Positions 1 to 28,850 of a DNA stretch of 28,850 nucleotides are shown here, piece by piece. This DNA is from an uncultured Rhodothermales bacterium (GTDB lineage: Bacteria; Bacteroidota; Rhodothermia; Rhodothermales; VXPQ01). Under the pieces are notes generated by a model that saw only the letters and a list, made by a program, of their open reading frames with translations, did no database searches and had not been told where the DNA came from. The translations under genes were made by a program, and so were the position numbers. The DNA lies in assembly GCA_964487555.1 (NCBI GenBank), contig CAZART010000026.1, positions 16,144 through 44,993 of the forward strand. Reading direction: 5' to 3'. Every line of letters starts with the position of its first letter. Position 1 is the first letter of the stretch.

Positions 1-501
1 AGTTGTCGGATCCTGGCTTCCGATGTAAATAATCGACAGGATTCCGGGTGACCGATTCGGCTCCTGGTCGGGACACGTCACCGTAACCATGTCGAACAGG
101 ACGCTGTAATCGAAGTAAACCACCCCGTTATAGGATCCGTCCCGATTGTACACCCAGATCGATCCGGTATCCCCCCGGGACGGATCGAGAAGCACGACGT
201 ACGGACCACCCGTTACCGAGCAGCCGTTCGTAGTGGTCCCTTGTGCTCTCCAGGTAAGCGTGCCGCCTTCCAGCTCGAAAAGCTCGGCGTCATGGTCGCT
301 CTGCTTCAGGCTGACACTCCCCTCAAGGGTCTCCGTCCATCCTAACGGTGTCTGGGCGACCGCAGTGACGGAACCGGTCCACGGCTGCCGATCAGGAGCC
401 GGTGAATTCTGCGCAGCGGTCGTGAGAGGTGAAAAGAGACACGCGACGAGCGCAACGGCTACTGCAATCCATGGAGTACGCGTAGTATGAGATGCACGCA
501 T
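1..501 (-). CDS. Hypothetical secreted protein, N-terminal part (gene runs off the left edge of the window)
   Basis: Absent from the ORF track because it has no stop inside the window. Hand translation of the minus strand from the ATG (complement of 499..501) gives MRASHTTRTPWIAVAVALVACLFSPLTTAAQNSPAPDRQPW... This has a basic n-region, a hydrophobic core and an AAQ-type cleavage region, so it reads as a signal peptide. The frame stays open for 167 codons to position 1. No family recognised. Confidence 0.5.
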   Translation of the reverse strand, partial: MRASHTTRTPWIAVAVALVACLFSPLTTAAQNSPAPDRQPWTGSVTAVAQTPLGWTETLEGSVSLKQSDHDAELFELEGGTLTWRAQGTTTNGCSVTGGPYVVLLDPSRGDTGSIWVYNRDGSYNGVVYFDYSVLFDMVTVTCPDQEPNRSPGILSIIYIGSQDPTT

Positions 502-826
502 AGGACGGTGTGTACGTAAGTGACCGACCGGGACTACCTGGAACTCCGCGTGCGAAGGCACTGCAGCATGACGTCAATGTAGGCTGGAAACCTCACTCTT
601 CAAACTCATGCTATTACGCCGAAAAATAAATTGTGGGCGGGACCGCGGGAAGGTGAGATAGGCCGACAGACCATTCGTACTACATCTGTGGGGGGAGCGC
701 AACCTACCCGTTTGGACCAGTCAGAACTATCCGATCGGCTGATGCGCAGGACCAACCGTCCCCTTCATCTTCCTTGTACGATCCTACTCCCTGTAGGACG
801 ACAAGCACGAAGCCGGAGGCCCAGTC

Positions 827-3658
827 ATGTCGAACTCACTCGCTCTCAATTCTTTCATCGTCCTGCTGATCTTCATGCCGGTGCTCGGCCCCTCGTCTCC
901 CGTCCAGGCGCAGACGTCCTCTGCCGTTTCGGGGAGTGTTACGGAGGCCATCACTGGAACGCCGCTGCCGCATGCTACGGCGGCGTTGATACGGCCGGGG
1001 TCCACGACAGTCGTTACCGGCAGCAGCACCGATGCCGATGGTCGATATGTGATTTCCAATGTCGCCCCTGGCCGATATATACTCAGGGTAAGTTATGTCG
1101 GCTACGAAGAGGAGCGCTTCGAGTTTGTGCTTCGTCAGGGAGCGACCCGAACCGTCAACTTTGCGCTCGAGCCGACCGCGAAGCTGATGGACCCGGTTAT
1201 CGTGACGGCGAGTCCGCTGCCGGAGAAAATGCTTGATGCGGCTTCCGCCGTTACCGTCCTCACGGCCGACGCTATCGAACGAGACGTCGCCACGTCGCCA
1301 ACGGAAATTCTTCGGAGAGTCCCTGGCGTCGACATGGCCCGCACGGGCATCGACCGGCGTGAGCTCGTACTGCGCGGGTTCGGCAAGACGTTCACCGGGG
1401 CCACTTACGTGATGACGGACTATCGACAGAGCGCCGTCGCCTCGCTTGGCGTGAATGCTTACAACATGATGCCGATCTCCAGCATCGACCTCGACCGAAT
1501 CGAGGTCGTGCGGGGGCCGGCCGGCGCCGTGTACGGTCCGGGCGTCGACGAGGGCGCCATCCATTTCATATCGAAAGATCCATTCCAATATCCGGGAACG
1601 ACCATTGCGCTCAGTGGCGGCCAGCAATCCCTGGCGCACGCAGAGCTGCGGCATGCCGGCGTCCTCTCCGGCCGGCTCGGATATAAGGTGAATGCGCAGT
1701 ATCTCCAGGCTACGGACTGGCCTTTCGATCCGTCGGACCCGCTCGATGACGAGCAGATTCAGCGCTATTATCAGGTCATCCCGCGGGACACGGACGTCAG
1801 CAAGGTGATCCTCAACGGAACGGCGGTCTATCGGTTCGATCCGAAAACATCGTTGACCGGCGTGGCCGGATATGCGTCGGCCAGGTCCCCGTTCCTCTCC
1901 GATATTGGCGCCCTCCAATCCGATGGATTCGGCTACCGTTTCGCGCAGCTTCGTCTGCGGTCCGGCCGCTTCTTCGCTCAGGCCTATCTAAACAAAAATG
2001 ACGCCGGCGATTCATTCGTCTACGCCGGACCGCAGGTCGCCGGGTCCCTCTCCGGCAGCACCATCGTCGACCGCTCCAGTCAGATGAACCTGCAGGCCCA
2101 GTACGGGCTCGATCTTGGCGGCGGACGTGAGCAAGTGACTATTGGCGTCGATTTCGAGCGCACAAATCCCGTCACCGGTGGCACGATCAACGGGCGAAAC
2201 GAAGACGACGACCACATCGCGGAATATGGCGTATATGCGCAGTCGCAAACACGGCTCTCCGATCGGTGGAATGTTACGGTCGCAGCTCGTCTCGACTACG
2301 ACAACATATTCGAGCAACTCCAAATTTCGCCTCGCACCGCGCTCGTTTACAAGCCGGCGGCCGGCCACGCGATCCGTGCTACGTACAACCGTGCTTTTGC
2401 ATCGCCCGGAACCAACTCGCTCTTTCTCGACATCGTCGCCCGTGAGCCCGACCTGATGCTGCCGCTGCGGATCAGGGCGCGGGGAGCGGGGAGCGGCTTC
2501 ACGTTCGCGCACGATGCGACCTTTGGGAGCTTTGCGGGGTCCAGCTTGATCGCATCGAGCCTAAACCCGGAAACGCTCGGACAACCGCAACCCACCGGTC
2601 TGCCCCTCGGCGCGGTGTATGGCTCGATCTACGCGGAACTGAGCCGTATACCCAATGCGGATCTCGCAGCGATCCTTGGAATCCCTGAAGGGCACGTAGC
2701 GGCTCTCAAAGCACTCTTGTCCCCGGACGGCGGCACGGACGTGCAAGGCTTCACGCGCGGCAGCCTCGGCCTGCTGAATTTGACCACCGGCGACGTCGAA
2801 CCCGTAACGGGCGCGTCCGACATTGCGCCCTTGCGGCAGTCGTCCACTCAGACCTTCGAGCTCGGATACAAGGGCCTCTTCGGTCAACGAGCCCTCTTTT
2901 CAGTAGATGCGTACTATACGATTAAAGAGAACTTCGTGCGCGGATTGCAGCTCGAGACGCCGTTCGTTTTTGTGCCGGGTCTGCGGGCGGACCTCCTTCC
3001 CGCCATCCAGAACGGAATCGAGGGTAATCCGCAGCTCATTGCCGCGCTGGAGTCTTTAGGCATTCCGCCGGCCGCGGTCGCCGGCCTCATCGTGGATCTG
3101 GCGAACCCGCACCTTCCCTCGCCGGACACACCTGTAGCCATGGTGCAGCCGACGGAGAACAATCCGGGAGCAGGCCTGCCTCCGGAGCTCATGATGACGT
3201 ATCGCAACTTCGGCCGCGTAGCCTTTTACGGCCTGGAGGCTGCGGTGCAGGTGGCCATCGACGAACGAACGTCCGTGTCCGGCTCAGTCTCCTACATGAG
3301 CGATGATTTCTTCGACCACGAAGAGCTTGACGAGGAGAATCCCGATCTGTTTGTCTCGCTCAATGCTTCGACCTTCAAAGCCGGGGCCGGCATCGTCTAC
3401 AGCGTTCCCGGCGGACCCTCCTTCCAACTGGCGGGACGATACGTGCAGGGCTTTATCGTGCGATCCGGCCCGTACAACGGCAGGGTGGACGATTATTTCC
3501 TGTTGGACGCCGGGATCGGCTACGATTTCGGGCGCCAGGTGCCCGGACTCCGGCTCGACGTGACCGTGCAAAATGCCTTGAACCATATGCACCGGGAATT
3601 CATCGGTGCTCCGAAGATGGGCAGACTGGGGCTCGCCCGTCTTACCTATTCGTTCTGA
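827..3658 (+). CDS. TonB-dependent outer-membrane receptor with N-terminal carboxypeptidase-regulatory-like (CarboxypepD_reg) domain
   Basis: ATG at 827 is preceded by GGAGG (815..819). Signal peptide MSNSLALNSFIVLLIFMPVLGPSSPVQAQ. CarboxypepD_reg-like segment SGSVTEAITGTPLPHATAALI...DADGRYVISNVAPGRYILRVSYVGYEE. Plug-like segment DPVIVTASPLPEKMLDAASAVTVLTADAIERDVATSPTEILRRVPGVDMARTG...LVLRGF. Long beta-barrel region ending in the typical aromatic terminus LTYSF. Confidence 0.92.
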   Translation: MSNSLALNSFIVLLIFMPVLGPSSPVQAQTSSAVSGSVTEAITGTPLPHATAALIRPGSTTVVTGSSTDADGRYVISNVAPGRYILRVSYVGYEEERFEFVLRQGATRTVNFALEPTAKLMDPVIVTASPLPEKMLDAASAVTVLTADAIERDVATSPTEILRRVPGVDMARTGIDRRELVLRGFGKTFTGATYVMTDYRQSAVASLGVNAYNMMPISSIDLDRIEVVRGPAGAVYGPGVDEGAIHFISKDPFQYPGTTIALSGGQQSLAHAELRHAGVLSGRLGYKVNAQYLQATDWPFDPSDPLDDEQIQRYYQVIPRDTDVSKVILNGTAVYRFDPKTSLTGVAGYASARSPFLSDIGALQSDGFGYRFAQLRLRSGRFFAQAYLNKNDAGDSFVYAGPQVAGSLSGSTIVDRSSQMNLQAQYGLDLGGGREQVTIGVDFERTNPVTGGTINGRNEDDDHIAEYGVYAQSQTRLSDRWNVTVAARLDYDNIFEQLQISPRTALVYKPAAGHAIRATYNRAFASPGTNSLFLDIVAREPDLMLPLRIRARGAGSGFTFAHDATFGSFAGSSLIASSLNPETLGQPQPTGLPLGAVYGSIYAELSRIPNADLAAILGIPEGHVAALKALLSPDGGTDVQGFTRGSLGLLNLTTGDVEPVTGASDIAPLRQSSTQTFELGYKGLFGQRALFSVDAYYTIKENFVRGLQLETPFVFVPGLRADLLPAIQNGIEGNPQLIAALESLGIPPAAVAGLIVDLANPHLPSPDTPVAMVQPTENNPGAGLPPELMMTYRNFGRVAFYGLEAAVQVAIDERTSVSGSVSYMSDDFFDHEELDEENPDLFVSLNASTFKAGAGIVYSVPGGPSFQLAGRYVQGFIVRSGPYNGRVDDYFLLDAGIGYDFGRQVPGLRLDVTVQNALNHMHREFIGAPKMGRLGLARLTYSF

Positions 3659-3811
3659 TGGTTTCGGAAGCGGCTGCCACGGTCCAAAGCAGGCGCTCTC
3701 TATCGGCCCTCGCACTCGATCACCGCGTCAAGTCCGGCGAGGGACCGGACCGTACGCACCTTCTTCGGCGCTTCAAGCGGCCTCATCTTATCGGAAGCCG
3801 TCGTACCGCCA

Positions 3812-4975
3812 TTACTGTTTCGCGAACGGCTTCACGCGCAGGCCCTTGTACTCGATCACGCCCAGGCTATGGTTCTGAATGGCGATCGCGCCGCTGTCAG
3901 GCAGCACGAGATCGTGGGCTTCCGCGACGTTCGTTCCGTTGATGAGGACCCGCGAGTAGGCGCCGTCTGAGATGAGCTGCATGAGGCACCATTCGCCGCT
4001 TCGGCAGCCGCCGTCGGCGGCGGGTACGATGCCGTAGATGCTGCCGGTCGGATTGGTGGCGGTCGGGACGTTGTAGATCTGGATTTCGTAGTGGCTCGGC
4101 CGGTCGGGCCCGCGGTCCATCAGCCTGTAGAAGATCCCGCCGTTTGCGTGCGGCGTAGTGCGAAAGTAGGTTCGAAATTCGAATCCGGCGAACGTCCGGA
4201 CGGTACGCAGGACGCCGTCACCACCACCGGTCACGATCTTTCCGTCGGCTACAGACCATTCCGCTTCCCCTTCGGCTTCCCATCCGTCGAGATCTCTGCC
4301 GTTGAACAGCGTGCTCCACTCCCGCTCCTTTGGAGGCAGCTCCCGGATGCGGACGTTCCGAAATCGGAACCGCGTGCCGATGTCCTCGAATCCGATGTAC
4401 CCATTCCGAAGCCGCCGGCGCAGGGCATCCGACCTCGCCATGTGCACGTCCTGGATGATCACGTCATTGAGCGTGACCCGCAGCCGCGGCCAGTCCACGT
4501 GGATGCGGAGCCGGTTCCACGCCTCGCCGTCCTCTTTCGAAGCCATGGTAATCGGCGCCCGCACGTCGTAGATCGCACCGGTCGAGCGCGCACCTTCCTC
4601 CGTTCGGTCGTGGCGCAGGTGGATCTTGATGCCGCTCTTCTCCGGATCCCCGTGCATCGGCGCATGAATGTAAATGCCTCCCTCCGCCCATCCCACCGCC
4701 TGATAATCGAGCTCGAGCACGAAATTCTCGTACTGCTTCTCGCTCCGCAGCCAGTTCGGATAGTTGCGGGGATGCTCGAGGAAGAGCGTGCCGTCCTCGA
4801 CCGTGAAGGCGCCAGGCTCACCCATCTCGACCCAGCCGTCCATATCGTCGCCGCTGAGAAGCTGGACAAATTCATCTCCGGGCTGAGCGGCGACAGGAAC
4901 GGCGCTTTGCGAGAGGCTCGTGAGAGCTATGAGAAGGGCGAGGCTGAAACGCGTAACCGTGTACCTGGAAGGCAT
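3812..4975 (-). CDS. Secreted protein with two tandem DUF1080 (PF06439, 3-keto-disaccharide hydrolase family) domains
   Basis: Two copies of the DUF1080 pattern. The first is LLSGDDMDGWVEMGEPGAFTVEDGTLFL...NFVLELDY...GGIYIH...GAIYDV...GYIGFED...FRNVRIREL. The second is LFNGRDLDGWEAEG...WSVADGKIV...FEFRTYFR...NGGIFYR...YEIQIYN...GSIYGI...GAIAIQNH...IEYKGLRVKPF. I prefer the internal ATG at 4975 (MPSRYTVTRFSLALLIALTSLSQSAVPVAAQ, a signal peptide) over the longest-ORF start at 5032. Confidence 0.87.
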   Translation of the reverse strand: MPSRYTVTRFSLALLIALTSLSQSAVPVAAQPGDEFVQLLSGDDMDGWVEMGEPGAFTVEDGTLFLEHPRNYPNWLRSEKQYENFVLELDYQAVGWAEGGIYIHAPMHGDPEKSGIKIHLRHDRTEEGARSTGAIYDVRAPITMASKEDGEAWNRLRIHVDWPRLRVTLNDVIIQDVHMARSDALRRRLRNGYIGFEDIGTRFRFRNVRIRELPPKEREWSTLFNGRDLDGWEAEGEAEWSVADGKIVTGGGDGVLRTVRTFAGFEFRTYFRTTPHANGGIFYRLMDRGPDRPSHYEIQIYNVPTATNPTGSIYGIVPAADGGCRSGEWCLMQLISDGAYSRVLINGTNVAEAHDLVLPDSGAIAIQNHSLGVIEYKGLRVKPFAKQ

Positions 4976-5397
4976 CGAGATTCGTGACGAAGGCTGGATC
5001 GAGACCCGAAATGTAATGGATGGTTTTCCCACGCATATTGAACCGTCGTGCCGATTGTGCCGTGCACATCCACCAGACCGTGCTCATGGCTCAGAGTTGC
5101 TGCAAAGCTACGTTCTCAACGCGTCGCGGGCAAGGTACGGCTCGAAGGACCGGTGGAGGTTTGAGGTGAATGCCAATAGGGGTACGGCGAAGGCGACGAG
5201 TCCTTCGCCGGAGTTATACAGGCCGCCCGAACCATTGAGGTGGTGCCGTGCGTGTGAGTACTCCGCCTGCTTTGCGAGTGACTGCGTGCGATGTGGCCGC
5301 TTGTTTTCGCGACGCTGTGGCGGTTTCGGGCACAGTCTTTCGCGTGCATCCGACCGCCGGCGAAGATCATATGTGTACTCCTCAAGAACCTGTTTAG

Positions 5398-6471
5398 ATG
5401 CTGATGCTTGAAGCACTCATTTCCTTGCGCAACCTCCCCTCGGCTGCGAGCACATGCTATTCGGCAACGCTCGCCTCTCTGGTGATGACCTTGCTTCTTG
5501 GCCCGCTTTCGGCCTACGGCCAGAATATGCCGGACGCCGCGTGCGATCTGGTGGATGCCGACAGGCTGAGGGCGCCGCTGCCGGAGCGATTCTTCGGCTA
5601 CGAAGTGGCGGATGCCTCGGTCGCACCGCCTATTGGCGACGACGCGCCCGAGAGCATCACCTTGAACGTCCTCTACGAGACGGAGGATGGTGAGGCGATT
5701 TTTATCAGTGTGTCCCATTTCTGTCCCGGTCGCCGCGAAGCCGAAACGGAGGCGCACTGGAGGTCGATGGTTGACCTCGGACGGGCCTCGGCGACGTCGT
5801 ATCGCGGCCATACGGCCTATATCCAGGTCGATCCTCCGGCGGGGGCGGTTCACGTGGGGGAGGATTTTGAGGTGGCATCGCACGCGGCTTCCGCGGGCGT
5901 AGCCTGGGATGATGTTGAGGAGGCTATTGAAGTCGTGCGGATGGACGAACTTGAGGCGCTCGCCGCATCCGCTCAGGACGAGACCGCGGATGTTGCAGCC
6001 CGCGAAACGCCGAAAGGGACCGGTGCGCCTGCAGCAGAGGACCGGAGCGTGCCGGAGCACCGACCGCGGCAGCCTGCCGCCGCTGATCGAACCGCGCCTT
6101 CAGAGGCAGGACGCAATTGCTCATTTAATGAGGAATTAAGGAGTCGGCTGCCGGACGAGCTGGGTGGAGGAGAGATCGAGCTGTGGCCGTGGGCCCACCC
6201 GTTGTCGAACGAGCAGGTGGCCGATGCGGAGATAACGGAGAACCGGATCGCTTTTCCGAAGGAGGGAAATCCGTGGCTGGAGTGCATCAACCGGAACGAC
6301 ATCCTGTGGTCTCCACTCGCCACGGACCCGAATCGGCAATTTCTCCTTCGCGTTCTTGAGGTCACCCCATCGAGCGACCAGATTGTCTTTCAAACCCGCA
6401 GTGCCGGACTCGACGAGCTATTTCAGCATGCCCGCATCCGCGTGGAGGAAGATGACTCGAAGCGGCCCTAG
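5398..6471 (+). CDS. Hypothetical acidic secreted protein
   Basis: 357-aa ORF with an N-terminal hydrophobic stretch (ATLASLVMTLLLGPLSAYGQ) and an acidic, low-Arg composition. The overlapping antisense ORF 5116..6060 is Arg/Pro/Cys-rich, which is typical of a shadow frame. No family recognised, and the start codon is uncertain. Confidence 0.5.
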   Translation: MLMLEALISLRNLPSAASTCYSATLASLVMTLLLGPLSAYGQNMPDAACDLVDADRLRAPLPERFFGYEVADASVAPPIGDDAPESITLNVLYETEDGEAIFISVSHFCPGRREAETEAHWRSMVDLGRASATSYRGHTAYIQVDPPAGAVHVGEDFEVASHAASAGVAWDDVEEAIEVVRMDELEALAASAQDETADVAARETPKGTGAPAAEDRSVPEHRPRQPAAADRTAPSEAGRNCSFNEELRSRLPDELGGGEIELWPWAHPLSNEQVADAEITENRIAFPKEGNPWLECINRNDILWSPLATDPNRQFLLRVLEVTPSSDQIVFQTRSAGLDELFQHARIRVEEDDSKRP

Positions 6472-7408
6472 GAGCAGTCTCGACGGGACCTGTTCGATAA
6501 AACGGCTTCTAACCTCACTCCTGTTGAGTTTGGGATTTCAAGGCATGATTGCCGGTTCGGCTGCGGCTCAGTCGACCGATCGGCAGCAAGCCGTAGAAAA
6601 TGGGCTCCTCCCGGCCGTCCTTATCGAGGGCAACGAGACGCCGCGCTACAACATCTTCGAGCGCATGCAGCGCTACGACGTGCCCGGCATTTCGATCGCG
6701 GTCATCAACGACGGCCGGTTCGAATGGGCCGAAGGATACGGCGTTAAGCGGGCCGGCGGTACCGACTCGGTCCACACGTCCACGCACTTTCAGGCCGCAT
6801 CCATCAGCAAACCCGTCGCTGCCGCCGGTGCGCTTCGTCTCGTACAGGAAGGCCGTCTTCTGCTCGACCAGGACGTCAACGAGCTCCTCCGAACGTGGGC
6901 CGTCCCTACGAATGGGTTCACTGCCGAGCAGCGGGTGACGCTCCGGCGACTTCTCTCCCACACCGCCGGCGCGACCGTCCACGGATTTCCGGGGTACGCG
7001 CGCGATGAGGAGATTCCATCGGCGGTGGACGTCCTCGATGGCCGAGGCAATACCGCGGAGGTGGTCTTCGACACGATTCCGGGTTCGATCTGGCGGTATT
7101 CGGGCGGCGGCTATACGATTGCGCAGCTGCTCGTCTCCGACGTGGCCCGGATGCCGTTTGCCGAATATATGCGCGAGGCCGTACTGCTGCCGCTCGGGAT
7201 GTACGAGAGCACCTTTGAACAACCGCTCCCGAGCGGCTTCGCCGACGACGCGGAACGAACAGGGAATGATGGCCCACTTCGACGTCGTTCGATGATGCCA
7301 GCCGGTCCCGCGGGGTGTGCCTCCGATTTCCGCCGGCAGGAGCGTGATCACGCTTCAATCGGTCGAACGCGAATGTTCCGGAAGCGGACCTTCTTCCCTG
7401 CTTCGTAG
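6452..7408 (+). CDS. Beta-lactamase-family serine hydrolase (PF00144-like), apparently C-terminally truncated and possibly a pseudogene
   Basis: ATG at 6452 is preceded by GGAGG. Signal-like N-terminus LLTSLLLSLGFQGMIAGSAAAQ. Ser-x-x-Lys active-site motif in FQAASISKPVAAAGALRL. Second conserved Tyr region in WRYSGGGYTIAQLLV. The ORF ends about 60 aa later without a KTG/HxG-type third box, and its last 61 nt overlap the convergent gene 7348..8037. Confidence 0.65.
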   Translation: MTRSGPRSSLDGTCSIKRLLTSLLLSLGFQGMIAGSAAAQSTDRQQAVENGLLPAVLIEGNETPRYNIFERMQRYDVPGISIAVINDGRFEWAEGYGVKRAGGTDSVHTSTHFQAASISKPVAAAGALRLVQEGRLLLDQDVNELLRTWAVPTNGFTAEQRVTLRRLLSHTAGATVHGFPGYARDEEIPSAVDVLDGRGNTAEVVFDTIPGSIWRYSGGGYTIAQLLVSDVARMPFAEYMREAVLLPLGMYESTFEQPLPSGFADDAERTGNDGPLRRRSMMPAGPAGCASDFRRQERDHASIGRTRMFRKRTFFPAS

Positions 7409-8037
7409 GATTCGCCCGGGTGAACCTGCAGACCGATCGTCCCGCGCCGCGGCACGCCGCTGGTCGTCTCCCTGGTGTGCTGGAAATCGGTCACCAGCAC
7501 GCCGTTGAGCCAGAAGCGAATCCGGCTCGGCTCTCCTTCTATGCGCACCCGGACGTCGTTCCAGGCATCTGCGCGGAAATGCTCGACGCCGTCCGGATTG
7601 GAGTGGACGCCGCCCTGGGTCCAGGGAAGATAGATGGCGCCAAGGTCGCCGCCCTCCCGGTAGTCGAGCGTCACCTGGTGGCTCTTCCCATCCTCGCCCA
7701 CGCGCAGAAAGATGCCGCTGTCTACGGGGTAGTCGAGCTTCGTTTCTAGCGCCAGCTCGAAGTCGCCGTACTCCGCCGTGGTGACGAGAAATCCGCCATG
7801 ACCGGGTGGATCCTGATCCCCCACGATAGCCCCGTCGACGACCTCCCATTTGCCGCCCACCTGATCCTCCGGAAGTCCCGTGTGACGCGTCCATCCGTCC
7901 AGCGTCTCCCCGTCGAAAAGCGAGATGAAGGATGCGTCTTCGCTCGTGGCGACCTCTTCGGAGCGCGGCGCGCAGGAGCCCATGAGAAGGGCGAGCATCA
8001 CGATGGCCGCAGCACGCGGCAAGGCTAAGATTGTCAT
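7348..8037 (-). CDS. DUF1080 (3-keto-disaccharide hydrolase family) lipoprotein
   Basis: I prefer the ATG at 8037, giving MTILALPRAAAIVMLALLMGSCAP (lipobox LMGSC). The longest ORF starts at a TTG at 8070. DUF1080 pattern: LFDGETLDGWTRHTG...GKWEVVDGAIVG...FELALETKL...DSGIFLR...HQVTLDY...GAIY...GTIGLQVH...VRFRNIRVRPI. It lies 30 nt downstream of the oxidoreductase gene on the same strand. Confidence 0.87.
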   Translation of the reverse strand: MTILALPRAAAIVMLALLMGSCAPRSEEVATSEDASFISLFDGETLDGWTRHTGLPEDQVGGKWEVVDGAIVGDQDPPGHGGFLVTTAEYGDFELALETKLDYPVDSGIFLRVGEDGKSHQVTLDYREGGDLGAIYLPWTQGGVHSNPDGVEHFRADAWNDVRVRIEGEPSRIRFWLNGVLVTDFQHTRETTSGVPRRGTIGLQVHPGESYEAGKKVRFRNIRVRPIEA

Positions 8038-8066
8038 TTGGGTCTCTGTGGTGTGGAAATAGAGGT

Positions 8067-9407
8067 TCAAAGAGTCCAGGGATGCCGCGCAGCTCGGCGC
8101 AGCAGGCGGCTCGCCTCCGGATTCCGGATGATCTCTTCACGAGCATCGTCCCAGTGGAGGGTCGACTCGGTTCGGTAGGCGATATTGGCAAGAAGGCCGG
8201 TTTTCGAGAGCCGATGACCATACTCGATATTGCAGGTCGTATCCTGACGGCGCGCCTTGACGGCGTCAATGAACTCGCGCAGGTGGCCCGGAGAGTTCGG
8301 GATGTGCATCCCGGGATCGGGGAAGTCCGGCGCCGGTCGCCCGTCGACGAAGATTTCGTGGCGGGTGTAGTTGGTGACGAGCGTCGCGTTTTCGCCGATG
8401 AACGCCGCCCCGATGTGACCCATGTGCTCATAGCCCGGCATCGGCTTCGGATGCAGCGTGTAGGTCATCAGCAGATCCGAGAACTCGAATGCGGCATGTA
8501 CCGTATCGGGCGTCTCCGTGCCGTCGTCGACGTAGTACCGCCCACCCGTAGCTGAAATGCTCTTCGGCGCTTGCAGATCGAGCGCCCAGAATGCCACGTC
8601 GGCGATGTGGCACCAGAAGTCGATGAACGTGCCGCCGGAATAATCCCAGAAGTGGCGAAACGTCCCGTGTGCGCGAAGAGGGTTATACGGCCGGTCGGGA
8701 GCCGGGCCGAGCCAGAAATCGTAGTCGAGCTCCGTGGGCGGGTCCTGGTTCGGGGGATTTCCGCGGTCCTCGGTGCTCGACGTCTTCCACAGGTCGATGC
8801 GGGTGATCCGGCCGAGCTGGCCGCTTTTGATCCGTTCCACGACGCGCCGATAATTGTGCTCGTCATTGTGGATGTGATTGCCCATCTGCGTAACGCGTTC
8901 ATACCTCGTAGCGGCCTCGACCATCGCGCGCCCCTCCGCCACGCTGTAACTCAGCGGCTTCTCGACAAAGACGTCCTTTCCGGCCTCGCAGGCTCGCACC
9001 GTCGGGATGGCATGCCAGTGGTCCGGAGTGACGACTGCGACGGCATCGAGATCCGCCCTCTCCAGCACGCGGCGGAAATCGCGAAACGTCGGCACCGACC
9101 GGCCCCTCCGTTCCTGCACGATGGCCGCCGCCTCAGCGACGTGCCTGTCGTCTACGTCGCACACGGCGCCGATCTCCACATCCTCGTGATCGAGAAACCC
9201 GCGCAGCCGATTCTTGCCCATGCCGCCCACACCGATCATCCCCACAACAATCCGGTCGCTCGCGCTTACGCCGCGGCCCGCGGCCGCGGTTGCGCCGGGC
9301 TCGCGGCTCGCCAGTGAACGGCAGCCGGAGAAGGCAAGTCCGGCCAGCGCCGCCCCGGTAGTCTTGACGAAGGCTCGTCGGCTCTGTCGATAATTTTGTT
9401 CGGACAT
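8067..9407 (-). CDS. Periplasmic Gfo/Idh/MocA-family NAD(P)-dependent oxidoreductase with twin-arginine (Tat) signal
   Basis: I prefer the ATG at 9407, giving MSEQNYRQSRRAFVKTTGAALAGLAFSGC (SRRxFxK Tat motif). Rossmann segment IVVGMIGVGGMGKNRLRGFLDHEDVEIGAVCDVD. Typical family motifs VVTPDHWH and VFVEKPL. The extra 36 codons of the longest ORF (to 9515) run into the FG-GAP remnant and are not credible as coding sequence. Confidence 0.9.
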   Translation of the reverse strand: MSEQNYRQSRRAFVKTTGAALAGLAFSGCRSLASREPGATAAAGRGVSASDRIVVGMIGVGGMGKNRLRGFLDHEDVEIGAVCDVDDRHVAEAAAIVQERRGRSVPTFRDFRRVLERADLDAVAVVTPDHWHAIPTVRACEAGKDVFVEKPLSYSVAEGRAMVEAATRYERVTQMGNHIHNDEHNYRRVVERIKSGQLGRITRIDLWKTSSTEDRGNPPNQDPPTELDYDFWLGPAPDRPYNPLRAHGTFRHFWDYSGGTFIDFWCHIADVAFWALDLQAPKSISATGGRYYVDDGTETPDTVHAAFEFSDLLMTYTLHPKPMPGYEHMGHIGAAFIGENATLVTNYTRHEIFVDGRPAPDFPDPGMHIPNSPGHLREFIDAVKARRQDTTCNIEYGHRLSKTGLLANIAYRTESTLHWDDAREEIIRNPEASRLLRRAARHPWTL

Positions 9408-9488
9408 TTCGGGCAGGTTTGCTCGATCGATCTGACGGGATGGCGCGATTTGCGGGAAAAGGTAGGGGAAGCCGGCGATGTGGGCAAG

Positions 9489-9665
9489 GCGGCAGCGCGC
9501 CATCGCTCGCTTCACGAGCGTCCCTAGTATCTGCCGCGACGATATCTGAAGAGACGACGAGCGTCTCGACGGTCTCGGGATCGTTGTCGGTGTCGCCCAG
9601 CGACGTTAGCAGACGGCCGAATTGATATTTCTCAGATGATTCGCATCAAAAGCCTTCCTTGAATG
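9489..9665 (-). pseudogene. Remnant of an FG-GAP repeat gene (fragment homologous to 19731..19900 of the large FG-GAP gene)
   Basis: 9531..9588 is identical, by my base-by-base comparison, to 19773..19830 (58 nt). I counted 4 mismatches over 9531..9621. The minus-strand translation QFGRLLTSLGDTDNDPETVETLVVSSDIVAADTRDAREASDGAL matches YFGRLLTALGDTDNDPETVETLVVSSDIVAAGTGNDREDSNGAL in the 17026..21183 product. There is an in-frame TGA 8 codons upstream of the QFGR and no start codon. The flanks are similar only at a degraded level with indels. Confidence 0.7.
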
Positions 9666-9736
9666 GATGGACGGTCGCGACGATGCTCAGCTGCGATCCA
9701 ATATAACGGATGGCATTTCACTCGTGCCGAACCGTC

Positions 9737-10102
9737 CTATTCGGCCGGGGCGGCGAGGAGTTCATGATATTCGGCAGCCTTTCCGTGATCGTTCACTGCT
9801 TCATAGAACGCTGCGAGGCGCCGGAGGGCGGCGCCGGTCGGACCCTTACCATCACGAGCCGTCACGTAACCCTCGACCAGAAGGGACTCCGCTTCGTCGT
9901 AGCGTCGCTGGTGCATCAGGCATTCCCCGAGGACGCTCTTGGAAATGCCGGTCCACCATGAATCCTCCCTGAGCGTGGCGACCTGTATTCGGAGGACGTC
10001 ACGCAATATCGCCTCGGCACGTACGTACTCCCCCATTTGGAGATACGTGGCGCCGATCCCGCTAAGGGGTAGGTGCAACTTTCGAGGACGACGCCTTGGC
10101 AT
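9737..10102 (-). pseudogene. Orphan TPR-type C-terminal tail (121-aa ORF), probably the 3' remnant of a larger TPR-containing, possibly kinase-TPR, gene
   Basis: The translation GIGATYLQMGEYVRAEAILRDVLRIQ...SVLGECLMHQRRYDEAESLLVEGY...ALRRLAAFYEAVNDHGKAAEYHELL reads like the last two TPR units plus the terminal helix found in long TPR sensor proteins. The first 13 residues (MPRRRPRKLHLPL) look non-native. Only about 110 nt of upstream space remains before a divergent gene. It could still be expressed as a small TPR protein. Confidence 0.4.
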
Positions 10103-10210
10103 CCGGAGCAGCGTAGCAGAATCGTGTATTCACCCGATTGAGCTGAGGGGGATTCCGGAGGTATCCTCCAGTCGACTCCTCAACTGTTCATTCGACCTGC
10201 GTGGAAACCA

Positions 10211-11017
10211 ATGAAATTGCGCCTCTTATGCCTGCTTCTTGCAGCCGCCGCACTGACCGGCTGCTCCGACGAGACCGGCCTTTCAACAGCCGTCACGCCC
10301 GACGAGTTCAGCCGGGGAACGGTAGCCCTCGGTAAGAAGGCCGGCAGCACGGGAAACCTCGATACCGATTCACGCGCCCGCATCGTCTTTTCTGAAGACG
10401 AGCCCATGAAAATCGTTAGCGACGGTCTGCTGGGCGCCGACGGCACGTCGGCTTACGTAGGAAATGAATGTGGGGTAGAAGCTAAGCTTTTCTATTACAA
10501 CGAAGACAAATCTAGGTCCGGCGACCTGGTCTTCGATGCGGACATGAATCGCTCAAAATGCGCGAGGGCGCTCGTGTTCAGGTTTCCCTCCGATGACGGC
10601 GGCGATTTCAAAGCCGCACCGTTCATCAACGTGAACAAATCCATGCAGATGGGCGCCACGGGGAATGACCTGCTGGTTGCTGTGAATATCCAGGATCCGG
10701 AATACTATGGGCCGCGCGATAATCCGGTCTCTAGGACGATGAAGTTTGCGATCGGGAAGTCCCTCTGTGAAACGCTGACCTACGATCACGTTCTGGTGAG
10801 CCGCACAGGAGGCCACTTCGACGACCCGGACGGGGACGGCTGGGGCCAATGGGACAAGGATGCGGGCGATCCCGGTTCCTGGACCGTCGAATCGGTGGCG
10901 AGTCCGGACGGTTTCCACGCCGCAACATGCACGTACACTAAAGAGCGTACGACGCAAGTCGGAGCGACGTATGACATGCCGTTCCGCTTTCAGGTCACGG
11001 AAAAGCCGGTCTGGTAA
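10211..11017 (+). CDS. Hypothetical lipoprotein
   Basis: MKLRLLCLLLAAAALTGCSDETG is a textbook lipoprotein signal with lipobox LTGC. The protein is acidic with coding-like composition. No family recognised. Confidence 0.75.
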   Translation: MKLRLLCLLLAAAALTGCSDETGLSTAVTPDEFSRGTVALGKKAGSTGNLDTDSRARIVFSEDEPMKIVSDGLLGADGTSAYVGNECGVEAKLFYYNEDKSRSGDLVFDADMNRSKCARALVFRFPSDDGGDFKAAPFINVNKSMQMGATGNDLLVAVNIQDPEYYGPRDNPVSRTMKFAIGKSLCETLTYDHVLVSRTGGHFDDPDGDGWGQWDKDAGDPGSWTVESVASPDGFHAATCTYTKERTTQVGATYDMPFRFQVTEKPVW

Positions 11018-11128
11018 CGTCTGCCCCATCAGCGTTGCCGTTCCGACGGTCTTTTCTCCGATAGTCCGATAGAAAGCGTGGCTCCCGACTGCCGCGCGCA
11101 CCCCCAACCTGCCATACCGGTATCCAAC

Positions 11129-12790
11129 ATGAATGTGCCGTCTCATCAGATCTCCCGCATTCTCGCCCAGGAGAGGATTTTTCGTTCTTCCGCATTCCGA
11201 ATCGCGCTCGTCATCCTTCTGAGCGTCACCATAGATTCCGCCGCTCAGTCTCCCTTGATAGCGTACTGGGCGCTCACGGCCGGGGGCACGTCACAAGATG
11301 CGGGTTGGCGCGGCGACACGGACGCCGATGGAAATACGTTTATATCGGGGTTTGTCTCTTCCGCAAACGCCTCGTTCGGATTGATCCATCCCTCGGGATC
11401 GGGCGACTTTTTTCTGGCCCGCTACACGCCGGACGGGACGGCGATGTGGGCGCTGCGGCTTGAGGCCCGTATCAGGGATCTGGCCGTCGATGCGCAGGGC
11501 AATGCCTATATCGTCGGAGGCTTTTTCATGGCGGACGGCCCCGTCATGCTCGGAACGGTCACGCTCCAGTCGCGGGGGAATCAGGACGGATTTTTGGCCA
11601 AGGTGGCCCCCGACGGCACGGTTCTCTGGGTCGATCATATCGGCGGGACCGGTGGAGATCGACTTCAAGGGGTGGCAGTGGACGGAGCGGGTGACATCTA
11701 TGTCGCCGGCGTGTCCAACGGAACGATCGAGGTCGGCGGCAACACGCTCACGCTGAGCTCAGACTTCGACCTGTTCCTGGCGAAATACGCCCAAAATGGT
11801 GCAGCCATTTGGGCAGCGAAAGTAGGCGGTCCGTTAAACGTCGAGAATCTCGTCGTCGGCGCCGATGCCGAAGGTCATGCCTATATCGCCGGCGGCTTTC
11901 CATCAGGAGGGGTAACGTTCGGCAACACCACGCTTACCAGTAAGGGCGGGTACGATGCGTACCTCCTGAAGTACTCCGACTCCGGATCGCTGCTATGGGC
12001 AACCTCGAAGGGCGGCGTGCTCGATGATTTTGCAGAGGCGATCGGTGTGAACCCGTCCGGAGAGGTCTACGTGACGCAGTACGCTTTCGGCCGCGGCTTT
12101 ATTCTATCGAAGTATGGGTCGTCGGGTACGTTGGAATGGGAGAAGCTGGGCGCCAGCACGAGTCAGGCGTTCGGTTGGGGCCTTGCGATCGACAGAACCG
12201 GAAATGTCCTCGTCACGGGCAAATTTGAGAAGAATCTGAACTTCGGAACGAACTTCTCTGCGGCGGGTGATGCGGACCTATACCTGGCCGCTTTCACGTC
12301 CGGAGGCGATCTCCTCTGGATCGAGAGCGGTGGATCTGGCGGTGCGACGGTGGAAGGCAGCGGGCTTGGCGTGGACCGGGAAGGCAACGTATACCTGAGC
12401 GGGTCGGTGCGGGGACGTGTCCCATTTATGGGAGTCTCGCTCGAGGGCGAGCCCAATGGAGATATTTTCGTCGCCCGGTTGTCTTCACCGCCGGGAAACG
12501 TAGCCGTCGGCGAGGAGACGCTTCCCGGCCGGTTCGTGCTCGCACAGAACTACCCGAATCCATTCAACCCCGAGACCATGATCCGCTTCACCCTTCCGGA
12601 GGCGCAGCACGCCGAACTGGTCGTATACAATATCCTGGGACTGGAGGTGGCCCGACTGTTCACCGGTCGGCTCCCAGCCGGCCATCACGAAGTGCGCTGG
12701 AACGCGGCCCAGGAACCAAACGGGATCTACCTCTACCGCCTGCAGGCCGGGTCTTTCAAGGAAGTCCGGCAGATGGCGCTGGCCAAGTGA
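11129..12790 (+). CDS. SBBP-type beta-propeller repeat protein with T9SS C-terminal sorting domain
   Basis: I prefer the ATG at 11129 (MNVPSHQISR...FRIALVILLSVTIDSAAQ, a signal peptide) over the GTG at 11078. Repeated units of the form D-GxG(I/V)AVD--GN-Y(I/V)-G-F-------G---L-S-G--D-FLAKY---G---W. Examples are DLAVDAQGNAYIVGGFF...GNQDGFLAKVAPDGTVLW and GVAVDGAGDIYVAGVSN...DLFLAKYAQNGAAIW. T9SS CTD at the C-terminus: FVLAQNYPNPFNPETMIRFTLPEAQHAELVVYNILGLEVARLF...GIYLYRLQAGSFKEVRQMALAK. Confidence 0.87.
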   Translation: MNVPSHQISRILAQERIFRSSAFRIALVILLSVTIDSAAQSPLIAYWALTAGGTSQDAGWRGDTDADGNTFISGFVSSANASFGLIHPSGSGDFFLARYTPDGTAMWALRLEARIRDLAVDAQGNAYIVGGFFMADGPVMLGTVTLQSRGNQDGFLAKVAPDGTVLWVDHIGGTGGDRLQGVAVDGAGDIYVAGVSNGTIEVGGNTLTLSSDFDLFLAKYAQNGAAIWAAKVGGPLNVENLVVGADAEGHAYIAGGFPSGGVTFGNTTLTSKGGYDAYLLKYSDSGSLLWATSKGGVLDDFAEAIGVNPSGEVYVTQYAFGRGFILSKYGSSGTLEWEKLGASTSQAFGWGLAIDRTGNVLVTGKFEKNLNFGTNFSAAGDADLYLAAFTSGGDLLWIESGGSGGATVEGSGLGVDREGNVYLSGSVRGRVPFMGVSLEGEPNGDIFVARLSSPPGNVAVGEETLPGRFVLAQNYPNPFNPETMIRFTLPEAQHAELVVYNILGLEVARLFTGRLPAGHHEVRWNAAQEPNGIYLYRLQAGSFKEVRQMALAK

Positions 12791-12897
12791 GGAACCCCAT
12801 GGTTTTCGTCGTGTTTTGCATGCTTCATTCGACCTTCCCTCCATCCGTTAGGCGGCGAACGCCTCCTCCGTAGACGGCTACGGCGACCTGATATGGT

Positions 12898-15800
12898 ATG
12901 CGGACACTCGCCACCCTCATTCCGTTTGCCCTCGGCATTACCGTAGCCGCGGCCCAGGGCCTGACGATCGATTCGCAGCCGTACATCGCCGAGCATTTCA
13001 CGATGGATGACGGCCTTCCGACGCAGCGTACGCATGGAATCGTGCAGGACCGGTTCGGATTTCTCTGGATCGCGACCAACAACGGGTTGGTCCGCTATGA
13101 TGGCCGATCGTTCGAGACGTTCAATCCGGAGCCGGACGATCCCCATAGCCTGGGCGGACGGTGGGTCTATCATGTAGATGAAGATAGCACAGGCAATCTC
13201 TGGGTCGCGACCGCAGGAAGTCTCAATCTGGTAGACCGCGCCGCCGGCCACTTCGTTCGCTACCCCCACCATCCGGAGAGCCCCGACAGCGCGTACGGTA
13301 TCGGCGGTGACCTTATCCGCTGGACGGGACCGGCCTATGGCGGAGAACGCTGGATCGCCTATTTGGGTGGTCTCGATCGGCTGAATCCGGCAACGGGGAT
13401 CGTCGCCCGTTATCGCCAGGATCCGGACGATCCGCAGGGCTTTCCATTCATCATCATGCGGACGGCGCTCTTCGTCGACCGTGCCGGCACACTGTGGATC
13501 GGGGGCGCGCGGGCCGTGTATCGGTACCGCCGCGCAAGCGATACGTTCGAACGCTATCCGCTTCCGGTAGATGACGAGCTCGACCTTGCCTGCGACGTGA
13601 CGCGACTCTACGAGGCGCCGTCCGAGCCTGGCATTCTATGGATCGGGACCGATGCGGACGAGCCGCCGTGCCGTGGAGGTGGGCTGGTCCGGCTCGATAC
13701 CGACTCCGGCACCTTCGCTCACTATGCCCACAGCCCTGAAGATCAGCGATCGCTTCCTGATCCTTTCGTCACCTCATTTCTGGAAGATGGGCGTGGCGAT
13801 CTCTGGATAGGAACGAAGGGCGGCCTGGCGAGGCTCGAGCGCGAGACCGGCGCCTTCACTCGGTTCCGTCCGGATCCCGACCAGCCAAGCGGCGCCAGGA
13901 ACAAGATCCGCTCCATCATTGAGGATGCGGACGGATCCCTAATCGTCGGTGTAGAGCACACGTCCGATGCTCCGGACGAACTCGCAGGCATCGTGCTGTT
14001 TACGCCCGGCACGGGGGCGTTTACACCGCTCTCCTTCCCACTCCGGACGCAAAGCTCGGGAGAAGGCCCCTCTATTGCATACTTCCATAAGGATCGAACG
14101 GGGGTGATTTGGGTGGGAACCACGAACGACGGATTGCTGAAACTGAACCGCAGTTACTTTCGGTACTATCGGCCTTCCGGATGGAAGACTGACGGTCGCG
14201 GAGACGACCGGGTTGCGGACGTCATCGTCGATCGTGAAGGGATGCTGTGGCTGGCGATGTCCGGGAGTGGACTCGTGCATTTCGATCCGAGTCGAGAAAC
14301 GTCCGTTCGCTACAGACACGACCCACACGATACGCGCAGTCTCGCCAGTGACAACCTCCGTACGGTCTTTCAGGATGAGGCAGGTACCATTTGGGTGGGT
14401 ACGGAGGGTTCCATCCTGGACCGGCTCGAACCGGAGCGGAACGCGTTCACCCACTACCGTGTGGATGCCGTCAATCCGCCCCTCTATGGCGGCGCAAACA
14501 TCAAGGCCATCTATGAAGATGCGAGAGGTGCCCTGTGGGTCGGCACGCTCGGCGCAGGTCTTTACCGACTGGATCGTGACAGCGGTATCTTCACCCGCTT
14601 CCACGTCGACCCGGCCCAGGAGCCCGGCGGCCTCAACTGGATTCAGGAACTGTGGGAGGATCGCGACGGCGCTCTCTGGGCCGGTACATTGGGGGGCCTC
14701 GGCCGGTTCGACCGCGACGCAGGCCGCTTTACGCCCTACGCGGACGAAACGCACTTCACCTATATCAACGCGATCTACGAGGATTGGAAAGGGCGCCTCT
14801 GGCTAGGCACCTCCCACGGAGGACTCTACCTTTTTGATCGGGAGCAGAATTCGTACCATCCGTACTTCACTGAAAGGGATGGACTGCCGATCGACCACGT
14901 CTGTGCGATCCTGGAGGACGACGCAGGTTGGCTCTGGATTAGCACCCTCCGAGGCCTCGCGCGCTTTAACCCGGATATGCGGACCTCTCGGACCTACGAT
15001 CTCTCGGACGGGTTGCAGAGTAACGTCTTTTGGCGCGGTTCTGCCGCGAAAGGACCGGACGGCCGCCTGTACTTCGGCGGCGAGCGGGGTCTATATGTGG
15101 TCGACCCGACGCACCTCGCCGACGAGTCCCACGCGCCGCCGGTCGTTCTCACGACGATGCTCATCGGCGGCGAACGCCGGCTTGGCGGCGTGTTGCAGCG
15201 GCCTCTTTCGGGAGACGTTCGCCTTCGGCACGACGATAACGACCTCTCATTCGAGTTCGTCGCCCTGCATTTCGCGAATTCCAACAAGAACAAATACGCC
15301 TATCGGCTTGAGCCTTACGATGACGACTGGCACGATGCCGATGGATCACCTACCGCTCGCTACACGAATCTGGACGCCGGCAACTACGTATTCCGCGTGA
15401 AGGCGGCCAACGCAGACGGCGTCTGGAACGAGGAAGGCGCCGTTATCCGCCTCGTGATTCTTCCGCCATGGTGGCGTACGTGGTGGTTCCGCGCGTTCAT
15501 GGGCGCGATTCTCGTAGGCATCGTGGCCCACGGACATCGCGTCCGTCTGCGTCATCAGCTTGCCATCGAGCATACGCGAACCCGGATCGCCGACGACCTT
15601 CACGACGACGTCGGAAGCCGGATGAGCTCGATCGCTCTCATGCTCGAGCACGGAACGCAGCGCCAGCGATTGGGCGACGACGAGCGCGCTTATTTGCAGC
15701 TCGCTGCGAAGGAGATTCGCCAGGTCGTCAGCGATCTTCGTGATACCGTATGGGTCATCGATTCGAGCCACGATGGGCTCGCCGATCTCGTCGTGCGAAT

Positions 15801-16164
15801 GGAGCAGGTGGCAGGTCAGCTGCTCCGCAGCATCTCGCATCGAATCGCCGTTCCTCGGCACCTACCTGCGATCACGCTGTCGATGGAAAGGCGCCGGAAC
15901 GTACTGATGACCTTCAAAGAAGCGCTGCATAATGCAGCGCGGCATGCGGACGCCGAGTCCATCGGAATCGACATCCGCGTAGACGATTCCACGTTTTCGT
16001 TCCAGGTCCGAGATGACGGCCGCGGATTTGAGGAAGGCAGCGTCCGACCGGGCTACGGCATGAAGACCATGCGCCGGCGAACCGACGAGATCGGCGGACG
16101 CCTGTACGTCGAAAGCGCGCCAGGCCTGGGAACGCGGATCTCTCTGGAGGTCGATCTCACCTGA
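12898..16164 (+). CDS. Sensor histidine kinase with large periplasmic two-component-regulator propeller (Reg_prop) array, Y_Y_Y domain, TM helix, HisKA_3 and HATPase_c
   Basis: Signal peptide MRTLATLIPFALGITVAAAQG. Many Reg_prop-like units (F-W(I/V)(A/G)T--GL-R-D-----F--Y). Y_Y_Y-like region KYAYRLEPYDDDWHDADGSPTARYTNLDAGNYVFRVKAANADGVWNE. TM helix WWRTWWFRAFMGAILVGIVAHG. HisKA_3 H-box RIADDLHDDVGSRMSSI. ATPase boxes EALHNAARHA, VRDDGRGF, GYGMKTMRRR and APGLGTRISLEV. Confidence 0.92.
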   Translation: MRTLATLIPFALGITVAAAQGLTIDSQPYIAEHFTMDDGLPTQRTHGIVQDRFGFLWIATNNGLVRYDGRSFETFNPEPDDPHSLGGRWVYHVDEDSTGNLWVATAGSLNLVDRAAGHFVRYPHHPESPDSAYGIGGDLIRWTGPAYGGERWIAYLGGLDRLNPATGIVARYRQDPDDPQGFPFIIMRTALFVDRAGTLWIGGARAVYRYRRASDTFERYPLPVDDELDLACDVTRLYEAPSEPGILWIGTDADEPPCRGGGLVRLDTDSGTFAHYAHSPEDQRSLPDPFVTSFLEDGRGDLWIGTKGGLARLERETGAFTRFRPDPDQPSGARNKIRSIIEDADGSLIVGVEHTSDAPDELAGIVLFTPGTGAFTPLSFPLRTQSSGEGPSIAYFHKDRTGVIWVGTTNDGLLKLNRSYFRYYRPSGWKTDGRGDDRVADVIVDREGMLWLAMSGSGLVHFDPSRETSVRYRHDPHDTRSLASDNLRTVFQDEAGTIWVGTEGSILDRLEPERNAFTHYRVDAVNPPLYGGANIKAIYEDARGALWVGTLGAGLYRLDRDSGIFTRFHVDPAQEPGGLNWIQELWEDRDGALWAGTLGGLGRFDRDAGRFTPYADETHFTYINAIYEDWKGRLWLGTSHGGLYLFDREQNSYHPYFTERDGLPIDHVCAILEDDAGWLWISTLRGLARFNPDMRTSRTYDLSDGLQSNVFWRGSAAKGPDGRLYFGGERGLYVVDPTHLADESHAPPVVLTTMLIGGERRLGGVLQRPLSGDVRLRHDDNDLSFEFVALHFANSNKNKYAYRLEPYDDDWHDADGSPTARYTNLDAGNYVFRVKAANADGVWNEEGAVIRLVILPPWWRTWWFRAFMGAILVGIVAHGHRVRLRHQLAIEHTRTRIADDLHDDVGSRMSSIALMLEHGTQRQRLGDDERAYLQLAAKEIRQVVSDLRDTVWVIDSSHDGLADLVVRMEQVAGQLLRSISHRIAVPRHLPAITLSMERRRNVLMTFKEALHNAARHADAESIGIDIRVDDSTFSFQVRDDGRGFEEGSVRPGYGMKTMRRRTDEIGGRLYVESAPGLGTRISLEVDLT

Positions 16165-16171
16165 TATCAGA

Positions 16172-16858
16172 ATGCGATCCAACAACGCCATGGCCCCCCA
16201 TTCGAATTCGTTGGTCGACGCTCCGCTTCGCATATGGCTCGTCGACGATGACAGCCGGTTTAGCGAGATGTTATCGTTGATCTTGAACGACGTCCCCGAC
16301 ATCATCTGCGATGCCGCTTTTGAGGATTGCGAATCGGCCCTCCGGCGGCTGAGCCAGAACGCCGATGGCGGACTGCCGGGCCTCGTGCTCATGGACGTCA
16401 ACCTTCCTGGAATGAATGGTCTCTCGTGCACGGCGCAGATACACGCACGTTTGCCGGAGGTCCCTATTCTCATGCTGACGATCCGTGACGACGCCGACAC
16501 CATCTATGCGGCTCTACGCGCGGGCGCCTCCGGATACCTCGTGAAAGAGTCGCCGATCGATCAGATCGTGGCAGCCATCCGAGAAGCGCGGAGTGGAGGT
16601 ATGCTGATGCCGGGACCTGTCGCCCGCAAGATGCTATCGTTCTTCGCGCAGGCCTCGTCTTCCGACTACGGCCTCTCTATTCGGGAAATGCAGGTTCTGG
16701 AGAAGATGGTAGAGGGGCTGTCGCAGAAGGAGATCGCTTCGGCACTCTTCGTGAGTCTCTCGACGGTAAACACGCACATCCAGAATATCTACGCGAAACT
16801 CCACGTGCACTCCAGTTCGGCCGCGGTTGCCAAGGCGCTTAAGGAGCGAATCATCTGA
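16172..16858 (+). CDS. NarL/LuxR-family response regulator (REC + LuxR-type HTH)
   Basis: Starts 8 nt after the kinase stop. REC motifs are IWLVDDD, LVLMDVNLPGMNG (phospho-acceptor Asp region), ILMLT and GASGYLVK. LuxR HTH: LSIREMQVLEKMVEGLSQKEIASALFVSLSTVNTHIQNIYAKLHV. Confidence 0.92.
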   Translation: MRSNNAMAPHSNSLVDAPLRIWLVDDDSRFSEMLSLILNDVPDIICDAAFEDCESALRRLSQNADGGLPGLVLMDVNLPGMNGLSCTAQIHARLPEVPILMLTIRDDADTIYAALRAGASGYLVKESPIDQIVAAIREARSGGMLMPGPVARKMLSFFAQASSSDYGLSIREMQVLEKMVEGLSQKEIASALFVSLSTVNTHIQNIYAKLHVHSSSAAVAKALKERII

Positions 16859-17025
16859 GAGAGAAAAGCTATCTTCCTTCGAAGCGTTAGGTGGACCGCC
16901 TGATTAAGTGCTCCCCGCCTCTCGAGACACGGATCCGTCGTCGTTTAGGTCATGTTGCACCTCCGCCTATTGCATCCGGGCATCGTCGGCAAGGCCGGCC
17001 GAGCGCCCGTCGGCAAGGCTCTCAC

Positions 17026-20000
17026 CTATCTCACCCGCACGATCGAGAGCGTCCGGATGGTGCCACCCGAGCGCATTCGCACCAGATACGTTCCACTCCC
17101 GACCGGCACACCCGCTTCGCTCCGGCCGTTCCACACGGCCGCATGGTAACCCGCCGATGCATTCCCTTCGACCAGCCGTGCCACACGCCTGCCCAGCAGG
17201 TCGTAGACCTCCAGGAGCACGGCCGACGCTTCCGGCACTCCGTACCGGAGCGTCGTTGCATGCTCAAAGGGGTTCGGGAAGTTCTGAAACAACTCGAAAC
17301 TCGACGGTATCTCCGGTCCCGCGTCCCGACCCGGAGTAACCAACAGCGTCAGACGACGCTCCTGCCCGTCCCCGCCGGAGGCGACCGCATAGTGCGGCTG
17401 CGCCCGCAGATCCTGCCGCACGCCCGCCACCTCGTCGACAAGCCACACGCCATACAACGACGGCACGGTCTTGACGCCGTCGAATTGCAGGTCTACCCGG
17501 CCGGAGCGACGGGTTTGAACGGCAACGGTCCAACGCTCTTCGTCCTCAGGCACCGGGCGTACGTCGGCGCTGTACCGCACGGCGTTCGTCTTCCACTCGG
17601 CGTGCGGGAACGACACCCGAACGAACTCCCCGATGCCCGGGGGCTCCGGGCGATCCAGTTCATCCAGGCCTACAGAGGCGTTGGAGGAAACCGCAGCGAA
17701 CGTATGCGCATCGCCGGCCTCACCCTGACTGGCCAGAATCCGGATGAACCATTCAAAGACGCCCTCTCGCCCGGCGCCTTGCACCGATTCACCTCGGCCT
17801 GCGGCCGAGACGTCCGGGTTGATCAGCAGCTCGTCGCTTCCGGGAGAAAAGACGGCATAGCCGGCGAAGGGCATGAGCGCGTCGTGAAGAGAACTCCAAC
17901 TCCCCTCGAACTTCAATAATTCAATGGCCCGGCCGGATGTCGCGCGGACGTTCGCCACGGGAACCGGGAAACTGAAGGGACTGCTCACGAGGTTCCATCC
18001 GTCGTGCAACGGGATTCGGAACGGCTCATCGGTGCGAAGCGACAGGCCTGCACCCGTCGTCAGTTCTTTTCCGGCCTCTTTCACGAGCAGCCAGTAGGCG
18101 TCGCCGGGTCTCAATTCCTGATAGACGCCCACTAATTCGGTGATCTGATCATCATCGAAGAAGCGCCATTTTGTTCTGTCGTACGGGCCGAGATCGTCTT
18201 CCAATACAGCACGCACGTTCTTCTCGTCGAGGTCGAGCGGAACGGAAATCAATCGGTAGGCCGCGGCTTCAGTGCCGGCATGCAACGGGTGGCGCAATCC
18301 GTCCGGCACGTAGAACGGCACAGAGATCGTACCCACCTCGGGCAGACTAGTCGAATGAAATGAGTTTGCAGCCGAGATGTAATACTCAACGCCGCGTTCA
18401 TGGCCCCAAATCGTCTCACTGAATTTGCCGGGAGGCCGCTCGACCAGCGGCTTGCTGCTGAAGGTCGTATCACCGCCGCGACGGTAGAAAAGGGATGCCT
18501 GGAGTCCGTCGCCGCTGCGATCATGGATGCTGGCCGTGACGACTACGTCCTGGTCCGGCGTGGGCACTGCAGGATCCACTCCGGATTCCTCAATGGTCAC
18601 ACCGAGGAGCTCTCGAAGCGACGTCAGCCAGATCGCGCCGCGGTCGATGCCTCCCGCTCGGGTCAAGGGAGCCCCGATGGCGACGTCGATGACGCCGTCC
18701 TCCACGTCGCCGAGTCCGGCAAGCGCTCGGCCGAAGCCTGTGGGGGTCGGGGCGTCGAAGCTGGTGAGGTGTTGTGTGTCCTTGACGCTGTCCTCCGCAG
18801 TTAGAAAGAGGAGAGTCATACCCTCTTGGCCACCTTTGCTCGCACCGACGATCAGTTCCCAGTTGCCATCTCCGTCGATGTCACCCAGCCCGGCCAGAGC
18901 TCCGGTGAGATCATCCACGTTGATGTCGTCCGGACGTATGGCGGTCGAGCGTGCCGTCGAGCCGTCTGCTTCGATCTGAAGGATGTGCAACCCGGCATCG
19001 CCGTCGGCGCCCACGGCGAGGCCGCGCCCGCCGGCCCGCGGGCCCAGATCTGCAAGCGCGCGGCCGAATTGAGGCGTTTCGGGATCCGAAAGGACCCTGT
19101 CCGCGGTGACGGTTCCATTCTCGTTCAGGTTCAGCAGCCATACGGCCCCGCGGTCTGGTCCCTGTTCGTCGTCGAACGGCGCACCCACGGCCAGATTGGG
19201 GCGGCCGTCGCCGGACAGGTCTCCGAGCGAGGCGACGGCAGCCCCAAATTCGTCGCCTTCGCTGACACTGATGCCTAACGTGGACGCATCAATCTTCTCG
19301 TGACTGCGCACGACACCGTCGTCGTCTAGGTGCAATATCCACACGGCACCCCGGCCGTCGTCACCCGGTGCGCCGACGGCCAGCGTCACGCCGTCGGCAC
19401 CACGCTCACCGACCTGAGCCAGCGCCGCACCGAAGCGGTCATTGTCGTTGAGCGTGCCGCCGAAAGCGCTCGAGGAGGCGCTGATTCGCTGATGGCGACG
19501 TATCGTGCCGTCGGGTTTGAGAAACAGGATCCATACGGCGCCTCGGACCGATCCGCCGCCGTCGTCGTCGGGAGCTCCAACGGCGAGGTCTTCGACGCCG
19601 TCCCCATCGAGATCGCCGAGGGACGCGAGCGCAGCGCCGAAATGGTCGAAATCGTCCGGTTGGAAAAGAAAATCTGCGGAGCGGACTTGATGGGTGCGTT
19701 TGACGGTGCCGTCTTCCCTGAGAAAAAGAAACCACAAGGCGCCGTTGCTGTCTTCACGATCGTTCCCAGTACCTGCCGCGACGATATCTGAAGAGACGAC
19801 GAGCGTCTCGACGGTCTCGGGATCGTTGTCCGTGTCGCCCAGCGCCGTGAGCAGGCGGCCGAAATAATCGTTTGCCAGGAGAGTTCCGTCAAAACCGCCT
19901 TCGTTCGACGCAATCTTGTGTTCGCGCTTGACGGTGCCGTTCAGGTTCATGAACAGGATCCACACTTCACCATGGAACCTCTCGCGCATCGCGGCCGGAC

Positions 20001-21183
20001 CATGGGCCATCCGGGTCCTCACGGCCGGCGCGGATACGGCCAGCTCAGGGACGTCGTCGCCATCGAGGTCGTTCAGCGCGGCTACATCCCACCCGAAATT
20101 CGTGCTATCCCGAAGCATGCCCTGAAACCCGCCGTCCGTGCGGCCGATCTTCTGATGCTCACTGACCGTACCGTCTCGGTTCATGAACAAGACCCATACG
20201 ACGCCATTCCAGCAGTTGGGCGTCTCGCAGCCATCGTCGTTATACCTTCCGCTCCCGACCAGTTCCGGCACACCGTCCCCATCGAGATCCAGGCTCGTGA
20301 TGCCCGGTCTGCCGAAGCCCTCCCTCGGACCCTCACCTATGAATCCACCCAGCCGGCATGTAAGATCGTCGTCGGAATCATGAAAATTACAGATGTGCTG
20401 AAAATCCGCCACTCCGTCGTCGTCGTCGAGAAAAGTAATGGTGATTCCGTCCCCGAACGACGTGTAGTCGGGATTCCGATCACCGTTGATATCCATGGCG
20501 CGGTCTCCTTCCGTAGCGCGACAGTGGTTCCAGTCTATGCCTTGCGGATGGGGCTCGTACTCACACACCGTCATCGTATCTCTGGCTGTGCCGTCGCGGT
20601 TGAGGTACAAGATCTTTGTATGGGATTTGTGGACGGAGGCATCAGGCAATGCTATAGCGCCTATCAGATCGGGTACGTCGTCGCCATCGACGTATCCCAG
20701 GGGTGTGACTCCGCCGACCGGTTCTAAACTCCCGTCGCCGCGCTTCAGCGCAATTTGCTGATAGCTGAGCACCGTACCGTCGGTGTGGATGAATAGGGTC
20801 CACACCGTCTGACCCGCCGCGAATGCCAGATCGTTGACGCCGTTCCCGTCCACGTCGCCTGCATTCACGAGCGTATGAAATTGTCCTTCAAGATCACCGC
20901 TGAATCTAATTCCGTTTTCGGCCCTTCCGCGCGGGTCTCCTTCGGTGGCACTGATTTTATGCGGCGTGGTGAGCTGAGCCTCCGCGACGACCGGCACCAT
21001 CAGGCCGAGCACGAGCGCGAGCGTTGCGCTACGAAATGCTGTCCGGAGCGCCGTACGGAATGCGGGTCGACGCGCGGTACGATGCACCCTTTGAAGCGGT
21101 ACGCGAAACGTATTACGAAGCCCGGTCTGGAATGCCTTTCGGCTCCCGGACATCACCTTCATTGGTCTGTATGCATCAGACAT
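17026..21183 (-). CDS. Very large FG-GAP (integrin-alpha-like/VCBS-type) repeat protein with T9SS C-terminal sorting domain
   Basis: More than ten units of the form FG-ALA-LGD(L/V)(D/N)GDG--DLAVGAP-DD-----GAVW(I/L)LFL--DGTV. Examples are FGAALASLGDLDGDGVEDLAVGAPDDDGGGSVRGAVWILFLKPDGTI and FGAAVASLGDLSGDGRPNLAVGAPFDDEQGPDRGAVWLL. A non-repeat beta-rich middle region follows. The T9SS CTD is FELFQNFPNPFEHATTLRYGVPEASAVLLEVYDLLGRRVARLV...GTYLVRMRSGGTIRTLSIVRVR. I prefer the ATG at 21183 (GGGAGGA 5 nt upstream) over the GTG at 21216. The signal peptide core is ATLALVLGLMVPVVAEAQ, after a long Arg-rich n-region. Confidence 0.9.
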   Translation of the reverse strand: MSDAYRPMKVMSGSRKAFQTGLRNTFRVPLQRVHRTARRPAFRTALRTAFRSATLALVLGLMVPVVAEAQLTTPHKISATEGDPRGRAENGIRFSGDLEGQFHTLVNAGDVDGNGVNDLAFAAGQTVWTLFIHTDGTVLSYQQIALKRGDGSLEPVGGVTPLGYVDGDDVPDLIGAIALPDASVHKSHTKILYLNRDGTARDTMTVCEYEPHPQGIDWNHCRATEGDRAMDINGDRNPDYTSFGDGITITFLDDDDGVADFQHICNFHDSDDDLTCRLGGFIGEGPREGFGRPGITSLDLDGDGVPELVGSGRYNDDGCETPNCWNGVVWVLFMNRDGTVSEHQKIGRTDGGFQGMLRDSTNFGWDVAALNDLDGDDVPELAVSAPAVRTRMAHGPAAMRERFHGEVWILFMNLNGTVKREHKIASNEGGFDGTLLANDYFGRLLTALGDTDNDPETVETLVVSSDIVAAGTGNDREDSNGALWFLFLREDGTVKRTHQVRSADFLFQPDDFDHFGAALASLGDLDGDGVEDLAVGAPDDDGGGSVRGAVWILFLKPDGTIRRHQRISASSSAFGGTLNDNDRFGAALAQVGERGADGVTLAVGAPGDDGRGAVWILHLDDDGVVRSHEKIDASTLGISVSEGDEFGAAVASLGDLSGDGRPNLAVGAPFDDEQGPDRGAVWLLNLNENGTVTADRVLSDPETPQFGRALADLGPRAGGRGLAVGADGDAGLHILQIEADGSTARSTAIRPDDINVDDLTGALAGLGDIDGDGNWELIVGASKGGQEGMTLLFLTAEDSVKDTQHLTSFDAPTPTGFGRALAGLGDVEDGVIDVAIGAPLTRAGGIDRGAIWLTSLRELLGVTIEESGVDPAVPTPDQDVVVTASIHDRSGDGLQASLFYRRGGDTTFSSKPLVERPPGKFSETIWGHERGVEYYISAANSFHSTSLPEVGTISVPFYVPDGLRHPLHAGTEAAAYRLISVPLDLDEKNVRAVLEDDLGPYDRTKWRFFDDDQITELVGVYQELRPGDAYWLLVKEAGKELTTGAGLSLRTDEPFRIPLHDGWNLVSSPFSFPVPVANVRATSGRAIELLKFEGSWSSLHDALMPFAGYAVFSPGSDELLINPDVSAAGRGESVQGAGREGVFEWFIRILASQGEAGDAHTFAAVSSNASVGLDELDRPEPPGIGEFVRVSFPHAEWKTNAVRYSADVRPVPEDEERWTVAVQTRRSGRVDLQFDGVKTVPSLYGVWLVDEVAGVRQDLRAQPHYAVASGGDGQERRLTLLVTPGRDAGPEIPSSFELFQNFPNPFEHATTLRYGVPEASAVLLEVYDLLGRRVARLVEGNASAGYHAAVWNGRSEAGVPVGSGTYLVRMRSGGTIRTLSIVRVR

Positions 21184-21252
21184 TGCTATCCTCCCATCTT
21201 TGGGAATCGATTCCACGCTCGCGAAAACTCAATCCGGCAGTCCCTTCTCGAG

Positions 21253-21771
21253 TCACTGTTCGGGATACACCGGCGGCGCCGGCAGATCCGGTACCTCTTC
21301 GTTTCGCAAAAGAAACGGTAGGGCCGCGACGCTGCCGACGACCACGGTGCGGCCGGCCCAATGGTACCAGGCATTGCCGCGCCACAGCCACGTGTACCAC
21401 CGCGGTTTGAGGTCGCTGACGAGGTCGGTGAACACGCGGGGATCGGTCTGTGGATCGGGCTTGAAGCGGCCGTCCGCTTTCAGCAACATCCGCACAGACC
21501 GGCGGGCCTCCTGGAGCGAGTCCCGGGCAACGTAGGAGAGCGCCATGAGCCGATATGCGCTCACGCGCTGGTCTTTCGGAGTGAACCCGTTCGGCAGGCA
21601 CGGCCGGAGGAGTCCGATCGTGCTCGCGAAACGGCCTACGTCGTACGTGTCGGCGGCCTCCGACAAGGTGGCGGCGTCGCACCCGGCCTGTGCCGCCCCG
21701 TTTTGAGCCGGGACCAGAAGTCCCAGCGCGAGAAGCAACGCGATGGAATGATGGCGAATGATCTTGGTCAT
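21253..21771 (-). CDS. Small TPR-like protein with signal peptide and C-terminal membrane anchor
   Basis: The ATG at 21771 overlaps the TGA of the upstream gene (ATGA), with a purine-rich GAGGAAGAGGAA just upstream. Signal peptide MTKIIRHHSIALLLALGLLVPAQNGAAQA. One TPR-like helical hairpin: AYRLMALSYVARDSLQEARRSVRMLLKADGRFKPD. Hydrophobic helix WYHWAGRTVVVGSVAALPFLL near the C-terminus, then a short Pro-rich tail. Family not recognised with certainty. Confidence 0.7.
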   Translation of the reverse strand: MTKIIRHHSIALLLALGLLVPAQNGAAQAGCDAATLSEAADTYDVGRFASTIGLLRPCLPNGFTPKDQRVSAYRLMALSYVARDSLQEARRSVRMLLKADGRFKPDPQTDPRVFTDLVSDLKPRWYTWLWRGNAWYHWAGRTVVVGSVAALPFLLRNEEVPDLPAPPVYPEQ

Positions 21772-24563
21772 TGTTCCTCTTCCTCTGTGCCCCTCGACGG
21801 CTTGCCCCGGTCGGCAGCCGTTAGCGAGCAAGGTTGATAGTCGCGTTCATAGGGGAAGTCATCACCGATGAATTGAGTCCACTCTTCCGGGCGCAGCTCG
21901 CGCCCTTTTACCGACGTGCAGACGGCCTCGGCAAGGCGCCCCGGCTTGACGTTCCAAAGGCGGATGGTGCGGTCGGCGCCCGCCGACGCCAGTCGCGTTC
22001 CATCGGGGCTGAACGCCAGCGACCAAACCCACGAGGCGTGATCCTGAAGGAGAATCGGACGCGTATCCAGCCGCCCGACATCCCATACCTGCACGCTGTG
22101 GTCGGCACTGCCGGACGCGAGGGTCTCACCATCGCTGCTAAACGCCACGGCGTGAACCGGGCCTTCGTGACCCCGCAGCGTCCGCGCAACGTCCGGCACG
22201 GCGTCCGAGGCCTTCAACCGCCATAACCTGACCAGCAGGCTGTCACCGCCCGATGCCAGAAGCGTGCCGTCGGGGCTAAACACCAGACCGTGCAGGATGC
22301 CTTGCCCCGCGTCCCACGTGGTGGGCCGGCCTTCGGGTTCCTGCCAGGCCCAGAGCTGCAGACGGCCGTTCTCACCGCCGATGGCGAGCAACCGTCCGTC
22401 CGGGCTGAAGGAAAGCGAGCGGATCCGCGTACGGACGTCCAGCTCGACCGAATCGCGATCGGCACCCATGCTGCGGACGACGACGGTATGGTCCGCTCCT
22501 GCGGAGGCCAGGTGCGAGCCGTCGGGGGAGAAGGCCAGCGTCCAGACGCCGCTCTCGTGGCGTCCGATCGTCTCCGGCACCGGTGTTTCCGCGTCCAGGC
22601 CGCTCCAGATCCGCACGGTGAGATCGTCGCCGGCCGAGGCCAGCATCGTTCCATCGGGGCTGAAGGCCACGCTCCGCACGGCGGCTCGGTGACCCTTCAA
22701 CTGCTTCCGTTCGCCGCCGGTACCGTTCGGCCACAGGGTTACGCCGCCGGCGTCGTCTCCGGCGGCGACCCAGTGGCCATCGGGACCGTACGCCACGGAA
22801 CGCACCTGAGCCTCCGCCGCGAAAACCTCTGGACCACCTGCGTCGTCGTCGGCATCGAGGGCGTTGAGGCTCTGAAGCAGGGCGTCATAGACGGGATCCA
22901 GAAACTCCCCTTCGCCTTCCCGGCTGAACAAATAGGCCTGCCGGGCCAGCAGCGCTCCCAGTTCGGCATCGCCGAGTCGGAGTTGGCGGGTGGCCGTGCT
23001 GGCCAGAGCGATGGTAATGGTCTCGAGCCGCGCCGCCTGGGTCTCGTCGAGACGCGTTTCCGCCACCGAGCGAAGTGAGTCGGAGACGTGGACTTCGGCC
23101 GCCAGCTGCGTGTTGAGCGAGTCGGAAACGGCAAACTGGGCGGCGAGCTGGGCGTTGACCGCCTCCGTCTCGAGCCGCAGGGCATCGGAGACCGCAAACT
23201 CGGCCGCCAGCTGCGTGTTGATCGCTTCCGTTCCGGCTCGAAGAGAGTCTGAAATCCGAACCTGGTTGGACAACTGCACGTTGGCCGCTTGCGCCGCTGC
23301 GTGGAGGGAGTCGGTGATCTGGATCTGGTCCGACAACTGCTGGTTCAGCGCTTCTTGAACCGCGCTCTGCCGTTCTGCCTGGCCCGCCCGCTGGGTTTGC
23401 AGTACGAAGAGGCCGAGCAGAACCACCGACATGAAGAGGGCCGCCACGAGGCCGAGCACGGCGGGAGGCACGCGCCGGATCCAATGCTCCGGCCACTGGT
23501 CCTTGAGCCATGAGCGGTTGAAGACCGCCGCATAGATCGGGTTGCGGACTTCCAACCGGCCGTTTTGTCGTCCGACGATGCCGGAGAGCTTGAGGTGCGT
23601 GATGGGGGCCGATTGTACGTCGTCGGGTACGCGCCGCCCCTGTAGGATGGCCTGGTACGTGGCCAGAACCGCGCTCGGATCCGCCGCCCGGCGCGTCAAC
23701 ATGTCGTGGACGAAGCGTAGATTGCTGTCGTGCTCGCTCTGCTGCCCGAGGAACGTCGCCGTCACGGCGCGGTCGACGTCCACGTCGGTTGACCCGATGT
23801 GCTGCTGCTCGGCGATGACCTGACAGAGCCGCTGCGTCAGGTACGGATGGCCGCCGGTCCAGCGTACGACGTCACGAAGTTGCTGCCGCGCTTCGTCCGC
23901 AGGCAGGTCGAATCCGCCGGCCAGCGGCATCGCTTCGTCTTCAGTGAAGTAGTCCAGGTCTATACGTCGACCGACGTTAAAAGGGGTGCGGCGAGGGTCG
24001 CCGATCAGGTCGTTCGGCGTGGCCACACCGATCAGGACGAATGAGAGCCGCTTGAAGGCAGGAACAGTGGATCGGGCGTTATGGACGTATCGGATCGCGG
24101 CAAAGAAATCATCGGTGAACGGCAGACTCAGCGTGCTGTCGATTTCGTCGATAAAGATCACTACCGGTTCGGCGATCTCTTCCAGCAGGATTTCTTGCAA
24201 AAACTGCGTTAACCGCTGCGTGAAGCCAAGTTGCTCGTGGGTCTTCCACCAGGTAAAAACGTCGGCCTTCAGCCGGAGGCGGCGGCTGATCGCCATGATG
24301 AGACCGAAGTACCACGCCTCATCCTCGACCTGGACGCCCATCTGACTCAGATCTATGATTACGGAGCGCACGCCTTCGTCGGCCAGCCGTTCGGCCGTTC
24401 GGATCATGAGGCTGGACTTGCCCATCTGCCGAGCCGTCAACACGAAGGCGAACGTTTGGCTGCGGCAGAGTTGGAGAAGCTCGTCGTCGACCTCGCGCGG
24501 GATGTAGAGACCGCTGCCGGCCTGCACGGTCCCGCCTATGGTAAAGATGTTTTCTTTAGCCAT
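21768..24563 (-). CDS. AAA-like (PF14516/AAA_35-like, STAND-style) P-loop NTPase, followed by one TM helix, a 21-residue-repeat coiled coil and a 7-blade WD40 propeller
   Basis: The N-terminal roughly 355 aa follow the pattern I know from cyanobacterial AAA-like domain proteins. That pattern is FTIGGTVQAGSGLYIPREVDDELLQ...FAFVLTARQMGKSSL (Walker A), VVIFIDEIDS (Walker B), RRTPFNVGRRIDL and WTGGHPYLTQRLCQ. The remaining elements are annotated as separate sub-features. The ATG at 24563 lies inside the last codons of the upstream gene (an 8-nt overlap). Confidence 0.9.
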   Translation of the reverse strand: MAKENIFTIGGTVQAGSGLYIPREVDDELLQLCRSQTFAFVLTARQMGKSSLMIRTAERLADEGVRSVIIDLSQMGVQVEDEAWYFGLIMAISRRLRLKADVFTWWKTHEQLGFTQRLTQFLQEILLEEIAEPVVIFIDEIDSTLSLPFTDDFFAAIRYVHNARSTVPAFKRLSFVLIGVATPNDLIGDPRRTPFNVGRRIDLDYFTEDEAMPLAGGFDLPADEARQQLRDVVRWTGGHPYLTQRLCQVIAEQQHIGSTDVDVDRAVTATFLGQQSEHDSNLRFVHDMLTRRAADPSAVLATYQAILQGRRVPDDVQSAPITHLKLSGIVGRQNGRLEVRNPIYAAVFNRSWLKDQWPEHWIRRVPPAVLGLVAALFMSVVLLGLFVLQTQRAGQAERQSAVQEALNQQLSDQIQITDSLHAAAQAANVQLSNQVRISDSLRAGTEAINTQLAAEFAVSDALRLETEAVNAQLAAQFAVSDSLNTQLAAEVHVSDSLRSVAETRLDETQAARLETITIALASTATRQLRLGDAELGALLARQAYLFSREGEGEFLDPVYDALLQSLNALDADDDAGGPEVFAAEAQVRSVAYGPDGHWVAAGDDAGGVTLWPNGTGGERKQLKGHRAAVRSVAFSPDGTMLASAGDDLTVRIWSGLDAETPVPETIGRHESGVWTLAFSPDGSHLASAGADHTVVVRSMGADRDSVELDVRTRIRSLSFSPDGRLLAIGGENGRLQLWAWQEPEGRPTTWDAGQGILHGLVFSPDGTLLASGGDSLLVRLWRLKASDAVPDVARTLRGHEGPVHAVAFSSDGETLASGSADHSVQVWDVGRLDTRPILLQDHASWVWSLAFSPDGTRLASAGADRTIRLWNVKPGRLAEAVCTSVKGRELRPEEWTQFIGDDFPYERDYQPCSLTAADRGKPSRGTEEEEQ
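21939..22817 (-). other. WD40 beta-propeller, 7 blades (sub-feature of CDS 21768..24563)
   Basis: Seven units. (1) VRSVAYGPDGHWVAAGDDAGGVTLW. (2) GHRAAVRSVAFSPDGTMLASAGDDLTVRIW. (3) RHESGVWTLAFSPDGSHLASAGADHTVVVR. (4) IRSLSFSPDGRLLAIGGENGRLQLW. (5) ILHGLVFSPDGTLLASGGDSLLVRLW. (6) GHEGPVHAVAFSSDGETLASGSADHSVQVW. (7) DHASWVWSLAFSPDGTRLASAGADRTIRLW. Confidence 0.9.
23052..23345 (-). repeat. In-frame degenerate tandem repeat, 63-nt / 21-aa unit (five units of 21, 21, 21, 14 and 21 aa) encoding a probable coiled coil
   Basis: Protein residues 407-504 of CDS 21768..24563. The units are NQQLSDQIQITDSLHAAAQAA, NVQLSNQVRISDSLRAGTEAI, NTQLAAEFAVSDALRLETEAV, NAQLAAQFAVSDSL and NTQLAAEVHVSDSLRSVAETR. 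All unit lengths are multiples of 7. The periodicity is also visible in the DNA (recurring gccagctgcgtgtt...gagtcgga). Confidence 0.75.
23400..23471 (-). other. Predicted single transmembrane helix (sub-feature of CDS 21768..24563)
   Basis: Residues 365-388, VPPAVLGLVAALFMSVVLLGLFVL, form an uninterrupted 24-residue hydrophobic stretch. It is preceded by HWIRR (positive-inside on the NTPase side) and followed by QTQRAGQAERQ. Confidence 0.7.
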
Positions 24564-27204
24564 CGAAGTGATCCCGGAAGTACTCGGCGTAGAGTCTGCA
24601 TCGGGGTATCACGGCCCGCCCGTCCCGAAGTACGAGCCCGGCGCCCTGCAGCCTCCAGAAGACCTCGTCGTCATCGCACCTCTGGTGCCGGATGACCTCT
24701 CGCAGACCCGCTATCAGGTCGTCGTGTCCGTGGAGCCGGAACAGGTGGTAGCGCAGGTGATCACCGAAGGGACCGCGGTCGCGTGTGGCGGAAGCAAGCA
24801 GCTCGGAGATCGACATCTGCCCGCCGGCGACGAGGTAAAACGCTTTGCGCGTCAAATACGGGTGCCCGCCCAGCATCGCCATCATTTGCCCGATCTCATC
24901 CGCTGAGCACGGCGCGCCGTGTCGATCGCCGAGTTCCTCCACTTGCCCCGGTGTGAAGTCCTTCATCTCGATGATTTCCCCGACGTTAAACGGCGATTGA
25001 TTCAGGTTTTCGATCAGCTGGTAGGGTTCGGTGGAGGTGACGAGGGCCAGGTCCAGCCGCTTCCATATTCGGGCGGTGGCGCGGTCGTTGTGCCAGCTGC
25101 GCAGCATCCCGAAGAAATCGGAGCGGAAGCCCGTATCGAAGACGCGTTCAACCTCGTCCATGGCCAGCACCAGTGGCCGGTCGATGGCTCCCAGGATACA
25201 GTCTTCGACATAGAGCGTACAGCACTGGCTATTGCCCAGCGGCCACTGCCAGTATTCCTCCACTCTATTCTCCAGCTTCAACTTGAAGGTGAGCCAGACG
25301 CAGAACTGTTGGAAGAACGTGTCGGCGTCGTTTAGAGCCGACTGATTGAACAGTTGAAAATCGAGGAAAACGACCTGCTTTCCGGCTTTGGCAGCCGCGT
25401 TCATCGTGCGTACGAGCAGGGAACTCTTGCCCATCTGGCGTGGGCCTTTGATGGTAAGGGTAACTCCTCGCTGCTTGATGGCCCCTTGGGCTACGTCGTC
25501 TTGCGGTCGGTGCACGTAGAAGGCGGAGTGCGGGTCCATCGTACCCTCCGGCGTCTCGAGGTGCGGTTGCGCCGCCGCCAGCGGTTCCGGGAACGTCGGC
25601 GGAGCCTGCTCTTCGGTCGGACGGGCACGGGCACGCCACGACGCGCTGAGATCGCCACCGGCAATGGCGCGCGTGAGCTGCTCGATCAACCTGGAAGTAT
25701 CCGCTTCGCCGCCCCAGAAGGCCCAGTTGAGATCGTTGAGATAGGCGCTGAGGGGGTAGACAAACGGCTGCGTATAGTCCAGACGCACGGGGAGGAGGGC
25801 CGGTCGCCCACCCCGTTCCTCCGCCAGGCGGTGTGCCGTCTGGATCTCCGCGAGCACCATTTCGCTGTGGATGGATCGGGCCGACAGCAGGACGATTAGA
25901 AAATCGGACTGTGCCAATTCGGCTTCAATCTGCGCGATCCAGCGCGCGCCTATCGGCAGCATCGTATCGATGAAAACGTCGTGGTCGCTGCTCAGGGCGT
26001 CGTAGATCGCGCCGGCGACCTCATCGTCGGGCTCTCCGCCTCTCTTGTAGCTGATGAAGATGCGCGGCCGCTGGAGGTGGTTGGTACGGTCCAGGGAAGG
26101 CGCATCTACAGGTGTCGTATCCGGAAGCGGTGTGGCGGCGCCCCGTTCGAGGAGACGGCGCCGTACACGGTGTAGATCGGCCAGCAGCAGGGACGCCGTC
26201 CGATAGCGGTTGGTCCGCTGCTTCTCAAGACACTTGTAAACGACGGCCCCAAGATCCGGCGGCAGATCGCCGTTGAGCAGCGCCATCGGTAGGGGATCCT
26301 CGTTCAGCACCTGATAGATGGTGGCCTGCTCGGTCCCTTCGCGAAACGGCCTCTTTCCAGTGATCATTTCGTACATGACGACGCCCAGCGACCACAAATC
26401 CGTCCGCTGGTCGACCGCCTCGCCGCGCGCCTGCTCCGGACTCATGTAGGCCGCCGTCCCCAGCGCCGTACCTGCCCGCGTCAGGCTTACATCTTGCACT
26501 TTTGCGATCCCGAAATCGACGAGTCTAACGCGTGCCTGTTCGGTCACGATGACGTTGCTCGGCTTGATGTCCCGGTGCAGGATTCCGCCCGTATGTGCCG
26601 CCTTCAGCCCATCGGCCATCTGTATCGCGTGGTCGAGGGCCTCTTCCAGCGGAATCGCGCCGCGCGCGATCCTCGCTTTGAGCGTCTCGCCGGAATAGTA
26701 GGCCATTGCGATGAAGAGCCGCCCGTCATCCGTCTCGTCGACGTCGTAGACGGTGCAGATGTTGGGGTGGTCCAGCGCGGAGGCCGCCTTGGCCTCGTGC
26801 ATGAAGCGCACCTTGGCCTGCTCGTCCAGATTCAGGTGGGGCGAGAGAAACTTAAGCGCCACACTGCGATCGAGCCTCGTGTCGCGAGCTTTGTAGACGA
26901 CGCCCATGCCACCCCGGCCGAGCTGTTCCTGAACCTGATACCGGGAAATGTTCAGTCCGGTTAGGTCATGTAGCCCCGGCTGAGCCGCTGAGGGAGCCGC
27001 CAAAAGGAATCGTTCGAGGACGTTGCGGACGCCGCCGCCCCGGTCCTCGAAGGCGCCGAGCAGGGCTTCCACTTCGTAACGGATGTCGTCGTCAGGGCTT
27101 TCTCGGTCGAGGTAGGCGTTACGTACGTCGGGCTCGAGGTCGGCGGCTTCATCAAAGAGGCGCCGGATCTGCTCGGCGCGCTGGTCTGAGACGGGAAGGC
27201 TCAT
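24556..27204 (-). CDS. Multidomain Ser/Thr protein kinase, TIR and AAA-like (PF14516-like, STAND-style) NTPase fusion protein
   Basis: 882 aa. The N-terminal helical leader RAEQIRRLFDEAADLEPDVRNAYLDRESPDDDIRYEVEALLGAF is typical of kinases partnered with TIGR02999/ECF43 sigma factors. The kinase, TIR and NTPase domains are annotated as sub-features. Its stop lies 8 nt inside the next gene. Confidence 0.9.
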   Translation of the reverse strand: MSLPVSDQRAEQIRRLFDEAADLEPDVRNAYLDRESPDDDIRYEVEALLGAFEDRGGGVRNVLERFLLAAPSAAQPGLHDLTGLNISRYQVQEQLGRGGMGVVYKARDTRLDRSVALKFLSPHLNLDEQAKVRFMHEAKAASALDHPNICTVYDVDETDDGRLFIAMAYYSGETLKARIARGAIPLEEALDHAIQMADGLKAAHTGGILHRDIKPSNVIVTEQARVRLVDFGIAKVQDVSLTRAGTALGTAAYMSPEQARGEAVDQRTDLWSLGVVMYEMITGKRPFREGTEQATIYQVLNEDPLPMALLNGDLPPDLGAVVYKCLEKQRTNRYRTASLLLADLHRVRRRLLERGAATPLPDTTPVDAPSLDRTNHLQRPRIFISYKRGGEPDDEVAGAIYDALSSDHDVFIDTMLPIGARWIAQIEAELAQSDFLIVLLSARSIHSEMVLAEIQTAHRLAEERGGRPALLPVRLDYTQPFVYPLSAYLNDLNWAFWGGEADTSRLIEQLTRAIAGGDLSASWRARARPTEEQAPPTFPEPLAAAQPHLETPEGTMDPHSAFYVHRPQDDVAQGAIKQRGVTLTIKGPRQMGKSSLLVRTMNAAAKAGKQVVFLDFQLFNQSALNDADTFFQQFCVWLTFKLKLENRVEEYWQWPLGNSQCCTLYVEDCILGAIDRPLVLAMDEVERVFDTGFRSDFFGMLRSWHNDRATARIWKRLDLALVTSTEPYQLIENLNQSPFNVGEIIEMKDFTPGQVEELGDRHGAPCSADEIGQMMAMLGGHPYLTRKAFYLVAGGQMSISELLASATRDRGPFGDHLRYHLFRLHGHDDLIAGLREVIRHQRCDDDEVFWRLQGAGLVLRDGRAVIPRCRLYAEYFRDHFDG
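24565..25539 (-). other. AAA-like P-loop NTPase module paralogous to the N-terminus of CDS 21768..24563 (sub-feature of CDS 24556..27204)
   Basis: Walker A is GPRQMGKS (nt 25423..25446, checked on the DNA) and Walker B is LVLAMDEVE. QSPFNVGEIIEM corresponds to RTPFNVGRRIDL in the neighbouring protein. LGGHPYLTRKAF corresponds to TGGHPYLTQRLC. Confidence 0.8.
25771..26067 (-). other. TIR domain (TIR_2/PF13676-like; sub-feature of CDS 24556..27204)
   Basis: RIFISYKRGGEPDDEVAGAIYDALSSDHDVFIDTMLPIGARWIAQIEAELAQSDFLIVLLSARSIHSEMVLAEIQTA. This shows the F(I/V)SY start, the D--L--G--W---I—— S-(hydrophobic)4-LS pattern, and a Glu (E453, codon 25846..25848) at the position of the catalytic Glu of NAD-cleaving TIR domains. 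Confidence 0.8.
26170..26940 (-). other. Hanks-type Ser/Thr kinase catalytic domain (sub-feature of CDS 24556..27204)
   Basis: All catalytic signatures are present. These are the Gly-rich loop LGRGGMGVVY, VALK (Lys118), HRDIKPSNV (HRD at nt 26569..26577, checked on the DNA), DFGIAK and GTAAYMSPEQ. Confidence 0.9.
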
Positions 27205-27357
27205 AATACGGCCTGGTATGATCGCTCATCCTGGAGGATCTATCGTGGAGAAGGTCGTCCCTGACGTCTTCAATGGCAAAGAAAGAGATCCGTGCCTCCT
27301 CTATCATGGACGAAGCCTTTCTGCTGCCTCTCATCTAAATAGGCCGCAAAACGACAC

Positions 27358-27390
27358 AGATTTTTCATCGGCTCGAAAAAAGTATATTTC
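27358..27390 (+). promoter_or_regulatory. Candidate promoter in an AT-rich island upstream of the ECF sigma gene
   Basis: The only strongly AT-rich stretch of the 269-bp divergent intergenic region is gatttttcatcggctcgaaaaaagtatatttcc. It contains TTTTCA (27362..27367), a 15-nt spacer and TATATT (27383..27388). TAtaTTTc also resembles the Bacteroidota -7 motif TAnnTTTG. This rests on pattern only, and the spacing is not ideal. Confidence 0.25.
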
Positions 27391-27473
27391 CTGGGGAGAG
27401 CAGGTCGCATGGAGGGCGTCCAGGTGCTCTCCGGATCGGCGCGCACAGCACGTAACGGTCTCTCACAAATCCG

Positions 27474-28049
27474 ATGCCCATGCAGGAAGACGTTACACAG
27501 ATGCTCGTGCAGTGGAGCGATGGCGACGATGATGCCCTCGAGCGGCTCCTGCCGCTACTCTACGACGAGCTAAAGCGCCTGGCCGGTGCGCGTATGCGAG
27601 GCGAGCGCTCCGATCATACGTTGAACACGACCGCCCTCGTTCACGAAGCCTATCTAAAGCTCATAGACGTCGACCGTGTACAGTGGACAGACCGGGCGCA
27701 CTTTCTGGCCATGGCCTCGCGACAGATGCGTCGGATCCTTATTGACTACGCGCATCGGCGGAATGCCCGAAAACGTGGGGGCGGCGTGGAACACGTAGCG
27801 CTGGAAGAGGAGCGGTATATTCCGGAGGACTATGCCGATACGCTGCTCGAGTTGGACGATGCCCTGCAACGCTTCGAGAAGTCGTATCCCCGACAGGCGG
27901 AGGCCGTTGAATTGCACTATTTCGGCGGCCTGACGTTGGAGGAGTCCGGCGCGGTGCTCGGCGTTTCGGCGCCTACGATCATGCGAGATCTGCGATTCGC
28001 CCACTCGTGGCTGGCGCGCGACTGGGATCCGGATTCTCCCGATGCTTAG
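27474..28049 (+). CDS. ECF sigma factor, TIGR02999 / ECF43-like (Ser/Thr-kinase-associated type)
   Basis: Family-typical N-terminus DVTQMLVQWSDGDDDALERLLPLLYDELKRLAGARMRGERSDHTLNTTALVHEAYLKL. Also W-DRAHFLAMASRQMRRILIDYAHRRNARKRGGG. Region 4: VELHYFGGLTLEESGAVLGVSAPTIMRDLRFAHSWL. It is divergent from the kinase fusion gene. Confidence 0.9.
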   Translation: MPMQEDVTQMLVQWSDGDDDALERLLPLLYDELKRLAGARMRGERSDHTLNTTALVHEAYLKLIDVDRVQWTDRAHFLAMASRQMRRILIDYAHRRNARKRGGGVEHVALEEERYIPEDYADTLLELDDALQRFEKSYPRQAEAVELHYFGGLTLEESGAVLGVSAPTIMRDLRFAHSWLARDWDPDSPDA

Positions 28050-28618
28050 AGGCTAATTGTTCCACCCCACTCCTTCGCGAACCACGCCCGGGCAAATCGC
28101 AAGTCGCGCTCCACGGTCGTTAGCGATACGCTCAGCGCTTCGGCAGTTTCTTCATTCGTCAAGCCGCCGAAGTATCGGTGCTCGACGGCCTCCGCCTGCC
28201 GAGGATGCGTCTCCTCGAAGCGCTTAAGAGCGTCGTCGAGTTCCAGCAGCGTCTCAGCGTGTTCGTCCGGAATCAGGCGCTCCTCGTCGAGTGTTTCCCG
28301 CTGCGCGCCTCCGCCTCGCTTCTGAGCCTTTCGCTGGAGCGCATAATTGACGAGGACACGCCGCATCACCTTCGAGGCCATCGCAAAGAAATGGCCGCGG
28401 TTTTCCCATTGAATCTGGTTGATGTCGGCCAGCCTCAGGTACGCTTCGTGAACGAGGCCCGTCGTGTTTAGCGTGTGGCCCGGCCGTTCCTCTCGCAACC
28501 GTGCGTGAGCGAGTTTGCGCAGCTGCTCGTAGAGGACGGGCACGATCCGATCGAGCGCCTCGCGATCGCCCTCCCCGTAGGCGTTCAGGAGCCTGGTCAC
28601 GTCGGCCTGTGAGAGCAT
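28046..28618 (-). CDS. ECF sigma factor, TIGR02999 / ECF43-like, paralog of 27474..28049
   Basis: DVTRLLNAYGEGDREALDRIVPVLYEQLRKLAHARLREERPGHTLNTTGLVHEAYLRL...HFFAMASKVMRRVLVNYALQRKAQKRGGG...VEHRYFGGLTNEETAEALSVSLTTVERDLRFARAWF. My gap-free hand alignment with the neighbour gives 107 identical positions out of 190. The stop codon TAA (complement of 28046..28048) overlaps the neighbour's TAG (28047..28049). Confidence 0.9.
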   Translation of the reverse strand: MLSQADVTRLLNAYGEGDREALDRIVPVLYEQLRKLAHARLREERPGHTLNTTGLVHEAYLRLADINQIQWENRGHFFAMASKVMRRVLVNYALQRKAQKRGGGAQRETLDEERLIPDEHAETLLELDDALKRFEETHPRQAEAVEHRYFGGLTNEETAEALSVSLTTVERDLRFARAWFAKEWGGTISL

Positions 28619-28771
28619 CGGCCTACCGGTTGCAAATGCGGAGTGCGTACGCAGAAGAGAATGTTCGTCCCTTTCGGACGATACTGGATTTGACCCAGCA
28701 ATACAAAATTATGGCCCTATCAGTGGTCCAAATTCCGTATTCACGGGTAGAATAATTGTTGTTTCTCATTC

Positions 28772-28850
28772 CGGTGCGCCACCGTCATTCGTTTCCGGTG
28801 CGCCGCCTGGGTTCGTTTACGGTGCGCCGCCTGGGTTCGTTTACGGTGAG
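28772..28850. repeat. 24-bp direct tandem repeat, 3.3 copies, continuing to the window edge
   Basis: Copy 1 is cggtgcgccaccgtcattcgtttc (28772..28795). Copy 2 is cggtgcgccgcctgggttcgttta (28796..28819). Copy 3 is cggtgcgccgcctgggttcgttta (28820..28843). A partial copy cggtgag follows. Copies 2 and 3 are identical, and copy 1 differs in the middle. Confidence 0.85.

Follow-up and report, generated by a model that had tools for sequence, protein, structure and literature searches.

The window analysed here, a stretch of 28,850 nucleotides from an uncultured Rhodothermales bacterium, contains a compact cluster of six genes. Four of them lie on the minus strand. Gene A (27204->24556, 882 residues) encodes a kinase–TIR–AAA_35 protein, gene B (24563->21768, 931 residues) an AAA_35–TM–WD40 protein, gene C (21771->21253, 172 residues) a TPR-like secreted protein and gene D (21183->17026, 1385 residues) an FG-GAP protein with a T9SS sorting domain. 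Two ECF43-type sigma factors, sigma1 (27474..28049, plus strand, 191 residues) and sigma2 (28618->28046, minus strand, 190 residues), are found beside gene A. Base-by-base reading of the junctions shows that A and B overlap by 8 nt (ATGGCTAA) and B and C by 4 nt (ATGA), while C and D are separated by a spacer of 69 nt with the motif GGGAGGA 6 nt upstream of the ATG of D. An alternative GTG start of D is seen at 21216. All six reading frames, both overlaps, the gap and its motif had been listed in the initial annotation and are present in the sequence. The cluster had also been described as divergent from the sigma gene. This is true for sigma1, which is divergent from A, and the described stop overlap is likewise found, as sigma1 and sigma2 are convergent with overlapping stop codons (TTAG); sigma2, however, has the same direction as A–D.

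The 269 nt that separate the divergent genes A and sigma1 (27205..27473, assigned to neither strand) presumably bear promoters. A dyad search in this region gave nothing exceeding shuffled controls, and no motif could be called. A shared ECF-type promoter was looked for upstream of sigma, A and D and was not found; autoregulation and regulon membership are thus unsupported. The chromosomal context of the window is ordinary with uniform GC content. No tRNA genes are present in the window, and profile scans of its larger reading frames revealed no mobile-element or defence-gene domains. The window also holds further T9SS cargo genes.

Both sigma factors score far above the TIGR02999 cutoff of 126 bits (sigma1 219 bits, sigma2 218 bits) and match PF07638 (3e-56 and 9e-58, respectively); their sequence identity to each other is 58%. 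At the phospho-acceptor position in sigma2.2, TLNTTA is found in sigma1 and TLNTTG in sigma2, in each case immediately before LVHEAYL, and TLNTT[AG] is identical in all eight clade sigma factors compared. In ECF43 sigma factors, a ‘QTTA’ phospho-Thr motif takes the place of the acidic DAED patch in region 2.2 (PMC13147305, PMC8999054), and the ECF43 sigma EcfK is a direct phosphorylation substrate of PknS (PMC13147305). The clade motif TLNTT[AG] matches this phospho-Thr motif replacing DAED. Neither the window nor the locus tables show an anti-sigma-like gene.

Protein A starts with a PknS-type N-terminal helical module (residues 1–80; 26965..27204, minus strand). A single-sequence search with this module gave no match, while the clade profile A4 matches residues 3–60 of 9eed_A alone in the PDB (E = 2.1e-5). 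Entry 9EED is PknS(1–364) from Xanthomonas citri, and the proposal that A has a kinase head of the ECF43-partner type is upheld by this match. The module is followed by a Hanks-type Ser/Thr kinase domain (residues 89–339; 26188..26940, minus strand), which is detected by PF00069 (4.7e-49) and by comparison with PknB (1e-58). Residues K118, E137, D212, K214, N217, D230-F-G, T250 and E257 are kept in 20 of 20 clade members, and judged by these residues the kinase is catalytically intact. Inspection of the sequence reveals no TM segment in A.

Behind the kinase, A carries a TIR domain (residues 382–502; 25699..26061, minus strand; PF13676, TIR_2, 2e-18) and a STAND-type NTPase (residues 552–877; 24574..25551, minus strand; PF14516, AAA_35, 3.8e-111). 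Walker A (GPRQMGKS, with K593 as its lysine) and Walker B (LAMDE) of this NTPase are invariant in the alignments, and it is devoid of sensor repeats. An AF2 model of residues 372–882 (pLDDT 81.6) was used for a Foldseek search. The best match is the tetramer core of the TIR-NLR RPP1 (8e-11), and Avs3 (1e-6), ORC/Cdc6, Sr35, WRR4A and Dark are also found. The modelled NTPase fold therefore appears NLR/STAND-like, nearest to RPP1 and Avs3, and A combines Walker A and B with an NB-ARC/NACHT/ORC-like fold as a STAND protein does. The catalytic-type glutamate of the TIR domain is E453 within the motif SEMVLAEI. It is invariant across phyla in alignment A1 and present in 19 of 20 members of the kinase clade, with Gln at this position in the remaining one. 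K118 and E453 had thus been named rightly as key residues of A.

It could be that the TIR domain is catalytically silent and only an inherited scaffold, and that the whole module is an unusual ECF43 receptor with the sigma–kinase pathway as its single output. TIR domains often serve as assembly scaffolds. The Gln in one clade member would fit this reading, as would the locus L093, where the TIR_2 match is faint and TIR identity is 40%. Moreover, the kinase and sigma motifs are conserved more strictly than the TIR domain. The conservation of the glutamate and of the SEMV..E motif, across phyla as well as in the clade, is however hard to square with a pure scaffold, and we regard a silent TIR domain as rather unlikely.

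Protein B contains a second, paralogous AAA_35 NTPase (residues 11–349; 23517..24533, minus strand; PF14516, 8.5e-37). Its Walker A is TARQMGKS, deviant at the first position, and its Walker B is IFIDE. NTPases of the A type and of the B type share 27–32% identity, whereas 50–66% is observed across phyla within each type, a pattern expected of two co-evolving partners; the NTPase of B itself shares 50–70% identity with B-type NTPases of other phyla. The NTPase is followed by a lone TM helix (residues ~365–390; 23394..23471, minus strand) with a Kyte–Doolittle 19-residue mean of up to 2.8, and an equivalent helix at the same position after the NTPase is present in about 56 of 58 B-type proteins of other phyla. 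Residues 391–575 (22839..23393, minus strand) read as a stalk and linker, helical or coiled-coil and rich in repeats. Homologues of this middle part, termed B_mid, are confined to the kinase clade, while charged coiled coils occupy its position in other phyla. The C-terminal part is a WD40 β-propeller of ~7 blades (residues 580–885; 21909..22826, minus strand; PF00400, 1.4e-60; 8.7e-111 against 2ymu). As one predicted TM helix comes after the cytoplasmic NTPase, the propeller is predicted to be periplasmic. Its blades in the window clade share 40–53% identity among each other, compared with 81–90% in the homogenised Nostoc arrays; by this comparison, no hypervariable or homogenised sensor is found in the window clade. 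Such ordinary blades are consistent with a fixed ligand. B had been proposed to be a membrane-spanning paralogous NTPase bearing the repeat sensor, and AAA_35, single TM helix and WD40 are indeed all found. The other domain assignments of the initial annotation were equally confirmed by profile searches of the window reading frames.

Proteins C and D are both secreted partners. C has a signal peptide, an invariant Cys31/Cys58 pair (alignment A3), a C-terminal anchor helix rich in Trp, and a tail rich in Pro. Its core is modelled by AF2 with pLDDT 93–98, and Foldseek finds TPR folds (SGT, HOP, Fis1) with weak E-values. With only 18 clusters among 5.8e9 proteins, C is a clade-specific periplasmic TPR-like protein and is specific to the kinase-bearing system. 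D contains FG-GAP repeats (PF01839, 9.8e-23), a hydrophobic signal-like segment at residues ~53–70 and a T9SS sorting domain at residues 1302–1382 (nt 17038–17280, minus strand; TIGR04183, 31.2 bits against a cutoff of 23). It thus has both the N-terminal signal peptide and the C-terminal type A sorting domain of T9SS cargo.

Synteny was compared in about 15 independent loci with 48–70% identity of A. With 13 independent assemblies, an assembly or gene-calling chimera of A is very unlikely. A and B are adjacent in 14 of 14 loci, C directly follows B in 14 of 14, and a D-like gene is found after C in 10 of 10 loci reaching far enough. A sigma gene adjoins A in 9 of 11 loci, the exceptions being L082 and L091. 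The expected co-occurrence across genomes therefore holds for A–B, B–C and C–D; for sigma it is strong but not universal. The 8-nt start–stop overlap of A and B is retained in L001, L003, L006, L008, L091 and L093, while the outer flanks of the cluster are unrelated between loci. Kinase and TIR-NTPase are on a single polypeptide in ~20 protein clusters. The sigma lineage itself varies from locus to locus. Sigma1 shares only 46–47% identity with the lineage of ‘proximal’ sigma factors in L001, L003 and L093, and sigma2 shares 70% with the sigma at the distal position in L101 and 62% with that of L008. Two sigma paralogs beside one kinase are observed in the window and in L101. P0046, the nearest kinase-only relative, has neither an adjacent sigma gene nor the N-terminal module.

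These data show that A–B–C–D and an ECF43-type sigma gene form a real conserved unit, as had been proposed from the window. A sigma/kinase pair lying by chance beside an unrelated STAND pair, C and D being bystanders, is contradicted by the kinase–TIR–NTPase fusion and by the synteny. The fusion is one reading frame throughout its clusters; gene order, overlaps, C and D are kept at this degree of divergence although the outer flanks vary, and the rare C was found immediately behind B in all loci examined. The TIR-AAA_35/AAA_35-WD40 pair does occur alone in hundreds of genomes, without kinase, sigma, C and D, and two clade loci are without adjacent sigma. Nevertheless, mere adjacency of unrelated units is highly improbable.

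The cassette of a TIR-AAA_35 protein and an AAA_35-TM-coiled coil-WD40/FGE-sulfatase protein is present in at least 579 loci from cyanobacteria, Chloroflexota, Acidobacteriota, Myxococcota and others. CHAT, MinD/ParA-like, EAD7 and kinase domains occur in A homologues, and one B homologue bears an FGE-sulfatase domain. A separate kinase fusion to the cassette is found once, at L017, without a nearby sigma gene. This two-gene cassette is ancient and predates the kinase fusion. The additions of the clade are the PknS-type kinase head, the ECF43 sigma with its TLNTT motif, C and the FG-GAP T9SS protein D. The initial annotation had proposed that a kinase replaced its sensor region by TIR and NTPase, and the direction has to be reversed: a widespread A/B cassette, including its TM helix, captured a kinase and a sigma factor.

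The A/B cassette is a member of the class outlined in general terms by Kaur et al. (2020, 2021). The NTP-dependent conflict systems of these reports share with it the effectors TIR, CHAT, EAD7 and S/T kinase, the C-terminal WD40 or FGE-sulfatase sensors, a STAND/ORC-like P-loop NTPase, and an abundance in filamentous cyanobacteria, Chloroflexota and Myxococcota; the cassette likewise shows variable effectors, a conserved NTPase and a WD40 or FGS sensor. [quoted passage not shown] In the text consulted, the systems consist of one chain or are tied to EADs, recognition is intracellular, and the kinase effectors are reported as mostly inactive, whereas the kinase of A is intact by residues. An obligate paralogous NTPase pair, a TM helix with coiled-coil stalk, a sigma link and C and D are not mentioned there. 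Because the class has already been outlined, what is new is the combination and the paired, membrane-spanning arrangement rather than the components.

Among catalogued defence systems, Avs1–5, bNACHT and Thoeris resemble the cluster in the STAND-like NTPase, the TIR catalytic Glu and the structural match to Avs3. However, Avs and bNACHT consist of one cytoplasmic chain that senses phage proteins inside the cell, Thoeris is without STAND, and a link to a sigma factor or secreted partners exists in none of them. PADLOC v2 and the NCBIfam antiphage models give no system-level match for the cluster. Only generic kinase matches (PD-T4-6, mad6) and weak TIR matches (ThsB, 2e-5; ThcB4, 30.7 bits against a cutoff of 220) are obtained, and no model matches either AAA_35 domain, C or D. 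A putative sigma-kinase fused to an NLR-like TIR/ATPase with a membrane-spanning WD40 partner is not described in the literature searched. The supposition that no described system has this composition is thus sustained for PADLOC v2, NCBIfam and this literature.

These comparisons bear on an anti-phage or anti-invader abortive infection function. In this case B would sense an invader, A would oligomerise and NAD+ depletion or an immune signal from the TIR domain would be the main effector; the kinase would act on many targets as a further toxic or regulatory effector, while sigma would merely boost expression of the locus. The CHAT caspase-like, EAD7 and TIR N-termini and the WD40/FGE-sulfatase sensors of other phyla fit such a function. 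This vocabulary is that of the counter-invader systems of Kaur et al. 2020/2021. The nearest structures, RPP1 and Avs3, are immune receptors, the TIR Glu is kept, ThsB and ThcB4 are weakly matched at the TIR level, and the homogenised Nostoc repeats are typical of fast-evolving receptors. Against it, a system-level PADLOC or NCBIfam match is lacking, the sensor is predicted to be extracytoplasmic whereas phage proteins are made in the cytoplasm, the sensor of the window clade is non-hypervariable, and the chromosomal setting is ordinary. The module preceding the kinase is specifically of the PknS type, the kinase is accompanied by a sigma partner, and two secreted structural-type proteins, C and D, are strictly co-conserved. 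We therefore consider abortive infection an unlikely main function, though one to be taken seriously.

Close parallels are EcfP-PknT of Vibrio parahaemolyticus and EcfK-PknS of Xanthomonas citri. They have the same TIGR02999/PF07638 sigma with xTTx in place of DAED, no anti-sigma gene and an adjoining active Hanks kinase, and PknS has the same N-terminal helical module as A. The known ECF43/kinase pairs answer envelope or antagonism cues (polymyxin; amoeba predation via T6SS). Their kinases are one chain of kinase, TM and periplasmic domain. In contrast to PknS and PknT, the kinase of A lacks a TM segment and continues into TIR and a STAND NTPase, and the TM helix and propeller are on B. TM and sensor are thus not on the same chain as the kinase, and A works like a canonical receptor kinase without being one.

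A second parallel is found in paired NLRs of plants and animals (RRS1/RPS4, the NRC network, NAIP/NLRC4), which likewise consist of two adjacent paralogous NOD proteins, one chain with the repeat sensor and the other with the TIR effector. Among TIR-NLR resistosomes (RPP1, ROQ1), the TIR-NOD fold of A is nearest to the RPP1 tetramer core. Effectors, NOD and sensor are not on a single polypeptide here: A has effectors and NOD, B has NOD and sensor. Unlike plant and animal NLRs, the pair is bacterial, its sensor chain is membrane-spanning with a propeller predicted to be extracytoplasmic, and its effector chain adds a protein kinase putatively aimed at a sigma factor.

Our reading, which we consider about as likely as not, is that the cluster is a trans-envelope signalling module in which an ECF43 sigma factor has been coupled to a paired NLR-like STAND receptor. 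B would detect, with its WD40 propeller in the periplasm, an envelope or surface cue, possibly the condition of C and D or a foreign molecule that they help to bind. The signal would pass the membrane and switch the NTPase of B, which would then nucleate a hetero-oligomer with A as in sensor/helper NLRs or NAIP/NLRC4. Clustering of A would juxtapose the kinase domains for trans-autophosphorylation, and the kinase would phosphorylate one or both sigma factors, probably at the second Thr of TLNTT, as in EcfP/PknT and EcfK/PknS. The phosphorylated sigma factor would bind RNA polymerase and transcribe a regulon, probably including its own operon and other FG-GAP/T9SS surface proteins. As a second output, the clustered TIR domains may hydrolyse NAD+ or produce a nucleotide signal; otherwise they may be an oligomerisation scaffold only. 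The missing sigma gene beside A at L082 and L091, the variable sigma lineage, P0046 without sigma or N-terminal module and the L017 fusion without sigma count against this signalling module. CHAT, EAD and TIR effectors, which are characteristic of defence or cell-suicide systems, occur across the wider cassette; its ancestral function may therefore be immunity rather than signalling.

More broadly, and more tentatively than for the signalling module itself, we propose that bacteria possess membrane-spanning paired NLR-like receptors, and that in this Rhodothermales clade the pair has been redirected, its immune-type oligomerisation switch driving transcription through phosphorylation of ECF43 sigma factors, with the TIR output kept. 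The sensor STAND, whose WD40 or lectin-like FGS domain lies outside the cytoplasm, would then nucleate a sensor-less TIR-STAND protein inside the cell. If true, this would be a direct bacterial counterpart of pattern recognition at the surface that feeds into a transcriptional response, and through this cluster a receptor pair of immune type would be connected to gene transcription.

All six open reading frames claimed in the initial annotation are found by ORF calling. They are A, a kinase-TIR-AAA_35 protein (27204→24556), B, an AAA_35-TM-WD40 protein (24563→21768), C, a secreted TPR-like protein (21771→21253), and D, an FG-GAP/T9SS protein (21183→17026), all on the minus strand, together with the ECF43-type sigma factors sigma1 (27474–28049, plus strand) and sigma2 (28618→28046, minus strand). 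Base-by-base reading of the junctions bears out the A/B overlap ATGGCTAA, the B/C overlap ATGA, and the 69-nt C–D gap, in which GGGAGGA closely precedes the D ATG. The same reading shows that sigma1 and sigma2 converge with overlapping stops. Of the two, only sigma1 is divergent from A–D; sigma2 runs in the direction of A–D. Every domain claimed for A, B, D and both sigma factors is backed by profile searches: Pkinase (4.7e-49), TIR_2 (2e-18) and AAA_35 (3.8e-111) in A, AAA_35 (8.5e-37) and WD40 (1.4e-60) in B, FG-GAP and a T9SS sorting domain in D (the latter above its cutoff), and TIGR02999 at about 218 bits in each sigma factor (cutoff 126). By hydropathy scan, B has a single strong transmembrane helix (residues 365–390) between NTPase and WD40, C and D carry signal-type segments, and no transmembrane or signal-type segment is found in A.

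The rest of the window is an ordinary FCB-group chromosome with a TonB receptor, sugar enzymes and another T9SS cargo protein; its GC content is uniform and it contains no tRNA genes. Two regulatory genes at 12898–16858 converge with D at its 3′ end; they encode a 1088-aa histidine kinase of the Reg_prop/Y_Y_Y hybrid type and a response regulator of the LuxR family. A T9SS cargo gene with SBBP repeats occupies 11078–12790. No link of these three genes to the cluster is seen in other loci. At the edge of the window, some 150 nt upstream from sigma2, there is a 24-nt tandem repeat (28769–28848, 3.3 copies, 89% matches). Short tandem repeats of unrelated sequence also flank the sigma genes of the homologous loci L001 and L003. 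The exact sigma1 protein is absent from a collection of 15 billion proteins in which A, B, C and sigma2 are present. Because of its tail-to-tail overlap with sigma2, public annotation may use another start or omit the gene.

In a search for homologues of A, the full kinase-TIR-AAA_35 architecture recurs in about 20 protein clusters (48–70% identity), and those that are named come from Rhodothermales/'Bacteroidetes' MAGs. This clade is small and known from metagenomes alone. Neighbourhoods were collected for about 15 independent loci, seeded from A, from C, and by a genome scan (L020, L040, L082). The suggested co-occurrence of A-B-C-D with a sigma factor is conserved across them: A and B are adjacent in 14/14 loci, B and C likewise in 14/14, C and D in 10/10, and an ECF sigma gene adjoins A in nine of 11. 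Even the 8-nt A/B overlap is kept in six loci. The genes on the outer flanks vary between loci, and thus the conservation of the cluster is not general synteny. In 5.8 billion proteins the C family forms no more than 18 clusters, and each member examined sits directly after a B gene. A C-seeded metagenome scan gave only five contigs, all short, one of which is the L006 record. The reading that these are unrelated units which are merely adjacent is rejected, since the A-B-C-D order and the placement of C after B are conserved amid differing outer flanks. L082 and L091 are the two loci that lack a sigma neighbour. In L082 (11511–14264) B is divided between two ORFs of 439 and 450 aa and there is no sigma upstream, and in L091 (2064–4298) the sigma position is taken by a gene for a 744-aa protein that matches no Pfam model.

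The Hanks catalytic residues of the A kinase are all invariant in 20/20 clade proteins. The kinase is preceded by an N-terminal extension of about 80 residues. A single-sequence query with the A N-terminus found nothing in the PDB; the clade profile alone gave a match, to the one entry 9EED (residues 3–60, E=2.1e-5), which is PknS(1–364) of X. citri. PknS directly phosphorylates the ECF43 sigma factor EcfK (PMC13147305). Similarity of the kinase domain was rejected as sufficient proof of ECF43 partnership, because the nearest kinase-only relative of A, P0046, lacks both the extension and a sigma neighbour.

All clade sigma factors compared contain TLNTT[AG] followed by LVHEAYL. In ECF43 sigma factors an uncharged xTTx motif replaces DAED and holds the phospho-acceptor threonine (PMC13147305, PMC8999054), and by sequence TLNTT[AG] is that motif. 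Two sigma lineages can be distinguished. In L001, L003, L093 and L101 the proximal, co-directional sigma is of the TLNTTA type, while the TLNTTG lineage includes sigma2, the L008 sigma and the distal one of L101. The window has two copies of this second lineage, 58% identical to each other. Among relatives with usable context the closest is L101, in which both lineages are present with one sigma apiece. The layout of L101 (1301–3570) is unlike that of the window: its two ECF43-type sigma genes beside A have a small gene between them, whose 175-aa product is hydrophobic at the N-terminus and matches HEAT_2 faintly. An exhaustive search for promoter dyads (5-mer-N14-18-4-mer) upstream of sigma and in the sigma-A spacers of seven loci gave a best candidate in 3/7, equal to shuffled controls. 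The motif TTGCGTGA[TC] is common to L006, L008 and L004 and absent from the window. The sigma-A spacers of L006 (1013–1038) and L008 (2741–2956) share the 17-mer CTCCATTTGCGTGATAT, and L004 has the related TTGCGTGAC; this motif, which the window lacks, could be a promoter or operator element.

The A/B pair itself is far more widespread. A scan for the TIR-AAA_35 module, with one genome per species, found at least 579 related loci, mainly in Nostocales and other filamentous cyanobacteria, Chloroflexota, Acidobacteriota, Myxococcota, KSB1 and Rhodothermales. In nearly all of 80 fetched loci a B-type AAA_35 gene immediately follows the A-type gene; examples (within L009–L090) are Nostoc sp. CHAB 5824 (L015), a Pyrinomonadaceae member (L009) and Hyalangium versicolor (L069). 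Across phyla, A-type NTPases are 50–66% and B-type NTPases 50–62% identical, while A and B share only 27–32%; judged from sequence, they are two ancient, co-inherited paralogs. B-type proteins follow one plan everywhere: the NTPase, one hydrophobic helix, a long charged coiled coil, and WD40 repeats or an FGE-sulfatase domain. The helix lies at about residue 360–420 in 45/58 proteins at a strict cutoff and in about 56/58 at a relaxed one. Its position right after the NTPase implies a putative extracytoplasmic sensor across the cassette. N-terminal to the TIR, A-type proteins of other lineages carry CHAT, MinD/ParA-like or EAD7 domains. One Anaerolineae MAG (L017, JAFGNV010000181.1, about 8760–11545) combines an EAD-like N-terminus with Pkinase, TIR and AAA_35. 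Its kinase is 38% identical to that of A, no sigma gene is found within 9 kb, and it is apparently a second, independent kinase fusion. In the Nostoc loci L015 and L023 the B-type genes encode at least 12 WD40 blades that are 81–90% identical to each other, homogenised and probably fast-evolving arrays. In contrast, the blades of the window clade are only 40–53% identical, which suggests a fixed rather than a diversifying ligand.

The AlphaFold2 model of A 372–882 (pLDDT 81.6, pTM 0.78) is closest to the tetramer core of the plant TIR-NLR RPP1 (8e-11), followed by Avs3, ORC/Cdc6, Sr35, WRR4A and Dark. On this model A contains a TIR-STAND, and A and B look like an effector/sensor NLR pair. A PDB sequence search with the TIR-AAA_35 region returned spurious RecA P-loop matches only. 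The accessible part of Kaur et al. 2020/2021 describes effector-STAND-FGS systems with NACHT, MNS-clade (Npun2340/2341 family) or nSTAND1 NTPases. These NTP-dependent conflict systems share the domain vocabulary of the cassette (CHAT, EAD7, TIR, WD40, FGS), but the paralog pair, the transmembrane segment and the sigma factor are not described in that part. The kinase effectors it reports are mostly inactive, whereas the kinase residues of A are all conserved. Identity of AAA_35 with iSTAND (Kaur 2020) is rejected because iSTAND is catalytically inactive and both NTPases keep their Walker motifs. The PADLOC check proposed initially found no named system: PADLOC v2 and NCBIfam (June 2026) gave generic kinase and weak TIR matches only, and nothing for the AAA_35 domains, C or D. 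The literature searched contained no ECF sigma phosphorylation linked to TIR or STAND proteins, did not name PF14516, nowhere combined an 'AAA-like domain' with TIR, WD40 and STAND, and for bacterial paired NLRs gave plant work only.

In this clade the cassette has gained the kinase head, the ECF43 sigma factors, C, D and the B stalk, the region between the transmembrane helix and WD40, which has matches within the clade only. C carries a signal peptide and an invariant pair of cysteines, Cys31 and Cys58. Its helical, TPR-like core is confidently predicted, and it also has a C-terminal anchor helix rich in Trp and a tail rich in Pro. C as a lipoprotein is rejected, as in several homologues R or T precedes the invariant Cys, and the match of C to the TssQ model is sub-threshold (28.6 bits, cutoff 65). 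D is a large FG-GAP protein with predicted T9SS export.

From the directly established architecture, catalytic motifs, sigma motif and synteny we infer a mechanism in six steps. The B propeller would be periplasmic, because the transmembrane helix follows the ATP-dependent domain, the flanking charges fit an N-in orientation and the strictly co-conserved C and D are both exported; the topology is assigned by hydropathy only. An envelope cue would switch the B NTPase, and B would nucleate A, like NAIP with NLRC4 or a sensor NLR with its helper. The clustered kinase heads would autophosphorylate and then phosphorylate the sigma factor(s) on TLNT*T. Precedents for sigma phosphorylation by a partner kinase are EcfP/PknT and EcfK/PknS. 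The sigma factor would then drive a regulon, probably including the A–D operon and other FG-GAP/T9SS genes; in L001 four more such genes lie just upstream. The TIR domains may provide a second, NAD-based output or act as an assembly scaffold only.

We give about an even chance to this route from envelope cue through a B/A oligomer to sigma phosphorylation, with or without TIR output. It is weakened by the missing sigma neighbour in two of 11 loci and by the failure to find a promoter motif (seven loci). The catalytic motifs of the kinase, the TIR and both NTPases are intact, and TIR E453 is kept in 19/20 clade proteins and invariant in the TIR-AAA_35 alignment across phyla. An abortive-infection or defence role with the TIR as main effector is the main rival and seems rather improbable to us; ranked after it, and a shade harder to credit, is a single-output sigma pathway in which the TIR is silent.

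Taken singly, the parts are of known kinds: the ECF43/Hanks kinase pair on one side, effector-STAND conflict systems on the other. The class of the core cassette has been outlined before, and the sigma-linked mechanism is wholly inferential. Within the accessible portions of the sources searched, neither the kinase/sigma/TIR-STAND combination nor the cassette as a paired, membrane-spanning receptor is described. ECF43 sigma factors are switched on by receptor kinases whose own activation is poorly understood. If the mechanism is true, NTP-driven NLR-type oligomerisation would replace the usual ligand-induced dimerisation, a new input logic for sigma control. Bacterial STAND/NLR-like proteins are currently seen as cytoplasmic sensors with lethal effectors; the locus suggests that the output could instead be transcriptional and non-lethal, and the sensor extracytoplasmic. 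The TIR-STAND plus TM-STAND-WD40/FGS cassette would be a testable bacterial model of sensor/helper NLR pairing, and its kinase-less form is common in tractable organisms; the reference-genome loci include genetically tractable Nostoc strains. For the clade itself, the strict co-conservation with D and C points to a likely role in cell-surface surveillance or control in the FCB group.

Follow-up and report, generated by a model that had tools for sequence, protein, structure and literature searches.

A predicted membrane-spanning WD40 sensor paired with a TIR-bearing AAA_35 NTPase in an uncultured Rhodothermales bacterium

Results

The window (the whole stretch of DNA that was analysed, 28,850 nt from an uncultured Rhodothermales bacterium) contains an open reading frame on the minus strand (21768..24563) whose 931-aa product combines an AAA_35 NTPase, a transmembrane (TM) helix, a stalk, a WD40 propeller and a tail. 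An identical product is recorded as a gene call on the source contig. We refer to this protein as the sensor subunit; all features described below lie on the minus strand unless stated otherwise. The host is diderm, as a TonB-dependent receptor and T9SS sorting domains encoded elsewhere in the window show.

The P-loop NTPase module (residues 11 to 349; 23517..24533) was assigned to Pfam family PF14516 with an E value of 8.5e-37, scoring 127 bits where the cut-off is 27. Walker A (ARQMGKSS, residues 44 to 51; 24411..24434) and Walker B (VVIFIDEID, residues 134 to 142; 24138..24164) were read from the sequence. Little or no variation is seen across 40 homologues at R45, Q46, G48, K49 and S50; D139 is invariant and E140 nearly so. 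AlphaFold2 modelled the module with a pLDDT of 87 and the full-length protein with a mean pLDDT of 83.6; the module ends in a winged-helix-like hairpin (strands 330 to 333 and 336 to 339). Foldseek matched it best to 2qen, 2fna, Orc1/Cdc6 and RuvB, with Avs4, Avs5, Roq1, RPP1 and MalT ranked lower. A preliminary description of this DNA had called the protein a STAND-style NTPase; the fold is AAA+/ORC-Cdc6/SSO1545-like with a winged helix, the matches to Avs4, NLRs and MalT coming lower down.

Between this module and the coiled coil and WD40 region lies one hydrophobic helix of 24 residues, as had been proposed (residues 365 to 388, VPPAVLGLVAALFMSVVLLGLFVL; 23400..23471). It is preceded on the NTPase side by R363-R364, also as described, and followed by QTQRAGQAERQ. 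The segment is uncharged throughout, without a central proline or charge; its maximal Kyte-Doolittle mean over 19 residues is 2.81, a value reached by 10 of 5000 composition-preserving shuffles, and its summed Hessa scale is -3.3 kcal/mol. No other segment is of TM strength (best window elsewhere 1.19), and AlphaFold2 places the helix at residues 367 to 388. The suggested survey of homologues revealed a TM helix at this position in 80 of 87 loci and at the equivalent position in approximately 94 of the best 120 homologues; 62 of the 63 WD40-type sensors are single-pass. Flanking charges follow the positive-inside rule across homologues (mean K+R 3.8 on the N-terminal side versus 2.6 on the C-terminal side; N greater than C in 68, the reverse in 7), the bias of the Rhodothermales sensor by itself being weak (3 versus 2).

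Following the helix is a stalk or coiled coil (residues 395 to 529; 22977..23381), modelled with low confidence as a monomer in two helices (395 to 458 and 467 to 529). It comprises five repeats of roughly 21 residues (N-x-Q-L-[SA]...) starting at residues 407, 428, 449, 470 and 484, with no tandem repeat at the DNA level. A helical cap (residues 533 to 569, LGDAELGALLARQAYLF...; 22857..22967; helices 533 to 549 and 555 to 569, pLDDT ~90) precedes the propeller, and its motif is common to homologues, including 561-aa members without a propeller. The seven blades claimed for the WD40 domain (PF00400, E 1.4e-60, approximately residues 580 to 885) were borne out by 28 AlphaFold2 strands at residues 579 to 871 (21951..22829; pLDDT >90).

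The post-propeller tail (residues 874 to 912; 21828..21944) was modelled as helices 874 to 884, 892 to 898 and 905 to 908, and contains the pair Cys882...Cys912 and the motif R-E-L-x-x-E-E-W-x-x-F. A search with a tail profile returned 3475 cluster representatives. The preliminary description had noted, as a caveat to an external propeller, that the tail (AVCTSVKGRELRPEEWTQFIGDDFPYERDYQPC, residues 880 to 912) resembles those of cytoplasmic WD40 NTPases. Such carriers do exist: of about 31 long WD40 proteins with the tail, about 8 are devoid of TM segments, and a propeller joined to this tail can therefore function in the cytoplasm as well. However, the long carriers are mostly of the type TIR/caspase/trypsin-nSTAND1-TM-WD40-tail, with the same helix, and the resemblance thus speaks for a membrane-spanning reading. 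Where the tail is of the Cys type, exactly two cysteines lie C-terminal to the TM helix; the 561-aa subfamily conserves a single cysteine in that part, and the homologues thus show no general even-cysteine signature of exported proteins.

Directly upstream lies the gene of an 882-aa partner, the putative effector subunit (24556..27204), whose stop overlaps the sensor start by 8 nt (ATGGCTAA, junction read directly). Pfam assigns to it a Hanks-type Ser/Thr kinase domain (residues 89 to 339; 26188..26940; PF00069, E 4.7e-49), a TIR domain (382 to 502; 25699..26061; PF13676, E 2e-18) and an AAA_35 module (552 to 877; 24574..25551; PF14516, E 3.8e-111; Walker A PRQMGKSS, Walker B LAMDE). No segment of the partner reaches TM strength (maximal 19-residue Kyte-Doolittle mean 1.34). 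Its AAA_35 module is a paralogue of that of the sensor (30% identity, E 3e-29), and Walker A and B are intact in both. This gene, the carrier of the effectors, had been overlooked in the preliminary description.

Species genomes from six or more phyla yielded at least 596 relatives, and 87 loci were compared. In 75 of the 87, the gene immediately upstream and on the same strand is a partner-type AAA_35 gene, and in 43 loci the overlap is exactly 8 nt. Among 68 partners, TIR_2 is present in 64, CHAT in 33 and a kinase in 5; the TIR motif S-E-M-V-x-x-E is nearly invariant. The pairing of a TIR-AAA_35 gene with an AAA_35-TM-sensor gene is widespread, and TIR is the constant effector of the family.

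The position of the propeller is occupied in homologues by CHASE2 (E 6e-71 to 2e-62), FGE-sulfatase/C-lectin, PD40, CarboxypepD_reg/PEGA-like domains or a dead lambda-lysozyme without the catalytic Glu. CHASE2 is a classic extracytoplasmic sensor. In three loci (L014, L019 and L042) the hydrophobic segment takes the place of the first CHASE2 TM helix. The architecture of L019 is AAA_35-TM-CHASE2-3TM-Pkinase; for both ATP-using domains to be cytoplasmic, the first helix must cross the membrane, which argues that it does. Among the closest WD40 relatives, 98 are full-length, and 54 of these have signal-peptide-like N-termini.

Downstream of the sensor, a gene for a 172-aa protein (21253..21771; also on record as a gene call) begins with an ATG that overlaps the sensor TGA (ATGA, junction read directly). 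The product has a signal-peptide-like N-terminus (…LLLALGLLVPAQNGAAQA/GC), two conserved cysteines and a C-terminal hydrophobic segment, and matched no Pfam family. A homologue of 58% identity occupies the equivalent place in L001, and others occur in L012, L017 and L048. Further downstream is a 1396-aa FG-GAP repeat protein with a FlgD_ig C-terminal domain (17026..21216; Pfam), which is probably secreted or T9SS-sorted; homologues also lie downstream in L001, L012 and L017. On the plus strand, divergent from the kinase operon, is an ECF sigma factor with an ECF43-type NTTA motif (27474..28049; PF07638, E 3e-56), and convergent with it a second with an NTTG motif (28046..28618, minus strand; PF07638, E 9e-58). 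L001 and L017 likewise have an ECF gene beside that of the kinase, and among the loci compared this link is confined to those of Rhodothermales type. Relative to the basic pair, the Rhodothermales-like genome thus adds the Hanks kinase, ECF43-type sigma factors, the small exported protein and the FG-GAP protein.

Discussion

Comparison strongly favours an N-in/C-out topology of the sensor, with a cytoplasmic NTPase and, as first suggested, a periplasmic propeller. The conserved helix, the charge bias, the domain swaps, the exported relatives and the helix of most long tail-bearing proteins all make this predicted arrangement the most likely one. We consider it probable that the protein serves as sensor in a membrane-spanning NTPase switch of two subunits, with a periplasmic propeller and a soluble kinase-TIR-AAA_35 partner. 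The sensor would be a single-pass inner-membrane protein, its AAA_35 module cytoplasmic, helix 365 to 388 crossing once, and the stalk, seven-bladed propeller and Cys-bracketed tail in the periplasm. The partner, from the translationally coupled upstream gene, would be soluble and would contribute the paralogous AAA_35 module, TIR and, in the Rhodothermales lineage, the Hanks kinase. A ligand, which may derive from a phage, a predator, an epibiont or a competitor or be a product of envelope damage, would bind the propeller, perhaps modulated by the 172-aa exported protein encoded just downstream. Binding would make the stalk and TM helices pack differently, permitting nucleotide-dependent assembly of the AAA_35 modules of sensor and partner at the membrane, a hetero-oligomerisation proposed from gene linkage only. 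Clustering would then activate the partner: TIR would degrade NAD+ or make a signalling nucleotide, and the kinase would phosphorylate the adjacent ECF43-type sigma factor or factors and so change transcription, a possible target being the neighbouring FG-GAP surface protein gene. The pair could let bacteria sense threats outside the cell and then start an internal immune-type response.

The same topology might instead serve ordinary envelope signalling, a split receptor kinase relaying a cue from the periplasm or cell surface to ECF43-type sigma factors that control the adjacent FG-GAP/T9SS surface proteins, with TIR as a mere assembly scaffold. The cluster of ECF sigma factor, kinase-TIR-AAA_35, sensor, small exported protein and FG-GAP protein is indeed kept in Rhodothermales loci, and neighbouring receptor Hanks kinases with periplasmic repeat domains control ECF43 sigma factors elsewhere (PMC13147305). 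Known defence-system models also give no match; as none of the PADLOC models matches the AAA_35 parts, a defence role is proposed by analogy only. However, the family-wide constant of the partner is TIR, often with CHAT and rarely with a kinase, and TIR retains its nearly invariant motif. Caspase, CHAT-TPR and nSTAND1-TPR genes are among the neighbours, as is a Tn7-like element, and the sensor position is highly variable, FGE-sulfatase/C-lectin domains included. TIR/CHAT partners, caspase-type neighbours and a variable sensor typify the conflict systems described by Kaur et al. (PMC7159879, PMC8195603), and we regard a purely envelope-signalling role as unlikely.

Less likely still is that the segment is a tether only (monotopic, re-entrant or buried), the WD40 domain sensing intracellular ligands near the membrane in the manner of STAND/NLR proteins. 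The weak charge asymmetry of the Rhodothermales sensor would fit such a tether, as would the propeller-plus-tail module in TM-less NTPase proteins (e.g. P0263, P0276, P0314, P0325, P0352 and P0362) and the cytoplasmic location of characterised bacterial STAND sensors (Avs; PMC13581612). Against it stand the length and hydrophobicity of the segment, its equivalence to the first CHASE2 TM helix, the domains typical of the cell exterior that follow it in homologues and the mostly exported close WD40 relatives. Several defence systems use TM segments as effectors, and TM is among the effector types of STAND and cyclase systems (PMC13581612; 10.64898/2026.08.12.744502). By that precedent the resting protein could be soluble, its helix shielded until NTPase oligomerisation inserts the helix to depolarise the membrane as in abortive-infection TM effectors. 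We consider this very improbable, the helix lying between NTPase and sensor rather than in an effector position, the partner bearing dedicated effectors (TIR, CHAT, kinase) and the CHASE2 variants requiring a constitutive TM helix. So hydrophobic a helix in mid-translation is, moreover, normally inserted co-translationally (SRP/Sec).

The proposed membrane-spanning switch shares with the effector-nSTAND1-TM-beta-propeller/TPR proteins (PMC8195603) a cytoplasmic P-loop NTPase, one helix of TM strength, a helical linker, WD40 repeats and the tail R-x-L-T-x-E-E-W. Unlike in those, the NTPase is AAA_35 and the effectors reside on a paralogous partner instead of the same chain. Kaur, Iyer, Burroughs & Aravind 2021 list the architecture string 'nSTAND1+TM' 412 times in their supplement and leave the topology aside in their main text (PMC8195603). 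The NTPase-TM-sensor architecture is widespread rather than rare and is in print only within supplementary tables; the AAA_35 two-gene pair seems undescribed.

ECF43 sigma factors have a QTTA consensus, Thr replacing the acidic sigma-2.2 motif, and phosphorylation of this Thr by a neighbouring Hanks kinase activates them (PMC13147305); NTTA stands here in its place. As with PknS/EcfK of Xanthomonas citri and PknT/EcfP of Vibrio parahaemolyticus, the kinase gene adjoins a PF07638-type sigma factor gene and a periplasmic repeat domain is the presumed sensor (PMC13147305). PknS, however, has kinase, TM helix and periplasmic TPR on one polypeptide, whereas here the TM helix and sensor are on a second protein, the two proteins share only the AAA_35 module, and TIR lies between kinase and NTPase.

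With STAND/NLR-like sensors (Avs1-5, bNACHT, plant and animal NLRs, MalT) the protein has in common a P-loop NTPase, a helical and winged-helix extension and C-terminal repeats, and TIR is an effector in both. It differs in its best structural matches (archaeal SSO1545/PAB2304-type ATPases and Orc1/Cdc6), in the absence of an N-terminal effector from the sensor chain and in the predicted location of the sensor outside the cytoplasm. Animal Toll-like receptors offer a functional analogy only: an extracellular repeat sensor and a single TM helix act on a cytoplasmic TIR via induced proximity. The sensors are non-homologous (LRR there, WD40 here), and TIR is here on a separate protein that would be recruited via the NTPase modules.

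In the Esr pathway of Schaalia odontolytica, the surface WD40-class propeller EsrA1 senses an attacker, activates a Ser/Thr kinase and reprograms transcription (PMC13622651, preprint), a precedent for an extracellular WD40 sensor feeding such a kinase. EsrA1, unlike our sensor, is secreted as a surface-linked filament in a monoderm and works with MoxR/vWA, not AAA_35/TIR. The nSTAND2 two-gene operon (Kaur et al. 2021) likewise has adjacent STAND-like NTPase genes with a proposed hetero-oligomer and a variable effector on one subunit. Its sequences are unrelated to AAA_35 and it lacks a TM sensor; the P-loop of its effector subunit is eroded, whereas the Walker motifs of both subunits are intact here.

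The sensor subunit joins an AAA_35 NTPase to a WD40 propeller

The sensor subunit is the 931-residue product of the open reading frame at 21768..24563 (-), and an identical product is recorded as a gene call on the 48-kb source contig. Pfam analysis assigned residues 11 to 349 to AAA_35 (PF14516, 'AAA-like domain'; E 8.5e-37, 127.1 bits against a cut-off of 27), the match spanning positions 4 to 330 of the 331 in the model. Both the Walker A (RQMGKSS) and Walker B (VVIFIDE) motifs are present and conserved. WD40 repeats (PF00400, E 1.4e-60) occupy approximately residues 580 to 885. NCBIfam holds no model for the sensor, and a sequence search of PDB chains with the NTPase module returned no match up to E 1. 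Promoter and terminator scans gave results at chance level only.

A full-length AlphaFold2 model (38 input sequences, mean pLDDT 83.6) placed 28 strands at residues 579 to 871 with pLDDT >90. These close into the seven-blade propeller proposed in a preliminary description made from the sequence alone. The model further contains a helix at 367 to 388, cap helices at 533 to 569 and a structured tail at 874 to 908. Confidence was low for two long helices at 395 to 458 and 467 to 529, which is usual when a coiled coil is predicted from a single chain. Within the stalk, a unit of approximately 21 residues occurs five times, with no tandem repeat behind it at the DNA level.

A single hydrophobic helix follows the NTPase module in most of the family

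Residues 365 to 388 (VPPAVLGLVAALFMSVVLLGLFVL) form the sole segment of transmembrane strength in the sensor, as in a single-pass receptor, and R363-R364 stand immediately before it. The single helix between the P-loop module and the coiled coil plus propeller, with Arg-Arg on its NTPase side, was thus recovered as it had been described. Its best 19-residue Kyte-Doolittle mean (KD19) was 2.81 and its summed Hessa-scale value -3.3 kcal/mol, with the next best window in the protein reaching 1.19. A KD19 of 2.81 was attained by just 10 of 5000 shuffles. The sensor is rich in Ala, Leu and Val, and 46% of shuffles passed a threshold of 1.8; calls in homologues therefore go beyond this threshold and rest on conserved position and a continuous run of uncharged residues.

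The preliminary description had proposed a survey of homologues for this segment. Of the 120 best homologues, about 94 have a hydrophobic stretch after the conserved W-x-K-x-H-x-P-x-N-W-R-K-R motif; among 87 homologous loci (the window included), 80 have it at this position. Sixty-two of the 63 WD40-type sensors are single-pass. The exception, from an uncultured Chloroflexia (locus L013), has a second, very hydrophobic segment (VVVPVVIAVVIAVVIAVVV) at its C-terminus, about residue 954 after the first helix, which may be a second anchor. As a gauge of positive-inside charge bias, K+R were counted within 15-residue flanks and numbered 3 on the N side of the sensor helix and 2 on the C side. Family means were 3.8 and 2.6, respectively, with the N side richer in 68 members, the two sides equal in 19 and the C side richer in 7. 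A Tat signal requires an RRxFLK context; on reading the sequence, R-R-V-P-P was rejected as such a signal, given its location at residue 363 rather than at the N-terminus and the absence of that context.

The sensor is encoded with a partner carrying the effector domains

The gene directly upstream, at 24556..27204 (-), encodes the partner, a proposed effector subunit of 882 residues in which Pfam identified a Hanks kinase (89 to 339), a TIR domain (382 to 502) and a second AAA_35 module (552 to 877; E 3.8e-111, 371.5 bits). The partner has no hydrophobic segment of transmembrane strength (maximum KD19 1.34), and its stop overlaps the sensor start by 8 nt (ATGGCTAA). The two AAA_35 modules share 30% identity (E 3e-29) and both retain Walker A and B (GKS, DE); by this measure they are paralogues.

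Scanned at one genome per species, the sensor-type module has at least 596 relatives, the majority in filamentous or social bacteria. The best 80 of these derive from Cyanobacteria (mostly Nostocales), Chloroflexota, Acidobacteriota, Rhodothermales, Myxococcota, Cytophagia and Verrucomicrobiota. Every open reading frame in the 87 loci, the window among them, was classed with two local HMMs. In 75 of these loci the sensor gene is directly preceded, on its own strand, by a partner-type AAA_35 gene, with the exact 8-nt overlap in 43. Among 68 partner N-terminal regions, Pfam identified TIR_2 in 64, CHAT in 33, Pkinase in 5, and a cyclase, a trypsin and an EAD7 domain in one each; the S-E-M-V-x-x-E motif of the TIR domain is nearly invariant. 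Taken with the pairing counts, this gives a constant core of TIR-AAA_35 followed by AAA_35-TM-variable. Some loci also hold caspase, CHAT-TPR and nSTAND1-TPR genes and a Tn7-like element. Comparison of the core proteins with PADLOC-DB v2 returned a generic kinase match and weak TIR and P-loop matches only, leaving the AAA_35 modules unmatched.

The AAA_35 module resembles STAND and ORC-like NTPases

The sensor had been called STAND-style, and in one respect this stood: a P-loop with intact Walker A and B motifs is common to the sensor and the STAND class (Leipe et al. 2004). Members of that class carry effector or adaptor, NTPase and repeat sensor on one chain, whereas the NTPase of the sensor begins at residue 11 and no effector precedes it. 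The kinase and TIR effectors sit instead on the partner, so that the single-chain layout does not apply. In the two-gene nSTAND2 system (Kaur et al. [quoted passage not shown] We rejected identity of the AAA_35 pair with nSTAND2, since the two are unrelated in sequence and nSTAND2 has an eroded P-loop in one protein, whereas both AAA_35 proteins keep both motifs.

Foldseek was queried with the model of sensor residues 1 to 357 (pLDDT 87). The top matches were archaeal PAB2304 (2qen) and SSO1545 (2fna), with TM scores of about 0.55-0.58, followed by Orc1/Cdc6 and RuvB and, lower, by Avs4, Roq1, RPP1, MalT and Avs5. Scores across the SSO1545/PAB2304 and Orc1/Cdc6 matches ranged from 0.47 to 0.58. 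In the AlphaFold2 model the NTPase core is followed by a helical lid and a winged-helix-like beta-hairpin (330 to 339). The predicted fold fits a STAND-like or ORC-like relative of the AAA+ proteins, with its clade unsettled.

A family termed 'Npun2340/2341' reportedly belongs to the MNS clade of Leipe et al. (2004). That clade is cited in PMC8195603, the supplement of which lists 'MNS-STAND+FGS' proteins from Oscillochloris. From this citation, the Foldseek matches and the Oscillochloris listing, we suspect that AAA_35 is the 'Npun2340/2341 family'.

A small, predicted exported protein and ECF sigma factors adjoin the pair

Downstream of the sensor, a gene at 21253-21771 (-) encodes a small protein of 172 residues with a signal-peptide-like N-terminus, two conserved cysteines and, at the C-terminal end, a hydrophobic stretch. 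The ATG of this gene overlaps the sensor TGA (ATGA), an arrangement by which it is predicted to be translationally coupled to the sensor gene. The protein matches no Pfam family. It occurs downstream of the sensor in the Rhodothermales-type loci L001, L012, L017 and L048, the L001 homologue being 58% identical, and may act on the propeller in the periplasm as a co-factor or inhibitor.

Beyond the partner, two paralogous ECF sigma factor genes (PF07638; 27474-28049 (+), E 3e-56, and 28046-28618 (-), E 9e-58) converge with a 4-nt 3' overlap; no anti-sigma gene is apparent. In ECF43 factors, phosphorylation of a threonine in the consensus QTTA by a neighbouring Hanks kinase activates the sigma factor (PMC13147305). 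The corresponding motifs here are NTTA (27474-28049) and NTTG (28046-28618), so that the window holds a kinase gene adjacent to a PF07638 sigma gene with an uncharged Thr motif in sigma-2.2, the composition of an ECF43/Hanks module. The same adjacency was seen in L001 and L017. The canonical ECF43 kinase itself spans the membrane and bears a periplasmic repeat domain. Conversely, the window kinase is predicted to be soluble, and the putative membrane-spanning sensor is a second protein linked to it by a common type of AAA_35 module.

Replacement domains suggest that the propeller is periplasmic

To place the propeller relative to the membrane, we considered the domains that occupy its position in homologues. 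WD40-like repeats were detected by phmmer in 63 of the 87 sensors. Their position is taken by CHASE2 in L014, L019 and L042 (E 6e-71 to 2e-62), FGE-sulfatase/C-type-lectin-like domains in L050, L059 and L085, TPR in L028, PD40 in L004, CarboxypepD_reg/PEGA in L006 and DUF2610 in L070. In two further proteins, P0056 and P0051 (the latter in L007), the position holds a domain homologous to phage lambda lysozyme (PDB 3d3d/1am7, E 1e-25) whose AWSEGT motif has lost its catalytic Glu to Ile or Leu (AWTIGT or AWSLGT). Such a dead lysozyme might bind peptidoglycan as a sensor or act as a decoy. The gene in L007 (465-2288 (+)) lies beside Tn7-like tnsB/tniB/tniQ genes. Domains of extracytoplasmic type (CHASE2, FGE-sulfatase, PD40, CarboxypepD_reg/PEGA and dead lambda lysozyme) thus stand at the equivalent position with a consistent topology.

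CHASE2 is reportedly an extracytoplasmic sensor domain with one transmembrane helix before it and three after (Zhulin et al. 2003). In the CHASE2 homologues, the helix following AAA_35 fills the slot of the first of these. The L019 protein (4950-8196 (+), Nostoc cf. edaphicum) comprises AAA_35, a TM helix, CHASE2, three hydrophobic stretches and a Ser/Thr kinase. Both of its ATP-using domains can be cytoplasmic only if the first helix crosses the membrane. An NTPase and a kinase flank an extracytoplasmic sensor in this protein; L014 and L042 have the same layout minus the kinase.

Among 98 full-length closest relatives of the WD40 region, 54 have a signal-peptide-like start, 7 a later N-terminal anchor and 37 neither; proteins with WD40 repeats of this type thus appear to be commonly exported in bacteria. 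A TonB-dependent receptor and T9SS sorting domains are encoded in the window, which implies that the host has an outer membrane and that 'outside' means the periplasm. Taken together, these comparisons argue for a probable N-in/C-out topology, with the NTPase cytoplasmic and the propeller periplasmic.

A reservation in the preliminary description concerned the tail (residues 880 to 912), which was said to resemble those of cytoplasmic WD40 NTPases. A 43-position profile of the tail found 3475 cluster representatives among 1.84 billion proteins. About 20 of approximately 31 long full-length matches have one TM-strength segment between the N-terminal module and the WD40 repeats. The helix is thus common to most tail-bearing WD40 NTPases, which resolves the reservation in the main; a segment of this kind is truly absent from about 8 long tail proteins, and the propeller-plus-tail module is not strictly specific to one compartment. 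Such proteins count in favour of a cytoplasmic propeller on a protein tethered to the membrane, an arrangement that we consider unlikely beside the layout of L019 and the extracytoplasmic replacements. With the TIR and kinase domains on the partner and the helix placed between NTPase and sensor, we regard a role for the helix as a pore-forming effector as highly improbable.

In six tail proteins the N-terminal module was scanned, and each gave nSTAND1 (E 1e-34 to 1e-117); in some, a TIR, trypsin or caspase domain comes first. Large proteins of this kind (P0254, P0285, P0301, P0365, P0378, P0381, P0332 and P0359) run from nSTAND1 through one TM-strength helix to WD40 repeats and the same C-terminal tail, headed by a TIR, trypsin or caspase domain or by no effector. 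An abundant Blastocatellia-type subfamily of 561 residues (the P0049-P0110 group; e.g. L002 6001-7686) retains AAA_35, helix, coiled coil, pre-propeller cap, tail and a single conserved Cys, and lacks the propeller. In L002 the upstream genes encode a TIR protein and an nSTAND1-TPR protein in place of TIR-AAA_35. An even cysteine count after the helix, of the Cys882/Cys912 type, did not serve as an export mark: WD40 members with the Cys tail have two and the 561-residue subfamily one, so that it is not a general export signal.

A proposed transmembrane route to TIR and kinase activation

With the sensor inserted N-in/C-out, as the periplasmic reading predicts, the propeller would bind a ligand in the periplasm, a step that the small protein encoded downstream may control, after which the stalk and TM helices would rearrange. 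The cytoplasmic AAA_35 modules of sensor and partner, paralogous and encoded by paired genes, could then assemble in a nucleotide-dependent manner. Clustered TIR domains would be switched on, and the kinase would phosphorylate the ECF43-type sigma factor or factors. This suggests that in the Rhodothermales pair sigma-factor phosphorylation gives a graded transcriptional output besides that of TIR.

We tentatively propose, at somewhat less than even confidence, that the pair is a bacterial analogue of Toll-like receptors assembled from NLR-like components. Pattern recognition by a periplasmic propeller would nucleate, across the inner membrane, a hetero-oligomer of two AAA_35 NTPases, activating a TIR NADase and, here, a kinase acting on ECF43 sigma factors. 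The same topology might serve ordinary envelope signalling rather than conflict, with which the ECF43 branch would accord; beside the near-constant TIR domain and the caspase and CHAT-TPR genes of some loci, we think this rather unlikely. If the Toll-like reading holds, phages, predators or epibionts would be detected at the envelope, before entry to the cytoplasm. To our knowledge, the bacterial STAND/NLR-like immune sensors characterised so far all recognise invader proteins inside the cell. Placing the sensor outside and the TIR, CHAT or kinase effectors inside would bring the periplasm or cell surface within reach of NTPase-switch immunity. Such an arrangement would also raise the question, which no experiments yet address, of how ligand binding is relayed by one helix to an NTPase that oligomerises.

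The idea of extracytoplasmic sensors in conflict systems is not new. TM segments with extracellular domains were described in several such systems (Kaur et al., PMC7159879); a later supplement lists 'nSTAND1+TM' 412 times, on which the text is silent (Kaur et al. 2021, PMC8195603). A periplasmic C-lectin was predicted on one NACHT protein (Doré et al., PMC10907252), and a 2026 preprint (PMC13622651) describes signalling from a WD40 protein on the surface to a Ser/Thr kinase. Searches of the literature for PF14516, AAA_35 with TIR, and STAND-TM-periplasmic WD40 found no description of the AAA_35 pair. Its features are the split of sensor and effector between paralogous NTPases, the constant TIR, the transmembrane sensor and, here, the kinase/ECF43 branch. 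Experiments on transmembrane activation of an NLR-like switch come within reach with this pair. It does not constitute a wholly new category. A large family with a two-gene core and swappable sensors (WD40, CHASE2, C-lectin, dead lysozyme) renders the question of signal relay through the helix directly testable.

Further genes at the locus

An FG-GAP protein of 1396 residues with a FlgD_ig C-terminal domain is encoded at 17026-21216 (-), 36 nt downstream of the small-protein gene on the same strand, and is probably T9SS-sorted. Homologues lie downstream of the sensor in L001, L012 and L017, and the protein may belong to the regulon or to the system itself. The sensor of L012 (5988-7320 (+), a Rhodothermales MAG; P0012, 439 residues) stops 49 residues past the helix, perhaps through truncation or a frameshift; genes for the small protein and the FG-GAP protein still follow further downstream. 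Within the window, a hybrid sensor histidine kinase with Reg_prop/Y_Y_Y propeller repeats (12898-16164 (+)) is followed by a LuxR-type response regulator (16172-16858 (+)). This pair (12898-16858 (+)) is a separate envelope-sensing system beside the locus.

Follow-up and report, generated by a model that had tools for sequence, protein, structure and literature searches.

The window (the whole stretch of 28,850 nucleotides that we analysed) contains a gene, gene A, whose reading frame is uninterrupted over 882 codons from an ATG and encodes an N-terminal helical leader, a Ser/Thr kinase domain, a TIR domain and an AAA_35 NTPase domain (Table 1). The start codon is backed by a 70%-identical homolog (P0002) with the same opening residues, MSLPVSD. 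Pfam places Pkinase at residues 89-339, TIR_2 at 382-502 and AAA_35 (PF14516) at 552-877, and these matches, with the motifs described below, bear out the four-part fusion that had been proposed in a preliminary description of this DNA. The same architecture is present in an identical protein and in 19 other clusters of homologs (48-70% identity) from independent NCBI, ENA, JGI and Logan assemblies. In the homolog alignment identity is 50-61% in the domains versus 17-32% in the linkers, including poorly conserved, Ser/Thr-rich linkers on both sides of the TIR domain, a contrast that points to purifying selection acting on the domains. Gene A contains no hydrophobic segment and has no transmembrane (TM) helix of its own. 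An apparently active kinase is thus joined in one chain to a TIR domain and to a switch domain driven by ATP.

Table 1. Genes and features at the gene A locus (positions in the window).
Feature	Position	Strand	Evidence
FG-GAP repeat protein, FlgD_ig / T9SS-type C-terminus, 1396 aa, directly downstream	17026..21216	-	Pfam
Gene C, small exported protein with a signal peptide, a domain of ~110 aa and a TM helix at the C-terminus	21253..21771	-	
Gene B, AAA_35 (residues 11-349) + TM + coiled coil + WD40	21768..24563	-	Pfam, TM prediction
Gene B WD40 propeller, residues ~581-890	21894-22823	-	Pfam
Gene B TM helix, residues 369-387	23403-23459	-	Hydropathy
Gene A, leader + Hanks kinase + TIR + AAA_35 NTPase, 882 aa	24556..27204	-	ORF, Pfam, 19 same-architecture clusters
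AAA_35 NTPase (nucleotide-binding + helical + winged helix), residues 552-882	24559..25551	-	PF14516 3.8e-111; AF2; Foldseek
Walker A K593 codon (Walker B is D683/E684)	25426-25428	-	
TIR domain, residues 379-515	25660..26070	-	TIR_2 2e-18; profile matches Cat1, AbTir; AF2; Foldseek
TIR E453 codon (M449 is the Trp position of WxxxE)	25846-25848	-	
Ser/Thr kinase domain, residues 86-345	26170..26949	-	Pkinase 4.7e-49; PknB 3.7e-58; motifs
Kinase D212 codon	26569-26571	-	
Kinase K118 codon	26851-26853	-	
Helical N-terminal leader, ECF43-partner kinase type, residues 1-85	26950..27204	-	Collinear with PknS / PDB 9EED
Divergent intergenic region, gene A / (+) sigma; promoters presumed	27205..27473	.	
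ECF sigma factor (PF07638, TIGR02999), TLNTTA motif, divergent from gene A	27474..28049	+	
Second, paralogous ECF sigma factor (56% identity), TLNTTG motif, gene A strand	28046..28618	-	

The kinase domain belongs to the Hanks type (PF00069) and is apparently active, as judged from its motifs: GRGGMG (residues 96-101), VALK (115-118, with K118), the Glu of HEAK (E137), HRD (210-212, with D212), DFG (230-232) and SPE (255-257) occur in that order, each of the five that had been listed beforehand was found in its place, and the set is intact in all 25 kinase fusions. Leader residues 11-52 align collinearly with the N-terminal 83 residues of PknS, and residues 11-346 match PDB 9EED with an E-value of 3e-32. 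PknS is an experimentally shown ECF43-partner kinase, and the earlier assignment of the leader to this type is upheld by the collinearity, with the leader by itself giving a non-significant match (E = 0.8). The leader pattern is conserved in 16 homologs.

An ECF sigma factor gene adjoins gene A in six of the seven leader-bearing kinase loci, as against neither of the two leaderless kinase fusions; the leader-bearing locus without an adjacent sigma gene is L096/L097. In the pairs PknS/EcfK and PknT/EcfP, ECF43 sigmas are activated through phosphorylation of a Thr in QTTA, and the signature of the group is an uncharged sigma-2.2 region with a conserved phospho-acceptor Thr and a QTTA consensus (PMC13147305). 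The sigma-2.2 regions of the neighboring sigmas are likewise uncharged with a conserved Thr (TLNTT[AG] versus QTTA), and TLNTT[AG]LVHEAYL is invariant across five aligned sigmas. By motif and kinase linkage these sigmas appear ECF43-like; other kinase-linked groups are ECF59-62, ECF217, ECF267 and ECF283. We found no anti-sigma Pfam domain in the gene cluster. Sigma-70-like promoters and terminators are at the level expected from shuffled sequence, and no motif in the divergent region stands above chance. When the upstream regions of sigma and kinase genes from six loci were searched for a shared bipartite promoter motif, nothing was common to more than three sequences.

The TIR domain was confirmed at the level of fold, by an AF2 model (pLDDT 90.9) whose Foldseek matches (TMq 0.64-0.75, probability 1.00) include SPARTA TIR-APAZ, SARM1, AbTir and RPS4, the best of them being NADase TIRs; RPP1 is matched as well. 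As a single-sequence query against PDB sequences the segment found nothing relevant, and a profile made from 31 homologs was required to reach Cat1 and AbTir. In the profile alignment E453, which lies in the segment SEMVLAEI (residues 447-454), is aligned with the catalytic Glu of AbTir (NYELD, E208) and of Cat1 (WDELE); a Glu is conserved here in 136 of 136 homologs, and in the AF2 model E453 falls, as far as position goes, in the helix spanning model residues 74-89. Where NADase TIRs carry the Trp of WxxxE, however, the family has an invariant Met (M449), and the corresponding W204 of AbTir illustrates the role of this Trp in substrate binding or cyclization (PMC10641520). The Glu at the catalytic position named in the preliminary description stands, but without the WxxxE Trp the label 'NADase-type', and NAD+ hydrolysis by gene A, are plausible but not secure. 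We lean slightly towards a catalytic TIR, with NAD+ cleavage activated by proximity, over one that is an assembly element.

In the NTPase domain, Walker A (GPRQMGKS, residues 587-594, with K593) and Walker B (LAMDE, 680-684) are canonical, as had been described. PF14516 is the sole significant Pfam match, AAA_14 and AAA_22 being sub-threshold, and the fold was modeled because a profile search of PDB sequences reached nothing beyond P-loop matches to RecA. The AF2 model (pLDDT 89.3) has a winged helix with a terminal beta-hairpin, and its best Foldseek matches are the archaeal Arch_ATPases 2qen and 2fna, followed by CED-4, Avs3/4, ORC and Apaf-1, with further matches to MalT, RPP1 and WRR4A. 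The P-loop NTPase is followed by helical and winged-helix parts, and the term 'STAND-like' is fair as regards the fold, with ORC/Cdc6 scoring close to the STANDs.

The preliminary description of gene A missed its translationally coupled partner, gene B, a second AAA_35 protein with a TM helix and a WD40 propeller. The start of gene B overlaps the stop of gene A by 8 nt (ATGGCTAA), and the ATG of gene C overlaps the stop of gene B by 4 nt (ATGA). The gene B partner is conserved in all loci examined; within the leader-bearing clade, gene C follows it in 7 of 7 loci and FG-GAP genes come after gene C, again in all seven. Gene C itself has a weak, sub-threshold match to TssQ_fam. The AAA_35 modules of A and B have conserved motifs in common, with Walker A and B intact in both. 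By searches at E <= 1e-30 we found 2298 representatives of this pair (a TIR-AAA_35 protein and an AAA_35-sensor protein), in Cyanobacteria, Acidobacteria, Chloroflexota and Rhodothermales-like bacteria; the A and B pair is conserved in four phyla.

Most members of the B family have a single hydrophobic helix after AAA_35, with more Lys and Arg on its N-terminal side; that of gene B is 61% identical among six orthologs. On hydropathy, the WD40 region of gene B is predicted to be extracytoplasmic. B variants with a C-terminal kinase or DUF4062 domain, which would require ATP or NAD, have no TM helix, and this argues for such a topology. WD40 propellers in NLR-like proteins are normally cytoplasmic, which counts against placing that of gene B outside. 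Hypervariability of the WD40 region, in the style of an immune sensor, was considered and is not clearly supported (41% identity versus 62% for the rest of the protein). The coiled coil is repetitive, yet no tandem DNA repeats underlie it.

We propose that A and B form an NLR-like, NTP-driven, two-protein receptor that in this Rhodothermales-like lineage replaces the TM sensor of an ECF43-type sigma kinase, a reading to which we give an even chance. Protein B would be the sensor, with its AAA_35 domain in the cytoplasm and its single TM helix placing the coiled coil and WD40 propeller outside the cytoplasmic membrane, where protein C, co-transcribed and exported, and the FG-GAP/T9SS proteins may act together with them. 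A cue would switch the NTPase of B, leading to a hetero-oligomer with the AAA_35 domain of A and so bringing A's kinase and TIR domains into a cluster. The clustered kinase would autophosphorylate in trans and then phosphorylate the neighboring sigma(s) at a threonine within the TLNTT[AG] motif of sigma-2.2, and the phosphorylated sigma would bind RNA polymerase and direct transcription. The TIR domain, which is constant throughout the family, may be a proximity-activated, NAD+-cleaving second output or an assembly element. We infer all of these interactions and activities from the domains, folds and motifs, the A/B and B/C overlaps, the conservation of the cluster and of the pair in four phyla, the predicted topology of B, the sigma neighbor with its motif, and the PknS/EcfK and PknT/EcfP precedent. 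The L096/L097 locus counts against the link to sigma, as does the negative search for a shared promoter motif, and the Met in place of the WxxxE Trp counts against the TIR output. A stronger version, in which a transmembrane NLR-like receptor fires sigma phosphorylation, for transcription, and TIR NAD+ cleavage, for a metabolic or second-messenger signal, together from one chain, as a counterpart to the logic of Toll/IL-1R signaling, we regard as doubtful.

Toll/IL-1R signaling through MyD88 and IRAK to NF-kB runs from a membrane receptor to TIR assembly, a Ser/Thr kinase and a transcription factor. Its TIRs are non-catalytic adaptors, death domains recruit its kinase, and it has no NTPase, so that the resemblance to A and B is a functional analogy without homology of the pathway overall.

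The slot before the TIR domain is variable in the pair family: according to precomputed domain lists of the homologs, from which our architecture counts are taken, it holds nothing, CHAT, trypsin, a cyclase, FHA, EADs (EAD7/9), a receiver, a ParA-like domain or a kinase. The kinase-TIR-NTPase combination, which arose at least twice, is therefore just one among many. The preliminary description knew of no characterized protein with this combination, and our searches of literature and models (PADLOC, NCBIfam) likewise gave no functional account of such an architecture. The literature searched has no mention of PF14516, 'AAA_35' gave unrelated strings only, and the passages searched in two Aravind-group surveys do not describe the TIR-AAA_35 pair family. 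A scan of genome contigs gave mostly generic kinase peptides; a single TIR-AAA_35 locus, in Nodosilinea, came up without any full-length fusion, and the scan is uninformative on rarity.

The CHAT, trypsin, cyclase and EAD modules resemble conflict effectors, and thus argue that the ancestral role of the family was immunity rather than envelope signaling. An unlikely alternative is that A and B are an abortive-infection or conflict NLR that senses an invader, with a toxic kinase (phosphorylating promiscuously, similar to Stk2 or PD-T4-6), a toxic TIR domain (through NAD+ depletion or a cADPR-type signal) and a sigma that is a secondary or incidental neighbor. Its N-terminal slot holds typical effectors, the same repertoire, EADs included, that appears in passages of Kaur et al. 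2020 (PMC7159879), and C-terminal domains in the B family are of sensor type (WD40, FGE-sulfatase, pseudokinase). The TIR-AAA_35 cassette is also mobile, being found flanked by xerC on a plasmid, among transposases, within a pyr operon and on 39 plasmids, but we found no relatives in phage genomes. The kinase matches PADLOC models of PD-T4-6 (1e-94) and mad6 (7.5e-70), but only over the generic kinase domain (residues ~85-350); in PADLOC 2.0 the TIR domain has weak matches only (ThsB 2e-5, Aga_TIR 1e-4) and neither AAA_35 nor the gene B NTPase has any, no PADLOC or NCBIfam model spans TIR-AAA_35, and none of the Stk2, PD-T4-6 and MADS6 systems, which have a Hanks domain in common with gene A, has TIR-AAA_35 or a sigma partner. 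The conflict reading is further opposed by the ECF43-type leader together with the TLNTT[AG] sigma in most loci of the clade, by the fixed, housekeeping-like C and FG-GAP neighbors outside any defense island, by the predicted position of the sensor outside the cytoplasm, and by a WD40 region just moderately more divergent than the rest of gene B.

Less probable again is that the kinase acts inward on the switch (TIR, linkers, AAA_35 or B), tuning its threshold or ending the signal, with TIR as the sole true output; the preliminary description had suggested such cross-regulation of kinase and TIR, which is speculative. In keeping with this, the TIR-AAA_35 core is constant and the kinase an add-on, the same slot is occupied in one family member (P0148) by FHA, a phospho-Thr reader, the poorly conserved linkers beside TIR are rich in Ser and Thr, and the leaderless kinase fusions have no nearby sigma; it leaves unexplained the leader and the conserved phospho-acceptor sigma of the leader-bearing clade, and it is compatible with a receptor that acts on sigma. 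That the fusion is an artefact (a chimeric assembly, or genes that are in fact separate read through as one), or else a functionless gene in decay, we reject as having next to no probability, given the open frame, the recurrence in independent assemblies, the conserved catalytic motifs and the domain-wise constraint, and we found nothing in its favor.

Set beside known systems, a sigma-kinase receptor made of A and B has features of several. The ECF43 pairs PknT-EcfP of Vibrio parahaemolyticus and PknS-EcfK of Xanthomonas citri, like gene A, have a helical leader of ~85 residues and a Hanks domain, and like this locus they have an adjacent ECF sigma (PF07638/TIGR02999) with a Thr-Thr in sigma-2.2 and no anti-sigma gene. 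Known ECF43 kinases, however, are single chains of leader, kinase, TM and periplasmic sensor (TPR or other), whereas gene A runs without a TM helix into TIR and AAA_35, and the TM helix and putative sensor sit on the second AAA_35 protein. TIR-STAND/NLR receptors (plant TNLs such as RPP1/ROQ1, bacterial Avs and related proteins) resemble A and B in having a TIR with a Glu at the catalytic position, a P-loop, helical and winged-helix NTPase and a repeat sensor, and they are activated by oligomerization, as we would expect here. They differ in that PF14516 is structurally nearest to the Arch_ATPases and not to NB-ARC or NACHT, in the Met replacing the WxxxE Trp, in the separate, membrane-spanning, paralogous sensor chain and in the extra enzyme before TIR. 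Whereas a STAND has effector, NTPase and sensor in one chain, gene A ends at the NTPase and the WD40 propeller is on B. Two-gene STANDs and paired NLRs (plant sensor/helper pairs, NAIP/NLRC4, and nSTAND2 as presented in passages of Kaur et al. 2021) are, like A and B, adjacent genes sharing an NTPase module, with sensor and effector split between them and a predicted hetero-oligomer. In nSTAND2, as those passages have it, one NTPase is eroded in its NTP-binding motifs and bears GT4 or HEPN; the Walker motifs of A and B are intact in both proteins, and the NTPase family and effectors are others.

Canonical STAND and NLR receptors are cytosolic, which makes a membrane-spanning sensor chain unusual. 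If our reading is true, the PF14516 'AAA-like' proteins, a family with thousands of uncharacterized members in multicellular bacteria and annotated without a function in thousands of genomes, would be a two-component NLR-like family with such a chain. Gene A would offer a compact test case for joint activation of kinase and TIR by NTPase oligomerization, since its one chain carries three active sites open to mutation (K118, E453 and K593). By capturing an ECF43-type sigma kinase, the switch would have been re-plugged from suicide-type effectors (caspase-like CHAT, trypsin, cyclase) to transcription, and immunity-type hardware would have been reused for gene regulation, or the reverse.

The kinase, TIR and AAA_35 NTPase domains of gene A lie in one open reading frame (see table), and we found the same architecture in one identical protein and in 19 further 90%-identity clusters (48–70% identity) drawn from NCBI, ENA, JGI and Logan assemblies. 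Its recurrence across these assemblies shows that the fusion is genuine and subject to selection. The named homologs are from Rhodothermales or 'Bacteroidetes' MAGs. The motifs reported in the preliminary description are all in place: in the kinase GRGGMG (residues 96–101), VALK (K118), HRD (D212), DFG (230–232) and SPE (255–257); in the TIR domain SEMVLAEI with E453; and in the NTPase Walker A (GPRQMGKS, 587–594) and Walker B (LAMDE, 680–684). Among six orthologs the domains are 50–61% identical and the linkers just 17–32%. The clusters of shared architecture, the retained catalytic motifs and the difference in identity between domains and linkers rule out an artefactual fusion, to which we give a negligible probability. 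Antisense to genes A and B there are long ORFs at 22290–23078, 25354–25899 and 26494–26964 (all +), most likely by-products of the 60–68% G+C content.

Features of the gene A cluster (positions are those of the window, or residues where stated)
Feature	Position	Strand	Description
Two ECF sigma factor genes	27474-28618		upstream of gene A; paralogous, 56% identical; PF07638, TIGR02999
Gene A	24556..27204	-	ORF open over 882 codons
Pkinase domain	residues 89-339 of gene A		Pfam, E 4.7e-49
TIR_2 domain	residues 382-502 of gene A		Pfam, E 2e-18
AAA_35 (PF14516) domain	residues 552-877 of gene A		Pfam, E 3.8e-111
Gene B	21768..24563	-	starts within the stop of gene A; AAA_35, hydrophobic helix, coiled coil, WD40
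Gene B hydrophobic helix	residues 369-387 of gene B		after AAA_35; one helix, strongly hydrophobic
Gene C	21253..21771	-	overlaps stop of gene B (ATGA); signal peptide and C-terminal membrane anchor
FG-GAP protein	after gene C		1396 aa; T9SS-type C-terminus

The preliminary description overlooked both the partner of gene A and the conserved cluster to which the two belong. The start of gene B lies within the stop of gene A (ATGGCTAA). Gene B encodes a second AAA_35 domain, 26% identical to that of gene A, with intact Walker A and B motifs and the same conserved motifs; its hydrophobic helix is followed by a repetitive coiled coil and then a WD40 propeller. Gene C, whose translation is coupled to that of gene B, encodes a small exported protein; its NCBIfam match to TssQ, a family of T6SS lipoproteins, is weak and sub-threshold (28.6 bits against a cutoff of 65). 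The order gene A, gene B, small exported protein, FG-GAP protein is conserved at all seven loci of leader-bearing homologs, that is, those with an N-terminal segment of ECF43-partner type before the kinase. The cluster is adjoined by a separate two-component system (12898–16858, +), consisting of a Reg_prop/Y_Y_Y hybrid-type histidine kinase (1088 aa) and then a LuxR-family response regulator. The window also encodes an SBBP beta-propeller protein with a T9SS C-terminal sorting domain (11078–12790, +) and a CarboxypepD_reg-type TonB-dependent receptor (827–3658, +). Both are in keeping with a source resembling Bacteroidota or Rhodothermota.

The two sigma factor genes are arranged tail to tail, with stop codons that overlap by 4 nt; related loci have one sigma gene, in the same direction as the kinase gene. 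The leader and the sigma factor go together, because a sigma gene adjoins the gene A homolog at six of the seven leader-bearing loci and none was found near leaderless kinase fusions at the two loci read. At the two loci of one leader-bearing fusion (P0008; L096 and L097) there is no upstream sigma gene, a 513–744 aa protein without a Pfam match stands in its place, and the gene C-like and FG-GAP genes are kept downstream. All aligned sigma factors share an invariant TLNTT[AG]LVHEAYL in region 2.2. This sequence agrees with the 'QTTA' consensus of ECF43, in which phosphorylation of the Thr activates EcfP and EcfK (PMC13147305).

By sequence, the nearest solved relatives of the gene A kinase domain are PknB, StkP and PknA (E 1e-58 to 1e-48), and all 25 kinase-fused family members keep the catalytic motifs, the sole variation being HQD or HLD for HRD in two. 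Residues 11–346 of gene A match, as one stretch (E 3e-32), PDB entry 9EED, which is the cytoplasmic portion of PknS from Xanthomonas citri. PknS phosphorylates EcfK, an ECF43 sigma factor, directly, and its kinase domain is preceded by an 83-residue segment with 3–4 predicted helices (PMC13147305). The earlier assignment of the leader to the ECF43-partner type is supported by its collinearity with this segment and by a pattern, xxLFxxAxxLxxxxRxAFLxxxxxxDxxLRxEVxxLLxA, that recurs in 16 homologs, but the leader by itself gives no significant match (E 0.8). In one homolog of 944 aa (P0006) the leader occurs twice in tandem ahead of the kinase. Kinases of the leader-bearing fusion clade are 45–66% identical to that of gene A, and stand-alone kinases from Thermoanaerobaculia are equally close (53–58%). 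Blastocatellia-type fusion kinases (P0136, P0156 and P0228), one of which has a zinc-ribbon N-terminus, are more distant, at just 36–39%, so the TIR-AAA_35 family captured kinases on at least two occasions.

A profile made from 31 family TIR domains matched Cat1 (E 2.5e-8), a TIR-TPR protein and AbTir. An AlphaFold2 model of gene A residues 375–520 (mean pLDDT 90.9) bears out the TIR fold, its best PDB neighbors being the NADase TIRs of SPARTA, SARM1, AbTir, RPS4 and RPP1 (TMq 0.64–0.75). E453, which the model places on its third helix, aligns in profile alignments with the Glu of AbTir 'NYELD' and Cat1 'WDELE', and AbTir requires E208 for NAD+ hydrolysis (PMC10641520). The catalytic position proposed for E453 is thus right as regards the Glu, but the Trp of the WxxxE motif of NADase TIRs is a Met here. 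All of 136 homologs share the motif S-x-x-S-[IV]-x-S-E-M-[VL]-x-x-E without variation, so this is a family with a fixed Met (M449) at the Trp position. In AbTir this Trp binds a substrate analogue and is important in forming cADPR (PMC10641520). Because the Glu is kept and the Trp lost, we give slightly better than an even chance that the family-constant TIR would be a proximity-activated NAD+ hydrolase, the alternative being an assembly element.

In a profile search of PDB sequences, no solved structure was found to be related by sequence to the gene A NTPase. Its model (residues 540–882, pLDDT 89.3) has a P-loop domain, with helical and winged-helix domains after it. Its nearest structures are the archaeal Arch_ATPases 2qen and 2fna (TM 0.65), followed by CED-4, Avs3/Avs4, ORC/Cdc6, MalT, Apaf-1 and plant TNLs. 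The label 'STAND-like' is therefore fair for the fold.

Using TIR+AAA_35 alone as the query, we found 3037 matches at E ≤ 1e-20 in a word-indexed database, and 2298 representatives (50% identity) at E ≤ 1e-30 in an exhaustive search. Between members from Cyanobacteria, Acidobacteria, Chloroflexota, Abditibacteriota and the Rhodothermales-like clade, identity in this core is about 60%. The core is nearly always C-terminal, and the variable N-terminus in front of it spans 0 to about 1000 residues. Among the best 120 of the 3037 matches, the N-terminus is CHAT in about 36, a kinase in 16, EAD7 in eight, a class III cyclase in three, and EAD9, trypsin, FHA or a further NTPase in single cases; about half have nothing. 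Further representatives have a receiver domain, a ParA-like domain or WD40. In every locus examined an overlapping AAA_35 gene follows, and the partner proteins end in WD40, FGE-sulfatase, CarboxypepD_reg, kinase or pseudokinase, DUF4062, or the coiled coil alone. Most partners have a hydrophobic helix (72 of 109 score at least 1.7, and most others 1.5–1.69), with Lys and Arg commoner on its N-terminal side (3.5 vs 2.3). Among P0233–P0352, partners with WD40, FGE-sulfatase or CarboxypepD_reg have this helix and those with kinase or DUF4062 domains lack it; partners without it include P0249, P0254, the L011 pseudokinase and P0348 (DUF4062), whose C-terminal domains would need ATP or NAD. Mainly because of this absence, the helix probably spans the membrane with WD40 outside. 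In the L011 pair (1965–5799), gene A is EAD7-TIR-AAA_35 and gene B is AAA_35 plus a kinase-like domain, without a transmembrane helix; with HGN for HRD this domain is a likely pseudokinase, and the partner resembles an integrated decoy. The two-gene cassette is mobile: it lies between two xerC genes on an Abditibacteriota plasmid (L095, AP024153.1, 7004–11390), amid transposases and an integrase in one cyanobacterium, between pyr (pyrimidine-biosynthesis) genes in a Pyrinomonadaceae genome (L006, 8001–13731), and on 39 plasmids, mostly of Nostocales. We found no relatives among 50,697 phage records.

The output side of A and B is like an ECF43 kinase/sigma pair and the input side like a TIR-NLR. 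Canonical ECF43 kinases run from leader and kinase to a transmembrane segment and periplasmic sensor, whereas gene A continues into TIR-AAA_35 and has no transmembrane segment or sensor of its own; unlike in TIR-NLRs, effector, NTPase and sensor are split over two polypeptides. Since it is the paralogous AAA_35 protein, and not the kinase chain, that carries the transmembrane segment and putative sensor, we consider it about an even bet that A and B form an NLR-like, nucleotide-driven hetero-oligomer in place of the sensor half of a sigma factor kinase. The analysis establishes the domains with their folds and motifs, the coupling of the genes, the conservation of the cluster and the hydrophobic helix; for interactions, activities, topology and regulon we infer a model in which B would perceive a cue, possibly jointly with the exported protein C and FG-GAP proteins; A and B would then assemble through their AAA_35 domains, clustering the TIR and kinase domains; and the kinase would trans-autophosphorylate and then phosphorylate the sigma factor(s) on Thr within TLNTT[AG], leading to transcription, with the TIR serving in either of its two candidate roles.

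That the system is instead an abortive-infection NLR of the classical kind, its kinase and TIR both being toxic effectors, would suit the effector repertoire of the family, the sensor types on the partners and the mobility of the cassette, but we consider it unlikely for the window's clade, which has an ECF43-type leader, a conserved sigma factor and fixed non-defense neighbors; PADLOC and NCBIfam likewise have no model for the system, save for the generic kinase. Still less probable is a kinase acting inward on the switch, which is compatible with the FHA domain in the same N-terminal slot of one member but leaves the sigma linkage unexplained.

Of the two-gene STAND systems described, the nearest is nSTAND2 (PMC8195603), in which one NTPase is inactive and the effectors are GT4 or HEPN, so that it is a different family. 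The literature searched contained no description of the A and B pair and no mention of PF14516, and absence there is no proof of absence overall; public annotation of the family says only 'AAA-like domain-containing protein' or 'TIR protein'. The fusion is real, and its gene context makes it more interesting than it is alone, yet it is less unique than first supposed: A and B are one wiring variant of a large, uncharacterized, NLR-like two-gene family.
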